Positions 1 through 64,000 of a stretch of 64,000 nt of DNA are shown piece after piece. The position numbers were made by a program, and so were the translations under genes. A model generated the notes under the pieces. That model did not search any database. It saw only the letters and a list, made by a program, of their open reading frames with translations, and was not told where the DNA came from. How positions within the stretch are numbered: position 1 is the stretch's first letter; every line of letters starts with the position of its first letter. This DNA comes from an uncultured Gemmatimonadales bacterium (GTDB lineage Bacteria; Gemmatimonadota; Gemmatimonadetes; Gemmatimonadales; GWC2-71-9): the NCBI GenBank assembly GCA_963798915.1, contig CAWCVB010000014.1, positions 64,001-128,000 of the forward strand, given 5' to 3'.

Positions 1-1
1 G

Positions 2-406
2 GAAACGCTGATCGCCGTGGATTCCACCCACCGCGCCGACCATATCCGCGCCGGTTTGGCGACACCCTCATACCGTGACGATATCCAGAACAGCGCGTTC
101 TCAGGCATGGCGCGCTATCCGGGAACCGTGCCGGCTTCGAGTATCGAGCCCCTGCTCGGCAAGCAGCAGCTTCCGTCCTTTCTCCTGGCCGCGCTCGCGC
201 GTCGGGGCGACACCGCTGCGACGCAGATCCTGCTGAAGCACCTCGACGAGGAGCGTGCATGGGTGCGCCAATGGGTGCTGCAGGCCTTCCGAAACGGGAT
301 GCCCCACGATCAGGCGGTGCGCGCATTGCAGCCGGTGGCTGCAACGCTGACGCATGAAGATGTGAAGTCGGCGGTCCAGAAGCTTCTCGAGGCTCCGGCC
401 CGGTGA
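2..406 (+). CDS. C-terminal part of a probable HEAT-repeat-like protein (5' truncated by window edge)
   Basis: Frame open from position 2; helical motif LLKHLDEERAWVRQWVLQA; stop overlaps next start (GTGA). Confidence 0.5.
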   Translation, partial: ETLIAVDSTHRADHIRAGLATPSYRDDIQNSAFSGMARYPGTVPASSIEPLLGKQQLPSFLLAALARRGDTAATQILLKHLDEERAWVRQWVLQAFRNGMPHDQAVRALQPVAATLTHEDVKSAVQKLLEAPAR

Positions 407-1800
407 TGCGGTGGTGGCGCGGGCCGGCGCTGGTCGCCGCCATAACTGCGAGTGTGGCTGCCCGCGAGGTGGTGGCCCAGCTCCCCTCCGATGTGGCGGT
501 CCGGACAACCGTTGACTCACTGGCCGGGGCTGCGTTGAGCGACGGGCCGGTGGCGGGCATGGTGGTCGAAGTTGTGCGCGGGGCTGATACGATCGTGAAC
601 CGCGGCTACGGGCTGGCCGACATCGCGAGCCGCCGGCCGGCTACCGACTCGACGGTGTTTCGTATCGGGTCCATCACCAAGCAATTCACGGCTTCACTCA
701 TCATGCAGCTGGTGGAGCAGGGCAAGGTTGCCCTGGCCGACTCGCTCACCCGGTTCCTGCCCGACTACCCCGTGCAGGGTCATGACGTCAGAGTCTTCCA
801 CCTGCTGACGCACACCTCCGGCATCAAGAGCTACACGTCGCTCGGCCCCAGGTGGTCAGCGCACATGGGCGAAGCCATGCCGCTGGACACGCTCATTGCC
901 CTGTTCAAGGACGAGCCCTTTGACTTCGCGCCGGGCGCCCGCTTTCTCTATGACAACTCCGGCTATGTGCTGCTGGGGAAGATCATCGAAGTGGTGACCG
1001 GCAAGCCCTATGCGACGTACCTCACCGAGAGTCTGCTCCGTCCGCTGGGCTTGCACCACACTCGCTACTGCCCTGACACGCCCCGGCCGCCGTCCGACGC
1101 CATGGGGTATACGCCAGGCGCCAATGGCCTCGCACCGGCACGTCCACTCAGCATGACCCAGCCATTCGCAGCTGGCGCACTCTGCTCCACCGTGGGCGAC
1201 CTGGTGCGCTGGACAGCGCTGCTGCATTCCGGCAAGGTGGTAGCGCCGGCATCATTCGCCCGGATGACGGCACCGGTTCCACTCGACAATGGCGACACCT
1301 CAGCCTACGGATTCGGCCTGGCCGTGGGCAATCTCGACGGGCATCGCTGGATCGGGCACGGCGGCGGCATCAACGGGTTCGTGTCCCAGCTCGTGCGTTA
1401 CCCGGATGATGACGTGACGATCGCCGTGCTGGTGAATTCCGAAGGCGGTGTTGCCGATGCAGTGGCGGAGAATGCGGCCCGGGCCGCCCTCGGGATTCCC
1501 ATCCTCCCGCCGAAGGACCTGGCCGTGCCATCCGCCGAGCGGCAGCGACTGCTGGGAAGCTACAGCTCGGGCGGGTTCACGATTCGGGTGGTGGAACGCG
1601 ACAGTCTCCTCGCCATCCAGCCCACCGGGCAGCCAGAGGTCCGGCTGCTGGCGCAGGGCGGGGGCGTCTATCTGCCCAAGCCGGCGCCAGATCAGGAAAT
1701 CCGGTTTGTCGGTAACGGCGGCCATCCGGAGGCGATGACCATTTCAGTGGGAGGCCGGGTGGTTTGGACCGGTCAGCGGGTGGCCACGACCGGCGACTGA
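403..1800 (+). CDS. Secreted serine hydrolase, beta-lactamase class C/AmpC-like family
   Basis: Signal peptide; SxxK (GSITK), YxN (YDNSGY), HGGG motifs; LLTHTSGI. Confidence 0.9.
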   Translation: MMRWWRGPALVAAITASVAAREVVAQLPSDVAVRTTVDSLAGAALSDGPVAGMVVEVVRGADTIVNRGYGLADIASRRPATDSTVFRIGSITKQFTASLIMQLVEQGKVALADSLTRFLPDYPVQGHDVRVFHLLTHTSGIKSYTSLGPRWSAHMGEAMPLDTLIALFKDEPFDFAPGARFLYDNSGYVLLGKIIEVVTGKPYATYLTESLLRPLGLHHTRYCPDTPRPPSDAMGYTPGANGLAPARPLSMTQPFAAGALCSTVGDLVRWTALLHSGKVVAPASFARMTAPVPLDNGDTSAYGFGLAVGNLDGHRWIGHGGGINGFVSQLVRYPDDDVTIAVLVNSEGGVADAVAENAARAALGIPILPPKDLAVPSAERQRLLGSYSSGGFTIRVVERDSLLAIQPTGQPEVRLLAQGGGVYLPKPAPDQEIRFVGNGGHPEAMTISVGGRVVWTGQRVATTGD

Positions 1801-2483
1801 GGCGTCAGCAGCCACTCGGCGACCGGGGCCAGCGCCTCGGCGGCCGCAACCGGATCATCCGTGCGTGGCAGCCCGATCACGCGCGGCACACCAGAGAGCC
1901 GCTGGATGGCGGCGGCGTTGCTTCCGGTGCTGCTGTCGGGCGATGACGGTGGGGTGAGGAGCGTCGCGACCACCGGTACCGCGGCCAGCTCCAGCGCGCC
2001 CAGGGTGAGGAGCATGTGATTGAGCGTGCCGCGGCGATCGCAGCCGACCACGATGGCACGGGCGTCGAGCCCCTGGGCAACATCCACCAGGCACCACTCC
2101 CAGGTAAACGGCGAGAGCAGCCCGCTCGCCCCTTCCACCAGCAGCAGGTCGCAGCGCGACGCATAGCGCTCAATGCTGAGCAGCGTCTCATCGAAGTCGA
2201 GAGAGACGCCGGCCCGTTCGGCGGCGAGCGCGGGCGCCAGCTCGTCGGGAAAGCGGTACAGCGCCTCGAGCGGCGCCTCCTGGCCGGTGGCCCGGGCCAG
2301 GATCACGCCGTCCTCGTGCTCGCGGCCCTCATCGCTGCATCCGGTTTCCACCAGCTTGATGGCGCGGACATCCCGGCCCGCGCGCCGCAGTGCGCGACTG
2401 AGTGCAGCCGTGACCCAGGTCTTGCCGACTTCGGTGTCGGTGCCGGTCACGATCACGACATTGCTGCGGCGCGTCTCACTCAT
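1773..2483 (-). CDS. bioD: Dethiobiotin synthase
   Basis: GTDTEVGKT P-loop, LLVEGASG, GTLNH; ATG at 2483 overlaps the end of the bioA-like gene; 3' end overlaps the convergent hydrolase. Confidence 0.88.
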   Translation of the reverse strand: MSETRRSNVVIVTGTDTEVGKTWVTAALSRALRRAGRDVRAIKLVETGCSDEGREHEDGVILARATGQEAPLEALYRFPDELAPALAAERAGVSLDFDETLLSIERYASRCDLLLVEGASGLLSPFTWEWCLVDVAQGLDARAIVVGCDRRGTLNHMLLTLGALELAAVPVVATLLTPPSSPDSSTGSNAAAIQRLSGVPRVIGLPRTDDPVAAAEALAPVAEWLLTPQSPVVATR

Positions 2484-3903
2484 GGGATGCTCCAAAGAGG
2501 GTCTGGCAGCTCTCCACCAGGGTGTCGGCCAGGAAGTCGAGTTCCGAGTGGGTGATGGTGATTGGTGGGACCAGCATGACGACGTCATCGCTGGCGATCA
2601 GGAACACGCCCCGCTGGCGCGCTGCGGCGCAGACCCGACGCGCACGTGCGTCGCCCGGCTCGCCACCGGGCGACCCCTCGACCTGGACACCCGCCACCAA
2701 CCCGTACTGGCGAATTGCCGCCACGCCCGGCGCGGCGGCCACGCGCTCCAGCACGGTGGAAAAGTATTCGGCATGTCCGGGCAGTCGTTCCAGGAGGCCG
2801 GTGCGATCAAAGATGTCGAGCGTGGCCAGCGCCGCGCTGGCTGCCAGCTGGTTTCCGCTGAAACTGTAGCCATGCGCAAACAGCACGTCCGCTCCATCCA
2901 CGAAGCGATCATGAATCCGGTCGGTCGCGAGCACGGCACCCATGGGCAGGTAGCCACCCGTCAAGCCGTTGGAAAGGCAGAGCAGGTCGGGCGTGATCCG
3001 TTCCTTTTCGCACGCAAACATGGCGGCCGAGCGCCCGAAGCCGATTGCGGTCTCATCGGCAATGAGGAATGTGCCGGCCGCGCTGGCACGCTCCCGCACT
3101 CGGGCGGCGAAGCCATGTGGCTGGGTGCGGACGCCTGCCGGCAGCTGCACGCCCGGCTCCAGAATCACGGCCGCGAGCCGGCTGCGCTCCCGCTCGAGCA
3201 GTTGCAGGAACTCATCCGGGGAGCCAGCCTCGAGCATGCCCAGCGAGCGGTCGCCCAGGGAACCATGCGCCGCGCCCGCCAGCCGCAGGAAGCGGGTCCG
3301 CTCGCGATCGTCCGGGTCCTGGCTCCGCTGCCAGAACTCGCCAGCCATCTGCAGCGCCGCGCGAACGGCGGTTGAACCATCGTCAGTGTAGAACACCCGG
3401 CACAGACCGTCCGGCGCCCGTTCAGCCAGGCGATGAGCCAGCGTCACGGCTGGCACGCTTGCGTGGCCGTGGAATGTGGAGTGGGCGATCCGGGAGAGCT
3501 GCTCGCGAATGGCCTCGTCGATCTCGGGCCGGGAGTGCCCCAGCAGGTTGCACCAGCGGGAACTGACCGCGTCGAGATAGCGGCGTCCGTACATGTCGAC
3601 CAGGTAGTGCCCGTCACCGGCAACGATCAGCAGAGGATCGGAATCGCGGTAACGGGCCTGCTGCGTGAAGGGATGCCAGCAGTGGGCATCGTCCCAGGCA
3701 ACCAGCGCTTTGCGCGGCGGCTCGGACGGCGGACGCGACGGCGGGAGGAATGCCTCGGCACGGGGCTGGTCGTCGAGGGGGCGCCCGCCAGTGGCTTCAA
3801 CGTCCGCACCGTGATGCTGCTCTGGCGGAGTGGTCTGGCCCTCCCGGCTGCTCTGCGAGGCAGAGCGCACCCGATTGTTCTTCCCCTCGACCGGCCTGTC
3901 CAT
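2476..3903 (-). CDS. bioA: BioA-like class III aminotransferase lacking catalytic residues (pseudoenzyme or decaying gene)
   Basis: WHPFTQ, DETAIGFGR, GLTGGYLP, GNQLA motifs; PLP lysine position reads Asn (CLSNGLTGG). Confidence 0.8.
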   Translation of the reverse strand: MDRPVEGKNNRVRSASQSSREGQTTPPEQHHGADVEATGGRPLDDQPRAEAFLPPSRPPSEPPRKALVAWDDAHCWHPFTQQARYRDSDPLLIVAGDGHYLVDMYGRRYLDAVSSRWCNLLGHSRPEIDEAIREQLSRIAHSTFHGHASVPAVTLAHRLAERAPDGLCRVFYTDDGSTAVRAALQMAGEFWQRSQDPDDRERTRFLRLAGAAHGSLGDRSLGMLEAGSPDEFLQLLERERSRLAAVILEPGVQLPAGVRTQPHGFAARVRERASAAGTFLIADETAIGFGRSAAMFACEKERITPDLLCLSNGLTGGYLPMGAVLATDRIHDRFVDGADVLFAHGYSFSGNQLAASAALATLDIFDRTGLLERLPGHAEYFSTVLERVAAAPGVAAIRQYGLVAGVQVEGSPGGEPGDARARRVCAAARQRGVFLIASDDVVMLVPPITITHSELDFLADTLVESCQTLFGASHE

Positions 3904-4004
3904 CCGTCCTCGCTCTCTCTCAACCCGGAGACTATACCAGGCCCGAGAGGGCGACAAGCGCGGTCTTGAGTTTGCCGTGGAGGCGTGCGAGCTTCTGGCC
4001 GGTC

Positions 4005-4077
4005 GGGGGCGTAGCTCAGCTGGTAGAGCATGCGGCTTTTAACCGCCAGGTCGTGGGTTCGAGTCCCACCGCCCCCA
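4005..4077 (+). tRNA. tRNA-Lys(UUU)
   Basis: Acceptor GGGGGCG/CGCCCCC, D arm GCTCAGCTGGTAGAGC, anticodon loop CTTTTAA, T loop GTTCGAGTC; CCA not encoded. Confidence 0.95.
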
Positions 4078-4081
4078 TACG

Positions 4082-4222
4082 GGACGGGCAGGATGGGCAG
4101 GACGGGCAGGAGGGGCAGGTTCGAGCGATGGGATGGGATCGACTCGACGTTTGGTCCCGCCCATCCCGCCCATCCCGCCCATCCCGCCCGCCTTGCCCGT
4201 CTCGCCCGTCCTGCCCGTCCTG
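4082..4222. repeat. Inverted pair of 9-bp tandem arrays (GGACGGGCA x4 ... CCCGCCCAT/TGCCCGTCC x~7)
   Basis: Direct reading; the two arrays are approximately reverse complementary. Confidence 0.85.
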
Positions 4223-4312
4223 AAGAGAGTTGGGAAAATCCCAGTATCGCTCCCGGAAGAATCTTCCCATCATCGAGTTACACCGGCCATGGTGGCCGCG
4301 GAGGACTCGACG

Positions 4313-4819
4313 ATGGAATCTGCTCAGTTCGCAATCGAATACGAGGGCCACCAATGGTGGTTCAGCCTGCAACGCGCGGCACCGCTGGCCGATGACGGGC
4401 TCGCGCCCGCCGGCCAGGACATGGCAGTGTGGATGTTCCATGCCCCCGATGATCAACTGGTGGAGGCGCGGCCGGCCATGGAGAACGAGCCGAGGGAGAT
4501 TACCGCCCGCCGGCTGAAGGATTGGCTCACCCACTGGATCTACGAGAAGGCCAGGCGCCGTATCATGCTCGATGGCCTGGGCTGGCAAGTCTGGCGTGAG
4601 CCGGGCGTGTCGGTCATGTCGGGCACCCGCGGCGAGCGCACCTCACTGCCGCCGCCGCCCGGGCTCTACTTCACGAGCGATCAGGGCGAGATGCTCTTCA
4701 TCCAGGAGCGGCTCCACGCCATGCGCTTCGTCACCATGCCCGCACGCGAACTGGTGCGACGGCTGGTCCGGGCTCGGCGCGACGACGGCTGGCGTCGCCG
4801 CGTGCGGATGAACGGCTGA
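4313..4819 (+). CDS. Hypothetical protein
   Basis: ORF with GGAGG upstream of ATG 4313; protein-like composition. Confidence 0.65.
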   Translation: MESAQFAIEYEGHQWWFSLQRAAPLADDGLAPAGQDMAVWMFHAPDDQLVEARPAMENEPREITARRLKDWLTHWIYEKARRRIMLDGLGWQVWREPGVSVMSGTRGERTSLPPPPGLYFTSDQGEMLFIQERLHAMRFVTMPARELVRRLVRARRDDGWRRRVRMNG

Positions 4820-4894
4820 CGCGGTGCTCGAGGACCGGGCGCGGGAAAGCGTCCGGCCCTCGCCGGATGCCTGTGCAGGGGTAGATTATGTCCC

Positions 4895-5065
4895 ATGCGC
4901 ATACCAGCACTTGTCTGCCTCACGGCCCTGATTTCCGCCAGCCCTCTCTCCGCCCAACAATCCTTCGCCATCCGCGACCGTGGTCCCGCCGACAGCATCA
5001 TGGGAAGCGGCGCGCCCGCCTCCACAGCCGGCGAGCGGGTCATGGTGCCGCGGAGCGCGCCATGA
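4895..5065 (+). CDS. Small 56-aa ORF with Sec-type signal peptide (not in ORF track)
   Basis: MRIPALVCLTALISASPLSA-QQSFAIRD...; TAGATT 7 nt upstream; stop overlaps ilvE start (ATGA). Confidence 0.5.
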   Translation: MRIPALVCLTALISASPLSAQQSFAIRDRGPADSIMGSGAPASTAGERVMVPRSAP

Positions 5066-5916
5066 GCGTGGTGTGGCTTGACGGCGCCTGGCTGGACCAG
5101 ACCTCAGCCATGATCTCGGTCTATGATCATGGCCTGCTGTACGGTGACGGCGTGTTCGAGGGCATGCGCGCGTACGGCGGCCGGATCTTCCGGATGGAGC
5201 GCCACCTCGATCGCCTGTACGATTCCGCGCGTGCCGTATGGCTCGACATCCCGATGCCGAAGGAGGAGCTGGCCGCCGTCACGCGCGAGGCGGTGCAGCG
5301 GGCGGCGATGGATGACGCCTATCTCCGTCACATCGTCACCCGGGGCCGTGGCGACCTCGGGCTCGACCCCAGAAAGTGTCCACGGCCGACCGTCCTGCTC
5401 ATCGTCGATACGATCCGGCTGTGGCCTGAGGAGACCTACCAGGCCGGGCTCAGGGTGATCACTGCCGGGACGCCCATGGTCCACCGCGAGGCGCTGTCAC
5501 CCCGTGTCAAGTCACTCAATTATCTGAGTCATATTCTGGCCAAGGTCGAGGCAATCCAGGCCGGGGCTGACGAGGCGCTCATGCTGGATCCTTGCGGTTA
5601 CGTGACCGAGGGTTCGGGCCAGAATCTTTTCGTCTGCAAGGGCGGCGTCCTGCGGACGCCGCCGGCATGGGCCGGCATTCTCAAGGGCGTCACCCGTGAC
5701 GCGGTGATCGAACTCGCTGCCGATGCCGGTCTGCGCGTGCTGGAGGAGCCGCTCAATCGCTACGACATCTATACCGCGGATGAGGCGTTCTTCACCGGAA
5801 GTGCGTCGGAGATTGCTCCCATCCGCGAGCTCGATGGTCGCACGATCGGTAGCGGCCGGATGGGGCCCGTCACGGGCGACCTGCGTGAGCGATTCCGCGC
5901 GCTCGTGCGTGGCTGA
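5062..5916 (+). CDS. ilvE: Branched-chain amino acid aminotransferase
   Basis: DHGLLYGDGVFEG, KSLNY, EGSGQN, ILKGVTR, DEAFFTG motifs. Confidence 0.93.
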   Translation: MSVVWLDGAWLDQTSAMISVYDHGLLYGDGVFEGMRAYGGRIFRMERHLDRLYDSARAVWLDIPMPKEELAAVTREAVQRAAMDDAYLRHIVTRGRGDLGLDPRKCPRPTVLLIVDTIRLWPEETYQAGLRVITAGTPMVHREALSPRVKSLNYLSHILAKVEAIQAGADEALMLDPCGYVTEGSGQNLFVCKGGVLRTPPAWAGILKGVTRDAVIELAADAGLRVLEEPLNRYDIYTADEAFFTGSASEIAPIRELDGRTIGSGRMGPVTGDLRERFRALVRG

Positions 5917-5929
5917 TTCGGTGCGACCC

Positions 5930-6514
5930 ATGCTGGCGGTCCTCGCTGACGCTCCCCAATCCGGCGTCGTGCTTCCGCGTATTGCCGCCGAGATCGGCTC
6001 GGCTCACGCGACCCGGCTCTACCGGGTGATGCTGGCACGGGCCATCGCGGCGGCGCGTGGCGCGCAGCTGCCCTGCACGGTCTGGTACCGTCCGCCCGAC
6101 AACGCGCCGATGTTCCGGCGCTGGCTGGGCGAAGATGCTGACCTGCGGCCGCAGGCCTCCGGCAGTCTCGGTGCCCGTGCCTCGGCCGCTGTGGCCGGCA
6201 GCAATCTTCCGGATGGATGGTTCGTGATGCTTCGCCCGGTAGCAGACCTGGACGCGGCGCTGCTGCTGCAGGCATCGCGTCTCCTCGAGGATGTGCCGTT
6301 TGTGCTCGGTTCCGCATCGGACGGCGGAGTGTATCTTGCGGGCGCACGGATGGCGCCGCCGCCGGTGCTTCGCGAACTGGAGAATGCAGGTCCCGGCGCA
6401 CTCGCCCTGCTGCGCTCGGCGCTGGACCTTTCCGGAATTCCCTACGCCGAGTTGCCCGTGCGGCGAGCGATCGAGTCGGCGGCCGATGCGCGTGCGGCCC
6501 GATTGCTGGCATGA
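5930..6514 (+). CDS. DUF2064 / CofC-like nucleotidyltransferase-fold protein
   Basis: PQASGSLGAR and VLGSASDGGVYL resemble DUF2064 motifs. Confidence 0.6.
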   Translation: MLAVLADAPQSGVVLPRIAAEIGSAHATRLYRVMLARAIAAARGAQLPCTVWYRPPDNAPMFRRWLGEDADLRPQASGSLGARASAAVAGSNLPDGWFVMLRPVADLDAALLLQASRLLEDVPFVLGSASDGGVYLAGARMAPPPVLRELENAGPGALALLRSALDLSGIPYAELPVRRAIESAADARAARLLA

Positions 6515-6568
6515 ATGGTACAGATCGGATGCGGCCCCTGGCCGCGGGGATGAAAAGTGGAGTTGGCG

Positions 6569-6832
6569 ATGGCATGGAGAGTTGTGGAGGTTGGCAGCCA
6601 ACGGTGGCATGTCTCCGTGGCGGCGGAGCGGCGGGCAAGCTCGTCACTCTGGGGACTGGCGCTGGCCTTTCGGGCTGCCGGACCAGCACCCCGCCGACCG
6701 GCAGTCTGGGCTTCTTATCCTTTTGAATCGGCATCGAAGGCCGCCCTGTTTTCGCGGGCTGAATCGATTCCCGATGATGAACTCACGGCGCTCCTGGCGG
6801 AGCAGCTCGGCGCCGCGCACCAGGCACACTGA
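6569..6832 (+). CDS. Hypothetical protein
   Basis: GGAG upstream of ATG; closely packed with next ORF. Confidence 0.55.
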   Translation: MAWRVVEVGSQRWHVSVAAERRASSSLWGLALAFRAAGPAPRRPAVWASYPFESASKAALFSRAESIPDDELTALLAEQLGAAHQAH

Positions 6833-6833
6833 A

Positions 6834-7085
6834 ATGACCCACCACATTTCGATCCAGCAGCTCCGGCAAGTCTCCGATACTCTGGCCCAGCTCAGGGGCT
6901 GCGAGGTGCTGGACACTGTCATGCGGTCGGACTTCCGGCAGATCAAGATTGTCCTCGCAGACGCCACGGTGGTGCTGATCGCCGTGGCCGCGGACGACGC
7001 CGGCCAGCCGCGTCTCGAAGTTGATGTGGTCCAGGCCGCCCGGGCCGACGGCCCTCAGCTCGAGGTCCGGTTCGATTCGGCCTGA
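6834..7085 (+). CDS. Hypothetical protein
   Basis: ATG 1 nt after previous stop; globular composition MTHHISIQQL... Confidence 0.6.
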   Translation: MTHHISIQQLRQVSDTLAQLRGCEVLDTVMRSDFRQIKIVLADATVVLIAVAADDAGQPRLEVDVVQAARADGPQLEVRFDSA

Positions 7086-7106
7086 AGATTGCTCCCTCCC
7101 GGACCC

Positions 7107-7526
7107 ATGGACTCCTCCGCCCCGTATCAGGAACGGCTTCGATTCGCCGAGTTCGTCCTTGACCGGCTGCCCAATGGGCGGTGCCGGGCCCGGGTTGTGC
7201 TGACCTGGAAAGAGGCCGACCGGTACCAGGGCGAATGCGAAGGGCTGGCCTCCCAGAACGGGGAATTGCGTTGTGCCGCTGACGCCACCGTGCAGGCCCT
7301 CGAAGCGGCCGTCAACCGGGCCGTCAGCTTCGAACTGCTAGGCGTCAAGGCAGTTCGGGCGTTTGACGCGACCGTGGTGATCGTCTCGTTGACGGTGGTG
7401 AGCGATGGACGGTCGCAGCGGGTGGTTGGATCCTACCTGACGGACGACGACTTTGCCCGCGGCGCAGCATTGTCCGTGCTGCACGCGACCAATCGCATCC
7501 TGGGCAACCGCTTCTTCATGCGGTGA
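7107..7526 (+). CDS. Hypothetical protein
   Basis: Well-formed alpha/beta-type ORF (LLGVKAVRAFD...ATNR). Confidence 0.65.
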   Translation: MDSSAPYQERLRFAEFVLDRLPNGRCRARVVLTWKEADRYQGECEGLASQNGELRCAADATVQALEAAVNRAVSFELLGVKAVRAFDATVVIVSLTVVSDGRSQRVVGSYLTDDDFARGAALSVLHATNRILGNRFFMR

Positions 7527-7693
7527 AGCGCAACCCGGCCGGTGCCTGAGGCATCTTCAGGCATGGATCCCTGCGGCCCGGCCTGCCGCAAGCTGCACTG
7601 CGAATTGCCAGAGCGAACGGCTGCTTCATGCCCGAAGAAGCACCGAAACCATCTTAACGAGCGCGCCGTCCGGCGCATCGTGAGGAGCCGGCG

Positions 7694-9364
7694 ATGAACC
7701 GACTTCCCCTCGTCGCACTGCTGGTTGCCACTGCCTGTGCCCCGGCGGCCACCTCGGCACCGGACAACGGCGGCCTGCCCGTGCCCGCGACTGAGGCCGG
7801 GAGCCGCGCGGCCGAACCGGCCCCGCCGCCTCGCGCCAGCAGCACCGCGTCAGTTCGCAGCGGCAACAGGAAGGTCGATGCCGAAGTCGACGCCGATGTT
7901 GCCGTCGCCGCGGATTCGGCCGCGGACGCCGAGGCGCTTGAGCAGCTTGCCTCCGCGCGACCCGCAACGTCGGGGGATGATGTCGCGGGCGGGACCGCCT
8001 CGGTCACGTGGGATATCGACGTGACCTCCTTCAACAATCACGACCGGGTGCAGTATTACCTGGACTTCTTCACGGGTCCCGGCCGACCGCGCATGCAGAT
8101 CTGGCTCGAGCGGCTTCCTCGGTACGAGGGAATGATCCGTGAACGACTGGCGGAGCAGGGCCTGCCGGAGGACCTCGTCTATCTTGCGCTCATCGAGAGC
8201 GGATTTTCCAATCGGGCGGTGAGCCGCGCAAGCGCTGTCGGCATGTGGCAGTTCATGGCGGGCACCGGACGCGGTTATGGCCTCCGGATCGATTCGTGGG
8301 TCGACGACCGGCGGGATCCGATCAAGGCGACTTCGGCGGCAGCACGCCACCTCAAGGACCTGCGTGACCGGTTCGGGTCGCCGTACCTGGCGGCGGCTGC
8401 CTACAACGCCGGCGCCGGCCGTGTGGGCCGCGGCCTGGCCCGCCTCGATGATGGCGAGGACGACGACTCACTGCATTCGGATGCCACCTTCTTCCGGCTG
8501 TACAACACCGGACTCCTGCGGCGCGAAACCAAGGACTACGTGCCGAAGCTGATCGCCGCCGCCCTGATCGCCAAGGAGCCGGACAAGTATGGCTTCAGCG
8601 TTGACAGCGCTGCGGACCCGTTTCGCGCGGACTCGATCCTCGTGCCGGACATGACCGGCCTCGACGTCATAGCCCGGATTGCCGACACGACCATGGCCGA
8701 AATCCGGGACCTCAATCCGGAATATCTGCGCCTCGTGACGCCCCCCAAGGTCAGGTCCATCGTGCTGGTGCCGCCAGGCGCCGGCACGGCCGTGCAGGCC
8801 GCCTTCGATTCGCTGCCGGAAGAAGACCGCATCAGCTTTGAGGAGCATGTGGTCGGAAAGACGGAGTCGGTCATCTCGATCGCGCGAGACCACGGTATTA
8901 CCGCCGAGCAGCTCTACGAGGCAAACCCGGGCCGGAAGGGTCACGTTCGTGCGGGACAGACGCTGCTGATTCCATCCAACGATGCCATGTCGGTGATGGT
9001 GGCCAGCAGCGTGGCGCAGCCCGCGTCCCCCGTGGTGCGGATTCATAAGGTGAAGCGGGGGGAAACTCTCTCGGGCATCGCGGAGCGATATCACGTGCGC
9101 GTCTCGCAGATCCAGCGCTGGAATGCGCTTCGGTCGAGCCGGATTCGCATCGGACAGCGGCTCCGGCTGGGCGAAACCTCAGCCGAACGCGCGCGTCGGG
9201 TAACACCGGCGAGCGCCGCCCGGAGCCACGTGGTGAAGTCGGGTGAGACGCTGAGCGGGCTGGCTCGTCGCTATGGCGTTTCGCTTACGGCGCTCAGCAA
9301 GAGCAACGGGCTGACCACGCACTCACACTTGAGGATCGGCCAGCGTCTCAGGATTCCGGGCTAG
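7694..9364 (+). CDS. mltD: MltD-type lytic transglycosylase lipoprotein with LysM repeats
   Basis: Lipobox ATAC; LALIESGF, AVGMWQFM, AAYNAG; three LysM domains (HKVKRGETLS etc.). Confidence 0.9.
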   Translation: MNRLPLVALLVATACAPAATSAPDNGGLPVPATEAGSRAAEPAPPPRASSTASVRSGNRKVDAEVDADVAVAADSAADAEALEQLASARPATSGDDVAGGTASVTWDIDVTSFNNHDRVQYYLDFFTGPGRPRMQIWLERLPRYEGMIRERLAEQGLPEDLVYLALIESGFSNRAVSRASAVGMWQFMAGTGRGYGLRIDSWVDDRRDPIKATSAAARHLKDLRDRFGSPYLAAAAYNAGAGRVGRGLARLDDGEDDDSLHSDATFFRLYNTGLLRRETKDYVPKLIAAALIAKEPDKYGFSVDSAADPFRADSILVPDMTGLDVIARIADTTMAEIRDLNPEYLRLVTPPKVRSIVLVPPGAGTAVQAAFDSLPEEDRISFEEHVVGKTESVISIARDHGITAEQLYEANPGRKGHVRAGQTLLIPSNDAMSVMVASSVAQPASPVVRIHKVKRGETLSGIAERYHVRVSQIQRWNALRSSRIRIGQRLRLGETSAERARRVTPASAARSHVVKSGETLSGLARRYGVSLTALSKSNGLTTHSHLRIGQRLRIPG

Positions 9365-9395
9365 GCGGTTCGCACCAGCTGACCCTCGCATGAGA

Positions 9396-9427
9396 AAGCG
9401 GGGCCGAGCAATTGCTCGGCCCCGCTT
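9396..9427. terminator. 32-bp perfect palindrome between convergent genes (probable bidirectional terminator)
   Basis: AAGCGGGGCCGAGCAATTGCTCGGCCCCGCTT. Confidence 0.75.
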
Positions 9428-9451
9428 GTCGTGTGCTGTGACTGGCAGAAC

Positions 9452-10165
9452 TCAGTTTGGTATGCCGCGCAGCGGGATGGCGGGCGGACGCGACCGGCGC
9501 AGGATGGCCCCGGCGTAGCCGTTTCTCGGGTCGCCGCCCTCGGCGAGGATCTGCTCCACGCGACCGGGGCCGCGGTTGTAGGCGAGCAGGGCCAGGTGCA
9601 TGTCGCCATCGAACTGCTGCAGCAGGTCCTTGAGGTACCGGAAGCCCAGGTGCAGGTTGGTGTCGCGATTGAACAGGTCTGCTTCGGTCGCGTTCCGGCT
9701 GTACGCATGGGCCGTTGCCAGCTGGACCTGGGTATAGCCCAGCGCCTCGGCAGAGCTTCGCGCGTGCCGCTGGAAGTCGGACTCGATCTGCACCAGGCGG
9801 AAGGCAAGAGCCGGATCGATGCCCTCGTCCAGCGCGACGTCGTAGATGGCCGTCGCCAGCTCGCGGTTGATGTGATAGCGGCGGACATAGGCATCGATGG
9901 TGAGCGAACGCTCGAGTTCCATCCGGACCAGCCGCAGCTCGTCCTGGGCGCGGTCGAACTTGGTGTCGAAATTCCCCTCGATATGCGCCGTCACGGCGTC
10001 GCGTGCGGCCGAGGTTGAGTCGGCAACGGCGCGAGCCCGGACCTCGGTCCAGCCGCCCAGTGCGCTGAGCAGGAATCCTGCCGAAAGCACCAGCCCGACG
10101 CGCACCAGCAGGCGCTCGAAGATCACCCGCCTACGTTTACGGCGGCCACCGCGTTCCGTGGTCAT
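9452..10165 (-). CDS. SLT-domain lytic transglycosylase with N-terminal membrane anchor
   Basis: LVQIESDF, ALGYTQV, ALLAYNRG. Confidence 0.85.
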   Translation of the reverse strand: MTTERGGRRKRRRVIFERLLVRVGLVLSAGFLLSALGGWTEVRARAVADSTSAARDAVTAHIEGNFDTKFDRAQDELRLVRMELERSLTIDAYVRRYHINRELATAIYDVALDEGIDPALAFRLVQIESDFQRHARSSAEALGYTQVQLATAHAYSRNATEADLFNRDTNLHLGFRYLKDLLQQFDGDMHLALLAYNRGPGRVEQILAEGGDPRNGYAGAILRRSRPPAIPLRGIPN

Positions 10166-10193
10166 CGTTGTGTGCCTCCTCGAATTGCCGGCG

Positions 10194-10670
10194 CTACGAC
10201 TGCCGGCTCCAATATCCTGAGGCCCCGCCTGACTTCTCGACCAGGCAGACCCGTTCGATCGTCATTCCGCGGTCCATGGCCTTGACCATGTCATAGACCG
10301 TCAGGCACGCAACGGCGACGGCCGTGAGCGCCTCCATCTCCACGCCAGTGCGCGCCCGAAGGCGCGCGGTAGCACGGACCTGCACACCCGGAAGATCGGG
10401 ATCCAGCGCCGCCTCCACCCGAATGGCGTCCAGGCCGATCGGATGGCACAACGGAATCAATTCGGCGGTGCGCTTGGCGGCCATGACGCCTGCCACCTCC
10501 GCCACCGCCAGCACGTCGCCTTTCCGGATCGCACCAGCCTGGACTTCGGCGAATGCCGCACCTGACATTCGCACACAACCTGTGGCTGTCGCGGTGCGAT
10601 CTGTCACCTTTTTGCCGGCCACGTCCACCATTCGAGCGCGACCCTCTTCATCCAGGTGCGAGAGACTCAC
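10194..10670 (-). CDS. moaC: Cyclic pyranopterin monophosphate synthase
   Basis: MVDV, LIPLCHP, TGVEMEAL, YDMVKA, KSGG. Confidence 0.95.
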   Translation of the reverse strand: MSLSHLDEEGRARMVDVAGKKVTDRTATATGCVRMSGAAFAEVQAGAIRKGDVLAVAEVAGVMAAKRTAELIPLCHPIGLDAIRVEAALDPDLPGVQVRATARLRARTGVEMEALTAVAVACLTVYDMVKAMDRGMTIERVCLVEKSGGASGYWSRQS

Positions 10671-11752
10671 AGGAGCTCCGCGAGCTGCTCGCCCAGCACC
10701 GCCAGCAAGAGCTGGGGATTGACGTTGTCCTGCGCCGCTTCGCGGGCGTCTGACACCCGTTTTGCGGCTTCGGCGAGCCGGCCCGGTTCGAGGTCACGCA
10801 GGCGCTCAGGCGCGGCGCCCCTCCTGGGGCCATTCACGCTGATCCGGGCGGCACTCATCAGCACATCCGCCAAGGCATCGAGCATGCCGGTGAAGTCTCC
10901 TCGTGCCGCGTACGGCGCCTGTCGGAGCGCCCGTGCCAGCCGGCTCGGCTGGCCGCGCTCCAGCGTCTCGAGGAACGTCGTCGCTGCATCGCGCGCGACG
11001 CCGGCAGACTCATCCAGCCAGAGCGCCGCGCCGATCGAGCCGCCTGCCTCCCGCACCCGACGATCCATCTCCCGTGCCGGTACCGCACCGTACTGCTCCA
11101 GAAAGCTGCGAACGTCATCGTTCGCCAGCGGGTTGAGCCGCAGCGGCACCGTGCGCGAGCGAATCGTCGGGAGGAGTCGCCGAGGATCGGCGGCCGTCAG
11201 AATGAAGACGGCGTCTCTGGGCGGCTCCTCGAGCAACTTGAGCAGCGCATTGGCTGCTTCCTGCGCCGATTCCTGCGGCACCAGCCGCTCGGCGTCACCA
11301 ATAATGAAGATTCGGCGCCGGGACTCGACCGGTGACAGCGCGGCCTGGCGCTGCAGCAGGCGCACGCTGGCCACGCTGTGGCTGGCCATGCCGTCGAGCG
11401 CTCCGTAGAGCGGCGACTCCCGCCGCTCTGCCATGATCCCGGCCAGCGTCTCTGCGGCTTCCTCGACCTGCTTGCCGGGGTCTGCCGCCTTGGGCCGGGC
11501 CATGGGCACCAGCCAATGGACGTCGGGGTGGCTTAACGCCAGTACCCGCCGGCAGGGAAGACAGGTGCCACAGGGTCCCTCGTCGCCAGGCTGCTCACAG
11601 ATCAGCAGCTGGGCAAGCCAGAGCCCCAGCCGCTGGCGCCCGATCCCAGCCGGCCCGGTGAAGAGAAGGGCCTGCGGGATGCGGTTGGCCCGGAAGGCCT
11701 GAACGAGGCGCTTCCGGGCGTCATGATGCCCAGCGAGTGGGGCCAAAGTCAT
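10667..11752 (-). CDS. holB: DNA polymerase III delta' subunit
   Basis: ALLFTGPAGIG, CGTCLPC zinc motif, AANALLKLLEEP, LLPTIRSR. Confidence 0.9.
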   Translation of the reverse strand: MTLAPLAGHHDARKRLVQAFRANRIPQALLFTGPAGIGRQRLGLWLAQLLICEQPGDEGPCGTCLPCRRVLALSHPDVHWLVPMARPKAADPGKQVEEAAETLAGIMAERRESPLYGALDGMASHSVASVRLLQRQAALSPVESRRRIFIIGDAERLVPQESAQEAANALLKLLEEPPRDAVFILTAADPRRLLPTIRSRTVPLRLNPLANDDVRSFLEQYGAVPAREMDRRVREAGGSIGAALWLDESAGVARDAATTFLETLERGQPSRLARALRQAPYAARGDFTGMLDALADVLMSAARISVNGPRRGAAPERLRDLEPGRLAEAAKRVSDAREAAQDNVNPQLLLAVLGEQLAELL

Positions 11753-11798
11753 GCCAGAAAGCTAGCACCCGGACCGGCTTTGGGTAATTGGGCACTTG

Positions 11799-11825
11799 CT
11801 AAGATGTTGGTAGATAAGGGGTTAG
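11799..11825. promoter_or_regulatory. Imperfect palindrome made of two IHF-like half-sites
   Basis: CTAA-gatg-TTG-gtaga-TAA-gggg-TTAG in an AT-rich intergenic patch; minus strand TACCAAcatcTTA is 1 mismatch from WATCAANNNNTTR. Confidence 0.4.
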
Positions 11826-11995
11826 ATTTTCGGGTCGGGAATCAGGGACCGAAGGCCTCGGGTTGAGTGCGGATTGCGGGACCTGACGTCAGTGGGGCCC
11901 TCAGCCAGCGCTGGCCGTTCGCCCGGCGAATCCATGGTGTGCCCTCAAGCCGGGGCGGGACTCCACAGGCAGGGTGTGGGCTCGACGCCGCAGAC

Positions 11996-12042
11996 CCGCC
12001 CGTCCTGCCCGCCTTGCCCGTCCTGCCCGTCCTGCCCGTCCT
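11996..12042. repeat. 9-bp tandem repeat (GCCCGTCCT x~5) upstream of tRNA-Asn
   Basis: Same unit as the array next to tRNA-Lys. Confidence 0.85.
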
Positions 12043-12087
12043 GTCTTGAGTGAGCCCGTCCCACCGATTACCATACTGCCCTCATGA

Positions 12088-12161
12088 TCCCGAGTAGCTC
12101 AGTTGGTTAGAGCAGCTGACTGTTAATCAGCGGGTCGGGGGTTCGAGTCCCTCCTCGGGAG
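12088..12161 (+). tRNA. tRNA-Asn(GUU)
   Basis: Acceptor TCCCGAG/CTCGGGA; anticodon arm GCTGA-CTGTTAA-TCAGC; T loop GTTCGAGTC. Confidence 0.95.
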
Positions 12162-12194
12162 TGGTTGTGGCGGGAGAAATACGAGTCCGAACGG

Positions 12195-12226
12195 CAAACG
12201 GCTCAGCCTTGCGGCTGGGCCGTTTG
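12195..12226 (+). terminator. Hairpin terminator after tRNA-Asn
   Basis: CAAACGGCTCAGCC-ttgc-GGCTGGGCCGTTTG. Confidence 0.7.
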
Positions 12227-12323
12227 GCTCTGGTGGCAGAGCGATCAACCGAAGCTCGGCCGCGCGATGCTCGGCTTCACCCTGCGTCGCTATTCATACT
12301 CGGGTCATACGTGGCAGCGTCTT

Positions 12324-12746
12324 TCACGCCTGCATTGCCAGGGGCAACGAAAGCTCAGTAATGCGTGATGGCTTCGCTCCGGCTGCAAGCGCAGCTGGAC
12401 GGTGTGGGCACCATTGCCGGCGCCACGCTCCACGCCGATGGGCTCTTCGCTGACCGCCACAAGCGCCGCCGCAGGCGAAGGTGAACAAGCGCAACCCAGG
12501 GCACAACCGCTCCCCACGACCCAGCAAGCGCCCCATCCACACCGAAAAGACCTCGTCCTCAGGAGCCACGAACGCAAGCTCGGCAACTCCCGTGTCGGCA
12601 TAGCAGCGCCGGATGGCGGGCGTCAGGTCCGGTGGGCGACGATGCCGCGTCCAGATCACGATTCCGCCAGGCGCACAGAGCATGCGAGTGGCGCGCGCCG
12701 TCCGCTCGACATCCGCCTCCGGAGGCAGATCGCTGACTCTGAGCAT
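12324..12746 (-). pseudogene. C-terminal fragment of a putative SAM-dependent methyltransferase
   Basis: DVERTARATRMLCAPGGIVIWTRHRRPPDLTPAIR resembles the C-terminal half of a methyltransferase; no SAM-binding N-terminus. Confidence 0.45.
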
Positions 12747-12878
12747 CGTCGTGATCTGTCCGCCGAGGTGCTTCTCCTAGTAGCGGAAGGCCTCCTCGCA
12801 GTTGCCTCCGAAGTTGAGTTGCGTGAAGAGCTTCATGGGCATTTCCTGGTTGGTAGCGGCACAGTGTGGTGTGTCGGG

Positions 12879-13490
12879 TTACACACGGTTCCTGGAGGGA
12901 GGATCAGGGTCCATCTCTCGGAGTTCACGATCGAGCGAGCTCGAGGATCGGTCAGGTACGTAGGTCAGGTGAAGGAGCCCGGTATCGAAGCTCCGGACTG
13001 TCTCGAGGTTGAGGATCACCTGCTCGATGTCGCCTGCCGGGAAGAGCTTGCGCCCTTTGCTCCTGATCACCGGGTAGACGAAGAGCTGGAGCTCGTCCAC
13101 CAGGCCATGGTGGAGCAGTGAGCGGACGAGCGTCGCGCTGCCCGCGACGTTGATATTCCGCCCTGGCTTGGCCTTCAGCTGCCTCACGTCCTCCACCACG
13201 TCCCTGATCAGGAAGGAGTTGTTCCACTCGAGGTCGTCCAGCGTCCTGGACACAACGTACTTCGGGCTGTTGTTCATGAAGGCGCCAACGGGATGATCGA
13301 CGCCGCGGGCGGGCCAGACCGCCGCGAACTCCTCATACGTTCGCCGACCGAGCAGCAGGGTGTCTGCCTCCTCGAGGGAATGGCCAATGACCTGGGCAAC
13401 CTCAGGATTGAAGTAGGCAGGCGTCCACTCATCGGGCGACTCGAAAACCCCGTCGAGCGACACGATCTCGGCAGCCACCAGTTTTCGCAT
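12879..13490 (-). CDS. Dihydrofolate reductase / RibD C-terminal family protein
   Basis: VSLDGV, LLLGRRTYE, PKYVVSRT, GSATLV, LVDELQL; GGAGGAG SD. Confidence 0.9.
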   Translation of the reverse strand: MRKLVAAEIVSLDGVFESPDEWTPAYFNPEVAQVIGHSLEEADTLLLGRRTYEEFAAVWPARGVDHPVGAFMNNSPKYVVSRTLDDLEWNNSFLIRDVVEDVRQLKAKPGRNINVAGSATLVRSLLHHGLVDELQLFVYPVIRSKGRKLFPAGDIEQVILNLETVRSFDTGLLHLTYVPDRSSSSLDRELREMDPDPPSRNRV

Positions 13491-13561
13491 TGCGATGCTC
13501 CTCCTGTCGGGACTTCATTGTTGGCGACAAGGGCCATTTCCCGGGGCGAGGCGGACGCCCA

Positions 13562-14506
13562 TCAGTGCCGCTGATGCGCGTCGCTGCCATGGGCAGCGCC
13601 GTCGACCTGGTTGAGGAATGGAAGCACGATGTCCGCAAGGCGGGGATCGGCAAAGATCTCGTAGTGGGTCGCGCCAGGGATCACCGCGAGACGATTCGGA
13701 GACATGTTCTCCCGCATCCACCCAGCGTCCTTCAGCCCGCCGCCCAGCAGATGGTAGAACTCGACCATATGCTCGGGCCGGATGATGTCGGCGTCGCCAT
13801 AGACGAGCATGACTGGTCCTCGGATCGCCCTCGCGTCCGCCGACCAGTCATAGGGCTGCCGCATATAGGCGCCCATGGCATCCAGCAGCCGAGGGAACTC
13901 GCTGGGATCCGGGGCCGTTGCGGCGTACGCCTGATACATGGGGGTTTGTTTCATCTGGTCGGCAAGGGCCGCGCTTAACGCCGCCTGCTGTGGCAGCACC
14001 TCGGGATAGAAGCCTTGCTGCGCGAATGGTGTGGAGATGAGGACCAGGCGCCTGACGGCGCTGGGATGCTGGACGGCCAGCCGGAGTGCAACGGCACCTC
14101 CCAGGGAATACCCCACGACGTCTGCCTTGTCATAGCCCAGACTGTCCAGCAACGCCGCCATATCGTCCCCCATGGCACCGGCCTCGATGGGACGGCTCCC
14201 GAGGCGGGTTCGCCCGTGACCTTGCAGGTCCACGCCGATCACCTGCCGGTTCTGGGACAGCTTCGCGAGGTTCGGGCCGAACATCTCGATTTGGCCGAGG
14301 CCGCCGTGGAGAAGGAGCAGGGGCTCTCCCCTGCCATAGATCGCGTAGTAGTACCTCACTCCGTTCGCGCTGGCGTACCCCGTCCTTCGCGGGGTAGGGA
14401 CCGAGGCGGGTGCCGGTGCGCTGGCCGACTGCCCCTGCAGGCTGGACGAACCAGCCATGCTTGTTGTGGCCAGCATCACGCTTGTCACGATCGTGCGGGT
14501 GTTCAT
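13562..14506 (-). CDS. Secreted alpha/beta hydrolase
   Basis: Signal peptide; LLHGG, DLQGHG, GYSLG nucleophile, GATHY; AAGGAG SD. Confidence 0.9.
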   Translation of the reverse strand: MNTRTIVTSVMLATTSMAGSSSLQGQSASAPAPASVPTPRRTGYASANGVRYYYAIYGRGEPLLLLHGGLGQIEMFGPNLAKLSQNRQVIGVDLQGHGRTRLGSRPIEAGAMGDDMAALLDSLGYDKADVVGYSLGGAVALRLAVQHPSAVRRLVLISTPFAQQGFYPEVLPQQAALSAALADQMKQTPMYQAYAATAPDPSEFPRLLDAMGAYMRQPYDWSADARAIRGPVMLVYGDADIIRPEHMVEFYHLLGGGLKDAGWMRENMSPNRLAVIPGATHYEIFADPRLADIVLPFLNQVDGAAHGSDAHQRH

Positions 14507-14544
14507 TTCGGGTCTCCTTATTTGACGTTTGCGCCCGTGCACAG

Positions 14545-14571
14545 GTCGAACGAGGCCCTCGGCAATCGACA
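14545..14571 (-). promoter_or_regulatory. ECF42-type promoter (TGTCGA-N17-CGAC)
   Basis: Minus strand TGTCGAttgccgagggcctcgttCGAC, ~40 nt upstream of hydrolase ATG. Confidence 0.6.
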
Positions 14572-14659
14572 ATCAATGCACGTACAGGTTCTTCGACCCC
14601 GATTCCTGAGCTGATCCGGCGCTGTGAGCGAGGCGATTCCCCTCGTCGCCGCAAATGAC

Positions 14660-15058
14660 TTACTGGTCATCGCGGTCTCGGTTCTCGACAATGACATGCC
14701 CGACCATGCCTTCACGCACGTGTGGATCGCACACATAGACGTAGCGTCCCGGCGGAAGGTGGAGGACCAAGTCGAGGTGATCCCCCTGGTGTTTTGCGAC
14801 GGGCGTTGCCGCGGGCAGGCGCACGCCGGCGGGATTCGAGTCTGCCAGAAAGTCCACGTTGTGCATTCCGGCTCCGTTCACAAACCGGAGGGTGTCCCCG
14901 GCGTACACCGAAACGGTGGACGGTTCGAAGTAGAAGCGGGTACCAGTACTGTCACGAGTCATGCGTATCTGCACCGTGTGAGCGGAGGCATGTGGCGCCG
15001 GCAGAGGGGCGAGTGCCCCGATGCTCAGGACGGAGGCGATTCGAAGGATCGGCTTCAT
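14660..15058 (-). CDS. Plastocyanin/azurin-family blue copper protein
   Basis: Signal peptide; FEPS, HNV, C-x2-H-x4-M (CDPHVREGM) type-1 Cu ligands. Confidence 0.9.
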   Translation of the reverse strand: MKPILRIASVLSIGALAPLPAPHASAHTVQIRMTRDSTGTRFYFEPSTVSVYAGDTLRFVNGAGMHNVDFLADSNPAGVRLPAATPVAKHQGDHLDLVLHLPPGRYVYVCDPHVREGMVGHVIVENRDRDDQ

Positions 15059-15132
15059 GATGTTCCCGCCATTGAGAGGTTTCGCCCGCGCCCGCGTCGG
15101 AGGCCTGAGCTGCGGTACCTAGCATCTAACTG

Positions 15133-15172
15133 ACATAATATCATACTATGTTTCAGCTTCAAGGCAAGTCAA
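15133..15172 (-). promoter_or_regulatory. Sigma70-like promoter (TTGACT-18-TAGTAT) overlapped by FadR/GntR-like operator ACATAATATCATACTATGT
   Basis: Direct reading; operator resembles sites at 18383 and 18519. Confidence 0.55.
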
Positions 15173-15358
15173 GATCGGCCGCAGTCGCGCTCCGACGGCC
15201 GCGGCCGTTGTTGCTCGATATCGCACGGCGAGGCGGAGGTTACATGCACGGTTCAGGGGTGCGCATAGCCGTGCTTCATGGAGGTATATCGCCTGTCCAC
15301 CTGGCCCGCGCCGAGGCTTGAAGGACTCGACGAGTCGGAGCGGAGGTCGGGGCGGAGC

Positions 15359-15413
15359 TTGACGGCGAATAGCGCCAGAGCTACGATGAGTTACTTCGGA
15401 ATATGTAGTAACT
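15359..15413 (+). promoter_or_regulatory. Sigma70 promoter TTGACG-17-TACGAT followed by operator palindrome AGTTACT-N11-AGTAACT
   Basis: Perfect 7-bp inverted repeat over the predicted start site of the HxlR-family gene. Confidence 0.7.
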
Positions 15414-15426
15414 ATGGAGGGCCTTC

Positions 15427-15930
15427 ATGCGTGTATCGGAAATTGGCCAGATGAAATGCCCGGTGGCCCGGACGCTGTCGGTCGTGGGAGACCCGTGGAC
15501 CCTGCTCATCCTGCGCGAGTCGTTCCTGGGGTCGCGCCGGTTCGAGGAGTTTCAGGGCTACACGGGGATGTCTCCAGCGCTCCTGTCCAACCGTCTGAAG
15601 GTCCTCAGCAGGGAAGGCATTCTGGAACCGCAGCGATACCGCGAGCGACCGCCCCGACGGGAATACAGACTTACTCAAAAGGGCCTCGATCTCTACCCCG
15701 TGATTGTAGCGTTGTCCCAGTGGGGAAGTCGATGGATGGCGGACGAGGGGGGGCCGTTTCTTCAGCTGGTGCACCAGGGATGCGGTCATCAGACCGCACC
15801 CCAGCTCGTGTGCTCGGAGTGTGGGGAGCCGATCGCACCGCGGGACATGAGAGTCCGCGTGATGCGGAGCATGGGCGAGGACCGCCGTCGAACCTGGCAG
15901 CACTTTAAACAGCACGCTCACACCACCTAG
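15427..15930 (+). CDS. HxlR-family winged-helix transcriptional regulator
   Basis: CPVARTLSVVGDPWTLLILRE, RRFEEF, EYRLTQKG; C-terminal H-C...CxxC. Confidence 0.9.
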   Translation: MRVSEIGQMKCPVARTLSVVGDPWTLLILRESFLGSRRFEEFQGYTGMSPALLSNRLKVLSREGILEPQRYRERPPRREYRLTQKGLDLYPVIVALSQWGSRWMADEGGPFLQLVHQGCGHQTAPQLVCSECGEPIAPRDMRVRVMRSMGEDRRRTWQHFKQHAHTT

Positions 15931-15932
15931 GG

Positions 15933-16298
15933 ATGGAGGGCAGCATGGCGCCACCGGTGACGAAGCAGTTTTCCGAGCCCGACGAGGTCGTCCACTTCGA
16001 GCACGGCATGTTCGAGGTGCTGCGCGTCGGAGCGATGACCATCGGACGTGCGACGTACGAGCCGGGATGGAAATGGTCGGAGCACGTCGGCCGGTACTCG
16101 GGATCGGCCATGTGCGAGGTCGAGCATGTGGGAATGGTCGTGGAGGGTCATGCGGTGGCCAAGATGGCGGACGGAAGCCTGATCGACCTGACGCCGGGGA
16201 CGGTCTTCTATATCCCACCGAACCACGATAGCTGGGTCATTGGGGAGCATCGATACGTCTCCCTCCACTTCCTGGGCGCTGACCACTACGCCCGCTAG
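15933..16298 (+). CDS. Cupin-domain protein
   Basis: EPGWKWSEHV, C-x3-H, IPPNHDSWV. Confidence 0.85.
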   Translation: MEGSMAPPVTKQFSEPDEVVHFEHGMFEVLRVGAMTIGRATYEPGWKWSEHVGRYSGSAMCEVEHVGMVVEGHAVAKMADGSLIDLTPGTVFYIPPNHDSWVIGEHRYVSLHFLGADHYAR

Positions 16299-16314
16299 CT
16301 GCGGAACCGACCCC

Positions 16315-17115
16315 ATGCATCACACTGCCCGGATCTATGTCGTAAACTCGTTCTGCATCTCCGGAACCGATGGCAATCCTGCGGCGGTCTGCATGCTGCC
16401 TGACGGAGGGGACGATCCGGTCTGGATGCAGCTCGTCGCTCGCCAGTTGAATCTGTCCGAGACCGCTTTCGTCCGGCCGCAGACTGCCAATCGCTTCTCC
16501 ATCCGCTGCTTCAGTCCGGCTGCAGAGGTTCCTCTTTGTGGTCACGCGACGATGGCGGCCGCGCACGCGTTGTACGAAGACGGGTTGGTCGGCGACGGGG
16601 CTGTCACGTTCGAGGCACGGTCGGGTGCTCTGGCGGCGAGCAGGACGAACGAAGGCATCGGACTTGACCTGCCTGCGATTGAGTGTAAACCAGCGCCCGT
16701 CCCTCCGTGGTTTGCCGCAGCCTTCGGGATTATGCCCGTCGAATTTCGGGCCGGGCCTGCCAAATACCTTGCGGAGTTGTCCCATGACTCGGAAGTCCGC
16801 GACCTTGCGCCGGACTTTGGCTTGTTGCGCAAGGTGGCCGATCGGGGAGTCATCGTGACGAGCCGGAGTGTGCACAGCTCGTACGACGTCGTGTCGCGCT
16901 ATTTCGCGGCCTACGTGGGCGTTGATGAGGACCCCGTCACAGGCTCGGCACATTGCTGCCTCGGTCCCTACTGGGCTCCGTTGCTGGGCAAGAGTGACAT
17001 CCTGGCCTTTCAGGCGTCTCCCCGGGGTGGTCGCATCAGGGTCAGACTGAACGGAGATCGCGTCTTGCTGTCAGGCGCGACGAGGACGGTGCTTGCGGGT
17101 GAGCTGCGGCTTTAG
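16315..17115 (+). CDS. PhzF-family isomerase
   Basis: GNPAAV, NLSETAF, EVPLCGHAT, EDPVTGSAH. Confidence 0.92.
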   Translation: MHHTARIYVVNSFCISGTDGNPAAVCMLPDGGDDPVWMQLVARQLNLSETAFVRPQTANRFSIRCFSPAAEVPLCGHATMAAAHALYEDGLVGDGAVTFEARSGALAASRTNEGIGLDLPAIECKPAPVPPWFAAAFGIMPVEFRAGPAKYLAELSHDSEVRDLAPDFGLLRKVADRGVIVTSRSVHSSYDVVSRYFAAYVGVDEDPVTGSAHCCLGPYWAPLLGKSDILAFQASPRGGRIRVRLNGDRVLLSGATRTVLAGELRL

Positions 17116-17226
17116 TCAGTAGGATGGGGCGGCAGTAGGCTGGTTCGCCTCCAATCGAGTGACGCTCATTGGGCCCGAATGGAGACCGCCTCGCGGGTCG
17201 CAATCTGAGGGATAGGAGACCGACAG

Positions 17227-17638
17227 TTGGCTGAGCTGGCCCTTGTGACTCTGAGCGTTCGGGACTACGACGATGCGATCAGATTCTTTGTGGATGCGCT
17301 CGGATTCGAGCTCGCCGACGACAGCCCATCGAAGTCCAACGACGGGCGGCCCAAGCGATGGGTCGTGGTGCGCCGCCAGGGAGGCCAGACCGGAATCGTC
17401 CTCTCTCGCGCTGACAACGAAGAGCAAGTCAATATGGTTGGCAGGCAGTTTGTCGGCCGAGTCGGCCCCTTTGTCAGCGTCGACGACTTCGATGCCAGCC
17501 AGGCGCGGGATGGCCGCTGCAGGAGTCCGATTCGTCTCAGAGCCTTGCTGCGAGCCGTATGGAAGGGTGGCCGTGTTTGAGGATCTGGAGGGCAACCACT
17601 GGGACCTGCTGGGGCCCAGGTCTGCCAGTCAAGCATAA
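17227..17638 (+). pseudogene. VOC/glyoxalase-family protein, frameshifted at ~17507-17509
   Basis: N-half VRDYDDAIRFF...DDFD and C-half GVRFVSEP..PYGRVAVFEDLEGNHWDL lie in different frames; extra G in GGG. Confidence 0.8.
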
Positions 17639-17678
17639 CAGGCACTCTTCAGCCGTCTCCCTCGCCGACATTCCGTTC

Positions 17679-18386
17679 TTATCCCCTGCCGAGACTCTGA
17701 CGCAGTACGCGAGCGTCGGCCTCGAGCAACTCCGTGGTTACGGTGGTAGCCTCACCGACAGCCTGGCGCTCAATCGCGTCGATGAGCCGTGCGTGAAGGC
17801 CTGAAGTATCCTCGGTGAGTGCTGGATCGTGGATCACTGCCTCAATGGTCTCGCGCAAGACACCCGTGAATGACCGAAAGAGATCGACGAGCAGTGCGTT
17901 GCCTCCGGCCCTGGCAACGGCGAGATGAAAGGCCACGTCCGCTGTGGCGACCCCGTCCTGGTCGCCAGCTACCCGCGCCGCTTGTCGATCGGCGAGACGT
18001 TGGCGGAGTCGGGCGACGTCTTCGGAGGTACGGCGCTGTGCCGCGAACTGGGCACTGGCAATCTCCAGGATCCGCCTGACCTCGTAGACCTCGAGGATCC
18101 GCGCCCTTCGCATGCGCTGATCCAGCGGTTCGCCGGGGATGGGCGTTGCCATGACATAGGTTCCGTCACCTTGACGGACGTCAAGAAGGCCTGCGTGGGC
18201 CAGCACCCCGATTGCCTCGCGCAACGTGGTCCGGCTCACCCCCAGCTGCTCGGTGAGTTCGTCTTCCGTCGGCAAGCGATCCCCGGGGGCAATGCGTCCC
18301 AACGAAATCCACTCCTGGATCTCGTCGATCACGACGTGAGCCAGCCGCCGTCGTTTGCTTGCCAAGCCAAGGCGTGGTCGAGTCAT
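17679..18386 (-). CDS. FadR/GntR-family transcriptional regulator
   Basis: PGDRLPTEDEL..LGVSRTTLREA, RQGDGTYV; FCD domain DVAFH. Confidence 0.92.
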   Translation of the reverse strand: MTRPRLGLASKRRRLAHVVIDEIQEWISLGRIAPGDRLPTEDELTEQLGVSRTTLREAIGVLAHAGLLDVRQGDGTYVMATPIPGEPLDQRMRRARILEVYEVRRILEIASAQFAAQRRTSEDVARLRQRLADRQAARVAGDQDGVATADVAFHLAVARAGGNALLVDLFRSFTGVLRETIEAVIHDPALTEDTSGLHARLIDAIERQAVGEATTVTTELLEADARVLRQSLGRG

Positions 18387-18421
18387 CAAATCATAGTATG
18401 ACCCTCCCGAGGCCTGGTCAA
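18383..18421 (-). promoter_or_regulatory. Leaderless-type promoter TTGACC-17-TACTAT-6-ATG with overlapping operator TCATCAAATCATAGTATGA
   Basis: Direct reading; TCATAGTATGA is palindromic around its centre. Confidence 0.7.
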
Positions 18422-18498
18422 GGAGGATCCCGGGCTCGCCTGACTCCGCCGTAGCGCTTCTCGCCTCAAGACCCTTCCGCAACCGCTGAGCTTGGCCA

Positions 18499-18537
18499 TT
18501 GACCGGCTGTTCGCACAGACATATTATCATCATATGA
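18499..18537 (+). promoter_or_regulatory. Leaderless-type promoter TTGACC-17-TATTAT-6-ATG with overlapping operator ACATATTATCATCATATGA
   Basis: Direct reading; mirrors the geometry of the gntR promoter. Confidence 0.7.
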
Positions 18538-21245
18538 ATTGGCGGAAGGACGGAAGCATCATCGCGGCGGGCCGCGTATCCAGTGCGCTTGCCGGATTGA
18601 CCCTGCTCGCGGGCACGGGCCCACGGCTCGCCGCCCAATCGGCCAGTCCAGCATCGGTCCCTGAAGCGCGGGCCGTGGTGCGCCATGGCCCGATTGCCCT
18701 CGATGGCGTGCTCGACGAGACAGCATGGGCAGCCGCCCTCCCTGCGTCGGGCTTCCGCCAGCAGGATCCGCTTGCGGGCGCGGCAGCGACCCAGCGCACC
18801 GAGGTGCGCTTTCTCTTTGATGAAGAGGCGCTGTATGTCGGGGCGAGAATGTACGATGCGCTGGGTGCGGGCGGAGTCGCCACACGGCGGGGCCGGAGGG
18901 ATGCGAACCCCCAGGCAGACTATTTCATGATCGTGCTCGACACCTACCACGACCACCTGGGACGGACTGTCTTCCGGACGAACCCCTCCGGGGTTCTCTA
19001 TGACGCGCAAGCGCTGGGCAATGGGAATCCGGATCCTTCTTGGGACGCCGTCTGGCAGGTGGCCACCAGGGTCGACTCGCTCGGTTGGACAGCCGAGATC
19101 CGGATTCCCTTTTCTCAACTCCGGTTTCCGGCGGCCTCGCGCGCAACCGTCTGGGGCCTGCAGTTGTGGCGTTACGTCCAGCGTCTCAACGAAACCACGC
19201 AATGGTCATACTGGACCAAGGAGCAGGCCGGCGGTCCGGCCTTCTTTGGGCACTTGGTGGGTCTTGAGCTTCCCCGCGGCGAGCATCAGCTCGAGCTGCT
19301 GCCCTACGGCGTGATGAAGCACAGTGATTTCGGAAGCCTCGGTGGCGTGCCGGAAGACGGGCGGCAGCGATCCACGGCGCTCGATGCCGGGGGCGATCTC
19401 AAACAAGCCCTGACCGCTGACCTTCGACTCTCGGCCACCGTCAACCCGGACTTTGCTCAGGTGGAGGCGGATCCCGCGGTCCTGAACCTCACGGCGTTCG
19501 AGACATTCTATCCCGAGAAGCGGCCGTTCTTTGTGGACGACGGGGGACTGTTCAAGTTCGGAATGACAAGCTGCCTGCTTTGCCTTGATGCACCTGCCCA
19601 CACCCTCTTCTACTCCCGCCGCATTGGAGGCGCTCCCCGGACACTGCAGGGCGGGGCCTTGCTCGGCCTCCCGCGGAGCACCCCGATCCTTGGTGCGGCG
19701 CGGCTCCAGGCCCAGACGGGAGACGTGTCGATAGGAATTCTCGATGCCATCATCTCGCCGGCCAGCGGGGTCGGGCGCGATAGTTCGGGAGATATCACTC
19801 CGGTGCCGCTGGCCCCATCCGCCGATTACTTCGCGGCGCGGGCCAAATGGACGGTGCAGGACGGTAATCTGCTGCTGGGCGGGGAATTCATCGGACTGAA
19901 GCGTGGATCCAGCGCCGCTCCGCTCGGTCTGGTCAGCCAGTCTCTAGTGGTTGGGGGAGATCTGGATTGGTGGTGGAGCAACCACACCTACCATCTGTTG
20001 TCCAGCATTGCCGTCTCCTCCGTGTCCGGCGCACCCGGAGCACTTCTCCGGGTCCAGCGAGCAAGTGCACGGTATTTTCAGCGGCCCGACCGAGTGCGCT
20101 CCGGGGCCGGTTTCTTCGGGGACGGGTACGATTCCTTGCGTACCCGCCTTTCCGGCTACTGGAGTTATACCAGACTCGCGCGGGACGCCGGCCGGTGGAA
20201 TTGGGAGGCGATCCTGGACATCATCAGCCCCGGGTTTGAGCTGAACGACGCCGGATTTCTGCCGACCGCCGACGCGATCGCCATGACTTCGAACATCCAG
20301 CGGAACTTCACCACGCCGGGGCGACTCTTTCACTCGCTCGCAGTGGTTGCGGGCGCGGACCAGCGATACAACTTCGAGCATGACCTGGTAGGCCGGGATC
20401 TACACGTCGGCATCAGCGCGGTGCTGCCAAACTACTGGACGATCACTGGCACGCTTGCCTTGCGCCCCGCGCTGGTGGACGACAGGCTCGCGCGTGGCGG
20501 GCCAGCGCTCCCGATCGCGGCGTCGCAGGCCGAATCCCTCGCGGTAACCACGGATTCTCGCGGGAAGCTAAGCGCCACGGCGGCATTTTCCGGGCAGCAG
20601 ATGGGCGATGGGGGCCATCTCTACCGATCCGCGCTGGCCGTCGTCTTGCGGCCAGCAAGCAACGTCGGCCTGACACTCACGCCGAGTCTTTCGTGGGGAA
20701 CCGACGAGGCGCAGTATGTCACGACGGTATCCGATTCAACAGCCACCGCGTGGTCCGGCCAGCGCTACGTCTTTGCCACGCTGGACCGTCGCACGGCCGG
20801 TCTTGAAGGCCAGGTGAATGTTTCCCTCACGGGAACGCTGTCGTTCGATGCGTACGCCCAGCTCCTCCTGGCCGGCGGAGACTTTACTCAGTTCAAGGAA
20901 TACAGCGCGCCGCGTTCGTTGTCGCGCAATATCTATGGGCGCGACATTGGAACGATCAGCCAGGACCGCACCGACGGATCGTACACCATCGATCCCGACG
21001 GCGCCGGTCCCGCGGCCGCATTCGCCCTGGCCAGACCCGATTTCAGCGCGCAGTCCTGGCGCCACAACCTGGTGCTGCGCTGGGAGTATCGCCCCGGGTG
21101 CAGCCTGTACCTGGTCTGGACCCAGACCCGCCAGGGACGCAGTGCGCTCGGCAATGTAGACATATGGCGCGACGGGTCGGCGCTGTTCCGCCAGCCGGCG
21201 GATAACGTGCTCCTCGTCAAAGCTTCCTACCGCCTTGCGTTCTGA
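18534..21245 (+). CDS. CBM9-like + DUF5916 outer-membrane protein
   Basis: IALDGVLDETAW, GWTAEIRIPFSQLRF, NPDFAQVEAD, PEKRPFF, LRWEYRPG; C-terminal Phe. Confidence 0.85.
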   Translation: MNWRKDGSIIAAGRVSSALAGLTLLAGTGPRLAAQSASPASVPEARAVVRHGPIALDGVLDETAWAAALPASGFRQQDPLAGAAATQRTEVRFLFDEEALYVGARMYDALGAGGVATRRGRRDANPQADYFMIVLDTYHDHLGRTVFRTNPSGVLYDAQALGNGNPDPSWDAVWQVATRVDSLGWTAEIRIPFSQLRFPAASRATVWGLQLWRYVQRLNETTQWSYWTKEQAGGPAFFGHLVGLELPRGEHQLELLPYGVMKHSDFGSLGGVPEDGRQRSTALDAGGDLKQALTADLRLSATVNPDFAQVEADPAVLNLTAFETFYPEKRPFFVDDGGLFKFGMTSCLLCLDAPAHTLFYSRRIGGAPRTLQGGALLGLPRSTPILGAARLQAQTGDVSIGILDAIISPASGVGRDSSGDITPVPLAPSADYFAARAKWTVQDGNLLLGGEFIGLKRGSSAAPLGLVSQSLVVGGDLDWWWSNHTYHLLSSIAVSSVSGAPGALLRVQRASARYFQRPDRVRSGAGFFGDGYDSLRTRLSGYWSYTRLARDAGRWNWEAILDIISPGFELNDAGFLPTADAIAMTSNIQRNFTTPGRLFHSLAVVAGADQRYNFEHDLVGRDLHVGISAVLPNYWTITGTLALRPALVDDRLARGGPALPIAASQAESLAVTTDSRGKLSATAAFSGQQMGDGGHLYRSALAVVLRPASNVGLTLTPSLSWGTDEAQYVTTVSDSTATAWSGQRYVFATLDRRTAGLEGQVNVSLTGTLSFDAYAQLLLAGGDFTQFKEYSAPRSLSRNIYGRDIGTISQDRTDGSYTIDPDGAGPAAAFALARPDFSAQSWRHNLVLRWEYRPGCSLYLVWTQTRQGRSALGNVDIWRDGSALFRQPADNVLLVKASYRLAF

Positions 21246-21297
21246 TCTCACTCGGATTCGCCATCGCACGCCGGCGCCTCGCCGCGGAGTGGTTTCC

Positions 21298-22415
21298 ATG
21301 CGGCGCGCGACGGCGCTCGGCGAGCTCGCCCGGTTGTTCCTGCGGCTGGGGGGAACGGCCTTCGGCGGGCCCGGGGCCCACATCGCGATGATGGAAGACG
21401 AAGTCGTCCGGCGTCGCAGCTGGCTCACGCACGACGAGTTCATTGATTATCTCGGCGTCACCAGCCTGATTCCCGGGCCCAATTCCACCGAAATGGCCAT
21501 GCATGTCGGGTGGGTTCCGCGGGCCTCCCCGGGCTTTTGGTCGCCGGCCTGTCATTCATCCTGCCTGCGGCAGGCATGGTAGCTGCGATGGCCTGGGCTT
21601 ACGTGCGCTTCGGCGTCGTTGCCGCGGCGGCTCCGCTGCTATACGGGATCAAGCCGGTGGTCATTGCGGTGGTGGTACGGGCGCTCTGGCGATTGGCGGG
21701 CAGGGCGGTCAAGTCGACTTGGTTGGGCCTTCTGGGCCTGGGCGCCGGCGGCGCCAGTCTGTTCGGACTCAATGAGCTGGCCATTCTGGCCGGGGCCGCC
21801 GTGATCGCGATGGCCGCACAGTCGCGACCTGACCGAAGGATGCTGGCATTGCTTCCCATTCCTCTGGGATTGGCGGGCGTTGGGACACCGTTCGGGCTGG
21901 GCAAGCTCTTTTTGATTTTTCTGAAAATCGGCGCCGTCCTCTTTGGCAGTGGCTATGTGTTGCTGGCGTTCCTGCGCGCGGACTTGGTCGACCGTCTCCA
22001 TTGGATCACGAACCAGCAGCTGCTGGATGCAGTGGCCGTCGGGCAGGTGACTCCTGGGCCCCTGTTCACCACCGCCACCTTCATCGGCTACACCCTGGGT
22101 GGCTGGGTGGGCGCCGCTGCCGCAACCGTCGGCATTTTCACGCCTGCATTCGCGTATGCCGCCCTGAGCAACCGGGTCGTCCCACTCTTGCGCCGGTCGC
22201 TCGTAGCCGGGGCAGCACTGGACGGGATCAACGTTGCCTCCCTTGCCCTGATGGCGACGGTCACGCTGTATCTGGGTCGCACCGCGCTGGCCGACTGGCC
22301 GAGCATGGTCATCGCCAGTGTGAGTGCGCTCGTGCTGTTTCGCACTCGGCTGAATTCCGCGTGGCTGGTGCTGGGAGGCGCTGCAGCGGGTTACCTGATT
22401 TATGCCGTCCGCTAG
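21298..22415 (+). pseudogene. chrA: Chromate efflux transporter, frameshifted at ~21517
   Basis: AFGGPGAHIAMM, IPGPNSTE in one frame; GIKPVV, FGSGYVL, GQVTPGP in another. Confidence 0.85.
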
Positions 22416-22474
22416 CACGACGTTGCTTCCGCCGCGCATCCATCGTAGGTGCGACAATTACATCGGAGCCGGAC

Positions 22475-23257
22475 ATGACTACTCAGCATCACGCTGTCGT
22501 CCGCCGGGCCTTTGCCGCGCAAGCCGAGAACTGGGGATTCCTCTGGCAGGCAGAGACCGACCCGCTCCTCGCGTGGGTGGCCGAGACCCTCGGCGCTGAC
22601 CTTGGCGAAGCGATGCTGGATGTCGCGGCCGGTACCGGATTACTGGGGCGGTTGCTCGCGTCCCGGATGCAGCGCGTCACGGCGCTGGACGTCAGCCCGG
22701 CCATGCTGCGAGAAGGCCGGCGTCAGGCCGCACGATGCGGCATCACGAACATCACGTTTAGATCAGGTGCTGCGGAAGCTATTCCGTATCGGGATGGCTG
22801 TTTCGACCTGGTGACCTGTCGGTTCGCCTTTCATCACGTCGTACGTCCCCAGGCATGCCTGCGCGAAATGCTGCGTGTGTGCAGGCTTGGCGGACGGCTG
22901 GTCCTCATCGACATGCTTGCCCCCGAAGATCCGGTCCTGGCGCATCGCTACAATTCCATGGAGCGGCTGCGTGATGCCTCGCACCTGCAGGCGCTGACTC
23001 CGCGTGAATGGAGGCAGCTGATCGACGAGGCAGGGCTGATACGGATCAGTGCGGAAGTGGCCGACGCAACGGTTGACCTAGAATCCTGGCTTGACTTCGG
23101 GCGTGCCGGCCTCGCTCAGAGGGGAAAAATCCGATCCGCCATTGAACGAGAGCTGGCGAGCGGGGACGCCACCGGACTTCGGCCGATGAGGGGGGAGGCG
23201 GGCCGCTTGGTCTTTCGTCAGTCTCACATTGCGTCGATTTGCCGGAAGGCGGAATAG
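22475..23257 (+). CDS. Class I SAM-dependent methyltransferase
   Basis: LDVAAGTG, FDLVTCRFAFHH, RDASH. Confidence 0.88.
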   Translation: MTTQHHAVVRRAFAAQAENWGFLWQAETDPLLAWVAETLGADLGEAMLDVAAGTGLLGRLLASRMQRVTALDVSPAMLREGRRQAARCGITNITFRSGAAEAIPYRDGCFDLVTCRFAFHHVVRPQACLREMLRVCRLGGRLVLIDMLAPEDPVLAHRYNSMERLRDASHLQALTPREWRQLIDEAGLIRISAEVADATVDLESWLDFGRAGLAQRGKIRSAIERELASGDATGLRPMRGEAGRLVFRQSHIASICRKAE

Positions 23258-23359
23258 AGCAGACGCACGAAGCGACCCTTGCGACATTCGGGATGTGGAC
23301 GCCACGAATACCTCGGCGTTGTCTGCTGCAAGCAGCGATCCGGCCGTTCCGTGCCGGAG

Positions 23360-23701
23360 CTAGGGCGCGAACATCTCCGCGAGGTGCGCCAGCACGGTCT
23401 CGACGGTGGCGGACCTCAGGGCGCCCAGTCGGCGCACGAGCCGCTCGTGATCCACAGTGCGGAGCTGATCCAGCACCACGTGCCCCTTCTTCTGCTGGAA
23501 CTGACATCCGACCCGGAACGGGTAAGGATGGCCACCGGTGGTCATGGGGGCCACGATCGCGGTCCGAAGGTGATGGTTAAGCTCGTCCGGCGACACGATC
23601 ACGCAGGGGCGGGTCTTCCGAATCTCGCGGCCGAGCGTCGGGTCGAGGGCAACGAGATAGACCTCGCCGCGACTCGGTCCCCGCGCCGTTACCACGTCCA
23701 C
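23360..23701 (-). CDS. mazF: Type II toxin, PemK/MazF family
   Basis: RGEVYLVALDPTLGREIRKTRPCVIVS, DQLRTVD. Confidence 0.93.
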   Translation of the reverse strand: MDVVTARGPSRGEVYLVALDPTLGREIRKTRPCVIVSPDELNHHLRTAIVAPMTTGGHPYPFRVGCQFQQKKGHVVLDQLRTVDHERLVRRLGALRSATVETVLAHLAEMFAP

Positions 23702-23931
23702 TCCGTCTTATCGAACCGGGTGGGTGTCGGGGCGTCGAGCTGATCCTCGTCCCGGTCCCGCGCGGCGGCGGCGTCGGCCCAGGTGGCGCGGGGCGCGGTG
23801 GCCGGCGTGATGATGATGCTTCCGGGTTCGGCAGAGACATCGACTTCCTCGGGGAGGCCGGCCTGCTCGAGGAGCAGCTTGGGGATCCGGACGCCCTGGG
23901 AGTTCCCGATCCGGACGATGCGGGTCTTCAT
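23689..23931 (-). CDS. mazE: Type II antitoxin, AbrB/MazE family
   Basis: RIGNSQGVRIPK; overlaps toxin start; GGAGG SD. Confidence 0.93.
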   Translation of the reverse strand: MKTRIVRIGNSQGVRIPKLLLEQAGLPEEVDVSAEPGSIIITPATAPRATWADAAAARDRDEDQLDAPTPTRFDKTEWTW

Positions 23932-23945
23932 CGAACCTCCTTGAC

Positions 23946-23966
23946 TGTAGCTACAATGTAACTACG
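23946..23966. promoter_or_regulatory. Probable TA autoregulatory operator (TGTAGCTACA + TGTAACTACG)
   Basis: Perfect and imperfect 10-bp palindromes immediately upstream of the antitoxin SD. Confidence 0.65.
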
Positions 23967-24310
23967 TCTTGGCCTGCCCGCAACCGAGCCGCCGAGAACG
24001 GCCTGATGCCGCTCGCACCAGCTACAAGCATTCTGGCCAGCATCAGCGAGCCGGAGGCGGACACGGCGCTCTGGAGATTGAACGGGCCACCGATGACGGC
24101 GATGATGTGCCAGGCGCTCACGTTCGACCCCTCTCCAGTCACCAGCCCTGCGGCAACGAGGGCAAAGGGAATGAGAGTCAGCAGCACCCCGCCTATCGCT
24201 CCTCACGCATCGAACCGGGCCAGCGAGAGTTCGCTGAAGCGCTGCCGGCGCCCATCCATGCTGAGCACAATCGAGAAAAACGCACCCGCGAAGAAGCCGG
24301 CGGACCACTG
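23951..24310 (-). pseudogene. Membrane-protein gene remnant with in-frame TGA
   Basis: GFFAGAFFSIVLSMDGRRQRFSELSLARFDA*GAIGGVLLTLIPF; TGA at 24203-24205; no visible 5' end. Confidence 0.5.
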
Positions 24311-24341
24311 TGCAGTCCGCCGGCTCCCTCAACCCCCAGCG

Positions 24342-25346
24342 TCAGAGCGTTTCGAGAAATGCAATCAGCGCTTCCCGCTCAGCCTCGGTGAGGTGCAGCG
24401 GCGCAATGCCAAGCCGCTGTGCGGCCGGTGAGTTGCTGAACCGCTGGCTGTTGTAGAAGTCGACCACCGCCCGCAGAGTGGCCAGGCTGTTGTCATGGAA
24501 GAAGGGTGGACTCTTGGCCACACCGCGCAGCTGGGGTGTGTTGAATGCGGCGCCCCCCTGCGCGCAATCCGGCAAGGAGGGCTCGATCCGGCAGCGGCCC
24601 GGATCGTCAGCCGGTTCGTCCGGCCGCCGTGCCACGATGCCGTGGAACTGGTTGTCGGTCAAGAGCGGCGGCACATGGCAGCTGGTGCATGATGCTTTCC
24701 CGAAAAACAACTTGCGTCCCTCGCGTGCCCTGGCTGACAGGAGATCGAGGCCCACGCCCCCCGTTGCTGGCTCGGACATCGCCTCTTCGAACGCAACGAT
24801 GGCGTCCAACTCCTCCGGAGTGGGTACCCGCTCGCCGGGCCGGTCCGCCGCGCCGTCCAGCAGGTGCAACAGCGCCGCCTCGGCCGCCTGCTCCTGGAGC
24901 GTGGCCGCCCGCCCGTCGGAGGTAAACGGGGCGGTGCGGCGAACATTGCGGATGGTGGGAATACCGCGGAAGACCGTCATCTGCGGGCTGAACAGGGAGG
25001 CGCCGCCCAGTGGATAGCGGATCATGCCGCGCGCGGCCATCTGGGGATCGACGTCCATGGCCCCCGCAAAGAAGGGGTCGTCCGGCGAAAGCCGGGCGAT
25101 GTCCGCTGGCGTGAGGACGAGCGTCGGGGCGGGATGGCAGGTGCCGCAGGTGCGGCCATTGCCGCCGAAGGTCTCGTTGAAGAAGAGCTGGCGACCGCGC
25201 TCGACGAGAGCGGGGTGACCGCTCGCCGCCGAGAACGTTGCCGCGGATACGTCGGTCGGAGCAGGGCCGTCGCACGCGAATGAGCACACCGCGGCCATCA
25301 CGACTGCCAACCGTACGCCCTGCTCGCGACCGCACAACCTGAACAT
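24342..25346 (-). CDS. Di-heme cytochrome c, CcP/MauG superfamily (probable lipoprotein)
   Basis: Two CxxCH (CGTCH, CTSCH); DGRAATLQEQ, TDNQFH, FNTPQLR; lipobox-like SFAC. Confidence 0.85.
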   Translation of the reverse strand: MFRLCGREQGVRLAVVMAAVCSFACDGPAPTDVSAATFSAASGHPALVERGRQLFFNETFGGNGRTCGTCHPAPTLVLTPADIARLSPDDPFFAGAMDVDPQMAARGMIRYPLGGASLFSPQMTVFRGIPTIRNVRRTAPFTSDGRAATLQEQAAEAALLHLLDGAADRPGERVPTPEELDAIVAFEEAMSEPATGGVGLDLLSARAREGRKLFFGKASCTSCHVPPLLTDNQFHGIVARRPDEPADDPGRCRIEPSLPDCAQGGAAFNTPQLRGVAKSPPFFHDNSLATLRAVVDFYNSQRFSNSPAAQRLGIAPLHLTEAEREALIAFLETL

Positions 25347-25350
25347 GGGG

Positions 25351-26010
25351 CTACTCCGCGCGTCCGGGAGCGCCCGGCGCCGAGAACATTGAGAGGGCCG
25401 CATTGGCGCACCCGACCATCGGCAGGTTGCAGAAGGTGGCGAAGGTGCCCGTCTGCAGCGCCAGGTTGGCCGGATCGGTCTCGGCCGGGCCATGGTTCCG
25501 GACCACCACATGGACTTCCGCCCTGAATGGATTGTCCACGCCCGAGGCGTCACCAACCTGGAGGGACTTTCCTTCGATGTCATGACGGAGCAGGTGCGTC
25601 TGATGATAGACGGTGCTGCCGGTGGCCACGAAGCCACCGCCATTCACCAGGCTGCCCTGCGCCTCGCGAACCGCAAGGTCGGAGGGATCGCAGGCGTCAA
25701 CGCATCCCTGAGGATTGTCGAAGATGCCCCACCAGATGCTGTACGCATAGCCCGGGGTCAGGCCGTCCACCGCGAGATCCGCCCAGAGTCCTTCAGCTGT
25801 CCGCGTCAGGGTCACCGTTCCTGAGATGCCTGAGCCGCCCACCGCGCTGAGGGGCAGTTCGGTCTCAATCACCGGCGCGGCAGCGCTGGCGAGCGACACC
25901 GGCCCGGCAAGAGCATTGGCTCCGCTGGGCGCCAGGGAGTCGCTACCAGTACAACCTGCGAGTTGGGTCATCGCCGCCAACAGGGCAAGCGGCAAGAGTT
26001 TGCTGCCCAT
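25351..26010 (-). CDS. Hypothetical lipoprotein
   Basis: MGSKLLPLALLAAMTQLAG-C lipobox; AAGGAG SD; two Cys pairs. Confidence 0.8.
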   Translation of the reverse strand: MGSKLLPLALLAAMTQLAGCTGSDSLAPSGANALAGPVSLASAAAPVIETELPLSAVGGSGISGTVTLTRTAEGLWADLAVDGLTPGYAYSIWWGIFDNPQGCVDACDPSDLAVREAQGSLVNGGGFVATGSTVYHQTHLLRHDIEGKSLQVGDASGVDNPFRAEVHVVVRNHGPAETDPANLALQTGTFATFCNLPMVGCANAALSMFSAPGAPGRAE

Positions 26011-26172
26011 CTTTGCACTCTCCTTGGAAAGGACTTGGAACTGCGTTAGCCGTCGTTGTCCCCTGTTAACGAGCAATGGCCGGTGGCGAGGACAACGGCG
26101 ATGATGGGTGAAATGCGCATGGAGCAGCTCCGGCCTGGGAAGTGGGGCATCGTCGTCCCCCTGCATTCCATT

Positions 26173-26199
26173 ACACCGAACCCGTCAAAGCGGGGCCAC
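26173..26199 (-). promoter_or_regulatory. Putative ECF promoter 1 (GTGGCCCC-N13-CGGTGT)
   Basis: One of three copies with identical boxes and spacing. Confidence 0.75.
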
Positions 26200-26244
26200 C
26201 CCGAAGCCCGGCGAGCTTCCATGCCTGCATCGGCGAGCTGCCGT

Positions 26245-27708
26245 TCAGCTCCCAGGCCGCCAAGCCGGGCTCGTGCCGTTGGCGATGATCCGCCCGCGCT
26301 GGCTTCCGTCGGTGGTGACCCACTCGATCGCATTGGCGGACGCGAACGCGATGATCTGTCCGTCCGGCGACCAAGTCGGATGCGCGTACCCGCTCGTCGT
26401 CGCCAGCCGCATCAGGCCCGAACCGTCCGCGCTCATCACCGCGAGTGCACCGGAGTCGCAGTAGCTCCAGGTTAAGGGGCAGGTCACGAGGGCGATCCGC
26501 CGGCCGTCCGGCGACCAGGCCGGCTGCAATTCGTCGAACGTCGGCTGCGGATCGTGGCTTCGGAGAACCGTGGCCTGGGTCCCGTCCGGAGACACCAGCC
26601 AGATGTCGAGCCAGAAGTCGACCAGGATCCAGTCGCTGCTGAAGGCGATGCGAGTGCCGTCGGGCGACCACGCCGGATGCAGGACTGATACGGTGGTGGT
26701 CAGGACGGTGATCGGGGCAGCGCCGTCGTCGTCGGCGCTCACCTTGCAGACGGCGCCCGCGTCGTGTGCCCCGCAGGAGAACGCCACCCACCGGTCGTCG
26801 GGCGACCACGTGGGACTTCTCCCTGCGCTCACCCGGCGAACCGGATTCGCCCCATCCGCGGTCATGACGTAGATCCCCCCTGCCTCACCGCCGCGCGAGA
26901 ACGCAATCCGGCTGCCGTCGCGGGACCACGCCGGCTCGCTATCCGCGGGACCGGCGGACAACTGGACCAGGCCGGTCCCGTCGGCGTTGGCCCGGTAGAT
27001 CTTCCCGTCGCGGCTGAAGGCAATCTCCCCCGCTTGGGGCGGCGGGATGTACTGTGTGCCCGGTTCCTGGATGTCTACCTGCTCCGTGACCGTCGCGGTG
27101 GCCCCGTGGGTGTCGGTGACGGTGAGTGTCACGGTGAATCGGCCGCCCGGCGCATCGTACGTATGGTACGGGCTCGGCGTGGTGCTGATGTGGCCGTCGC
27201 CGAAGTTCCAGGCCCGCGATACAACCGAATCCCCGGCATCTGGATCCGTGCTCTGATCCGTGAACAAGCACGCCAGGACAGTGCAGCTGACCGAAAAGGC
27301 CGCGGCCGGGGGGAGATCGGCCGGGGGGAGATCGGCCGGGGGGAGGCTGTCGGCGCTCACCGCCACCTGCCGGGAAAACGTCACTGCCGCGCCATCGTCG
27401 TCGGTTACGGCTACGGTCACCTTGAAATCCCCGCCCGGCGCGGCGTAGCTGTGTGTTGGGCTCGCGTCGGTGCTGGTTCTGCCGTCGCCGAAGTCCCAGG
27501 CATAGGTGGCGATGGTGCCGTCTTCGTCGGTGCTGACGTTCTCGAAAGCGCACTGGAGCTGCTCGCAGTGCGCCGTGAACGCGGCGACCGGCGGCGCGTT
27601 CGACTGTTCGGTGCCGGAGACCGGCGGCGCGTTCGACGGTTCGGTGCCGCCGCAGGCGGCGGTGGTCGCGACGGCCGTCATCATGGCGAAGGTGCGAATG
27701 CGGTTCAT
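26245..27708 (-). CDS. Lipoprotein with two PKD domains and PD40 (TolB-like) beta-propeller
   Basis: Lipobox TAAC; WDFGDG and WNFGDG; repeated PAWSPDG. Confidence 0.88.
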   Translation of the reverse strand: MNRIRTFAMMTAVATTAACGGTEPSNAPPVSGTEQSNAPPVAAFTAHCEQLQCAFENVSTDEDGTIATYAWDFGDGRTSTDASPTHSYAAPGGDFKVTVAVTDDDGAAVTFSRQVAVSADSLPPADLPPADLPPAAAFSVSCTVLACLFTDQSTDPDAGDSVVSRAWNFGDGHISTTPSPYHTYDAPGGRFTVTLTVTDTHGATATVTEQVDIQEPGTQYIPPPQAGEIAFSRDGKIYRANADGTGLVQLSAGPADSEPAWSRDGSRIAFSRGGEAGGIYVMTADGANPVRRVSAGRSPTWSPDDRWVAFSCGAHDAGAVCKVSADDDGAAPITVLTTTVSVLHPAWSPDGTRIAFSSDWILVDFWLDIWLVSPDGTQATVLRSHDPQPTFDELQPAWSPDGRRIALVTCPLTWSYCDSGALAVMSADGSGLMRLATTSGYAHPTWSPDGQIIAFASANAIEWVTTDGSQRGRIIANGTSPAWRPGS

Positions 27709-27747
27709 GGGTCGAGTCTCCTGATAGTTGCCCGTGCGCGCGGGCCT

Positions 27748-29277
27748 TCAGCGTCGCCAGCTCGGCGATTGCGCGTTGTTGATGAGGGTGACCTGCCGGC
27801 TCCCGTCGAGTGACACGTACTTGACCGACCGCTGGAAGCAGCCATCGCCCGGGGACTCGCAGCCGAAGAACGAGAAGGCGATGCCGCGCCCATCCGGGGA
27901 CCAGGCCAGCGATCCCACATCCTCGCCGATGGTGATGGGACCGGCCGAGGCGAGGTCCTTCAGGAAGGCGCCGTCTGCAGCCATGACCGCGACCCGCACT
28001 TCCGTGTCACCCCGCGCGATGTTTCCGTGGACGAATGCGATCATGCTGCCGTCGGGCGACCAAGCTGGCTGGAAGGCAACCATGCCATTGGTCAGCCGAG
28101 TTGGACCGGCGCCGTCGGCGTTTACCGTGTAGATGTCCTTGAATCCACCACCGAGCCAGCTGACGAATGCGAGCTTGCGACCATCTGGCGACCAGGACGG
28201 TTGCTCACCGGTCGCGAGGCCCATCGTCGCCCCGTACTGCGGGATGATGAACTCGACGTAGCGGTTTCCGTCCGCCCAGCTTGTGTAGGCGATCGCCGAG
28301 CCGTCGGGAGACCACGCCGGCGAGAGGTTCGTCGGTCCCTGCGTGAGCCACGACACGTTCGCCCCGTCGGCGGTCATGACCCCGATCCTCGCGGCCTCGA
28401 CCTCGCCTACGACTGCATCGCTGGAAAAGGCAATCCGGCTGCCATCGGGTGACCACGCCGGCTGACTCTCAAGGCCCGGGTAGCTCAACCGGTTGAATCC
28501 GCTGCCATCCGCGTTGACGACGGCGATGTCGAGGTAGGGGTCAGCCCATGAGATGAACGCGATCTTCCCCAGGAGATCGCCCGGCGGTGCCGCGGCGAAC
28601 GCCCGGAATACCGCCAGGGCCCCGCCCGACACCGCAGCCACTTGCTGGACACCGGCCTCGGCGCCGAGCGTCCACGTCTCGCCGTGGCCCTGCCGGTGAA
28701 TCGGTGAGGCCGGATCGCCATCGACGGTGCCGCCGCCGGCGATCACCGTGAACACGACCGGAACGCCCGCGACGGGATTGCCGAAGGCGTCGACCGCGGC
28801 GGCGACCAGCGGTTGCTCGAGGACCTGGCTGACACCAGCCAGCTGATTGTTGCCGCTCGAGGGCGTGATCTGCGCGACCGGCCCCGGGGCGGCCACCGCG
28901 GTGAAGACCACGTCGGTGTGGCCGCCTGCGCCCGCCGCCAGCGTCTGCGTGCCCGCTATGGGTCCCAGCGTCCAGTTCGCGAGGGTCGCCGATCCATCTT
29001 CGCCGGTCGTCACTGTACCGCCGTCCACGGTGCCGCCGCCGGTGGCCACCTTGAACGTGATGACGACACTGGCCAGCGGCCGGTCGCGCTCATCCGTGGC
29101 GCGCACCGATGGCGCCGGCTGAACCTCGGCGCCAACCGTGCCTGTGAGCGAGGTGGCCGTGACGGCCGTGACGCGGATCGCCGCCTCAGGCTGAGGCTCG
29201 GTGCTGCCATCACAGCCCTCGAGGCAGGCGGCGAGGACGGTAGCGAGGGCGACGGAAACGAGGCGTGACGGACGCAT
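27748..29277 (-). CDS. Lipoprotein with Ig-like domains and PD40 beta-propeller
   Basis: VLAAC/LEGC lipobox candidates; WTLG repeats, DAFGNPV; WSPDG repeats. Confidence 0.85.
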   Translation of the reverse strand: MRPSRLVSVALATVLAACLEGCDGSTEPQPEAAIRVTAVTATSLTGTVGAEVQPAPSVRATDERDRPLASVVITFKVATGGGTVDGGTVTTGEDGSATLANWTLGPIAGTQTLAAGAGGHTDVVFTAVAAPGPVAQITPSSGNNQLAGVSQVLEQPLVAAAVDAFGNPVAGVPVVFTVIAGGGTVDGDPASPIHRQGHGETWTLGAEAGVQQVAAVSGGALAVFRAFAAAPPGDLLGKIAFISWADPYLDIAVVNADGSGFNRLSYPGLESQPAWSPDGSRIAFSSDAVVGEVEAARIGVMTADGANVSWLTQGPTNLSPAWSPDGSAIAYTSWADGNRYVEFIIPQYGATMGLATGEQPSWSPDGRKLAFVSWLGGGFKDIYTVNADGAGPTRLTNGMVAFQPAWSPDGSMIAFVHGNIARGDTEVRVAVMAADGAFLKDLASAGPITIGEDVGSLAWSPDGRGIAFSFFGCESPGDGCFQRSVKYVSLDGSRQVTLINNAQSPSWRR

Positions 29278-29397
29278 GGGCACCGCTCCGGGCTGGAAGG
29301 CATGCGCGGCGCTGATTAGTCTGGAGGCCGCGATCGCGATAGTGCGGGGCTGGACGGTGTGCCTCTTCGGCAGCATCATCGTCCCCTGCATCAGATC

Positions 29398-29424
29398 ACA
29401 CCGAACCCGCCAAAGAGGGGCCAC
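29398..29424 (-). promoter_or_regulatory. Putative ECF promoter 2 (GTGGCCCC-N13-CGGTGT)
   Basis: Repeat copy, 17 nt before the divergent ECF start. Confidence 0.75.
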
Positions 29425-29441
29425 TGAGGAAGGGAGGGACC

Positions 29442-30035
29442 GTGGACGATCGTGTCTCCACCCTGGTCGACGCCGTCGCGGCCGGCGACCGCGGGGCCCT
29501 GGATGCCCTGTTTCCGCTGGTCTACGAGGAGCTGAGCCGGTTGGCGCACCAGCAGCGCCGGCGGTGGGACGGTGACTTCACCCTGACCACCACCGCGCTG
29601 GTCCACGAGGCGTACCTGAAGCTGGCCGGCCAGCGGCAGCTGCCCGCGGGGAGCCGAGCCCACTTTCTCGCCATCGCCGCCCGGGCGATGCGACACATCC
29701 TGTGCAACTACGCGCGTGACCGCCGGCGCCAGAAGCGCGGTGGCGGCCGGCCGCACCTGCAGCTCGAAGAAGCGGATGCCGCGGATCGGGCGTCGATCGA
29801 GCTGTCAGACGATCAGGCGGACCGTCTGGCCGGGCTCGACGAGGTGCTGCGCCGTTTCGAGGGCATCGCTCCGCGGCAGTGCCAGGTGGTCGAGTGCCGC
29901 TTCTTCGGTGGGATGAGCGTCGAGGAAACCGCCGCCGCCCTCGACGTATCTCCCCGCAGCGTCAAGCGGGACTGGGCTTTCGCGCGAGCCTGGCTGCTCC
30001 GGGAATTGCAGCGTCCCGTGACCGGAGAAGATTGA
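29442..30035 (+). CDS. ECF sigma factor, kinase-associated type (TIGR02999/ECF43-like)
   Basis: LVYEELSRLA, TLTTTALVHEAYLKL, AARAMRHIL, QKRGGG, VECRFFGG, VKRDWAFARAWL. Confidence 0.92.
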   Translation: MDDRVSTLVDAVAAGDRGALDALFPLVYEELSRLAHQQRRRWDGDFTLTTTALVHEAYLKLAGQRQLPAGSRAHFLAIAARAMRHILCNYARDRRRQKRGGGRPHLQLEEADAADRASIELSDDQADRLAGLDEVLRRFEGIAPRQCQVVECRFFGGMSVEETAAALDVSPRSVKRDWAFARAWLLRELQRPVTGED

Positions 30036-30056
30036 GGGGACTTGCGTGCTGGCCCG

Positions 30057-31512
30057 TCAGGGGCGCCACGCCGTCGCGAAGACATTCTGAATCAGGGGAA
30101 CGGGCTGGCTGAGCCTGCCGTCTGCCGGGACCCAGAAGCTGTTGTTTCCCCACCCGAAGGCGATTCTGCTGCCATCGGATGACCACGCCGGTGCGTACGT
30201 ACCACCGACCGTCGTCAGCTGCACCAGGTTCGCCCCGGCCGCACTCACGGCGAATATGTCACACGTGTCTTCGTCGTGGCACTTCGTGAACGCGATCCGC
30301 TGACCGTCCGGCGACCAGCTCGGATGCCCCATGAACCGGTCGCTGTTCAGCGTCCTGACCCCCGACCCGTCCGCAGTCATCACCTTGAGGGAATCGAGGC
30401 TTGGACAGCCCGCGACGATCGCGATCTTCGTCCCGTCCGGCGACCACGCAGGTTCGACTTGTCCGCACGCCTCCGCCAGCAGGACCGGAGGCATCGCATC
30501 CCCGGCATTCAACACGTACACCCCACCGGGTCCCGCGACGGCGAGCCGCTCACCATCGGGCGACCAGGACGGCGCGTGGAATCCGGTGGCGCGGAGCGCG
30601 GCATTGGAGCCGTCGGCATTCATGAGCAAGAGATCGATGTCCTGGTCGTCCCAGTTGTAAATTGTCGCTGCGATCCGCTGGCCGTCCGGGGACCATGCCG
30701 CATCCACTGCGCCCTCAATCAACGGGGTCGTCTCGCCATCGACCAGACTGTTGAGCACGCCTGCACGGTCCACGAAGAGGAGATCCCGCCCGCGGCACGG
30801 GTCTCCGCACGCGAACGCCTGGAAGAGGGTGTCCTTCCCGGCGACCGAAGCCTTCACCACCTGGCCGCCCACGCCGCCGAGGGTCCAGACTCCCGAGCTC
30901 GCGACGCCCAGGGAATCCGTCCTCGAACTGTCGCCGAGGATCGCACCATTCCCCACGACGACCGCATACGTCACCGCCTCCCCGGGGACGGGATTTCGAT
31001 ATTTATCGGTCGCCTTCAGCTTCAACGGTGTCGGGAGCGGCGCCCCCGACCGCAGCGGTCTGATTGTCCCCCGCCACGATCGCGACAGTCACTGGTCGTC
31101 CCGGCTGCGCAACGGCGGTGAAGACCACATCGGCAACGCCATCAGCGCGGGCCGTGAGAGTCTGGGGCCCGGGCACGGTGCCGAGTGTCCATGTTCCTGG
31201 TGATGCGACGCCCGCCGTGTCGGTGCGCTGCGACGTGATTTCGATCGAACCGCCGCCCGATACGATGAACCGCACCTCCCGGCCAGGTGCCGGCGCACCG
31301 TCGCGGGTCGTGAGCCGCACCGTCGGGATGGAGTCGGATTTGGCTCCCACGATGCCGCTGAGACTCGTCGCGGAGTGCGCCTCCAGGCTGAGCCCATTTT
31401 CCACCGGCTCCTCAGGCTGCTGGGGCTCGACCGAGTCGCAGCTGACGAGCACCAGCATGATGCCGCAAACCTGCGCCACCGCCCGCCACGTCAGCCGGTC
31501 GTTTCTGCGCAT
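30057..31512 (-). pseudogene. Ig-like + PD40 beta-propeller lipoprotein, split by frameshift at C5 run 31043-31047
   Basis: Lipobox LVSC; removing one base joins the two ORFs (VGAPLPTPLKLKATD); paralogous to 27748..29277. Confidence 0.8.
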
Positions 31513-31611
31513 ACCCCCTCCAAGTGAGTTTCATGAGCGCCCGCCACTGGCACCCTCTTGAGGATTGTCGGCCGCCGCTGTAGCGTCGGACCAGTCCGTT
31601 CACCCCATAAC

Positions 31612-31638
31612 ACACCGAAACCCCTCAACCGGGGCCAC
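31612..31638 (-). promoter_or_regulatory. Putative ECF promoter 3 (GTGGCCCC-N13-CGGTGT)
   Basis: Repeat copy, 2 nt before the divergent kinase ATG. Confidence 0.75.
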
Positions 31639-31640
31639 CG

Positions 31641-34199
31641 ATGGAGCCGACACGGGCGGAGCGAGTAGCGGCCCTGTTCGACCGGGCCCTTGACGTGCCG
31701 CGGCGGGAGCGCACGGCGTTCCTGGAGAGCGTGTGTGGCGACGACGACGAGCTGTGGCAGGAGCTGATCTCGCTGCTGGAGGCGCACGAGTCGGCCGACG
31801 AGTTCTTCGACCGTCTGGCGGAGGATGTGATTGCGCCCGCCACCGCGGCCGTTGTCGCACACGGTCGCTCCGACGTCCCGACGGAGCTTGCGTCGGCCCT
31901 CGAGGGTCGCTATCGCATCGAGCGGGAGCTTGGCGGTGGGTCCTTGAGCCGGGTGTTCCTGGCCCAGGAGCTTGGACTCGAGCGGAAAGTCGTGATCAAG
32001 GTGCTGCCGCCCGAGCTGGCCGCGACGGTGAGCGGCGAACGATTTCGCCGCGAGATCCAGCTGGCCGCCCAGCTGCAGCACCCGCACATCGTGCCACTGC
32101 TCAGCGCCGACGCGGGTGGCCGTCTGCTGTACTACGTCATGCCGTTCGTCGCGGGGGAGTCACTGCGCGAGCGGCTTCGGCGCGACGGCGCGCTCTCGAT
32201 CGCCGATGCGTCAGGCATCTGGCGGGACCTGCTCGATGCGCTGGCGCACGCCCACGCCCGGGGCGTGGTCCATCGCGACGTCAAACCGGGCAACATCCTG
32301 CTGAGCGGCCGCAATGCCCTGATCGCTGATTTCGGCATCGCCCGCGCGATCGAGGCTGCCGGAGAGGCGGACGTCACCGTTCCAGGCCTCGCGATCGGCA
32401 CGCCGGCCTACATGGCCCCCGAGCAGATTGACGGCAGCTCCGCGGTCGATCACCGCGTGGACCTCTACGCCTCGGCCCTGGTCATGTACGAGATGGTCGA
32501 GGGGCGACTGCCTTTCACCGGGGCCTCGCCGCGGGACGTGGCGCTGGCCCGTCTGACCCAGCCACCCCCTCCCATAACCCGGGCGGATTGCCCGCCCGAG
32601 CTCGCGGCCATCGTGCTCCACTGCCTCGCCCGGGATCCCGAAGGCCGTCCCGCGAGCGCCGACGCGGTGCTGGCCGCGCTCGATCAGACGTCCGGGCTGG
32701 CGGGTGCCGTCCCAGGCCGAAGGTCGTGGCGGCGCCTGACCACTGCGGGGCTCGCGGCGGTGTTGCTGGCGGCAACCGCGCTGGGAGCGCGATACCTGGG
32801 GTGGGATCGTAACGATGCCGCTGTCGACAGCAGGCCCGCCCCGTCCCTCGCCGTTCTACCTCTGGCCAATCTCAGCCCCGAAGCCGGCGACGCCGCCCTG
32901 GCCGACGGCATGACCGAGGAGCTGATTGCCGTCCTCAGCCAGGGCCGGACCCTGCGCGTTGTCTCGAGCACGTCGGTGCGCGCCCTCCAGAACCGGCAGC
33001 TCGAGGTGCGCCAGATCGCCGAAAGCCTGCGGGTATCACACGTGCTCGAGGGTGGGCTGCAGAAGGTCGGTTCGAAGCTGCGCATGCAGGTGCGCCTGGT
33101 GGATGCGCGGGACGGTTCCACCCGCTGGTCGGAAACGTACGACCGGGAGATGGGCGACATCTTTGCGATCGAGGATGACATCGCCCGCGCCGTCGCGGGT
33201 GAGCTCGATCTCCGGCTCGGCGGCGGCAGCAAGCCGCGGCCGTCTCATCCTGTCTCCACCTCCAGCGTCGTCGCCTACGAGTGGTATCTCCGCGGACGGG
33301 AGAATGCGCTGGTCCGCACGCACGAGGGCCTGCTCGAGGGCATCGGGTATCTCCAGCGCGCCATCGCCCTCGATTCCGGCTTCGCTGCCGCGCACGCCGC
33401 GCTGGTGTGGCTCTATATCAACCGGGCCGGGAGCATCCCCGGAGACCATCGGACCTGGTACCGTCGCGCGGAGGCCGAGGCACTCAAGGCCATCGCCCTC
33501 GACGACTCGCTGGCCGATGGCTACGCCGCCCTCGGGTGGGCCCGCATCTCCCTGGGACAGCCGGCAGCCGAGGCGGCACTCAACCGCGCAGTCAGCATCG
33601 ATCCTGCGGCGCACCGGGCGTTCGAGGGACTGGCGCGCTTCTACATGCTCATGCGCCGTCCGGCCGAGCAGCTGGCCGCGGCCCGGCGTGGACTGGCGCT
33701 CGACCCCTTCTCGACCGCGGCCATTCGCGAGATGGCGCTCGCGCTCAGCACCAACGGCCGCTGTGACGAAGCACTGGCGCTGCTCCGGCCGCTCAAGGAC
33801 CTGCACCCGCCCGCCGCCGTCGCCGGCGTCATCCGCGGGCAATGCTACGCCACGAAGCAGATGTGGCCGGAGGCGATCGCCGAGCTGCGCTGGGCCATGC
33901 GGACAGCCGATGCCCGGACCGCCCCCGGCCTCCTGGGCTACGTGCTCGCGCGGAGCGGCCGCCGTACTGAGGCGCAGGAGATGCTGTCGGACATGCTGGC
34001 AGGGCGTACGCAAAGTCACGGCGCCTTCGGCATCGCGCTCGTCTACGCCGGACTCCGGGACTACGACCGGGCGTTCGTCTGGCTCAGGAAGGCGGCGGCG
34101 GAAGGGTCGATCCGGGTCTACATCATGGATCCGCTCTTCCAGGATCTGCAGCGTGATCCGCGTTTCGAGGGAGTGGTAATGGCGGGCGGCGCTTCCTGA
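31641..34199 (+). CDS. Hanks-type Ser/Thr protein kinase with TM helix, TolB-N-like domain and TPRs
   Basis: GGGSLSRV, VIKV, HRDVKPGN, DFG, GTPAYMAPE; TM; SLAVLPLANLS; TPR-like helices. Confidence 0.93.
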   Translation: MEPTRAERVAALFDRALDVPRRERTAFLESVCGDDDELWQELISLLEAHESADEFFDRLAEDVIAPATAAVVAHGRSDVPTELASALEGRYRIERELGGGSLSRVFLAQELGLERKVVIKVLPPELAATVSGERFRREIQLAAQLQHPHIVPLLSADAGGRLLYYVMPFVAGESLRERLRRDGALSIADASGIWRDLLDALAHAHARGVVHRDVKPGNILLSGRNALIADFGIARAIEAAGEADVTVPGLAIGTPAYMAPEQIDGSSAVDHRVDLYASALVMYEMVEGRLPFTGASPRDVALARLTQPPPPITRADCPPELAAIVLHCLARDPEGRPASADAVLAALDQTSGLAGAVPGRRSWRRLTTAGLAAVLLAATALGARYLGWDRNDAAVDSRPAPSLAVLPLANLSPEAGDAALADGMTEELIAVLSQGRTLRVVSSTSVRALQNRQLEVRQIAESLRVSHVLEGGLQKVGSKLRMQVRLVDARDGSTRWSETYDREMGDIFAIEDDIARAVAGELDLRLGGGSKPRPSHPVSTSSVVAYEWYLRGRENALVRTHEGLLEGIGYLQRAIALDSGFAAAHAALVWLYINRAGSIPGDHRTWYRRAEAEALKAIALDDSLADGYAALGWARISLGQPAAEAALNRAVSIDPAAHRAFEGLARFYMLMRRPAEQLAAARRGLALDPFSTAAIREMALALSTNGRCDEALALLRPLKDLHPPAAVAGVIRGQCYATKQMWPEAIAELRWAMRTADARTAPGLLGYVLARSGRRTEAQEMLSDMLAGRTQSHGAFGIALVYAGLRDYDRAFVWLRKAAAEGSIRVYIMDPLFQDLQRDPRFEGVVMAGGAS

Positions 34200-34211
34200 A
34201 AGACGGAGGAG

Positions 34212-37200
34212 TCAGAACCGGAACCGCGCCGCCACCTGCAGCTGGAACGCCGACTCGGCCGTGAGCGTCTCCCACGGCGTGAAGCCGGGATCGAAGCGGA
34301 AGACCGGTTGCGCATTGCCCGCGGCATCGGTGCTCTCGCCGACCTGCTCCAGGATGCGAGGCCGCGCCAGGCGATAGCGGCCCCATCCGTCGCTCAGCAG
34401 GTTGAGCAGGTTGAAGGCATCCAGCTCCAGCTCGAGCACCTGCCGGCCGACCGGAATGCCCTGCCTGACGGAGGCGATGGTCGTGTGGGTCCACGGCTCG
34501 CGGCAGCTGTTGCGCGCCAGGATCCGTCCGCGCTGGCGGCGCAGGCAGGGCGTGGCGTCGATGAACTGGTCAAATGCAGCGGCCTGCTGGGCGGCGCTGA
34601 CCGTTTCGGGTGTGCCCGAGGCGTCCCGCGTGAAGGGCTGGAATCGAATTTCGTTGGTGTCGAGCGTGGCCTGCGGCACGTAGATCGGATCGTTGGCATT
34701 GGAGCCGTCCGCGTTCAGGTCGCCCCGCCGGCCAGCGCCGGTCGCGAGGTAGGTGAAGGGGCTCCCCGACTCTCCCACGTAGTAGAAGGCGAACTGGGTA
34801 GGCCAGCGCGTTCGCTGCACGGTCCAGGTGAGCGCCGCGACGATGCGATGCGGCAGATCATTGAGCGAGATGCCGAGGGTCGAATCGTCGTGCCGCCCGG
34901 AGACGGCTCGTGCGTCGGCCCACATCGCGATTCCCGTTGAATTCACCCGGCTGGGCGACTGCACGTCACGAGTCCGCGACCAGGTGTACGACAGACTGGC
35001 GCCGAGCCCATCGGCAAGGTCACGCTCGATCCTGCCCGCCAGCTGATACGAGTAGTTCCTCGACGTATTCCGGAGCTCGATGACCTCCGAGTAGTTCGAG
35101 CGCAGCGCGGGCGTCGCGATGCCGAGCGGATCGATCGTACCGTAGAGCACACGGCCGAAGCGATCCACCGACTGGGGGCCCTGGAGATTGAGGTTCACCC
35201 ACATGAAATCAGAGAGGTACCGGTTCACCAGCAGGTCCGCGCTCGCCAGCAGGCTGCCGGGAAGCTCCCGCTCGTATCCGAGCGACGTGCGGAGCGTCCG
35301 CGCCATCCGGAGGCCGGGATCGAGCAGGTCGACGTCGCCGAAGGGGCGCGCTGACAGCGGGTCACCCGTGGCGCACTGCTCGGGCGCCGCCTCGTAATTC
35401 GGCACGAAGGCCGGCGGCAGGCCCGCGTCGGTCGGGCGAAGGCCGCAGGACAGGACGCCGATTCCTTCGCCGTGATTCGAAAGGGCGGGCACGTACCAGG
35501 CGAGCGGGGGCCGCCCCGTGAAGATCCCGATGCCGCCGCGGACACGCTCGCGCCGCGCCGCCGAACCGTCCCAGGTGAATCCGAGCCGCGGGGAGAGCTC
35601 CATCCGCCGGCGCGGCATCTGATCGGTACGCCGGCCGAAGATGGAGTCAATCGAGGGGTTATATGGTGCGTGCCCCTCGACCGCGAGCAGCTCGGCGCGA
35701 AGGCCGGTCGTGAGCGCGAGCCGCTCGCCCAGACGCCACTCGTCGCCCAGGTAGGCGGTGTACTGGCCGCCTCGAAGCGGCCGGCTCTCGCTGCCGAAGT
35801 CCTTGCGCAGCTCGAATCGGACGGGCGTACCGGCCTCGAGCGCATCCAGACTGGCGAAGGTCCATGTGCCGTAGCCATTGAGGACGCCGCCGCGCAGGAC
35901 CCGAAACCGCTCCATCTGCACGCCGGCCACGAGCGCATGGTTCCCCGCCCACGGAAGACTGAGCTCGTCCCTCACGGTGAAGGAGCGTCCCCTGCCGAAG
36001 GGCCCCTGCGCCTGCTGCGCGCTGCCGGCGACGGCCACCACGTCGCCTCCCTCAGTTCCGGGGAGCGCGACCCGCACGAGCGGCTGCCGAACGTCCGGCA
36101 CCTGATTGGTGTGATCCCAGCTCAGTGAGGCGAGCAGCTCGTTGTGACCGCCCCGCTCCCGCCGGAGGTCGGTATGCACCTGTACTGCGGCAACATCGAC
36201 GCCGAGGTCAGTCGTGAACCGGTAGCTCGACAAAGCGAACGTATCCGTTGCGGCGCGCGAAAACTTCTGGCTGCGAGAGTGGGCGGAGGTGACGAACGCC
36301 GTGACTCGGCTGTTCCACGTCGGGAGCCAGGCATCCACGCGGCCAAAGAGATTGACGAGCGGCGTTCCGTTCTCCAGGTACGCGGCCGACCCCGGGGTCA
36401 ATCCGTACCGGTCCTGCAGGATGCTCTGCAGTCTCGCCACATCGGCATCACTCACCGGGACGGCTGGCCGCAGTCCCGCTGGCTGGCCCACATAAGATCC
36501 GGCGGCCGGCTCCGAGAGACGCTGGAACTCGGACGCAACGAAGAGTTGCACGCGATCCCTCACGATGGGGCCGCCGAGCGAAAAGCCCGCCTGGAGCCGG
36601 TCGTAGGGACTCGGGGCTGCGTCGATGCCGTCGCGTGTCAGCTGGTCGTTGCGCCAGTAGGCGAAGGCGGAACCGCGCAGGTCATTGGTGCCTGACTGGG
36701 TGACCGTATTGACCAGGGCGCCCGCGAAGCTTCCGTAGCGCACGTCGTACGGCGCCACGAGCACCTGATACTCCTTCACCGCATCGAGCGGAATCGACTT
36801 CCCGACGTTCGACGCCGCGGAGACACCCCCGTTCACGAACCGCTCACTGGCGCCGTTGATGAGAAAGCTGTTGAACCGGAAATTGGCCCCGCCGCCCGAC
36901 ACACCGGTCCGCCCGCCGCCGACCTTGGTAGACACGTAGGGCGCGAGGGCGACGAAGTCCTGGAAGTTCCGGTTCAGGGTGGGCAGTCGCCGCACCAGGG
37001 CTTCAGGGATCGTGGTGCCCGGACCGCCTCCGAGCGTCGATGCCGTGTCCCGCACCTCGATTGCCGGGAGCTCGACGACAGCCGGCTCGAGCACGAAGGC
37101 GATGCTGAGCGGCTCGCCCAGTGTCAGGTGCAGGGGGGCGCTCTGCTCGGGCCGAAATCCGATCTGCCGCACCTCGACGACGTACGGACCACCGGGCTCG

Positions 37201-37418
37201 AGCCCCTGGACCAGGAAGCGGCCGCCCACGACCTGGGCATGGACGACGAATCCGGTGGCAGTATTGATTACACGGACGCTTGCGCCGTCGAGGTCCTGAC
37301 CAGCGGGGCCCTGTACACTGCCGCGTATCCCGCCGGTCGTCAGTCCCTGTGCCGACGCGGATGATACGAGAGGAATGAACGAGAGCAGGAACAGCGCGGC
37401 CATCGCCGAGAATCTCAT
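34212..37418 (-). CDS. TonB-dependent receptor (Oar-like, carboxypeptidase-regulatory-like N-domain)
   Basis: Signal peptide; LPTLNRNF, IPLDAVKEYQV, YDVRYG, SGTN, SPRLGF; C-terminal RFRF. Confidence 0.9.
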   Translation of the reverse strand: MRFSAMAALFLLSFIPLVSSASAQGLTTGGIRGSVQGPAGQDLDGASVRVINTATGFVVHAQVVGGRFLVQGLEPGGPYVVEVRQIGFRPEQSAPLHLTLGEPLSIAFVLEPAVVELPAIEVRDTASTLGGGPGTTIPEALVRRLPTLNRNFQDFVALAPYVSTKVGGGRTGVSGGGANFRFNSFLINGASERFVNGGVSAASNVGKSIPLDAVKEYQVLVAPYDVRYGSFAGALVNTVTQSGTNDLRGSAFAYWRNDQLTRDGIDAAPSPYDRLQAGFSLGGPIVRDRVQLFVASEFQRLSEPAAGSYVGQPAGLRPAVPVSDADVARLQSILQDRYGLTPGSAAYLENGTPLVNLFGRVDAWLPTWNSRVTAFVTSAHSRSQKFSRAATDTFALSSYRFTTDLGVDVAAVQVHTDLRRERGGHNELLASLSWDHTNQVPDVRQPLVRVALPGTEGGDVVAVAGSAQQAQGPFGRGRSFTVRDELSLPWAGNHALVAGVQMERFRVLRGGVLNGYGTWTFASLDALEAGTPVRFELRKDFGSESRPLRGGQYTAYLGDEWRLGERLALTTGLRAELLAVEGHAPYNPSIDSIFGRRTDQMPRRRMELSPRLGFTWDGSAARRERVRGGIGIFTGRPPLAWYVPALSNHGEGIGVLSCGLRPTDAGLPPAFVPNYEAAPEQCATGDPLSARPFGDVDLLDPGLRMARTLRTSLGYERELPGSLLASADLLVNRYLSDFMWVNLNLQGPQSVDRFGRVLYGTIDPLGIATPALRSNYSEVIELRNTSRNYSYQLAGRIERDLADGLGASLSYTWSRTRDVQSPSRVNSTGIAMWADARAVSGRHDDSTLGISLNDLPHRIVAALTWTVQRTRWPTQFAFYYVGESGSPFTYLATGAGRRGDLNADGSNANDPIYVPQATLDTNEIRFQPFTRDASGTPETVSAAQQAAAFDQFIDATPCLRRQRGRILARNSCREPWTHTTIASVRQGIPVGRQVLELELDAFNLLNLLSDGWGRYRLARPRILEQVGESTDAAGNAQPVFRFDPGFTPWETLTAESAFQLQVAARFRF

Positions 37419-37460
37419 CTGACCATAGCCCATCGACGCTCCGCGCATCCACCTGATGGA

Positions 37461-37494
37461 GGCGCCGCAGCGGCGGACCGACCGCTGCGGCGCC
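37461..37494. other. 13-bp GC stem-loop in the TonB receptor leader
   Basis: GGCGCCGCAGCGG-cggaccga-CCGCTGCGGCGCC. Confidence 0.6.
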
Positions 37495-38286
37495 AGTTCG
37501 TGCGGGACATCCGAAGCGGAGCCACGCTGCTCACCCCGCTCTTCCAAGCCTGCGACATCAGCCGGAAGATCGGCGACAAATGGCGCATCCAGTCTGAAGC
37601 GCGCCAGTATCATCTCACTCGGGGCCCATTCAGGCTGCTGCGCTGCCATGGGGTCGCACCTCCGCCGCTCCAGTCAGTCCGTCGCCCGGCAACATGCCTT
37701 CCGCGACCCGCGTCGCCTCACGGTGAATCACATGAAAGAGCTGCGGAACACTAAACCAGGACACCATGGTGTCGCCCGCCGTCCATGTATCAAGTGCGCG
37801 ATGGGCGTAGGTTGCGGGCCGACGTTCTGGATGCGGCGGCCATGTCACCGACAACGTAGGGGCGGAGTTGGTCGCGCGCCAGAACGGCCGGCCGGCCCAG
37901 CAGCTTCAGCCCCGGGTCAGGTGGCCGCTCATGTTGCGCTCGCGCCGGCGCTCGGGTCGCACCGAGCACACCCTTTCGCACGAAGCGGCGGTCGTCGACC
38001 TGGCGCAATAGTCTGGCGCAGTTCAACGCGCCCCGGTCCGACGCACGGCGGACAGGATGCCGCGCTTCGCCCTGGCAAGGGCCGCCCGCGCCGCATGATC
38101 AGCCGCCGCATTGTCCAGCGGCTCCCCGGTGATGAGCAGGCTCCCCCGGCGCAACGCGCGAGCTCAAGGGCAAGACCCGGTATTTCTGCAGTCAGGGGTG
38201 TGCCATTGCGTTCGAGGAGCATCCGCATCAGCATGGAGCTGAGCCATGAGCGCATCACTGATCACCCTGTCTCAGGAGCAGCAAGC

Positions 38287-38619
38287 ATGGTCTGCCGTAT
38301 CTGGCACGGCGTCGCGACCCCGGAACTCGCAGACGCCTACGAAGCGATTGTGCGGGGCCAAGTGATACCCGGTATCGAGGCGATGCAGATCCCGGGGTTT
38401 CGTCACATCGACCTGCTGCGCCGGGAGCGGGCAGACGACGTGGAATTCATGACGATCATGTGGTTGGACGACCTGGATGCGATCCGGGCATTTGTGGGCG
38501 AGGACTACGCGGTGAGCCACGTGCCGCCGGCAGCGCGTGCAGTGCTCAAGCAGTTCGACGAGCGAGCGACCCATTTCACGGTGCTTGATCGGAGGCCGCA
38601 GCCGCCCGCGATGACCTGA
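38287..38619 (+). CDS. Antibiotic biosynthesis monooxygenase (ABM)-like protein
   Basis: RIWHG, IPGF, EFMTIMW, AFVGEDY, VPPAARAVL; AGGAG SD. Confidence 0.85.
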   Translation: MVCRIWHGVATPELADAYEAIVRGQVIPGIEAMQIPGFRHIDLLRRERADDVEFMTIMWLDDLDAIRAFVGEDYAVSHVPPAARAVLKQFDERATHFTVLDRRPQPPAMT

Positions 38620-38709
38620 CCTTCCCGTGCTGTCCGGGTATCTCTTTGAATCCATGCATCCTGTCTGTCGCCGGTTGCGGTGCTGTCACCTGGGAGGAAT
38701 CCAGCGAGC

Positions 38710-39987
38710 ATGAGTGCAACCCGCCTCGGCCTGCGCCAGAACGCAGCCCAGTTCTCGCTGCTGGTACTGGTGAACATGTTCGTCGGCGGGATGGTCGGCA
38801 TGGAGCGCAGTATCCTGCCCGCCCTCGCCGAGCAGGAGTTCCACCTGGCGGCCCGTACCGCCATCCTGTCGTTCATCGTAGTCTTCGGTATCACGAAGGC
38901 ACTCACCAATTACTTCGCTGGCCGCTTCGCGGATCGCTACGGCCGCCGGATCATCCTGGTGGTCGGCTGGCTGGTGGCGGCCCCGGTGCCGTTCGCCCTG
39001 ATGTGGGCACCCTCGTGGTCGTGGATCCTCGCCGCCAACGTGGCGCTGGGGGTGAGCCAGGGACTCACCTGGTCCATGACGGTCATCATGAAGGTCGACC
39101 TCGCCGGTCCATCCCGGCGGGGACTGGCCATGGGGCTCAACGAGTTTGCCGGCTACTTCGCGGTGGGACTTGCGGCGCTCGGCACTGGCTACATCGCAGC
39201 ACGCCATGGTCTCCGGCCAGAGCCCTTCTATCTCGGCGTCGCATTCGTCGCCGCCGGACTTGGCCTTTCCGTATTGCTGGTTCGCGAGACCAGGCATCAC
39301 GCCGCTGCCGAATCGCGCCTGGTCGGTGATCTCGAAACGGCATCCATTCCCACGCCGCGCGACGTATTCTGGAGGACGTCGTTGCTCGATCGGAACCTCT
39401 CGAGCATCAGCCAGGCAGGGCTGGTCAACAACCTCAATGACGGCATGGCCTGGGGTCTCTTTCCCCTCATCTTTGCCTCCGCCGGCATGTCGCTCGAGCA
39501 GATCGGCACGCTGGCCGCCATCTACCCCGCGGTGTGGGGCATCGGCCAGCTCGTTACCGGCGCCTGGTCGGATCGTATCGGCCGGAAGGGCTTGATCGTT
39601 GCCGGAATGTGGGTACAGGCCGCGGGAATCGGAGTCATCGCGCTCGCACGAAGTTTCCTCGGGTTTGCAGCGGGCGCGGTGCTGCTGGGCTGCGGGACGG
39701 CGATGGTCTACCCGACGCTGCTGGCGGCCATCGGTGATGTCGCCCATCCCGCCTGGCGCGCGTCGTCGGTGGGGGTGTACCGGCTCTGGCGTGACCTGGG
39801 CTATGCGGTGGGGGCAGTTCTGGCCGGTACGATGGCGGATCTGTACGGCCTCGCGACGGCGACATGGACCATCGGGGCGCTGACGTTCGCTTCCGGCGTT
39901 GTCGTCGTCCTGCGCATGCGCGAGACGCACGCGGGCCGGTACCGGGACACGCTGCCGCCCTCGGCGAGGATGATCATGGAGGACTGA
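38710..39987 (+). CDS. MFS transporter
   Basis: ~12 hydrophobic segments; GRFADRYGRR and WSDRIGRK motif A. Confidence 0.92.
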   Translation: MSATRLGLRQNAAQFSLLVLVNMFVGGMVGMERSILPALAEQEFHLAARTAILSFIVVFGITKALTNYFAGRFADRYGRRIILVVGWLVAAPVPFALMWAPSWSWILAANVALGVSQGLTWSMTVIMKVDLAGPSRRGLAMGLNEFAGYFAVGLAALGTGYIAARHGLRPEPFYLGVAFVAAGLGLSVLLVRETRHHAAAESRLVGDLETASIPTPRDVFWRTSLLDRNLSSISQAGLVNNLNDGMAWGLFPLIFASAGMSLEQIGTLAAIYPAVWGIGQLVTGAWSDRIGRKGLIVAGMWVQAAGIGVIALARSFLGFAAGAVLLGCGTAMVYPTLLAAIGDVAHPAWRASSVGVYRLWRDLGYAVGAVLAGTMADLYGLATATWTIGALTFASGVVVVLRMRETHAGRYRDTLPPSARMIMED

Positions 39988-40005
39988 CGCGGCGCCGGCA
40001 TCTGC

Positions 40006-40677
40006 TCACTCCACTTCCAGTGCCCGCCACATATACCAGCTTGCCATGCTGCGGTAGGGCCGCCAGCACTCGCCGTGCGCGAGCAGCGTCTTCGGCTTGG
40101 GAAGTTTCCGGAGGCCGTACGTCGCCGCGAAGCCCTTCTGCACGCCGAGGTCTCCGCAGGGCAGCACGTCGGGCCGGCCCAGCCGGAACATCAGCAGCAT
40201 CTCCACCGTCCACACGCCGATGCCGCGCACGGCTGTCAGCCGCTCGATGAGTTCTTCGTCGGGCATGCGGCGCGCACGCGCCAGCTTGGGCACGGTACCG
40301 TCGAGGACCTTGGCGGAGAGGTCCCGCAAGGCCAGCACCTTGTTGCGTGAGAGGCCGGCGCTTCGCAACGGCGCATCCTCGGTCTCGAGCACGGCCTGCG
40401 GGGCGGGGAAGCGCCGTGGCCGATACAACTTGACGAACCGGCCGAAGATCGTCGCCGCTGCCTTGCCCGACAGCTGCTGGTAGACGATCGATTCGGCGAG
40501 GGCGTGATAGATGCTCTGGGTCTTGACCGGCGTCAGCGCAAAGGGAACCGAGCGCCGCATCAGCGCCGCGAGCACAGGATCCTGGCGCGCCAGGTGTCGC
40601 CGCGCGGCGCGGGGATCGTACTCGAGTGCACCGCTGCCAACGCGGCGACTCCGGTCTCCGGGGACAAAAGCAGGCAT
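40006..40677 (-). CDS. alkA: DNA-3-methyladenine glycosylase II (HhH-GPD)
   Basis: SIVYQQLSGKAA, GLSRNK, GIGVWT, DVLPCGDLG, WRPYRS. Confidence 0.88.
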   Translation of the reverse strand: MPAFVPGDRSRRVGSGALEYDPRAARRHLARQDPVLAALMRRSVPFALTPVKTQSIYHALAESIVYQQLSGKAAATIFGRFVKLYRPRRFPAPQAVLETEDAPLRSAGLSRNKVLALRDLSAKVLDGTVPKLARARRMPDEELIERLTAVRGIGVWTVEMLLMFRLGRPDVLPCGDLGVQKGFAATYGLRKLPKPKTLLAHGECWRPYRSMASWYMWRALEVE

Positions 40678-40705
40678 GGGTGTTCCGGTTGTGGGTTGCA
40701 GATCG

Positions 40706-40741
40706 AGGGTCGCGGGTCGAGGGTCACGGGTCGCGGGTCGA
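40706..40741. repeat. 7-bp tandem repeat (GGGTCGC-like x5)
   Basis: gagggtcgcgggtcgagggtcacgggtcgcgggtcga. Confidence 0.75.
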
Positions 40742-40766
40742 CCAAGCCTGCCCTCATGTCGTTCCG

Positions 40767-40870
40767 TGAACTTCCGCGTTCGCGGGGATGACGGGGATCC
40801 ATGAGCGGTCGCGCGTGGTGAATCGTCATGCCCGACGCCCTCATGGACCCCCGCTTTCGCGGCGGTGACG
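40767..40870. repeat. Two 27-bp REP-like palindromic elements (40767-40793, 40844-40870)
   Basis: TGAACTTCCGCGTTCGCGGGGATGACG and TGGACCCCCGCTTTCGCGGCGGTGACG. Confidence 0.7.
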
Positions 40871-40887
40871 ATCCGGCGAGCGTTCGG

Positions 40888-40930
40888 CCCGCCCATCCCG
40901 CCCATCCCGCCCATCCCGCCCATCCCGCCC
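40888..40930. repeat. 9-bp tandem repeat (CCCGCCCAT x4+)
   Basis: Same unit as in the array after tRNA-Lys; abuts a -10 box. Confidence 0.85.
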
Positions 40931-40942
40931 TATCTTCCACCC

Positions 40943-42337
40943 ATGACACCCGACGAATTTCGCGCGCACGCGCACCAGCTGGTGGACTGGATGGCCGACT
41001 ATCTTCGCGACGTCGGCTCGCTTCCGGTCACGCCCGATGTCCAGCCCGGCCAGATTCGTTCGTTGCTGCCGTCGGCGCCGCCGGAGCAGGGGGAGGCCTT
41101 CGCCCGGATCTTCCAGGATTTTCAGCACCTGATCGTACCCGGAATGACGCACTGGAACCATCCCGGCTGGTTTGCCTACTTCCCGGCCAACAGCAGTCCG
41201 CCCAGCATCCTCGCGGAAATGTTGACGGCCACCTTGGGCGCGCAGTGCATGTCCTGGAGCACCTCGCCAGCTGCGACGGAGCTGGAGCAGGTGACGCTGG
41301 ACTGGCTCCGCCAGCTCTGTGGGTTGCCCGAGACCTTCACCGGCGTCATCCAGGACACCGCCTCCACCGCCACCCTCGTTGCGATCATCTCGGCCCGGGA
41401 GCGCGCCCGCGCGCGGGCGGGCAACGCGCCGTTCACCGTGTATGCCTCGGGCGAGGCCCATTCATCGGTGGCGAAGTCGGTGCGGCTCGCCGGGCTGGGG
41501 GACGAGGCGCTCCGGCAGGTACCAGTGGACGCTGCGTTCGCCATGGATCCGGCCGCGCTTCAGGCCATGATTCGCGACGACCGATCGCGCGGGCTGGAGC
41601 CAGCCTGCATAGTTGCCACAGTGGGCACGACCTCCTCCACGGCGGTGGATCCGCTGACGGCCATCGGCGCCGTCGCCGAGGCTGAGGGGATCTGGTTGCA
41701 TGTGGACGCGGCGTACGCCGGGAGCGCCGCGCTGCTGCCGGAATGCCGGCCGTACTTTGCCGGGCTCGAGCGTGCCGACAGCTATGTCTTCAATCCTCAC
41801 AAGTGGCTGCTGGTGAACTTTGACTGCAGCGCCTACTACGTGCGAGACGTCCCGGCCCTGCTCCAGGCCTGCAGCATTTCGCCCGAGTACCTTCGCACCG
41901 CCTACGATGCCGAGGTCGTAAACTATCGCGACTGGGGCATCCAGCTTGGCCGGCGCTTCCGAGCGCTCAAGCTCTGGTTCATGCTCCGCAGCTATGGCGC
42001 CGACGGCGTGCGCGACATGCTGCGGCGACATCTTGGGATGGCGCGCCGGTTCCGCGAGTGGCTCGAGCAGGAACCCGCCTTCGAGGTCATGGCGCCATCC
42101 CCCTTCGGACTGGTGTGCTTCCGGCATCGTCCGCCTGGGCTGGAAGACGGCCCCGCGCTCGATCACCACAATGAACGGCTGCTCACCCGCATCAACGCCG
42201 CCCGCCAGGTCCACCTCACCCATACCCGGCTGGCCGGCAATTTTGCAATCCGCATGGCCATCGGTCAGTGGCAGACCGGGGATCGCGACGTTGCCCTGGC
42301 CTGGCAGCTCATTACCGAAGCTGCATCGACGGCTTGA
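40943..42337 (+). CDS. PLP-dependent aromatic-L-amino-acid decarboxylase (group II)
   Basis: THWNHP, SPAATELE, AHSS, HVDAAYAG, NPHKW, GRRFRALKLW. Confidence 0.92.
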   Translation: MTPDEFRAHAHQLVDWMADYLRDVGSLPVTPDVQPGQIRSLLPSAPPEQGEAFARIFQDFQHLIVPGMTHWNHPGWFAYFPANSSPPSILAEMLTATLGAQCMSWSTSPAATELEQVTLDWLRQLCGLPETFTGVIQDTASTATLVAIISARERARARAGNAPFTVYASGEAHSSVAKSVRLAGLGDEALRQVPVDAAFAMDPAALQAMIRDDRSRGLEPACIVATVGTTSSTAVDPLTAIGAVAEAEGIWLHVDAAYAGSAALLPECRPYFAGLERADSYVFNPHKWLLVNFDCSAYYVRDVPALLQACSISPEYLRTAYDAEVVNYRDWGIQLGRRFRALKLWFMLRSYGADGVRDMLRRHLGMARRFREWLEQEPAFEVMAPSPFGLVCFRHRPPGLEDGPALDHHNERLLTRINAARQVHLTHTRLAGNFAIRMAIGQWQTGDRDVALAWQLITEAASTA

Positions 42338-45131
42338 CGGCAGGCATGGGACCGGGATCGTCCAGCAGCGGTGCGAGGTAGCGCCCCGTCGGGGAGGATG
42401 GCTCCGCTGCGATCTGTTCCGGCGGCCCCTGCACCACGACCCGGCCGCCATGCTTCCCTGCGCCCGGTCCCATCTCGATGACCCAGTCGGCCCGCTTGAT
42501 CACGTCCAGGTGGTGTTCGATGACCACCACGGTATGCCCCGCGTCCACCAGCCGGTCCAGCACCTGGAGAAGCACCCGCACGTCGTCGAGATGAAGCCCG
42601 GTGGTGGGCTCATCCATCAGGTAGAGCTTGCGGCCGCTTCGGCGGCCCGCCGTGATCAGTTCCCGCGCGATCTTGAGCCGCTGAGCCTCGCCGCCCGAGA
42701 GGGTGGTCGCCGGCTGGCCCAGCCGCAGGTAGCCAAGGCCAACCTGCTGCAGCTGCCAGAGCGCTGCGCCCAGCCTGGGCTGGTGGCGGAACCGGGTGAT
42801 GGCTTCGGTGACGCTCCACTGCAGGACGTCATGGATCGAATGTCCATGGATCTTCACGTCCAGCACTTCCCGCTGGTAGCGCGTGGCGCCGCAGACTTCG
42901 CACGGGACATAGACGTCGGCCAGGAAGACCATCTCGACCTGAACATGTCCAGCTCCCTCGCACGCCTCGCAGCGCCCGCCGGCCAGGTTGAACGAGAAGG
43001 TGGAGGCGGTGTAACCCCGTTGGCGTGCCAGCGGCTGCGCCGCGAACAGCTCCCGGATCTCGTCGAATGCCTTGATGTAGGTGACCGGGTTTGAACGAGG
43101 CGTGCGCCCGATGGGAGACTGGTCGATCAGCAGCACGTCGCTCAGTGTCTCCCACCCGGACAGCTCGCGCACTGCGCCGATCTCCTCGCCCAGGTGCTGC
43201 TTGGCCGACGAGCCGCCGTGGAGCCGCTTTTCCAGCTGGCGGTAGAGAATGTCATGCACCAGCGTGCTCTTGCCGGAGCCCGAGACGCCGGTGACGGCGG
43301 TCAGCGTGGCAAGCGGGATGTCCATGTCCACATTGTCGAGCGTGTGGAGCGTTGCTCCGCGCAGCTTCAGCCAGGCCGGCCCGGTCTCACGCCGGGCGCT
43401 GGGCACGGCAATGCGCTTCCGACCAGTGAGATAGTCGCCAGTGAGGGACGCATTGGCATCCCCCAGCGATCCGGCATGCACCACCTCGCCGCCATGCTCG
43501 CCCGCGCCCGGCCCGAGTTCGAGGATGTAATCGGCCTGGGAGATCACGGCGGGATCATGCTCCACGACCAGCACGGTGTTGCCGAGATCCCGAAGGCGGC
43601 GCAGCACGGCAAGGAGTCGCTCCGTGTCGCGGGGATGCAGGCCGATGCTGGGTTCGTCCAGAACGTAGAGCGTGTCCACCAGCCGGGCTCCCAGTGCATT
43701 CGCCAGGGAAATGCGCTGCGCCTCGCCCCCCGACAAGGTGCGGGCCTGCCGGTCCAGGGTGAGGTACCCGAGTCCCACGTCGCGCAGGAACGATATTCGG
43801 GCCGACACCTGCTCCAGCACCAGGTCGGCAACGGTGCGGTCGCGGGGCCCGAGTTCCAGGCCGGCGAACCAGTCCGCCGTCTCGTCCAGCGAAAGTGCCG
43901 CGATTTCGCCGATATGGCGGCCAGCCACCTTGACAGCCCGGGCGTCGTCGTTGAGGCGCGTGCCACCGCACGCCGAGCAGGGCTCGGCCAGCTGATACTG
44001 CCGCAGGAAGACCCGGATGTACTGCTTGTATCGCTTTTCTTCGAGCCCCTCGAGGAAAGGGAAGATGCCGATGTACTTGCCCTTCCGGCCATGGAGCAAT
44101 TCCTGGCGCACGCTTGCCTTGAGCCGGCGCCAAGGCGCGTCGGGATCGGCCCCAAGCGCCTTGGCGCGCTCGACCACGAGGCGACGCCGGGCCTCGTAGC
44201 GCGGCTTGGTCCAGGGGTCAATGGCACCGTCGCGAACGCTGCGCTCTGGATCGGGGACGATGAGCCGTTCATCGTATTCCAGCGTGGCGCCAAAGCCGTT
44301 GCACGTGGCGCAGGCACCGCGTGGATTGTTGAATGAAAAGAGCGACGGCGTGATGGAAGCCGCTGGCGTGTCGCAACTGCTGCAGGCAAGAAACTCGGTG
44401 AAGCGCAGCTGGCGCCCGTCGTCCAGCACGGCAATCGCAATCCCCTCGCCTTCGGCGAAGGCGGTGGAGATGGCCTCGTGCAATCGCCCGGCGCTGGTGT
44501 CCGTGACGCTCAGCCGGTCCACCATGACGAGCAGCCCAGCATCCGCCGCGAGGTCGGTGCCGGCCGCGAGGTCCTCGAGATGCCGCGACTCGCCATGATG
44601 CAGCACGCGGACGAATCCCATGGCCCGCAGGTTTTCCACGATGGCATCGTGACTATGGCGCGCCGAGGCGGGCAGGGGAAACGTCACCACGACGCGGGCG
44701 GCGCCGGAGGACAGAATGTCGGCGACCGCGATTTCCGGCGTCTCGCGCCGGACCGGCGCGCCACAATGGCGGCAGAAAGGTTGCCCGATCCTGGCCCAGA
44801 GGAGGCGGAGGAAATCATAAATCTCGGTCGCCGTCCCCACCGTGGAGCGGCTGGAGACGGCGGGATTCCGCTGCTCGATGGCAACCGCGGGCGCCAGCCC
44901 GTCGATCCGATCGACGTCCGGCTTGGGCATGCGCTCGAGAAACTGCTTGGCGTACGTGGAAAGCGACTCAATGTAGCGCCGCTGGCCTTCCGCGTAGATG
45001 GTGTCGAAGGCGAGCGAGGACTTGCCTGAGCCTGAGGGGCCGGTGATCACCACGAGCGAGCGGTGGGGCAGCTCGACGGAGATCCCCTTCAGGTTGTGCT
45101 GGCGGGCGTTCACCACGCGAATCATCGACAC
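42312..45131 (-). CDS. uvrA: Excinuclease ABC subunit A (start GTG 45131 or ATG 45125)
   Basis: GPSGSGKSSLAFDT, AEGQRRY, two LSGGEAQR signatures, zinc fingers, GVSGSGKST. Confidence 0.95.
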   Translation of the reverse strand: MSMIRVVNARQHNLKGISVELPHRSLVVITGPSGSGKSSLAFDTIYAEGQRRYIESLSTYAKQFLERMPKPDVDRIDGLAPAVAIEQRNPAVSSRSTVGTATEIYDFLRLLWARIGQPFCRHCGAPVRRETPEIAVADILSSGAARVVVTFPLPASARHSHDAIVENLRAMGFVRVLHHGESRHLEDLAAGTDLAADAGLLVMVDRLSVTDTSAGRLHEAISTAFAEGEGIAIAVLDDGRQLRFTEFLACSSCDTPAASITPSLFSFNNPRGACATCNGFGATLEYDERLIVPDPERSVRDGAIDPWTKPRYEARRRLVVERAKALGADPDAPWRRLKASVRQELLHGRKGKYIGIFPFLEGLEEKRYKQYIRVFLRQYQLAEPCSACGGTRLNDDARAVKVAGRHIGEIAALSLDETADWFAGLELGPRDRTVADLVLEQVSARISFLRDVGLGYLTLDRQARTLSGGEAQRISLANALGARLVDTLYVLDEPSIGLHPRDTERLLAVLRRLRDLGNTVLVVEHDPAVISQADYILELGPGAGEHGGEVVHAGSLGDANASLTGDYLTGRKRIAVPSARRETGPAWLKLRGATLHTLDNVDMDIPLATLTAVTGVSGSGKSTLVHDILYRQLEKRLHGGSSAKQHLGEEIGAVRELSGWETLSDVLLIDQSPIGRTPRSNPVTYIKAFDEIRELFAAQPLARQRGYTASTFSFNLAGGRCEACEGAGHVQVEMVFLADVYVPCEVCGATRYQREVLDVKIHGHSIHDVLQWSVTEAITRFRHQPRLGAALWQLQQVGLGYLRLGQPATTLSGGEAQRLKIARELITAGRRSGRKLYLMDEPTTGLHLDDVRVLLQVLDRLVDAGHTVVVIEHHLDVIKRADWVIEMGPGAGKHGGRVVVQGPPEQIAAEPSSPTGRYLAPLLDDPGPMPAVKPSMQLR

Positions 45132-45224
45132 AGCGGAAGAATAGCCAGCGGCCCTGCTTCGGGAAAGTTTCGGGTAGTGAGCGTCTGTCCGAGCTTCCGT
45201 TCCGCCGTTAAACTTCCCGGCTTC

Positions 45225-46322
45225 ATGGCCAAACTTCTTACTCCGAAGGTCCTGGTCCGCGGCTTCGAGATCTTCGTGCTCGCGTCCCTGGTCGGTTTCG
45301 GGCTCACCCTGTGGTACGGCAACAACCTCGGCGCATTCGCCACCGGGTTGCGCAATGTCCACTGGGCGTGGCTGCTCGTTGGCCTGGGCCTGGCTTCCAT
45401 GGACTGGATCGGTGGCGGGCTCCGGCTCTGGGTCGTGGCCCGCCAGCTCATGCCCAATCCATCCCTGAAGGGCATGGTCCTGGCCGGGGGGATGAGCGCC
45501 TGGGCGGCGTACATCACGCCGCTGCAGTCGGGTGCCTTCCCGATGATGATGTACACCATGCGCCGCTACGGCATCCCATTGCCGGTGGCCGCCACCTGCG
45601 CCCTGATGGGCTTTGTCGGCACGGTCGGCTTCTTTGCGATTGCCGGGCCGCTGGCGCTGCTGGCCGGTGCCGGCAAGGCGCTGGGCACTCAGGGCAATGT
45701 GCTGGGGCTGTCGCTCTACGACCTCTTTCTTGGCAGCCTTACCGTGTTCGCCGGACTGGGGGCGCTGCTGGTGCTGGTGATGATCTTCCCGCGGCTCGTC
45801 CGGAATCTGCTCGACCGGCTGGCGGGATGGCTGGGCCGGCGGAGCACCCGGTTTGCCTCGCGGGTGGAGGGCGTGCGCCAGGGCCTGGACGAAGCCCATG
45901 GTCATCTGGTCAAGCTCAACAGTCCACGCGGATGGCTGTCGGTGTTTCTCTGCATCGTGCTTTCGGGCCCTTCGCACTCCAACAAGCTGCTCGCTGGCTA
46001 TGCCACGCTCCGGGCCCTCGGGATCCACACCAACTTTGTCGACGTCCTGCTTCTCCAGACCTTCATTGCCTTCCTGCTCTACTTCGCTCCGACACCCGGG
46101 GCCTCCGGAATCGCGGAAGTGATGTCCGCGGCCGTGATGTCGGTGTATGTGGCCAAGGCGCTGACGCCGCTGTATACGTTGCTCTGGCGGCTCATCCTCA
46201 GCTGGTACACGGTCGGCTTCGGGTTTGTGGTGTTTGCCCGCTGGGTGCGCCAGGGACTCCGGAGTTTCGGTGTGGCGCACGGTGACAACGGACCGCCCGA
46301 GCCGCAGGCGGCGCCCTCATGA
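45225..46322 (+). CDS. Lysylphosphatidylglycerol synthase TM-domain (flippase-like) protein
   Basis: Multi-TM; ITPLQSG, PTPGASGIAE, WR motifs. Confidence 0.8.
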   Translation: MAKLLTPKVLVRGFEIFVLASLVGFGLTLWYGNNLGAFATGLRNVHWAWLLVGLGLASMDWIGGGLRLWVVARQLMPNPSLKGMVLAGGMSAWAAYITPLQSGAFPMMMYTMRRYGIPLPVAATCALMGFVGTVGFFAIAGPLALLAGAGKALGTQGNVLGLSLYDLFLGSLTVFAGLGALLVLVMIFPRLVRNLLDRLAGWLGRRSTRFASRVEGVRQGLDEAHGHLVKLNSPRGWLSVFLCIVLSGPSHSNKLLAGYATLRALGIHTNFVDVLLLQTFIAFLLYFAPTPGASGIAEVMSAAVMSVYVAKALTPLYTLLWRLILSWYTVGFGFVVFARWVRQGLRSFGVAHGDNGPPEPQAAPS

Positions 46323-48103
46323 GCCAGCTCGAGGAGCCGCTCGGCCGGGCCTATGATGCTCGGCTCTTCCGCCGCCTCATCGGCTACCTGCGACCCCACC
46401 TGCGACTGGCCTCCGGCGCACTGGTGCTGCTGCTGGTGAGCGCCGGCCTCGCACTGGTCGGTCCGCGGCTGACGCAGTACGCGCTGGATGTCGCCATCCC
46501 GGCACGCAATGTCGGCCTGCTCGGGAATCTTGCGATTCTCTACCTGCTGGCCCTGCTGCTCGACTTTCTGGCGGACTATGGGCAGACCCTCCTCACGACG
46601 CTGATCGGGCAGCGGGTCATGCTGGATCTCCGCACCAGGATCTTTGCGCACCTCCAGCGCTTGTCGGCCAGTTTCTTCGACCGGAATCCGGTGGGCCGGT
46701 TGATGACCCGGGTCACCAGCGATGTGGAGACCCTCAACGAGCTGTTCTCGTCGGGACTGGTCACGGTCTTCGGGGACATTTTCACCTTGCTGGCCATCAT
46801 GGGCATGATGCTGCTGATGAACTGGCGCCTGGCCCTGGTGGCGTTCAGCGTGATCCCGCTCGTGTGGCTCACTGCGTCCGTCTTCCGGAAGCATGTCCGG
46901 GAGGCCTTCCGCGACATTCGGATCCGGCTGGCCCGGCTGAACGCCTACCTGCAGGAACAGCTTTCGGGCATGCGCATCGTCCAATTGTTCCGGCGCGAGC
47001 CGGCCTCCTACGATGAATTCGATCGGCTGAATCGCTCGCATCTCGACGCGCACCTGCGCTCGATCCGGGTCTACGCGGTGTTCTTTCCCGTGGTGGAGTT
47101 TCTCTCGTCGCTGGCGCTGGCACTCCTCCTCTGGTACGGTGGTTTGCGCGCCCTTGGAGGCACCCTCACGGTCGGGGTACTGGCCGCGTTCATTCAGCTG
47201 ACCCGTCGCTTCTTCCAGCCGCTTCAGGACATCTCCGAGAAGGTGAACCTGCTGCAAGGGGCGATGGCCTCGAGTGAGCGGATCTTCCAGCTGCTCGACG
47301 AACCCGTCACTGTCGATGAGGCGGCGCACCCGCACTCGCTGCCGAGCCCGGTTCGCGGCGAGGTCCGGTTCGAGGACGTCTGGTTCCGGTATTCCGACGA
47401 CGGGCCCTGGGTGCTCAAGGGTGTCAGCTTTGTGGCCGCGCCTGGTCGTACCTTGGCGATCGTCGGGCATACCGGAGCCGGAAAGACAACGGTGATCAGT
47501 CTCCTGCTGCGGTTCTACGAGCCGACCCGGGGGCGCATCACCGTGGACGGTCTGGACATCCGGGACATTTCGACGCACGATCTCCGGGGGCTGATCGGGT
47601 TCGTACAGCAGGATCTCTTCCTGTTTTCGGGCGACCTGCTGCGGAACCTGGTGCTCGACGCCCCGGTCTCCGAGGCCGAGGCGGAGGCAGCAGCCGAACG
47701 GGTGGGGGCGGACCGGTTCATTCGGCGCCTGCCGATGGGGTACCGCCACCAGCTCGCCGAGCGGGGCCGCAACCTCAGCATGGGTGAGCGGCAATTGCTC
47801 AGCTTTGCGCGGGCCCTGGCCCGGAACCCTCGCATTCTCGTGCTGGATGAAGCCACCAGCTCGGTGGACGCAGAGTCCGAGGCGCAGATCCAGCAGGCCA
47901 TTGCCGAGCTCATGGAGGGACGGACGGCAATTGTGGTCGCCCACCGCCTCAGCACTATTCTTCACGCCGACGAGATCCTGGTCTTTCACCACGGAGAGAT
48001 CCGTGAGCGGGGAAGCCACCAGGCGCTGCTGGAGCAGCGGGGACTCTACCAGCGGCTCTACCTGCTCCAGGTCCGTGGGGCCGAGGACCGGCGAAGTGCC
48101 TGA
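46319..48103 (+). CDS. ABC transporter permease/ATP-binding fusion
   Basis: TM domain; GHTGAGKT, LSMGERQ, ILVLDEATS, AHRLST. Confidence 0.93.
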   Translation: MSQLEEPLGRAYDARLFRRLIGYLRPHLRLASGALVLLLVSAGLALVGPRLTQYALDVAIPARNVGLLGNLAILYLLALLLDFLADYGQTLLTTLIGQRVMLDLRTRIFAHLQRLSASFFDRNPVGRLMTRVTSDVETLNELFSSGLVTVFGDIFTLLAIMGMMLLMNWRLALVAFSVIPLVWLTASVFRKHVREAFRDIRIRLARLNAYLQEQLSGMRIVQLFRREPASYDEFDRLNRSHLDAHLRSIRVYAVFFPVVEFLSSLALALLLWYGGLRALGGTLTVGVLAAFIQLTRRFFQPLQDISEKVNLLQGAMASSERIFQLLDEPVTVDEAAHPHSLPSPVRGEVRFEDVWFRYSDDGPWVLKGVSFVAAPGRTLAIVGHTGAGKTTVISLLLRFYEPTRGRITVDGLDIRDISTHDLRGLIGFVQQDLFLFSGDLLRNLVLDAPVSEAEAEAAAERVGADRFIRRLPMGYRHQLAERGRNLSMGERQLLSFARALARNPRILVLDEATSSVDAESEAQIQQAIAELMEGRTAIVVAHRLSTILHADEILVFHHGEIRERGSHQALLEQRGLYQRLYLLQVRGAEDRRSA

Positions 48104-48178
48104 TCGGATGCTTGCGCGGCCAATTCGCGGCCAAGTACGTTTGGGCAGCTCTCAATCATGTGGATGGGCGGCCCTCGG

Positions 48179-49426
48179 ATGATCCAGCTTGATGTCGGTG
48201 GACGGCGCTACGGCGTCGCTGCCGGTGAAATGATTATTGGCTCGGGTGATGCGGTGGCCATCCCGCTCTATGAGACGGGTGTGTCCAGCCACCACGCGAT
48301 CGTGCAGGGCTGGGCCGACGGGTCAGCGGCCGTCCGGGCGGTTGATGGCGCTGAGGTGACGGTCAATGGCATTCGGCTGGGCGCCGATCCCACACCACTC
48401 CTCCATGGGGACAAGGTCGTGATCGGCAGACAGGAGATTCTCGTCGTGGATGAAGCGTTGTCGGGACGCACGCGGATCGGACCGGCTCTGGCCGGGCCGG
48501 CGTCGGTGCCTGAGGATGGCGCTCGGGTTGTGTGCCTGACCGACGGCCGCGAGTACCGGATCGGCAGCCGGCCGCTCGTGTTCGGTCGCGAGGCCGGCGC
48601 CGACATCGTGGTACCGGGTGACAATGTGTCGCGGCGGCACGCCGAGCTCCATCGCGACCCGGCCGGGTTTCTCCTGCTGGACGCCAGCGCCAACGGCGTC
48701 CTGGTCAACGGTGAGCGAGTCTCCGGCGAGGTCCGGCTCAAGGGTGGGGACCTGATCCGCATCGGCAATGAGGAATTCCGCTTCCACGCCGGCCAGGCGC
48801 CCCCGGCCGGCGCCCACCAGCGGCTGAGCGATACCATGTTCGGCATGGCGGCGTTCCGGCCGCCGGTGGCTGAGCCCGAGGCTCGAGCGGCCGTGCCGCT
48901 CGCCGCTGTACTTTTCCGGTCCGGTCCGACCAAGGGAGAGCGGGTGCTCCTGTCGGTCCCGGTGATCAACGTGGGCCGGGCCGATTACAATGATCTCGTG
49001 CTGGCCGATGCGAGCGTCAGTACCATGCATGCCAAGATCCAGCGCCGGGGCGGCATCTGGATCCTGGCGGACCTGGGTTCCACCAACGGGACGTTCATGG
49101 AGGGCGAACCGGTGGTGGGCGAAGTCGCGCTCGCGCCGGGGGCCACTATCCGTTTCGGTGAAGTCGCGGTGTTGTTCGAGCCGCTCGACGACGCACCGGC
49201 AACCGAGCCCGACGGCACGCACACGATGGAGCGAGTCGTCGTCGAGCCGTCTTCCCGGCCCGTGGAGTCTGTCCGCGCGCCCGCGCCAAGGGCTGCGGCC
49301 GTCCGCAAGCCGGCTCCGCGCCGGCCGGCGCCAACTGAACCGCGCCGTCCCAGGTCCTGGATCACGCTGGCTGTGCTGATTGCGGTGGCGGCCGGACTCG
49401 CGGCCTACCTCCTGCTGTCGCGCTAA
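48179..49426 (+). CDS. Protein with three FHA domains and C-terminal membrane anchor
   Basis: VSSHHA, GR..VSRRHA..SANG, GR..VSTMHA..STNGT; C-terminal TM. Confidence 0.88.
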   Translation: MIQLDVGGRRYGVAAGEMIIGSGDAVAIPLYETGVSSHHAIVQGWADGSAAVRAVDGAEVTVNGIRLGADPTPLLHGDKVVIGRQEILVVDEALSGRTRIGPALAGPASVPEDGARVVCLTDGREYRIGSRPLVFGREAGADIVVPGDNVSRRHAELHRDPAGFLLLDASANGVLVNGERVSGEVRLKGGDLIRIGNEEFRFHAGQAPPAGAHQRLSDTMFGMAAFRPPVAEPEARAAVPLAAVLFRSGPTKGERVLLSVPVINVGRADYNDLVLADASVSTMHAKIQRRGGIWILADLGSTNGTFMEGEPVVGEVALAPGATIRFGEVAVLFEPLDDAPATEPDGTHTMERVVVEPSSRPVESVRAPAPRAAAVRKPAPRRPAPTEPRRPRSWITLAVLIAVAAGLAAYLLLSR

Positions 49427-49435
49427 CGGAGGCAC

Positions 49436-50206
49436 GTGCACTTTTCCTGCGCCGCCCGGACCGACGTTGGCGTCGTTCGCTCGGGCAACGAAGACAACTT
49501 CCTCATGCTGGCCGACCGCGGCATCTTCATCGTGGCGGATGGCATGGGCGGCCACGCCGCGGGCGAGGTTGCCAGCGAAATGGCTGTTCGCATCGTTGCG
49601 GACGAGCTCGGGTCGTATCGAGGGTTGTCGGATGACGAGATTGCCAACCGGATGCACAACGCGATCCGGAAGGCCAACGAGGCGATCTTCTCGCGCACGC
49701 TGTCTGAACACGACAAGCGTGGCATGGGAACCACCCTCACCGCACTCCTGCTCCTGCCCAATCGCTACCTGATCGGGCAGGTCGGAGACAGCCGGGCCTA
49801 CCTGCTCCGCAGCGAGCGCCTCAAGCAGCTGACCAAGGACCACAGCTACGTGCAGGAGCAGGTTGATGCCGGGCTCCTGACGGCGGAGCAGGCGCGGGTG
49901 CACCCGTACAGCAACGTGATTACCCGTTGCGTAGGCGCCGGCATGGACGTGACGCCCGACATCTATTTTGGCACGCTGGAGTCCGAGGACCTGCTGCTCC
50001 TCGCGTCGGACGGGCTCACCGGCATGCTCGAGGACGAGCAGCTGCGCCGGCTGCTCCAGGCCAACGGCGGCCCGCAGCATTCGGTGGACCAGATGATTGC
50101 CGAAGCCAACCGTCGCGGCGGCCTGGACAACATTACGGCCATCGTCATCCGGATCGAGACCGCCGCCACGCCATCCGGCGAGCACCCGGCCGTCCCGGCG
50201 CGCTGA
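49436..50206 (+). CDS. PP2C-type Ser/Thr phosphatase (Stp1/PrpC family)
   Basis: RSGNED, VADGMGGH, MGTT, VGDSRAY, DHS, SDGL, GGLDNIT. Confidence 0.93.
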   Translation: MHFSCAARTDVGVVRSGNEDNFLMLADRGIFIVADGMGGHAAGEVASEMAVRIVADELGSYRGLSDDEIANRMHNAIRKANEAIFSRTLSEHDKRGMGTTLTALLLLPNRYLIGQVGDSRAYLLRSERLKQLTKDHSYVQEQVDAGLLTAEQARVHPYSNVITRCVGAGMDVTPDIYFGTLESEDLLLLASDGLTGMLEDEQLRRLLQANGGPQHSVDQMIAEANRRGGLDNITAIVIRIETAATPSGEHPAVPAR

Positions 50207-50251
50207 CCCCGCGCCGGGCGCGGGGCAGCCGCAATCCCGCGCGCCAATCTG

Positions 50252-51331
50252 CTAGCGCGAATCTCCCTTCGGAAACCTGACCTTGTCCGGTGCGGCCCGC
50301 AGCCGACCGATGATCTCCGCGGTGAGCCGCGACCGCAACTCTCCGGCTCGCTTGGGATCCACCAGGTAACGGACGAACGGCTCCAGCCAGGTATTCTGGC
50401 TGACGCGCACCATGACGACCGGGTGCTCCCGGATCGTCAGCCGGTCCACCGGCGTGTTGGCCAGCAGCGCCCGCACCTGCTCCACTCGCTCCACCATCGC
50501 CGGCCCCAGCTCCTCAGTCACGACCTCCCGCATTGTGCCGGTGACAAACGCCAGGTTGCTGTCGTAGCCGACCTGGACGGCGATCTCGTTCCAGATATAG
50601 GGAAACAGCGGCCACGAGTAATTGTACACCGCCGAGGTGAGCACGTTCGCATTGGGAAACTTGATCAGCCGGCCACTGGGATGGTCGGTTGAGACATAGG
50701 GACCGCCGAACTCCCACAGCGTGGTATCGAGATACCCGACGTCCAGCACGTCACCCGTCGTGTCGCCGATCTGGATGCGGTCGCCCACGCGATAGGGCTC
50801 CCGCGCCAGGATGTAGATCCACCCGATGAAACTGGTGATCGGCGTCTGGAGCGCAAACCCCAGCACCAGGGACAGCAGCCCGAGCGAGACGACGGCCGCG
50901 TACCAGTTCCGGAAGATCACCGAGATGGCGATGAACGCGATAATGAGTGTCGCCACCAGCCGCACGATGCGCCGCAGATTGTACCGGGAGACATCGTCGT
51001 CCATCCGGTCGATCAGGAAGACGCGGGCCGCCTTCGCGATGGCGAGGACCAGCAGCGCGAACATGACGCCACGGGTGAGCCGCTGGGCAATCAGCAGGTA
51101 GGGAGCCAGCAGTCCGGGCGGCCGGAATCGCAGGAGATAGAGGATGACGGCAAGCGCGATGAGCGTCGCGCCATATGCCGCGAGCGCCAGTTTATGGCGC
51201 CGCTCCACCGGCGGTGGTGCCGGCTTCCGGCCCCCGGCCTGCCGCAGGCCGCGCCGGATTTCCTCCTGGCTCGGAGCTGCTTCGGTGGGTGGCTGGGGGT
51301 ATCCCGCGTCGGGGGCGTCGGGGGTTGGCAT
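50252..51331 (-). CDS. Small-conductance mechanosensitive channel family protein
   Basis: LGFALQ, PYRVGDRIQIG, GDVLDVG, FPNANV. Confidence 0.88.
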   Translation of the reverse strand: MPTPDAPDAGYPQPPTEAAPSQEEIRRGLRQAGGRKPAPPPVERRHKLALAAYGATLIALAVILYLLRFRPPGLLAPYLLIAQRLTRGVMFALLVLAIAKAARVFLIDRMDDDVSRYNLRRIVRLVATLIIAFIAISVIFRNWYAAVVSLGLLSLVLGFALQTPITSFIGWIYILAREPYRVGDRIQIGDTTGDVLDVGYLDTTLWEFGGPYVSTDHPSGRLIKFPNANVLTSAVYNYSWPLFPYIWNEIAVQVGYDSNLAFVTGTMREVVTEELGPAMVERVEQVRALLANTPVDRLTIREHPVVMVRVSQNTWLEPFVRYLVDPKRAGELRSRLTAEIIGRLRAAPDKVRFPKGDSR

Positions 51332-51435
51332 GCGCAGCGATCTCGCGGTGCAGGGGGAGGTGTCCCACCACAGGGTGGTGGCTCGGGGCCCATCAGCAAT
51401 GTAAAGACTGGCCGGACCCGTTCCCGTGCGCCCGC

Positions 51436-52701
51436 TTACATGCGCCCGGCCCAGCCACGCACCTCGTCACGCGGCATCTGGATCACTTCGATGACTCGTT
51501 CGAGGGCCAGCGACACCGGAATCGCGGTGAAGACCCGCAGCCGGCGCGCGCTCTGGTACAGTTCGCCGGCCACTCTTGGCAGACCGAGATGCCCGGCCCT
51601 TCCAGCATCCGTCAAGCGCTCCACCGCGCCACCCCGAAGCCGAAGCGGCAGGTTCACGGACAGCATCGAGGGCCGGGCAGGAAAGTCGAGCAGCAATTGC
51701 CCCGGGGCGAGCCCGACCTCCCGACCCAGCGCGTCTTCGGCCAGTTCCAGCGTCACGGCATCGCCGTCAAGCCAGGCCGCACCGCCGTCGGGCACGTCGC
51801 TGGCCGGTACGTCCCAGAGCCGCTTGTAGAGGCGCCGTTCACGCACGGCGCGGGCCAGCCCGAGCGGATCGCAGGTCATGAGCACCTCCATGAATGCGTC
51901 GTCAGTGAAGCCGGCAATTCCTGACATGTCGAGGGCGCCAGCCTCGAGCGCGGCGCGCGCGGCCCGCTTGAACATGCATGTCGCCGAGCGAACGGCATGA
52001 TGCCAGTACACGTTGCGGTACATCTGGTACTTGGCGAACAGCAGCGACTCCAGTGCACTCACGCCTTTTTCGTGGACGCCCATCTCGCGGCGCTGTGCGC
52101 CGTGTACCACGGTCAAGGCAGCGAGCAGTCGATCGACGTCAACCGTGCCATAGGGAACGCCGCACATCCGGGCATCCCGGCTCAGGTAGTCGATCTTGTC
52201 GAGGTCCAGACTGCCGCTGATCAGTCCCTGCAGGGGACTCGCACTCCGACCCCGGATCAGCGCACCGATCTGTTCGGTGAGCTGCGACCCTCCCAGCTGC
52301 CGAAGCGCCTCGCCCAGCGTGCCGTCGGGCAGGCGGGCCACGCCCTGGGCCTCGTGCGAGGGGAAGCCCGCTTCCTCCAGTGCGTGGGAAAAGGGATAAT
52401 GGCCGATATCGTGCAGGAGCGCGGCCAGCCGGACGGCGAGGCGCTCATCGTTGGGCACGGCGTCCAGCTCGCCCCGGTCTGACAGGGAGCTGAGCGCGCG
52501 ACAGGTGAGGTGATACGCGCCAAGCGCGTGTTCAAAGCGGGTGTGCGTCGCACCGGGATAGACCAGGAAGGCATGGCCCAACTGCCGGATGTAGCGGAGT
52601 CGCTGCACCGGTGGAGTGTCGAGCACGGCCAGCGCCGCGGGATCGAGCCGGATGTTGTCCCACAGCGGGTCGCGGATGACGTCGGGATCAGGACGCGACA
52701 T
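51436..52701 (-). CDS. HD-domain phosphohydrolase (dNTP triphosphohydrolase-like)
   Basis: QRLRYIRQLG, HTRFEH, LLHDIGHYPFSH, DLDKIDYL, VYWHH. Confidence 0.9.
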   Translation of the reverse strand: MSRPDPDVIRDPLWDNIRLDPAALAVLDTPPVQRLRYIRQLGHAFLVYPGATHTRFEHALGAYHLTCRALSSLSDRGELDAVPNDERLAVRLAALLHDIGHYPFSHALEEAGFPSHEAQGVARLPDGTLGEALRQLGGSQLTEQIGALIRGRSASPLQGLISGSLDLDKIDYLSRDARMCGVPYGTVDVDRLLAALTVVHGAQRREMGVHEKGVSALESLLFAKYQMYRNVYWHHAVRSATCMFKRAARAALEAGALDMSGIAGFTDDAFMEVLMTCDPLGLARAVRERRLYKRLWDVPASDVPDGGAAWLDGDAVTLELAEDALGREVGLAPGQLLLDFPARPSMLSVNLPLRLRGGAVERLTDAGRAGHLGLPRVAGELYQSARRLRVFTAIPVSLALERVIEVIQMPRDEVRGWAGRM

Positions 52702-52743
52702 GGCTTGCCCTGACGGTTCCCGACCGGCGCATGAGGAGAGCTC

Positions 52744-54342
52744 TCAGGCCCGCGGTCCCGCGGCCTTCACGTCCTCCGGCACGTCCTGGAATTGCTGGAA
52801 GTTGTCCCGGAACATCGCGGCGAGCTTCCTGGCCTGGGCATCGTACGCCGCGACGTCAGACCACGTGCTTCGCGGATCGAGCACGTCAGCCGGGCAGCCC
52901 GGCACGCTCACCGGCACCTCGACACCAAAGACCGGATCCTTCCGGAACTCGGCCCGGTCCAGCGCGCCACTGAGCGCGGCACTCACCATGGCGCGCGTAT
53001 GCGCCAGCTTCATTCGGGTGCCCGAGCCATAGGGCCCGCCGGTCCAGCCGGTGTTCACCAGCCAGACCGGGACGTTGTGCCGGGCTATCCGTTCGCCGAG
53101 CATGCGGGCGTACTGTCCTGGCGGCAGCGGGAGGAACGGCGCGCCGAAGCAGGCCGAAAAGGTGGCCGACGGCTCGGTCACGCCACGCTCGGTGCCGGCC
53201 ACCTTGGCGGTATAGCCGGAGAGGAAGTGGTACATCGCCTGCTCGGGCGTGAGGCGCGCAATGGGCGGCATCACGCCATACGCGTCGGCCGTGAGCAGGA
53301 CGATATTACGGGGAATGCCTCCCACGCCGCCCGGCACGTGATTGGCGATGTAGTCGATCGGATAGCAGGCCCGGGTGTTTTCGGTGATCGCATCCGAATC
53401 ATATTGAACTTCACGGGTCGCCGCGTCCAGCATGACGTTCTCCAGCACGGTGCCAAAGCGCCGGGTGGCGCTCCAGATGGCCGGCTCGGTCTCGGCGCTG
53501 AGCCGGATCACCTTGGCGTAGCAGCCCCCCTCGAAGTTGAACACGCCCGTGTCGCTCCAGCCATGCTCGTCGTCGCCAATCAGGCGGCGCTCGGGGTCGG
53601 CCGAGAGCGTGGTCTTGCCGGTGCCGGACAGCCCGAAGAACACCGCCGAGTCGCCATCCTTGCCGATGTTGGCGGAGCAGTGCATCGAGAGGATGCCCTG
53701 CCTCGGCATCAGGTAGTTGAGGACGGTAAAGATCGATTTCTTCATTTCGCCGGCGTACCGGGTGCCGGCAATGATGATCATCTTCCTGGCGAAATTGATG
53801 GCGATCACCGTGCTGCTGCGGCACCCGTGCTTCGCCGGACTGGCCTCGAAGTCGGGTGCATGCAGCACTGTGAACTGCGGCTCGAACTCCGCCAGCGCGG
53901 CACGTTCGGGGCGGATGAACATGTTGCGCACGAAGAGCGCGTGCCACGCGCTGGGCGTATAGAATCGCACCGGCAGGCGGCTGGCCGGATCGGCCCCGCC
54001 ATAGAGGTCCTGCACGAACAACTCGGCGTCGCCCAGATAGGCCCGGACGTCCGCGTGCAGGCGGTCAAAATCCTCCGTCTTCATGCGGCCGTTCTTGGCC
54101 CACCAGATATCGGCACTGCTGCCGGGTTCGTCCACCACGAACTTGTCCTTGGCTGAGCGGCCGGTGTGGGGCGCCGTCTCGGCCGCGAACGCACCGCAGT
54201 CGGTCAGCCGGCCCTCGTGGCGGCGGAGGGCGTGCTCGACCAGTTCCGGTTCGGAGAGGTTCGCGTGAATCGTCTGTGCCGGGATCGCCTGACGATGCGC
54301 GGGTGTGGCATCGGCACGGATGGCGGTGGGTTCGGTGGCCAT
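52744..54342 (-). CDS. pckA: Phosphoenolpyruvate carboxykinase (ATP)
   Basis: [43 protein letters not shown]. Confidence 0.96.
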
Positions 54343-54350
54343 AGGCTCCT

Positions 54351-56648
54351 TCACGGTCGTGAACGGACTGGGGGATGGCCGGCCGCGCGGCCGCGCTCCA
54401 GCGCGTCCACCGCGGCGATCACCCCCATGTTGACGATATCATCCACACCCGAATCGCGTTCGAGCACGTGGACCGGGGCTGCCAGCCCCACCAGGATGGG
54501 GCCGATCGAATGGGCGCCCCCGAGGCGGCCCAGCAGCTTGTAGCCGATGTTGGCCGCGTCCAGATCGGGAAAAATCAGCACGTTGGCCGGTCCCTGCAAC
54601 CGGTTGAAGGGATACCGCTTCTGCAGGAGCGACTCCAGCACCGCCGTGTCGGCCTGCATCTCCCCATCCACCTTGAGGTTGGGGCGCAGGCGATGGAGCC
54701 GCTCGACCGCGTCGGCGACCTTCTGCTGGCTGGGGTGACGGACCGACCCGAAATTGCTGAACGAGAGCATTGCGACCCGCGGCTCGATGCCAAGGGAGGT
54801 CACGAATCCTGCCGCGGCAACCGCAATCTGGGTGAGCCGTTCCGCATCCGGCTCGATGTTCACGGTGCAGTCGGCGAAGAAATAGACCTCGTTGGCCGTC
54901 ACCATCATGTAGATCCCGGCCAGCGCCGCATCGGGCGACGCGCCTACTGCCTCGATGGCGGGACGAAGCGCGCGCGGATAATGCTGGTTCTCGCCCAGGA
55001 CGACGGCATCGACATCCCCTTCGGCCACCGACATCGCCCCGAAATATTCCGGCTGCAGCAGGCGGCGGTCCGCCTCGCGCCGGGTGACTCCGCGTCGTCG
55101 CCGGCGTTCCCAGAAGCGCTCGGCGTACACCTCGCGCCGATCCGACGTGGCCGGGTCCATGATCGTGAGACCGGCCAGTCCAACGTCCGCCTCCCGCGCG
55201 GCCGTCTCGATACTGTTCCGGTCGCCGACCAGCACCGGCTCGGCAATACCCTCATCCGCCAGGATGCGGGCGGCCCGGATGACGCGGGCATCGTCCGCAT
55301 CGGTCAGCGCCACGCGCTGCGGGTCGGCGGCTGCGCGATTCATCAGCCCGCGCATCACTGCCCGTCCGTGACCCAGGCGGGACTCGAGACGGGAGCGGTA
55401 TTCGTCCAGATCGAGCAGCTCGGTGGCCACGCCGGAATGAATAGCCGCCCAGGCCACGGCCGGCGCCACCCAGAGGAGCACGCGCGGGTCGAACGGCTTG
55501 GGGATGAGGTAGTCCCGCCCGAACCGGAGCGAGGGCAGGTTGTAGGCCCGCAGTACCACCTCCGGTACATCGTCCCGTGCCAATGCCGCCAGCGCTCGTG
55601 TGGCCGCCATCTTCATTTCTTCGTTGATGGCGCGCGCGCGCACGTCGAGCGCGCCACGGAAAATGAAGGGAAAGCCCAGGACGTTGTTCACCTGGTTGGG
55701 GTAGTCGGTGCGGCCGGTCGCAATGACCGCGTCGGGCCGGACCTCACGCACCACGTCGGGCATGATCTCGGGCGTCGGATTGGCCAGCGCAAAGACGATC
55801 GGATCGGGCGCCATGCGGCGGATGAGGTCCGCACTCACCGCCCCCGCGGCCGACAGGCCCACAAACACGTCGGCGCCTTCGAACGCCTCCTCCACCGTGG
55901 CCGGCGCCGCCGGGTTGGCAAAGCGGGACTTGTAGGCGTCCAAGGTCCCGCGCCCGGGACGGATCACGCCATGATGATCGCACATGATGACATGCTCACG
56001 CTGCACGCCCAGCCGCACGTAATGTTCGGCGGTTGCGATGGCGGCGGCGCCGGCGCCGACAAACACGACCCGGACGTCGGCCAGCGCCCGGCCGGTGACC
56101 TCGAGCGCGTTGAGGAGCGCGGCCCCCGAAATGATGGCCGTGCCGTGCTGGTCATCATGGAAAACCGGGATGGACAGCGTCTCGCGCAGGCGCTCCTCGA
56201 CGATGAAGCAATCGGGCGAACGGATGTCCTCCAGGTTGATCCCGCCGACCGCCGGCTCCAGCATCTGGCAGAATCGAATGATCTCCTCGGGATCGGGCGC
56301 GTTGATTTCGAGGTCGAACACGTCGATGTCCGCGAACGTCTTGAAGAGAACGCCCTTGCCCTCCATGACCGGCTTGCCTGCCATCGGCCCGATGTTGCCC
56401 AGTCCTAAGACTGCCGTGCCGTTGGAGACGACTGCAACCAGGTTGCCCTTGGCGGTATAGCGGTACACATCCTCCGGGCGCTCCTGGATGGCGAGGCAGG
56501 GCTCCGCGACGCCCGGCGTATAGGCAAGCGAGAGATCGCGCTGGTTCTGGGTCGGTTTGGTGGCGACTACCTGGATCTTGCCGGGGCGGCCTTCCTCATG
56601 GTAGCGAAGCGCGTCGGCGCGGCGATCGGGGCCGGAAGACGGGTTCAG
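54351..56648 (-). CDS. maeB: NADP-dependent malic enzyme fused to PTA-like domain; probable CTG start
   Basis: [52 protein letters not shown]; conserved N-terminus lies upstream of the GTG at 56468. Confidence 0.92.
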
Positions 56649-56655
56649 GAGATCC

Positions 56656-57297
56656 TCATTGACTGATGGTGACGTTGGTGGGCCAGTGATACATCAGCTG
56701 CACGGTATTCCGGTCCCGGATGCTCGGCAGGGGGACGGTGGGAACCGAGAACATGATATCCAGCGGATCCGGCGAGTGGCGAAGGATGCCCAGCGCGTGG
56801 CCCAGCTCATGAATGGCCACGATGTTGAAACATGCCTGGGTATTTTCCTGATCCGGCAGAAATCTTGGCGCAATGTAGATGTGGATGGGCAGCGTCAGCA
56901 CCCGGGTATCGGGATCGAGACGAATGTCCGTTGCGCCCTGGCAGGCGTCGGCCGCGCCGAACAGTTCGGCGCCGGCGGGCGGAAACCCGATCACGACCAG
57001 GATGTCTGCGCGCGATGAATCGTCCACCAGCGCGCCCTCGAACTCATGGTACAGGAACTGGCGGCGCCAGACCTGGACCGCAGAGTCCACATGGACCCGC
57101 ATGTTGAGCGAGTCGTGTGCCCAGATGGCCAGCGGCATCCGGCTGGTGGGCCAATGGAAGGAGATCGTGTCACCAGGGGCAAGGACCTGGCGGAATTCGT
57201 AGAGATCGCCGCGGGTAGGCGAGCCAATGTCGGCGCAGGCGGCCAGCAGCGTGCAGGCGCCAATCAGGACGCTGCGAACATGGGCGCGGGTCGTCAT
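56656..57297 (-). CDS. Matrixin-like zinc metalloprotease lipoprotein
   Basis: Lipobox LAAC; HELGHALGILRHS followed by Met-turn DIMF. Confidence 0.85.
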   Translation of the reverse strand: MTTRAHVRSVLIGACTLLAACADIGSPTRGDLYEFRQVLAPGDTISFHWPTSRMPLAIWAHDSLNMRVHVDSAVQVWRRQFLYHEFEGALVDDSSRADILVVIGFPPAGAELFGAADACQGATDIRLDPDTRVLTLPIHIYIAPRFLPDQENTQACFNIVAIHELGHALGILRHSPDPLDIMFSVPTVPLPSIRDRNTVQLMYHWPTNVTISQ

Positions 57298-57902
57298 GAC
57301 GATCCCCTGGTGAGGCCCACCGAAACAGAGATGCGCTGTACCCCCTGCTCCAGGCCGAATCCCTGGCTGCGCAGCTCATCAGTGGCGAAGCGATGGTAGT
57401 CATAGCGGGCCGACACCACCGGGTTCCAGCGCCGCCCGGTGGTGAGCTGGTAATCGAGGCCCGCGCCGAAGAGAGCGCGAGTGGTGCCGCCCTGCGCAAA
57501 GATGCCGGCGTCTCCGGGACCACTGTAGTGCAGCAGCCCGAGTCCTGCCCGCCAGCGGAGCGGGCCCGTCAGGTCGCCGTTCAGGTTGAGGAGTGCGCCC
57601 AGCGTCCAGATCCGTCCCTGGGCAATGTCGGAGCCGGGAATGGCCGGTGTGGTCGTGGTCAGCGAGGCTGTCGAGGCCGACAACTCCATGCCCAGACGGT
57701 AGCGCGCGCCAAAGGCCAGATCGACGCCGCCGAAGAGCGTGGGGGCCAGGCCCGGGCGGGTCGTGACCGGCTGGATGATGACGTCGCGAACGATGTCAGT
57801 CGACCAGGTGACGCCGGCGCGGGCATAGTAGCTTGCCTGCGCCTGGGCGGCTCCGGGCAGGGTGGCGGCCATGAGCAGCCAGAGCAGGAATGGTCGTCGC
57901 AT
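57294..57902 (-). CDS. Probable outer-membrane beta-barrel protein (alternative TTG start 57938)
   Basis: Signal peptide AAQA; alternating beta-strand pattern. Confidence 0.65.
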   Translation of the reverse strand: MRRPFLLWLLMAATLPGAAQAQASYYARAGVTWSTDIVRDVIIQPVTTRPGLAPTLFGGVDLAFGARYRLGMELSASTASLTTTTPAIPGSDIAQGRIWTLGALLNLNGDLTGPLRWRAGLGLLHYSGPGDAGIFAQGGTTRALFGAGLDYQLTTGRRWNPVVSARYDYHRFATDELRSQGFGLEQGVQRISVSVGLTRGSS

Positions 57903-57934
57903 GAGAGGAAGATGCGCTCCTTCGGTCTGGGAGG

Positions 57935-58810
57935 TCAACGCGCCGCCGCACGGCCGTAGCGGCGGAGCCGTTGGAGCGAGCGCTTGTCGTTCGTCACCAT
58001 GTCATCCCCTTTGGGCGTTTCCAGCAGCTTGGGAATCTCCGAGAACCGCCGGTCCTGCATGATGCGGCGGAAGGGTTCCGGGCCCAGCGACCCCTTGCCC
58101 ACCAGTTCGTGGCGGTCCCGGCGTGAGCCGAACGGCGTTCGCGAATCATTGAGATGCAGGCACGCCAGGCTGCTGAAGCCGAGCACTCGCTCCCATTGTT
58201 CCCAGACTCCGTCAAAGTCGCCCACCAGATCATAGCCGGCGGCGTAGAGATGGCAGGTGTCGGCGCAGTAGGCGATCCGGCCCTGCTGTTCCGGGGTGAG
58301 ACGGTCTCGGATTTCGGCGAGTTCCTCGAAGGTGCTGCCGAGCGCCGTACCGGTGCCGGCCGTAGTTTCGAGGTAGATGCGCACGGCGCCTGGCACTCGA
58401 TCCAGGCATTGCCCGATGGCGTCCGCGTTGCGCTGGAGACCGGCCGTTCGGTCATCCATGTAATTTCCGGGGTGGGAGACAACGCCGGGAATGCCGAGCA
58501 GCTCGCACCGCTCCAGCTCCCGGGTGAAGGACGCGATCGATCGTTCTCGCAACACCGGGTCGGGTGATGCCAGGTTGATGAGATAGGAATCGTGCGACAC
58601 AACGGATGCGAGTCTCGCCCCTGTGAGCGCAGCCCGGAAGGCGTCGCGAATTTCGGGGCCAAGGACCGGCTCCCGCCACTGATTGGGGGTCTTGGTGAAC
58701 AGCTGGATGGCCGTCGCGCCGATGGCGGTGGCTCGGGCTGGCGTGGTGTGGACGCCGCCCTGGGCCGAGACATGTGCGCCGAGCAGGTCCTGCTTGGGCA
58801 TCGCTGGCAT
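57935..58810 (-). CDS. nfo: Endonuclease IV
   Basis: GAHVS, HDSYLINL, HPG, LETTAG, DTCH, HLNDS, DRHE, LETP. Confidence 0.95.
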   Translation of the reverse strand: MPAMPKQDLLGAHVSAQGGVHTTPARATAIGATAIQLFTKTPNQWREPVLGPEIRDAFRAALTGARLASVVSHDSYLINLASPDPVLRERSIASFTRELERCELLGIPGVVSHPGNYMDDRTAGLQRNADAIGQCLDRVPGAVRIYLETTAGTGTALGSTFEELAEIRDRLTPEQQGRIAYCADTCHLYAAGYDLVGDFDGVWEQWERVLGFSSLACLHLNDSRTPFGSRRDRHELVGKGSLGPEPFRRIMQDRRFSEIPKLLETPKGDDMVTNDKRSLQRLRRYGRAAAR

Positions 58811-58816
58811 GCGCGT

Positions 58817-60214
58817 GTGACAGACTCCCAGGCGGAGGGTGAGGGGCTTTCGGTCCTGTTGATCGGCTCGGCACGGGCGCGGCCGCCGGGCCTGGAGGTG
58901 GCGCTTGCGCGCTCCGGGCTCCATGTCACCGAAGCTGACGACCCGACGCATGCGGCCGCCAACGGTGCGGCGCCCGATGTGGCGCTGGGCACGGTGGCGA
59001 ACGCTGCCGAAGTCGGCCCGCTGCGTGAAGCGCTTACCGACGCTTTCGGTCCAGGCATGCCACTCGTGGTGACACTTGGCGATGGTGCCGAATCGGTGGT
59101 CGAGGCGCTCCGGTCGGGTGCGGCCGACGCCTTGGCCGCACCGGTCAATTTTGCCGAGCTGCGGATCCGGCTCGAGCTGCGCCGAACCCCGCGCTCACAA
59201 AGCGGGGGCAGCGAAGGGCTCGATGCGTCGCTTCGCTTTGCCTCCGAACTGGTCGCGTCGCGCCGGGCGGAGGAGGAGCTCCAGTGCATATGCCAGCGGG
59301 TGGCAGCTGCGTTGGACCTGCACCGGTGCGCCTTTGTGCTCACCCGTGGTGAGAATGGTCATGGCCGGGTCATCGCCGACGAAAGCCACGCCGGTACGCT
59401 CGATATTGCCCTCGACCTCCAGCGGTATCCGGAAATCCAGGAAGCACGGCGCACCGGTCGGCCGGTGGTGGTGCGCGACGCCCGGACCGATCCCCGGTTC
59501 GACGCCGTGCGCCGCCACTGGGAGCTGGCACCTCCAGCGACGATGCCACACGCGTTGATTGCGGTGCCGGTTCAGCTCGATGGCGCAGTCGAGGGCGTGT
59601 TCCTGCTCAAGCCCCGGAGCGCCCACGTCACGCTTGCCGGATCGCGGCTCAGCTTTGCTGAGGAACTGCACCTGGCCGGGCAAGCAGTGTTGCGCGCATC
59701 ACGCACGCTCGAGGATTCGGGCCTTGCCGCGCTCGCCACGCCCCGGCAACTGGATGAGCGAATGCGGCAGGAACTGGAACGTGCCCGGCGCTACGCCCTG
59801 GGCTTCAGTCTGGTCCTGCTGGACGTGGACCGGTTCAAAGAGTATACCGCGGCGCACGGCGCCGAGGCCGCCCGCCTGCTGCTCGATCGGCTCGCCGACC
59901 TGTTGCATGACACGTTCCGTATTCCGGACCTGGTCGCCCGCTACGGTGCCGACGAATTTGCCCTGTTGCTCCCGGAGACTGCCGCGGCGCAGGCCGTGGG
60001 CGCAGTACGCCGTTTCCGTCTTCGGCTCACTGAGCAGGCGTTTGCAGGCCTTCCGGGCGCGACCATTCCCGGTATCGCGGCCGGCATCGCCGGCTTTCCG
60101 CATCCGTCCGCGGCCGAAGCCGGCGACGTGCTGGCCCTTGCCGGTTCCGCACTGCTCCGGGCGCAGGCCCAGAGTGGTGACCGGATCGGGGTTGCCGAGA
60201 TCGGGGCCATGTAG
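58817..60214 (+). CDS. Degenerate receiver + GAF + GGDEF-domain protein (GADEF variant)
   Basis: LDVDRFK, RIPD-x5-GADEF; GAF segment YPEI...DARTDPRF; start uncertain. Confidence 0.8.
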   Translation: MTDSQAEGEGLSVLLIGSARARPPGLEVALARSGLHVTEADDPTHAAANGAAPDVALGTVANAAEVGPLREALTDAFGPGMPLVVTLGDGAESVVEALRSGAADALAAPVNFAELRIRLELRRTPRSQSGGSEGLDASLRFASELVASRRAEEELQCICQRVAAALDLHRCAFVLTRGENGHGRVIADESHAGTLDIALDLQRYPEIQEARRTGRPVVVRDARTDPRFDAVRRHWELAPPATMPHALIAVPVQLDGAVEGVFLLKPRSAHVTLAGSRLSFAEELHLAGQAVLRASRTLEDSGLAALATPRQLDERMRQELERARRYALGFSLVLLDVDRFKEYTAAHGAEAARLLLDRLADLLHDTFRIPDLVARYGADEFALLLPETAAAQAVGAVRRFRLRLTEQAFAGLPGATIPGIAAGIAGFPHPSAAEAGDVLALAGSALLRAQAQSGDRIGVAEIGAM

Positions 60215-60251
60215 CGGGCGGCTGTCTGTCCGGGTTGGCCCGACCCGCGCG

Positions 60252-61454
60252 TCAGCGCCGGCGCAGCCAGTCCAGCGGATCCATCGCCATCTGATTTTCG
60301 CCGCGAATTTCAAAATGCAGGTGCGGTCCGTAGTCGGAATTCTCGCCCCCGACCGCTCCCAGGATCTGCCCCTTCTTCACATCATCGCCCGCTTTCACTG
60401 CCGCGCCCTGCAGGTGTGAATAGATCGAGTAGTAGCCGTTGCCGTGTTCGAGGATGACCGTGAGTCCGTAGGTACCCATGGTCTCCACCAGCCGGACTCG
60501 ACCCGCCTCGACCGCATGAACGGCCGACCCCGGGGCCGCGGCAATGCCGATACCGTTCCAGCGAATGACCCCGCCCTGGGGCAGGGTGTCGCGCCCGAAC
60601 TGGTAGACAATGCGTCCTTCCACCGGCCAGTCGAGCCGCCCGAGACTTGCGGTGCTCAGGGCGCCCGGTACCGGTCGCGCACCCGAGGCCGGCGTGCGCC
60701 GGTTGCGCGCCGCCTCGGCCCGCGCCGCCTTCTCCAGCGCGGCGAGCACGTCGTTCAGTCGGGTGGCGTCCTTCTCCAGCTGGACCAGCCGCTGCGCATT
60801 GGCGCGGGCCGAGCGCTGAAGTGTGCCAAGCCGCTTCTCGCGCTGGCTGGCAAGCCGGGCGTAGCGGGCGAGTTCATCTTCGCGTTCGACACGGGTGGCG
60901 TCCAGTTGTTCGCGCACCATCACGATTTCCGAGCGCTGGCGCGAGACGCGATCCCGCAGGCGTTCGACGTCCGAGACCAGCGACCGATCCTGCTCACTCG
61001 AAAGGAAGAGATACTTGTAGCGCCGCAGCAGGTCGCCGAACGATTCCGCGGTGAGGAGCACTTTCCAGGTGTAGAGTGGGCCGCGTTTGTAGATGTCCAC
61101 CAGGCGGCGCTGAAGCACCGCCTTGCGCTCAGCCAGGTTGTCCTGTGCCAGTACCAGCTCGGTCGAGGCCTGGTCGAGCTGTGACGCCAGGCCGCCGATC
61201 TGGCGCTCGATCTCCAGCACGATCCGGCTGGTGGACTGTTTCTGGCGCTCGATGTTGTCCAGCTCATCCTCGACGTCGTGCACCTGGCCCTGCAGGCGTT
61301 GCTGCTGCCGCTGCAGCTGCTCCCGCTCGGCCTTGATCTCATCGAGCCGGCGCCTGCTCTCCTGCAGCTCGCGCGCGCTCTGTTGAGCCGGCAGCGCGCG
61401 GACGCCGCTGGCGCCCACCAGCAGCGCGAGGCAGAGCAGGCCGGCGCGTTTCAC
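60252..61454 (-). CDS. envC: Murein hydrolase activator, coiled coil + M23 domain
   Basis: Long coiled coil; WPVEG, WNGIGI, HLHFEIR; follows ftsEX. Confidence 0.88.
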   Translation of the reverse strand: MKRAGLLCLALLVGASGVRALPAQQSARELQESRRRLDEIKAEREQLQRQQQRLQGQVHDVEDELDNIERQKQSTSRIVLEIERQIGGLASQLDQASTELVLAQDNLAERKAVLQRRLVDIYKRGPLYTWKVLLTAESFGDLLRRYKYLFLSSEQDRSLVSDVERLRDRVSRQRSEIVMVREQLDATRVEREDELARYARLASQREKRLGTLQRSARANAQRLVQLEKDATRLNDVLAALEKAARAEAARNRRTPASGARPVPGALSTASLGRLDWPVEGRIVYQFGRDTLPQGGVIRWNGIGIAAAPGSAVHAVEAGRVRLVETMGTYGLTVILEHGNGYYSIYSHLQGAAVKAGDDVKKGQILGAVGGENSDYGPHLHFEIRGENQMAMDPLDWLRRR

Positions 61455-62340
61455 GTACCACGCCGCTCCATGCGGCCGTCGATCAGCCGGAGATGGCGCC
61501 CGACACTGAGCAGACTGGCCAGGAACCCGAGCAGGACCCCAAATCCGAGGATGAGCAGCATGTGTGCAGGGGTGAAGAAGATCAGGCCCGACAGGGCCGG
61601 CGCGCTGCGTGCGAAGATCACGAATCCGGCATAGGAAAGCAGCACGGCGAGCACACCGCCAAGCAGTCCCTTGAGCGCGCCCTCGAGCAGGAACGGGCCG
61701 CGAATGAACCAGTTGGTCGCACCGACCAGCCGCATGATGCGGATTTCCCGGGCGCGCTGCAGCATCGTCATGCGGATGGTGACGCCGATGATCACCATCG
61801 CGACCACGGCGAAAACGGCACCGATGATCAGTCCCAGCAGCCCGGCGAGGTTGCGCAGGTGATCCAGGCGCTGCACCCAGTCCCGCCCGAACCGCACCTC
61901 CTCCACAAACGGGAAGCTGCGCAGCCGCTCGGCCACCAGTTCGGCGTGGCTCGCGTCCCGGAATCCTTCCTTGAGCCGGATCTCGAGGGAGGCCGGCAGC
62001 GGATTGGTCTGGAGGTCACGATAGGCATCGCGAAACTCCACCAGCTCGCGGCGGGCGCGCGCCAGCGCCTCGTCTTCACTGACGTAATCAACCGTGAGGA
62101 CTTCAGGGAAGGTGGCCACGTCCTGGGCTGCGACGGTGATGGTCTCCGGCGGCGTTCCGCGCAGCGTGAAGGCCACCACCTCGACGCGCGCCTCCAGTCC
62201 CCGAAGCGCCTGGCGAAGGTTGAGTGCCACCAGGCCGAAGAGACCCACGGTGAACAGCGAAAAGGCAATGGTGGTGATCGAGAGTGCCGAGAGGAGGGGC
62301 AGCCGCCGGAAGGGCAGCAGGACTTCACGCGCAAGCAGCC

Positions 62341-62344
<4 letters not shown>
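61451..62344 (-). CDS. ftsX: Cell-division permease
   Basis: NPLPASL, EIRIMRLVGATNWFIRGPFLLEG. Confidence 0.93.
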
Positions 62345-63027
<683 letters not shown>

Positions 63028-63032
63028 GACGG

Positions 63033-63068
63033 ATTATACACGGTCGACGGTTGACGGTCGACGGTCAA
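63033..63068 (-). promoter_or_regulatory. ftsE promoter: TATAAT 5 nt before GTG; -35 region lies inside a CGGTCGA-like heptamer array (63041-63068)
   Basis: Minus strand TTGACCgTCGACCgtcaaccgtcgaccgtgTATAATccgtcGTG. Confidence 0.6.
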
Positions 63069-63082
63069 CCGAAGTGGACCAT

Positions 63083-63178
63083 CCAACTAGCCAACTGCCC
63101 AACTCGCCAACCAGCCAACTAGCCAACCAGCCAACCAGCCAACTCGCCAACTCGCCAACTCGCTAACTCGCCAACCAG
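63083..63178. repeat. 8-bp tandem repeat, CCAAC(TCG/CAG/TAG)-type, 12 units
   Basis: Direct reading between Cys/Met lyase stop and ftsE promoter. Confidence 0.9.
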
Positions 63179-63182
63179 CCGC

Positions 63183-64000
63183 CTACTTCCCGAGCGCCTG
63201 ATCCAGGTCGGCAATGATGTCGTCGGCATCCTCGATACCGCACGAGAGCCGGACAAAACCGTCCGGGATGCCGATTGCCGCCCTGGCGCTCGCCGACATC
63301 GACTTGTGCGATGTCAGCCGGGGTTCGGAGATCAGGCTTTCGACGCCGGCAAGGCTCGGGGCATGGGCGATGAGCCGGAGCCGTCGGAGGAAGCGTTCGG
63401 TGGCCCTGGTCCCGCCCTTGAGTTCGAGGCCAATCATCCCGCCGAACCCGTCGAGCGTGTCCTTGCGCGATGGCATGGTCCGGGTGCGACTCCAGCCCGG
63501 GATAGTGCGTCTTCACCACCCGAGGGTGCTTCTCGGCCCAGCGGGCCACCGCCATGCCATTTTCGTTGTGGCGCTGCATGCGCACGGCAAGTGTGCGAAG
63601 GCCCCGTTCGACCAGCCACGCGGCATGAGGGTCGATAGCCTGGCCCCAGAGCCGCATGAGCCGGGTGGTCTCCTCGATGAACGAGGAGGTGCCCGCGACC
63701 GCCCCGGCAATGACATCACTGTGCCCGTTCAGGTACTTCGTGGCGCTCGAAATTACCACGTCAGCCCCGTGTTCCAGGGGCCTGAAGTTGACCGGACTGG
63801 CAAAGGTGGCGTCGACCAGCAATGCCAGGCCATGCTCCCGAGCCGCCTGGGCCACGGCGTCCACATCCAGCACCCGGAGGGTCGGATTGGTGGGGGTCTC
63901 GATGAAGATGGCGCGGGTGTGCTTCCGCATCGAGGCTCGCCAGTTGCGGGGCTGGTCTGGCTCGACGTAGGTGACCTCGATTCCGAACCGGCCCAGCTCC
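63183..64000 (-). pseudogene. Cys/Met metabolism PLP enzyme (cystathionine gamma-synthase/lyase family), 5' truncated by window, frameshift at ~63465
   Basis: ETPTNP, VDATFASP, SATKYLNGHSD, YPGLESHP; C-terminus (SLAGVESL, RLSCGIE) in another frame. Confidence 0.85.

Follow-up and report, generated by a model that had tools for sequence, protein, structure and literature searches.

The window, a 64,000-nt stretch of DNA, comes from an uncultured soil Gemmatimonadales bacterium with a 3.3-Mb genome. Positions 24342..37418 hold a cluster in which two regulators, an ECF sigma factor and a protein kinase, lie on the + strand and six envelope genes lie on the - strand. The original prediction had described this layout, and all eight genes were found at the positions and on the strands that it gave.

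The sigma factor gene (29442..30035, +; 197 aa, ECF43 type) encodes a Sigma70_ECF domain, which in a Pfam profile search scored 165 bits with PF07638; for TIGR02999, whose cut-off is 126 bits, the score was 194 bits. The sequence TLTTTALVHE, noted in the original prediction at the DAED position, was seen at residues 47-56, and T49-T50-T51-A52 replaces DAED in region 2.2. Fourteen of 15 aligned orthologues and paralogues keep the T-T pair, and the remaining one has T-P. As a sequence, T-T-T-A matches the ECF43 site STTA/QTTA described in PMC8999054 and PMC13147305, and it agrees with the way in which PMC7826278 (Supplementary Text S2) defines the ECF43 group.

The second regulator (31641..34199, +; 852 aa) is a PknS-like Hanks Ser/Thr kinase. 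It comprises an N-terminal extension of ~85 aa, a kinase domain (Pkinase, 9e-46), one hydrophobic helix (residues ~372-394) and a periplasmic alpha/beta and TPR sensor with TPR profile matches. The protein aligns to PknS (PDB 9EED) from residue 4 with an E-value of 2.2e-29, and the extension alone matches PknS residues 7-55 with an E-value of 1.2e-3. When the genome was searched with jackhmmer, an extension of this type was found in only six other ORFs among ~57 kinase-domain loci, all six being kinases that adjoin PF07638 sigma genes. The best compact match to a model of the sensor (pLDDT 85) was the periplasmic domain of CadC (Foldseek E-value 2e-7, TM 0.62-0.63 on the target, rmsd ~5 Å, identity 13%). 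The sensor has the two-part build of CadC, an alpha/beta and a helical subdomain; in contrast to CadC/ToxR-like one-component regulators, its helical part is a longer TPR array, and the cytoplasmic output is a Hanks kinase with a separate sigma factor.

EcfK/PknS of Xanthomonas citri and EcfP/PknT of Vibrio parahaemolyticus likewise combine a Sigma70_ECF-type sigma factor, in which S/T replaces DAED and Thr 51 is conserved, with a kinase carrying an extension of ~83-85 aa, a Hanks domain, one membrane helix and periplasmic TPRs, and they have no anti-sigma factor. No cluster ORF gave a Pfam match to the anti-sigma domains zf-HC2, RskA or FecR, in agreement with what had been reported for this locus. 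The sigma factor and kinase are very probably a PknS/EcfK-type (ECF43-type) pair, as first proposed, since every sequence-level hallmark of the phosphorylation-activated type is present (ECF domain, TTTA, kinase extension, one membrane helix and periplasmic sensor). They differ from the two proteobacterial systems in belonging to the phylum Gemmatimonadota, in having a lipoprotein gene inserted between sigma factor and kinase in this genome, and in being one of eight PF07638/kinase pairs within 3.3 Mb.

Three of the envelope genes encode lipoproteins with PD40 beta-propellers. PD40a (27748..29277, -; 509 aa), divergent from the ECF gene, has two Big_1-like domains (30 bits, under the Big_1 cut-off) and a PD40 propeller (5.9e-27); its orthologue in genome G254 is 58% identical. 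The PKD-PD40 gene (26245..27708, -; 487 aa) encodes two PKD domains (PKD_4, 1.6e-30) and a propeller (PD40, 9.5e-27), with orthologues in G127, G254 and G292. It starts only 39 nt downstream of PD40a, and the two genes are therefore probably in one operon. PD40b (30057..31512, -), a Big_1-like and PD40 lipoprotein gene between ECF and kinase, is frameshifted: a G5 run near 31043-31047 has one G too many, which splits the gene into ORFs 30057-31025 and 31003-31512. The gene is unbroken in two sister genomes (533 aa in G127, 507 aa in G292) and was not found in the G254 and G157 clusters. The ECF looks truncated in L087 and frameshifted in L086; with the PD40b frameshift, these may be parts of a decaying system or MAG assembly errors.

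At the other end of the cluster, a TonB-dependent-receptor-like outer-membrane protein (34212..37418, -; 1068 aa) has a signal peptide, a CarboxypepD_reg domain (42 bits), a weakly detected Plug (18.8 bits, cut-off 23.9) and a large barrel (OMP_b-brl_4, 161 bits). Its gene is convergent with that of the kinase, the stop codons being 12 nt apart.

A neighbourhood survey found the core of the cluster, namely Ig-stalked PD40 lipoproteins, ECF, kinase and convergent CarboxypepD_reg TonB-type receptor, in eight other Gemmatimonadales genomes (G127, G254, G292, G298, G157, L086, L087 and L088). The arrangement is thus more than chance, and the gene combination of the original prediction is conserved. 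Receptor orthologues of 65-82% identity adjoin the kinase in all eight, and the two genes are convergent in 9/9 clusters including that of the window; a receptor conserved beside the kinase is a further difference from EcfK/PknS and EcfP/PknT. Because all nine clusters come from one narrow Gemmatimonadales clade, the nine genomes are not independent.

Upstream of each lipoprotein transcription unit in the cluster lies a 27-nt motif of two blocks, GTGGCCCC-N11-WYCGGTGT on the lipoprotein strand. Site 1 (29398..29424, -) is 120 nt upstream of the PD40a start, with 17 nt between its end and the opposite-strand ECF start; site 2 (31612..31638, -) is 99 nt upstream of the PD40b start and ends 2 nt before the kinase ATG, also on the opposite strand. 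Site 3 (26173..26199, -), 162 nt upstream of a further lipoprotein gene, lipoU, lies within a ~75-bp stretch resembling the PD40a/ECF intergenic region. We built a weight matrix from 12 sites and scanned the 3.3-Mb genome at a threshold of at least 17 bits. Only these three sites were found, each scoring 27.0 bits; the next best sequence scored 16.2. In five relatives, 9/9 exact matches to the pattern were inside the clusters, and a reversed control gave none, so that the motif is confined to the cluster in six genomes. Five genomes that have no ECF orthologue contained just two exact matches, at scattered places, and the contigs with receptor and BTAD-regulator loci had none. The motif therefore follows the ECF and not the receptor or PD40 genes. 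At least 16 of 19 sites in nine genomes lie 74-185 nt upstream of an opposite-strand lipoprotein gene, and the remaining three point towards a contig end or towards an IS91-like transposase. One site in G292 is separated from the next lipoprotein start by more than 500 nt. Like the -35 and -10 elements of promoters, the two blocks form an asymmetric pair. These properties make it reasonably likely that the motif is the promoter served by the cluster's ECF. The 5′ leaders that it implies are long (~70-180 nt), and its orientation is argued from position alone.

The envelope genes beside a real sigma/kinase pair might instead be bystanders, in a cluster that persists only through the close kinship of the genomes, and the motif might be a leftover repeat or be bound by an unrelated regulator. 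This would fit the restriction of all nine clusters to one narrow clade, and the fact that the other seven PF07638/kinase pairs of the genome adjoin differing genes (OmpA, DUF4382, Fic and unknown ones). It would also fit the difference between the motif and the published ECF43 promoter prediction, GTC at -35 and CAG at -10, a prediction made for Proteobacteria (PMC7826278, Supplementary Text S2). However, the core is kept while the flanks differ among G127, G254, G292 and G157, the four genomes with readable flanks, and the cluster has no other conserved regulator gene. In G157 and L088, at 62-68% protein identity, both motif blocks are unchanged and the 11-nt spacer and surroundings have diverged. 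Together with the exclusiveness of the motif to the cluster in six genomes and its association with the ECF, these observations make the bystander explanation improbable.

Alternatively, the motif could act in the + orientation and autoregulate the ECF and kinase, and the lipoprotein genes would then be controlled otherwise. Twelve of the 19 sites immediately precede an ECF or kinase start, at a spacing that is nearly constant within the genus (16-17 nt to the ECF, 2 nt to the kinase), and autoregulation is usual for ECFs according to PMC7826278. Yet only 2 nt separate the kinase-proximal sites from the kinase start codon, whose position is set by the homology to PknS from residue 7 on, and a + strand transcription start would not fit in between. 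Five sites have no downstream + strand gene (26173 in the window, two in G157 and two in L088), and in G157 the kinase directly follows the ECF and has no site of its own. We therefore regard autoregulation through the motif as very unlikely. Read on the lipoprotein strand, the motif is not positioned to autoregulate the ECF, which is unusual among ECFs.

The original prediction named both the propeller lipoproteins and a MauG-like oxidase as outputs of the ECF. For the PD40 lipoproteins a role as output is plausible, since the cluster-exclusive, promoter-like motif is present at each, and such a predicted regulon of Ig-stalked PD40 lipoproteins differs from the T6SS and polymyxin-resistance genes controlled by EcfP/PknT and EcfK/PknS. 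The oxidase is not a core output. The gene concerned (24342..25346, -; 334 aa) encodes a di-heme CCP/MauG-family lipoprotein (PF03150, 34.6-36 bits, cut-off 25.6; a Cytochrom_C match; two CXXCH), 98.5% identical in amino acids to a copy on contig C7. With lipoU (25351..26010, -; 219 aa) it was recently duplicated from a paralogous ECF locus, where a 1708-nt stretch with the corresponding pair is 95.8% identical in nucleotides. The pair is absent from all eight orthologous clusters and thus outside the conserved core; in its own genome it has acquired a copy of the motif, site 3.

The lipoU protein has no Pfam or NCBIfam match, and its 41 homologues among 5.8 billion proteins are named at most 'hypothetical protein'. 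Residues W93, C103, C107, H173, C194 and C201 are invariant. An AF2 model (pLDDT 82) is a beta-sandwich whose best PDB matches are Cu,Zn-SOD-like, with weak Z scores of 7.2-7.7. By analogy only, the pair recalls MbnP/MbnH, a copper protein with a Trp-to-kynurenine modification and its di-heme MauG-like maturase: in both, a di-heme bCCP/MauG-family gene is immediately preceded by a small periplasmic or lipoprotein gene whose product has an invariant Trp in a W-W pair, and a TonB-type receptor and a sigma factor are nearby. In contrast to MbnP, lipoU has the Cu,Zn-SOD-like model and no detectable sequence similarity to it, and the di-heme protein scores far under the equivalog cut-offs for MbnH (TIGR04039, 68 bits) and MauG (TIGR03791, 84 bits). 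No di-heme gene was detected beside lipoU homologues in 3/6 loci examined.

The original prediction counted the receptor as part of the signalling system. No motif site was found at its gene. The nearest homologues outside its orthologous group, 43-50% identical and found in G230, G107 and G328, adjoin ToxR/CadC-like membrane regulators with Trans_reg_C, BTAD and TPR domains, together with PD40/RCC1/Big lipoproteins. In these regulators, sensors homologous to that of the kinase are joined to the Trans_reg_C and BTAD DNA-binding domains, and the G230 sensor is sister to the kinase sensors in a tree (support 98/96). This tree depends on a single row with a long branch, and it did not place the sensor of G328. 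Because the receptor gene has no motif and its homologues lie beside regulators with a homologous sensor, the receptor is more likely an input than an output, and a role as input or partner fits it better. That it is the input of the kinase/ECF switch is a tentative reading, to which we give somewhat less than an even chance. No FecA-type signalling domain was detected on it, and its CarboxypepD_reg domain is common to 13 homologues that have no nearby regulator.

It is also conceivable that the PD40 lipoproteins are co-sensors, instead of or besides outputs, presenting an envelope or external ligand to the TPR domain of the kinase, and that the receptor merely imports a substrate, the kinase sensing a periplasmic product and never touching the receptor. 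Many kinases of this genome have PD40 propellers as their own C-terminal sensor (e.g. L005 255-2996 and 15999-18662), and the receptor's lack of a dedicated signalling domain points the same way. We consider this arrangement rather unlikely as the explanation of the locus, although the observations fit it and the favoured reading alike; it is compatible with a sigma switch driving the lipoprotein genes, as motif-driven expression combined with sensing would amount to positive feedback.

On balance we favour, as the likely reading, a switch of PknS/EcfK type (ECF43 type), based on phosphorylation of the sigma factor, that controls a small regulon of its own at the locus. As the acidic DAED patch of region 2.2 is missing, and by analogy with characterised homologues, the ECF would probably bind core RNA polymerase only once Thr50/Thr51 has been phosphorylated by the membrane kinase. 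With the ~85 aa that extend its N-terminus the kinase would dock on or recognise its sigma factor, and the periplasmic CadC-like alpha/beta and TPR domain would control the kinase. The active holoenzyme would then transcribe the opposite-strand lipoprotein genes from three putative, motif-marked promoters, one unit being PD40a with PKD-PD40 and another PD40b; this genome has a third, the lipoU and di-heme pair that it acquired recently. The convergent receptor would stand outside the regulon and most likely be the partner that signals to the periplasmic sensor, either by a ligand that it imports or by whether it is occupied.

Such a system would share with FecA/FecR/FecI and the SusC-like/anti-sigma/ECF systems of Bacteroides PULs a co-encoded TonB-type receptor, an inner-membrane periplasmic sensor, an ECF sigma factor, and surface or periplasmic lipoproteins as likely regulated partners. 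Unlike them it has no STN domain, FecR-like anti-sigma factor or FecI-type sigma factor; the signal would pass by activating phosphorylation of the sigma factor instead of anti-sigma release, and contact between receptor and sensor is putative. If this reading is true, the locus would behave like one for polymer or nutrient uptake under kinase-based trans-envelope control. With a private motif at each lipoprotein gene set and a conserved receptor, a little-studied kinase-sigma switch would therefore gain target genes that can be put to the test, and a candidate for its input.

All eight genes that the original prediction had named at 24342-37418 were recovered at their places in this genome, an assembly of 3.3 Mb in 17 contigs (67% G+C, 84.8% complete). 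The plus strand encodes an ECF sigma factor (29442-30035, with matches to PF07638 and TIGR02999) and a kinase-TM-TPR protein (31641-34199, matching Pkinase). The minus strand carries genes for a di-heme lipoprotein of the bCCP/MauG family (24342-25346), a lipoprotein of an orphan family called lipoU here (25351-26010), a lipoprotein with two PKD domains and PD40 repeats (26245-27708), PD40a, a Big_1-like-PD40 lipoprotein (27748-29277), PD40b, a third lipoprotein, again Big_1-like-PD40 (30057-31512), and a receptor composed of CarboxypepD_reg and OMP_b-brl_4 (34212-37418). An additional G, in a run of five near 31043-31047, splits PD40b into two ORFs. The gene is unbroken in two related genomes, G127 (533 aa) and G292 (507 aa), and the split is either a real frameshift or an assembly error. 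A Pfam scan of the cluster ORFs gave no anti-sigma domain, in agreement with the prediction that the cluster has no anti-sigma gene. Upstream of the cluster, the regions 18492-21245 and 21510-23257 encode a 917-aa DUF5916/CBM9-like protein, a chromate transporter and a class I methyltransferase, and small ORFs without a family match lie at 23279-23743 and 23928-24332.

The sigma factor matched PF07638 with an E-value of 1.9e-48 (165 bits, residues 4-190 covered) and TIGR02999 at 194 bits (cut-off 126). According to Supplementary Text S2 of Casas-Pastor et al. (PMC7826278), group ECF43 is defined by a Sigma70_ECF (PF07638) domain rather than separate sigma2 and sigma4 matches, by a Ser/Thr kinase at position +1 with one TM helix and extracytoplasmic TPRs, and by Ser or Thr instead of DAED in region 2.2. 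The same text confines ECF43 to Proteobacteria as of 2021; the group is described as having since been enlarged to more than 900 members. The replacement reads STTA in EcfP, with QTTA as consensus, and the second Thr is reported to be phosphorylated, T51 in EcfK (PMC8999054, PMC13147305). T49-T50-T51-A52 occupies the DAED position of the window ECF, and the T-T pair is present in 14 of 15 aligned ECFs (five orthologues, seven paralogues from the same genome and three ECFs from other genomes), the exception being one paralogue with T-P. The window ECF thus combines a PF07638 domain, S/T for DAED and a TM-TPR kinase partner without anti-sigma. Together with the PknS-like extension of the kinase described below, these features bear out the predicted ECF43-type ECF/kinase pair and identify the regulators, by their sequences, as being of an already known kind. 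The other PF07638 genes of the genome have a kinase directly downstream in six of seven cases and within 1 kb in the seventh. With the ECF as query, the PDB sequences yielded nothing at E ≤ 0.001. Characterised examples of sigma-factor activation by phosphorylation come from X. citri and V. parahaemolyticus, and a further case is reported from Hyphomonas neptunium; in the literature covered, the signal and sensing mechanism of such systems are not known. By analogy with these characterised homologues, the window ECF would be activated by phosphorylation through the kinase.

The catalytic domain of the kinase matched Pkinase at 9e-46, with HRD, DFG and APE motifs visible in an alignment to PknB. 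From residue 4 onwards the protein aligns to PDB entry 9EED (E 2.2e-29), which is PknS 1-364 (PMC13147305). When residues 1-90 were used as the query, 9EED was the sole chain below E 0.01 (4-52 against 7-55, E 1.2e-3). The kinase therefore resembles PknS and PknT in both its Hanks domain with catalytic motifs and its N-terminal extension of about 83 aa; the PknS literature describes the extension of that kinase as 83 aa long, with a role that is not known. The genome contains about 57 kinase-domain loci (tblastn), and a jackhmmer search of all its six-frame ORFs found the 80-residue extension in only six further ORFs, all of them kinases adjoining one of the seven other strong PF07638 genes. 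The seventh partner kinase, on contig C1, was aligned from residue 5 in tblastn and was not reached by jackhmmer. Because it matches PknS and is restricted to PF07638-adjacent kinases, the extension is a mark of sigma-linked kinases common to Gemmatimonadota and Xanthomonas. Its presence in PknS and its exclusivity to sigma-linked kinases among the 57 or so also make it a candidate sigma-docking domain. Two further features were seen in the same genome. About 38 Ser/Thr kinase genes lie within roughly 110 kb of contig C2 (about 204-314 kb), several with C-terminal PD40 propellers (for example, L005 255-2996 and 15999-18662). On contig C1 (L004, G000:C1:220600-240599), a ThyX (Thy1) gene at 18444-20000 is broken by an intein splicing domain.

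The periplasmic part of the kinase (residues 386-852), modelled from 15 sequences with a pLDDT of 85 and a pTM of 0.83, is predicted to fold as an alpha/beta subdomain followed by a TPR array. Designed TPR proteins headed the Foldseek list. The most compact matches were four entries for the CadC periplasmic domain, with E-values of 2e-7 to 2e-6, TM scores on the target of 0.62-0.63, rmsd of 4.8-5.3 Å and 13% identity.

Neighbourhood comparison upheld the predicted conservation of the gene combination, the core being present in eight other genomes. Orthologous ECF (66-84% identity), kinase (62-80%) and receptor (65-82%) genes occur together in the related genomes G127, G254, G292, G298 (whose contig is cut inside the cluster) and G157 and on the MAG contigs L086, L087 and L088; all cluster-bearing genomes belong to one narrow clade and are not independent samples. 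Receptor and kinase are convergent in nine of nine clusters, and one to three PD40 lipoprotein genes are divergent from the ECF wherever upstream DNA is available. In G157 the kinase gene comes straight after the ECF, at a distance of 35 nt, and in G254 about 500 nt separate the two. PD40b lies between the two genes in the window, G127, G292, G298, L086 and L087, and in L088 this place is taken by a PD40 gene together with one for a cupin-like lipoprotein. Outside the core, gene content differs among the four genomes whose flanks could be read: G254 has alaS and recX/recA, G157 an M48 peptidase and NDH-2, G292 a Big_5 lipoprotein and a CHAT protein, and G127 an unknown lipoprotein ORF. In two clusters the ECF orthologue looks damaged: at L087 411-581 only residues 27-83 align before the next gene, and at L086 942-1455 the gene is divided between two reading frames. 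Both clusters keep the kinase, the receptor and the motif sites despite the damage, which could be due to assembly error or decay.

The receptor matched OMP_b-brl_4 at 161 bits and Plug weakly, at 18.8 bits against a cut-off of 23.9; its Plug-region residues are conserved across 22 receptor homologues. A domain scan of residues 1-350 at E up to 5 detected CarboxypepD_reg, the weak Plug and the barrel only, with no STN-type domain, and no FecR domain was found by Pfam in the cluster. Unlike FecA/FecIR, the window cluster thus has no STN on its receptor and no FecR-like anti-sigma, and its sigma factor is of the PF07638 type. CarboxypepD_reg is common to the receptor and 21 homologues, 13 of them without a regulator nearby. 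Because it lacks an STN-type domain, and because CarboxypepD_reg also occurs in these 13 homologues, the receptor does not belong among the FecA-type transducers.

Homologues of the receptor at E ≤ 1e-100 were found in 91 of 201 genomes, a count that takes in two unpublished genomes (G077 and G238), on which no conclusion here depends. At 13 loci with homologues of 32-39% identity, no ECF, kinase or PD40 match was found nearby. At 43% identity or more, nine loci had usable flanks. The receptor adjoins the orthologous kinase at five of these and, at three (in G230, on contig C214 of G107 and in G328), a membrane regulator with Trans_reg_C, BTAD and TPR domains; at the ninth the contig ends at the receptor. 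The lipoproteins at the three BTAD loci contain PD40, RCC1 or Big_2, and the RCC1 propellers therefore represent a second propeller kind in the same type of neighbourhood. L070-L072, from the BTAD loci of G107 and G328, carry Big_2 and RCC1 beta-propeller lipoproteins and MacB/FtsX-type permeases. The periplasmic part of the regulator is homologous to the kinase sensor in G230 (41% identity over 313 residues) and G328 (31% over 440), and for the G107 regulator no such match turned up. A maximum-likelihood tree of 15 sensor domains makes the long-branched G230 sensor sister to the nine kinase sensors with support of 98/96, and the four included paralogous kinase sensors fall outside this group; the G328 sensor was not placed. 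Because receptor homologues adjoin regulators with homologous sensors, and because the G230 sensor is sister to those of the kinases, there is a thin suggestion that the receptor and the sensor are passed on together, with the cytoplasmic transducer being swapped. This co-inheritance, thin as it is, is the best evidence found for a functional link, and the neighbourhoods are consistent with a receptor that feeds the sensor.

Alignment of the DNA upstream of five ECF orthologues revealed two invariant blocks amid diverged sequence. The resulting 27-nt motif reads ACACCG(A/G)W-N11-GGGGCCAC on the plus strand and GTGGCCCC-N11-WYCGGTGT on the minus strand. It occurs in the window at 26173-26199, 29398-29424 and 31612-31638, twice each in the clusters of G127, G292, L086 and L087, once each in G254 and G298 and three times each in G157 and L088, giving 19 sites in nine genomes including the window. 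When both strands of the genome were scanned with a two-block weight matrix, three sites scored 17 bits or more, each at 27.0 bits and all in the cluster, and the next best reached 16.2. The receptor has no motif site; the best weight-matrix score elsewhere in the window was 15.5. In the five related whole genomes the exact pattern gave nine matches, all within clusters, and the reversed control gave none. Five genomes of the family without an ECF orthologue yielded two scattered exact matches, 56 matches with one mismatch against 37 in the control, and none on the contigs that bear the receptor and BTAD loci. Because it is confined to the clusters in the six ECF-bearing genomes scanned as a whole and missing from these contigs, the motif travels with the ECF and kinase and not with the receptor or propeller genes.

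The motif could be read in either direction. In the plus-strand reading, 12 of the 19 lie ahead of an ECF or kinase gene. Those close to the kinase stop 2 nt short of its ATG, the position of which is fixed by PknS homology, and there is therefore no room for a transcription start on this strand. Five sites (26173 in the window, two in G157 and two in L088) have no plus-strand gene downstream. On the minus strand, at least 16 of the 19 lie 74-185 nt upstream of a lipoprotein start, one G292 site among these 16 being more than 500 nt from the next such start, and of the remaining three, those in L086 and L087 point towards a contig end and that in L088 towards an IS91-like transposase. The blocks are asymmetric, with a spacing compatible with -35 and -10 elements. 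Because the plus-strand reading fits poorly, the minus-strand reading places lipoprotein starts downstream and the blocks are asymmetric, the sites are best read as promoters that serve the lipoprotein units. The cluster has no other conserved regulator, and the position of the sites therefore suggests that the motif is the promoter recognised by the window ECF and the lipoproteins its regulon. With the motif read on the lipoprotein strand, the ECF would therefore not be autoregulated through it. The motif does not match the GTC/CAG promoter predicted for proteobacterial ECF43 members (PMC7826278, Supplementary Text S2). An RNA hairpin or terminator was rejected by eye, as the central CCC/GGG pairing is lost in several copies. 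A search of public sequencing runs turned up no matching RNA run; it gave one run of soil DNA, in which the share of words was 0.05. In L088, the gene behind one motif site, at 4692-5387 on the minus strand, encodes a cupin-like lipoprotein rather than a PD40 protein, and the IS91-like ORF faced by another (Y2 transposase) lies at 576-1574 on the plus strand.

The lipoU and di-heme genes have a different history. Between the di-heme stop codon and a point 39 nt upstream of the lipoU start (24342-26049), the DNA matches C7:39485-41166 with 95.8% identity over 1708 nt, and the ECFs beside the two copies are only 53% identical in protein. The paralogous locus (L001, G000:C7:28900-48899) carries this ECF, a kinase-TPR protein and the divergent lipoU and di-heme pair at 6641-12267, followed by a Peptidase_S41-like gene; its lipoU and di-heme proteins are 94.5% and 98.5% identical to those of the window. 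Both genes are absent from all eight orthologous clusters. On these findings the predicted MauG-like oxidase was not upheld as a core output of the system, the gene being part of a duplicate from a paralogous ECF locus. Homologues of lipoU were found in three of 200 other genomes of the order and as 41 proteins in a large protein collection. At four of the seven places found (C7, G123, G020 and contig C34 of G157), lipoU is no more than 3 kb away from a PF07638 sigma gene that has a downstream or nearby kinase, and in G123, as on C7, lipoU is divergent from the ECF and kinase. Because the pair is missing from the orthologous clusters and the C7 arrangement recurs in G123, the window copy is the derived one. 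About 75 bp upstream of the window lipoU resemble the PD40a/ECF intergenic region, and the motif copy there shares 25 of 27 positions with the 29398-29424 site. The arrangement has the look of promoter capture, in which a module beside a paralogous sigma factor was recruited into the predicted regulon of the window ECF. A two-block word search in five upstream regions of lipoU-type paralogue loci found nothing common to more than two. Directly downstream of an ECF/kinase pair in G123 (L027, G123:C116, 14364-18991) are genes for a SIR2-TIR protein and an nSTAND1 NTPase, a defence-type gene pair in appearance.

The di-heme protein has two CXXCH motifs and passed the PF03150 cut-off, which places it by sequence in the bCCP superfamily. 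It scored 84 against the MauG equivalog (cut-off 444) and 68 against MbnH (cut-off 363), and is a member of neither. LipoU has no Pfam or NCBIfam match. Within its family, W93 is invariant and forms part of a W-W pair, and two Cys pairs are conserved, as are His residues. It is predicted to form a beta-sandwich (pLDDT 82), for which the best PDB matches were Cu,Zn-SOD-like at middling Z-scores of 7.2-7.7; Foldseek gave no PDB match at E ≤ 0.001, and MbnP was not among the listed fold matches. In MbnP/MbnH, as described in PMC11951088, the di-heme partner turns a Trp within a WxW motif into kynurenine. The combination of a Trp protein and a di-heme partner makes the analogy suggestive; none of the tests supports membership. 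A di-heme gene was detected by tblastn at only three of six lipoU loci.

Several points can be read directly from the DNA: which domains the proteins contain, the T-T site, the extension that resembles the one in PknS, the conserved cluster, a motif exclusive to it and where this motif lies, and the duplication. A joint reading goes further, and we regard it as possible and still rather doubtful. In it, a TonB-type receptor would signal to the CadC-like domain of a Hanks kinase instead of a FecR, and the phosphorylated ECF would switch on a private set of Ig-stalked propeller surface lipoproteins working with the receptor. We would guess that the propellers capture substrate as partners of the receptor, in the manner of polysaccharide utilisation loci. 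The locus would then represent PUL-like uptake in Gemmatimonadota and a previously undescribed form of trans-envelope signalling, with a conserved envelope module and an interchangeable transducer; the module is taken as a conserved unit because receptor, sensor and propellers are found with a ToxR-like DNA-binding domain in other genera. A full-text search, judged by titles and abstract openings, found no publication in which a TonB-type receptor is tied to a pair of ECF43 and kinase; members of ECF43 in this phylum, or a promoter motif, may be given in Iyer et al. 2020 or in FEBS J supplements, outside its scope.

Three features of the system are open to testing: the predicted local regulon, which is very small and is marked by a motif absent elsewhere in six genomes; the conserved outer-membrane partner, which hints at the source of the signal; and the N-terminal kinase extension as a candidate for sigma docking. 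The locus also illustrates regulon growth, a lipoprotein/di-heme pair having been copied from a paralogous sigma locus behind what appears to be a copy of the local promoter region. To our knowledge, the Ser/Thr kinases of Gemmatimonadota and Acidobacteriota are very numerous and almost unstudied. If the receptor link is true, the system would give FecA-FecR-FecI signalling a counterpart based on kinases in phyla of this kind.

Follow-up and report, generated by a model that had tools for sequence, protein, structure and literature searches.

Sigma factors of the ECF type that are activated by protein kinases occur widely; they comprise ECF43 and the expanded relatives of this group. To our knowledge, few promoters are known for them. 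The usual promoter prediction seeks an autoregulatory site upstream of the sigma factor gene, and it fails where a sigma factor is not self-regulating. Examples of kinase-activated ECF43 proteins are EcfP/PknT of Vibrio parahaemolyticus and EcfK/PknS of Xanthomonas citri, for which the cited excerpts quote the sigma2.2 motifs QTTA and STTA (PMC8999054, PMC13147305). For ECF promoters in general, the excerpt of PMC5758882 gives spacers of 14-17 bp and AAC as typical of the -35 box, and it describes the Bacillus subtilis sigma-W/M/X/V promoters as tgaAAC ... CGTA/CGTC. In the supplementary entries of PMC7826278, the predicted promoters are GGAACC / CGGTGTA for ECF204 and GGGAAC / GGTGT for ECF268, while the prediction for ECF43 is 'GTC in -35, CAG in -10'.

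The window (the whole 64,000-nucleotide stretch of DNA that was analysed) encodes an ECF43-like sigma factor of 197 aa at 29442-30035 on the plus strand, with scores of 165.2 bits for PF07638 and 194.2 bits for TIGR02999 (cut-off 126.15). Its sigma2.2 region reads TLTTTALVHEAYL, with TTTA where DAED normally sits. This threonine-rich stretch is kept in nearly all 93 relatives, mostly as xTTA, an assignment made by comparison with the QTTA/STTA motifs as quoted in PMC13147305 and PMC8999054. A sequence search returned no solved structure matching the sigma factor at E <= 0.01. A Ser/Thr protein kinase of 852 aa is encoded at 31641-34199 on the plus strand; the kinase domain spans residues 91-342 and is followed by a transmembrane-like segment of borderline hydropathy (1.49) at residues 366-384 and by C-terminal TPR repeats. 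In the present genome (G000) the kinase gene lies 1.6 kb downstream of the ECF gene with a minus-strand gene inserted between them, while in six relatives' loci (L029, L030, L031, L033, L034 and L035) it directly follows the ECF gene.

When compared with EcfP/PknT and EcfK/PknS as they are described in the excerpts cited above, our locus shares the PF07638 domain, the replacement of the sigma2.2 DAED by xTTA, the lack of an anti-sigma factor nearby, a partner kinase with a transmembrane-like segment and TPR repeats and, in the relatives, the position of the kinase directly downstream of the ECF. The sigma factor of G000 is thus ECF43-like and, by analogy with these systems, is predicted to be phosphorylation-dependent. 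The differences from the two systems, as far as the same excerpts describe them, are the phylum (Gemmatimonadota here, with relatives in Acidobacteriota and Rhodothermales), the motif-bearing lipoprotein gene inserted between ECF and kinase in this genus, and the targets, which here would be PD40/Ig lipoproteins.

The initial annotation had proposed that a two-part motif, GTGGCCCC-N13-CGGTGT, is the recognition sequence of this sigma factor. A pattern search of the window returned exactly three matches, all on the minus strand: copy A at 26173-26199 (GTGGCCCC-gctttgacgggtt-CGGTGT), copy B at 29398-29424 (GTGGCCCC-tctttggcgggtt-CGGTGT) and copy C at 31612-31638 (GTGGCCCC-ggttgaggggttt-CGGTGT), each a proposed -35/-10 pair of an ECF-type promoter. 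The sequences are as the initial annotation had quoted them, and both boxes and the 13-nt spacer are indeed the same in all three. In promoter terms the layout is TGGCCC-N14-CGGTGT, the 13 nt being the distance between the 8-mer and the 6-mer. The spacer is 13 nt in all 27 distinct sites that were collected, and one further variant has a spacer of 12. Across the collected sites the -35 box reads (G/A)TGGCCC(C), and T residues stand at spacer positions 3-4, just past this box.

The whole assembly (17 contigs, 3,306,633 bases, 84.8% complete) was searched for further copies. No GTGGCCCC/CGGTGT match was found elsewhere in these 3.3 Mb, also when the spacer was allowed to vary from 11 to 15 nt. 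An extended consensus with 20 specified positions matches three genomic sites perfectly; no site has 1-3 mismatches and two have 4, which is the level found in shuffled sequence. The weight matrix gives a similar picture: copies A, B and C score 37.5, 40.3 and 39.7 bits, respectively, while the next best site in the genome scores 13.2, a gap of 24 bits, and shuffled genomes reach 15-17. Among 100 dinucleotide-preserving shuffles, none contained a match. All three genomic copies lie within one 5.5-kb stretch. Together with the shuffles, this argues against a dispersed repeat or a chance match. Another candidate is a sigma-54 promoter, whose consensus has GG at -24 and GC at -12 with fixed spacing. 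The copies of G000 do have TGGC followed 6-7 nt on by TTG, but the TTG is present only in these copies; most spacers of the relatives lack it although CGGTGT is kept. We therefore reject this reading, as the TTG is not conserved. A sigma-54 promoter, a terminator, a dispersed repeat and chance, even taken together, seem to us scarcely credible.

All three copies are intergenic, and start codons with a ribosome-binding site and a lipobox lie 99-162 nt downstream of them, so that each copy points into a lipoprotein unit, as had been proposed. Copy A is bounded by the stop at 26245 and the start at 26010; it is 45 nt past the stop codon of a PKD/PD40 gene and 162 nt ahead of the lipoprotein start. 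Its position just past a stop codon would suit a terminator, but the terminator scan listed nothing of this kind at any of the copies. A hairpin formed by the CCCC...GGGG pairing of copy C was discarded, since the pairing is absent from copies A and B and from the relatives. Copy B lies between the minus-strand start at 29277, which is 120 nt downstream, and the plus-strand ECF start at 29442, which is 17 nt away on the other strand. Likewise, copy C lies between the minus-strand lipoprotein start at 31512, 99 nt downstream, and the plus-strand kinase start at 31641, its ATG being 2 nt away on the other strand.

The gene content of the three units, as named in the initial annotation, was found correct in a Pfam scan. 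Downstream of copy A are a 219-aa lipoprotein gene (25351-26010, minus strand) with a signal peptide ending in LAGC and no Pfam or NCBIfam match, and a di-haem cytochrome c peroxidase/MauG-like gene (24342-25643, minus strand; PF03150, PF00034), for which the MauG and MbnH models match below cut-off. The latter ORF as listed overlaps the lipoprotein gene, and therefore its true start is probably internal to the listed ORF. Copy B is followed by a Big_1 and PD40 beta-propeller lipoprotein of 509 aa (27748-29277, minus strand) and a PKD and PD40 lipoprotein of 487 aa (26245-27708, minus strand) whose start is 40 nt past the preceding gene. Copy C is followed by a Big_1 and PD40 lipoprotein gene (30057-31512, minus strand), which in G000 is split by a frameshift into 31003-31512 and 30057-31025, while its orthologue in G006 is a single ORF of 506 aa. 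PD40 repeats are also found in 11 of the 17 scanned proteins downstream of motif sites in relatives.

Copies B and C stand immediately ahead of the ECF and kinase genes, and the motif may instead belong to the 5' leaders of these two plus-strand mRNAs, where it would act as an RNA hairpin or a translation element. In 17 of 26 regions a plus-strand element of the form TTGAG.-N17-TAnnnT precedes the motif, and so the motif would be transcribed within the leader; this is our own pattern, however, and a consensus sigma-70 scan listed 0 promoters between 25900 and 31800. In addition, G007 keeps the spacer and box 2 although the minus-strand gene after its copy C is mostly deleted. On the other hand, copy A, two copies in L029 and one in L030 are flanked by tandem same-strand genes and adjoin no divergent plus-strand gene, and the motif stands at no constant distance from the ECF start, the values ranging from 17 to about 140 nt. 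There is also no common fold, as the 12 folds gave z-scores from +1.76 to -2.52 with differing pairings. Rfam yielded no match; its best candidate, BcKCsr2 with an E-value of 0.55, was taken as chance. We consider a role in the leader very improbable.

We next turn to the relatives. Copy A was found only in G000 and resembles copy B for about 32 nt past box 2. Sites orthologous to copy B exist in G001, G005, G006, G007, G008 and G009, and those orthologous to copy C in 6 genus relatives. Because the sites were chosen by pattern, an information-content profile is circular for the boxes, and we relied on pairwise divergence and 6-mer enrichment instead. Among the genus relatives, the four-fold degenerate sites of the kinase gene differ by 34-45%. 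Between pairs of orthologous sites, the boxes differ on average by 0.00-0.12 per position and the spacer by 0.27-0.30. For the B sites (6 genomes) the values are 0.04 in box 1, 0.00 in box 2, 0.30 in the spacer and 0.40 in the next 12 nt; for the C sites (7 genomes) they are 0.12, 0.10, 0.27 and 0.33, respectively. Judged from these alignments, selection appears to act on the boxes only, while the spacer drifts.

For the wider comparison the motif was relaxed to RTGGCCCB-N13-YSGTGT. This form adjoins 10 of the 20 ECF relatives at >= 58% identity and none of the 60 more distant ones, and all 15 hits in these 80 loci have the orientation opposite to that of the ECF gene, while the reversed control pattern gave 0 hits in the 80 loci. 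The motif-bearing relatives include members of Acidobacteriota and Rhodothermales. In a tree of 93 rows, all 15 motif-bearing ECFs fall in one subtree of 28 rows (SH-aLRT 92). Thus, the motif travels with one ECF43-like clade, across genera and phyla, though 13 of the 28 rows within the clade have no motif with the pattern used. An unbiased count upstream of the clade ECFs found TGGCCC in 11/21 regions against 3/48, and CGGTGT in 10/21 against 3/48; these are the two most enriched 6-mers. Each of the 18 sites followed up in relatives is succeeded, 56-175 nt on and in the same orientation, by a start codon; most of these starts have a ribosome-binding site, and most of the encoded proteins a signal peptide or lipobox. 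Six loci in G174, G176 and G177 that match the relaxed pattern were set aside as chance, as no ECF, kinase or PD40 homologues are nearby. The site in L062 precedes a cytoplasmic hydantoinase, and it may also be due to chance.

Inheritance of the locus as a whole would likewise make any local cis-element follow the ECF clade. The motif could accordingly be a real cis-regulatory site read by a different sigma factor or by a transcription factor whose gene lies elsewhere, and it would follow the clade only by such co-inheritance. Three observations favour this. The motif copies are intact where the local ECF is broken: in G001 the adjoining ECF is a pseudogene with a deletion and a frameshift, on contig C129 of G006 it is almost deleted, and both copies are retained in each; no other ECF orthologue was found in G001 (87% complete). 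Secondly, G173 has a 72%-identical ECF with its kinase, but the motif is nowhere in its genome and no PD40 gene adjoins. Thirdly, the -35 box lacks AAC. Nevertheless, the ECF loss in G001 and G006 lies in a recently exchanged segment, and it looks recent because the segment is 96.7% identical in the two genomes. Moreover, the ECF is the only DNA-binding protein that a Pfam scan found among the 11 ORFs of the region, and no other is conserved in the locus. The site is also asymmetric and in two parts, with fixed spacing, and is always directed at a gene; this would suit a promoter better than an operator. Finally, the motif is absent near all 65 ECF rows outside the subtree, including the 7 PF07638 paralogues of G000, whose upstream regions show no similar layout. 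We regard another factor as unlikely.

We conclude that the ECF43-like sigma factor encoded next to the motif probably uses it as its target promoter, and that this promoter is not an autoregulatory one. The initial annotation's view that it is the recognition sequence of the ECF at 29442, with a local regulon, is thereby supported by the uniqueness of the motif, the conservation of the boxes, their orientation and the co-occurrence with one clade, all of which are sequence-based. The -35 element would be TGGCCC(C) and the -10 element (C)GGTGT, 14-15 bp apart. The three copies of the window and the 18 sites of the relatives are, as usual for ECF promoters, intergenic and oriented to the downstream gene; they have two short boxes at a fixed spacing within 14-17 bp and occur together with one ECF lineage. 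Two usual features are lacking, namely AAC in the -35 box and autoregulation, no copy on the ECF strand being present among the 15 hits in the relatives' loci or in the window. As no motif copy lies on its strand, the sigma factor would not drive its own gene.

In the proposed mechanism, the membrane kinase, with its TPR sensor region outside the cell, would phosphorylate a threonine in the sigma2.2 TTTA stretch, and the phosphorylated sigma factor would then be able to bind the core RNA polymerase. The holoenzyme would begin transcription a few bases past CGGTGT on the minus strand, and three units would be turned on: the lipoprotein and the di-haem peroxidase from copy A, the Big_1/PD40 and PKD/PD40 lipoproteins from copy B, and the Big_1/PD40 lipoprotein from copy C.

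As far as the literature searched goes, the motif does not correspond to a described ECF promoter, in line with the remark in the initial annotation. It differs from the ECF43 prediction, being TGGCCC / CGGTGT rather than 'GTC in -35, CAG in -10' in the supplementary entry (PMC7826278). The predicted ECF204 and ECF268 promoters of the same supplement resemble it in the -10 element, CGGTGT(A/G), and in the two-part layout; their -35 element, however, has the usual AAC in place of TGGCCC(C), and according to those entries they come with anti-sigma factors and are presumably autoregulated, neither of which applies here (PMC7826278). With the sigma-W/M/X/V promoters of B. subtilis, as outlined in the cited excerpt, it shares the two short boxes with a fixed spacer in the 14-17 bp range, the T residues just past the -35 box and the close adherence to a consensus. 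It differs from them in that the -35 box is without AAC, the 3 sites make up a strictly local regulon and the sigma factor's own gene is not targeted (PMC5758882).

The arrangement at copy C suggests a further reading. A candidate promoter of the housekeeping type for the kinase gene, TTGAGG-N17-TAGCGT, lies at 31558-31586 on the plus strand and faces copy C; the same element is found at an unchanged offset in 7/7 kinase upstream regions of the genus, and its assignment as the kinase promoter is our inference from these sequences. The ECF-type promoter and the facing housekeeping-type promoter might form a self-limiting switch through promoter geometry. The predicted starts of the ECF-type promoter and of TTGAG.-N17-TAnnnT overlap by about 10-12 nt, and the activated polymerase would sit on the leaders, 2-17 nt from the ECF and kinase start codons. 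Transcription of the ECF and kinase genes would then be blocked while the lipoprotein genes are turned on, and transcripts that begin at copy C would extend, in antisense, into the convergent ECF gene. We hold this reading only tentatively, as rather doubtful. If true, it would be a promoter-overlap switch in a sigma factor family with neither an anti-sigma factor nor autoregulation.

For this uncultured lineage of Gemmatimonadota, the sigma factor and its probable promoter make up a testable pair with an unusual -35 box, TGGCCC. Its regulon would be small and clean, with three promoters leading to PD40/Ig lipoproteins and a di-haem peroxidase, and it would connect a defined group of surface proteins with a kinase that senses the envelope. 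The promoter module has also been copied ahead of new cargo genes, as with copy A here and with a different lipoprotein in G001 and G006. As an expression part, the sigma-promoter pair could be useful because it would be orthogonal and gated by a kinase.

The initial annotation had described three copies of a bipartite motif, and all three were confirmed. The pattern GTGGCCCC-N13-CGGTGT has three exact matches in the window, all on the minus strand: copy A (26173-26199), copy B (29398-29424) and copy C (31612-31638), with box 1 as the proposed -35 element and box 2 (CGGTGT) as the proposed -10. None of 100 dinucleotide-preserving shuffles of the window contained a match. In the whole assembly (3,306,633 bases, 17 contigs, 66% G+C, 84.8% complete; the window is C14:64001-128000) no further match was found, even with spacers of 11-15 nt allowed. 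A 20-position extended consensus gives three sites with no mismatch, none with 1-3 and two with 4, while shuffled genomes give 2-7 sites at 4 mismatches and 0-2 at 3. In a weight-matrix scan of the genome, copies A-C score 37.5-40.3 bits and the next best site 13.2; the maximum in three shuffled genomes is 15.0-16.9 bits. Because of this uniqueness and of the gaps in mismatches and in weight-matrix score, the motif is real, confined to a 5.5-kb stretch and no dispersed repeat. The genome-wide scatter by which the initial annotation would have recognized a generic repeat is absent, as this genome holds these three sites only.

The copies had also been said to point into lipoprotein units, and behind each of them there is indeed a start codon, 99-162 nt downstream, with a ribosome-binding site before it and a lipobox after it. 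The minus strand of the locus encodes a di-haem peroxidase/MauG-like protein (24342-25643), a lipoprotein without family match (25351-26010), a PKD+PD40 lipoprotein (26245-27708), a Big_1+PD40 lipoprotein (27748-29277), another Big_1+PD40 lipoprotein whose gene is frameshifted in this genome (30057-31512), and a 1145-aa outer-membrane protein with CarboxypepD_reg and beta-barrel domains (34212-37649). On the plus strand lie the ECF sigma factor gene (29442-30035; PF07638 165 bits, TIGR02999 194 bits against a cut-off of 126) and the Ser/Thr kinase gene (31641-34199), whose product has a kinase domain (91-342), a transmembrane-like segment (366-384) and TPR repeats. On the opposite strand, the start codon of the ECF gene is 17 nt from the end of copy B, and the ATG of the kinase gene is 2 nt from the end of copy C. 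The outer-membrane protein gene is convergent with the kinase gene, an arrangement kept in all loci of the genus and in the relatives' loci L029, L030, L031 and L033, and the genome motif scans found no copy belonging to it. The lipoprotein gene behind copy C changes frame at a junction near 31003-31045, residues 1-161 and residues 157-506 being read in different frames; the equivalent in genome G006 is a single 506-aa ORF, and the split reflects either decay to a pseudogene or a fault in the assembly. Past box 2, copies A and B are alike over about 32 nt, but upstream of box 1 they are not; copy A has the look of a promoter module that was duplicated recently and set before other cargo. Downstream of copies A and B, the leaders (26140-26166 and 29365-29391, minus strand) share the block ATGCAGGGG(G)ACGA.GATGC, which several genus relatives also have behind their B sites.

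Of the nine other species genomes in the genus, six have the locus, in the order outer-membrane protein, kinase, motif C, Big_1/PD40 gene, ECF, motif B and PD40 genes, and their kinase genes differ at 34-45% of the four-fold degenerate positions. The unpublished genome G023 was counted in tallies only, and none of the conclusions here depends on it. For the B sites of six genomes, the mean pairwise difference is 0.04 in box 1, 0.30 in the spacer, 0.00 in box 2 and 0.40 in the next 12 nt; for the C sites of seven genomes, the corresponding values are 0.12, 0.27, 0.10 and 0.33. The spacer sequence drifts and just the two boxes and their distance are kept, as expected for a two-part protein-binding site and not for a repeat or a leader. 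In G007 (L025, C40) the lipoprotein gene between ECF and kinase has shrunk to about 500 bp (8150-8671), and box 1 of copy C carries two changes (CTGGACCC), with spacer and box 2 unaltered. A search of 151 genomes of the family with the exact pattern, its spacer ending in T, matched this genome and all three sampled genus members; outside the genus there were single matches in 2 of 147 genomes, and the reversed control also gave two matches. A sigma-54 promoter, a terminator, a repeat and chance were each rejected on the basis of the shuffles, the genome uniqueness, the relatives' sites and a terminator scan.

The scan of this and related genomes that the initial annotation had proposed found the motif unique to the locus here and present near relatives of the ECF elsewhere. 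Eighty loci encoding such relatives were searched with the relaxed pattern [AG]TGGCCC[CGT]-N12-13-[CT][GC]GTGT. Where the ECF is at least 58% identical, 10 of 20 loci have it, and where the identity is lower, none of 60; no match lies on the strand of the ECF gene, all 15 being on the other, and a reversed control pattern matched none of the 80 loci. Two of the ten positive loci are genus contigs already counted (L048 from G007, L053 from G001), and the other eight are from Gemmatimonadota (L029, L030, L034, L035, L062), Acidobacteriota (L039, L041) and Rhodothermales (L038). One match in L030 (9923-9948, spacer 12, within a gene) may be due to chance, as may the L062 site, which precedes a hydantoinase gene. 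On a 93-row ECF tree, all 15 rows with the motif within 6.5 kb fall in one 28-row subtree (SH-aLRT 92), the motif is near none of the 65 rows outside it, this genome's seven paralogues included, and the motif label changes 6 times versus a mean of 14.1 for shuffled labels. A motif-free count of 6-mers over 260 nt upstream, on the strand opposite the ECF, in 21 clade and 48 non-clade loci, gave TGGCCC (11 vs 3) and CGGTGT (10 vs 3) as the two most enriched; its p-values are uncorrected for multiple tests. Locus L033, with an ECF 72% identical and a kinase, has no PD40 gene nearby and no motif, and its whole genome (G173) also lacks the motif. The Rhodothermales and Acidobacteriota loci combine the same ECF clade with the -10 variants TGGTGT and TCGTGT, before family-less lipoprotein and DUF7453 secreted protein genes. 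Such occurrence in other phyla points to lateral spread or an old origin of the module.

The relatives also bear on the direction in which the element works. In L029, three tandem PD40 lipoprotein genes each have their own copy, two of these having same-strand genes on both sides; L030 has one copy between an outer-membrane protein gene and a Big_1/PD40 gene; and copy A is placed in the same way, with no divergent gene adjoining. Therefore, the element acts toward the lipoprotein genes. The 17 downstream proteins scanned in relatives comprise 11 with PD40 repeats (plus Big_1, Big_5 or PKD), two DUF7453 secreted proteins, three lipoproteins without family and one hydantoinase.

The sigma factor itself is ECF43-like. 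In extracts from PMC8999054 and PMC13147305, ECF43 members have QTTA or STTA in place of the acidic DAED stretch, and the threonine of this motif is where EcfP is phosphorylated and is among the phosphorylated sites of EcfK. The window ECF reads TLTTTALVHEAYL at this position, and a Thr-rich stretch, mostly xTTA, is kept in nearly all 93 relatives. The part of the PMC7826278 supplement describing ECF43 places the kinase right after the ECF, with one transmembrane helix and external TPR repeats; L029-L035 have the kinase directly downstream of the ECF, as so described, whereas in the window's genus the two are separated by a lipoprotein gene that has a motif copy to itself. No anti-sigma domain was detected among 11 ORFs scanned at the locus. 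According to an extract from PMC5758882, the spacer of ECF promoters measures 14-17 bp and their -35 usually contains AAC; written as TGGCCC-N14-CGGTGT, the motif fits this geometry but not this -35 sequence. In the PMC7826278 supplement, the predicted -10 elements are CGGTGTA for ECF204 and GGTGT for ECF268, the ECF43 prediction ('GTC in -35, CAG in -10') differs from the motif, and none of the group descriptions examined has GGCCC or TGGCC. A full-text literature search found no published account of the motif or of Gemmatimonadota ECF-kinase promoters, so the initial annotation's remark that the motif is not recognizable as a described ECF promoter holds for this literature and these descriptions.

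Another factor might read the site, which would be compatible with co-inheritance of the locus. Some weight is lent to this by G001 and G006 contig C129, where the ECF is broken beside the motif (L023, G001:C61, about 930-1455; L021, G006:C129, about 490-690) through an N-terminal deletion common to the two, to which G001 then adds a frameshift and G006 larger deletions; the motif copies, two in each, are undamaged there, as are the kinase and PD40 genes. However, L021:1-509 and L023:439-947, with motif B, the remains of the ECF gene and a lipoprotein gene of another kind, are 96.7% identical over 509 nt, whereas between the kinase genes of these genomes 44% of four-fold sites are different. 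A cassette of promoter plus cargo was thus probably exchanged not long ago, and therefore the ECF loss need not be old. We regard a different factor as unlikely. G006 contig C277, nearly the same as G009, carries an intact ECF orthologue and may come from a co-binned strain.

On the ECF/kinase strand, 17 of 26 regions have TTGAG.-N17-TAnnnT ahead of the motif, among them those of all seven genus kinase genes (for the window's kinase at 31558-31586, plus strand, with equivalent places in relatives). Its spacer is 17 nt in every case, it is also found in the motif-less L033, and it has no match upstream of the ECF in this genome and G008. It is probably the housekeeping promoter of the ECF/kinase genes, and with it upstream, the motif is probably transcribed in their direction too. 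This position would suit an RNA element in the leaders of the ECF and kinase mRNAs, but such an element leaves the copies without a divergent gene unexplained, the distance from motif to ECF start ranges from 17 to about 140 nt, 12 folds gave z-scores of +1.76 to -2.52 with differing pairings and no common fold, and an Rfam search returned no match. We consider it very improbable.

Sequence comparison thus establishes the motif, its uniqueness, the selection on boxes and spacing, the orientation to lipoprotein genes and the co-distribution with one ECF43-like clade. On this comparative evidence of uniqueness, box selection, orientation and one-clade co-distribution, the proposal that the motif is the recognition sequence of the ECF at 29442 is supported. 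The kinase would sense an envelope signal via its TPR region and phosphorylate the sigma2.2 threonine; the phosphorylated sigma factor would then bind core polymerase, and the holoenzyme would initiate a few bases past CGGTGT, giving leaders of roughly 90-155 nt. No motif copy lies on the ECF strand, and therefore positive autoregulation is not expected. Transcription is predicted to start near 31593 (plus) from the kinase-side promoter and near 31605 (minus) from copy C; these starts overlap, so the two promoters should exclude each other. We speculate that the kinase could thereby come under negative feedback, as could the ECF through copy B in most relatives. The comparisons support a new sigma-promoter pair.
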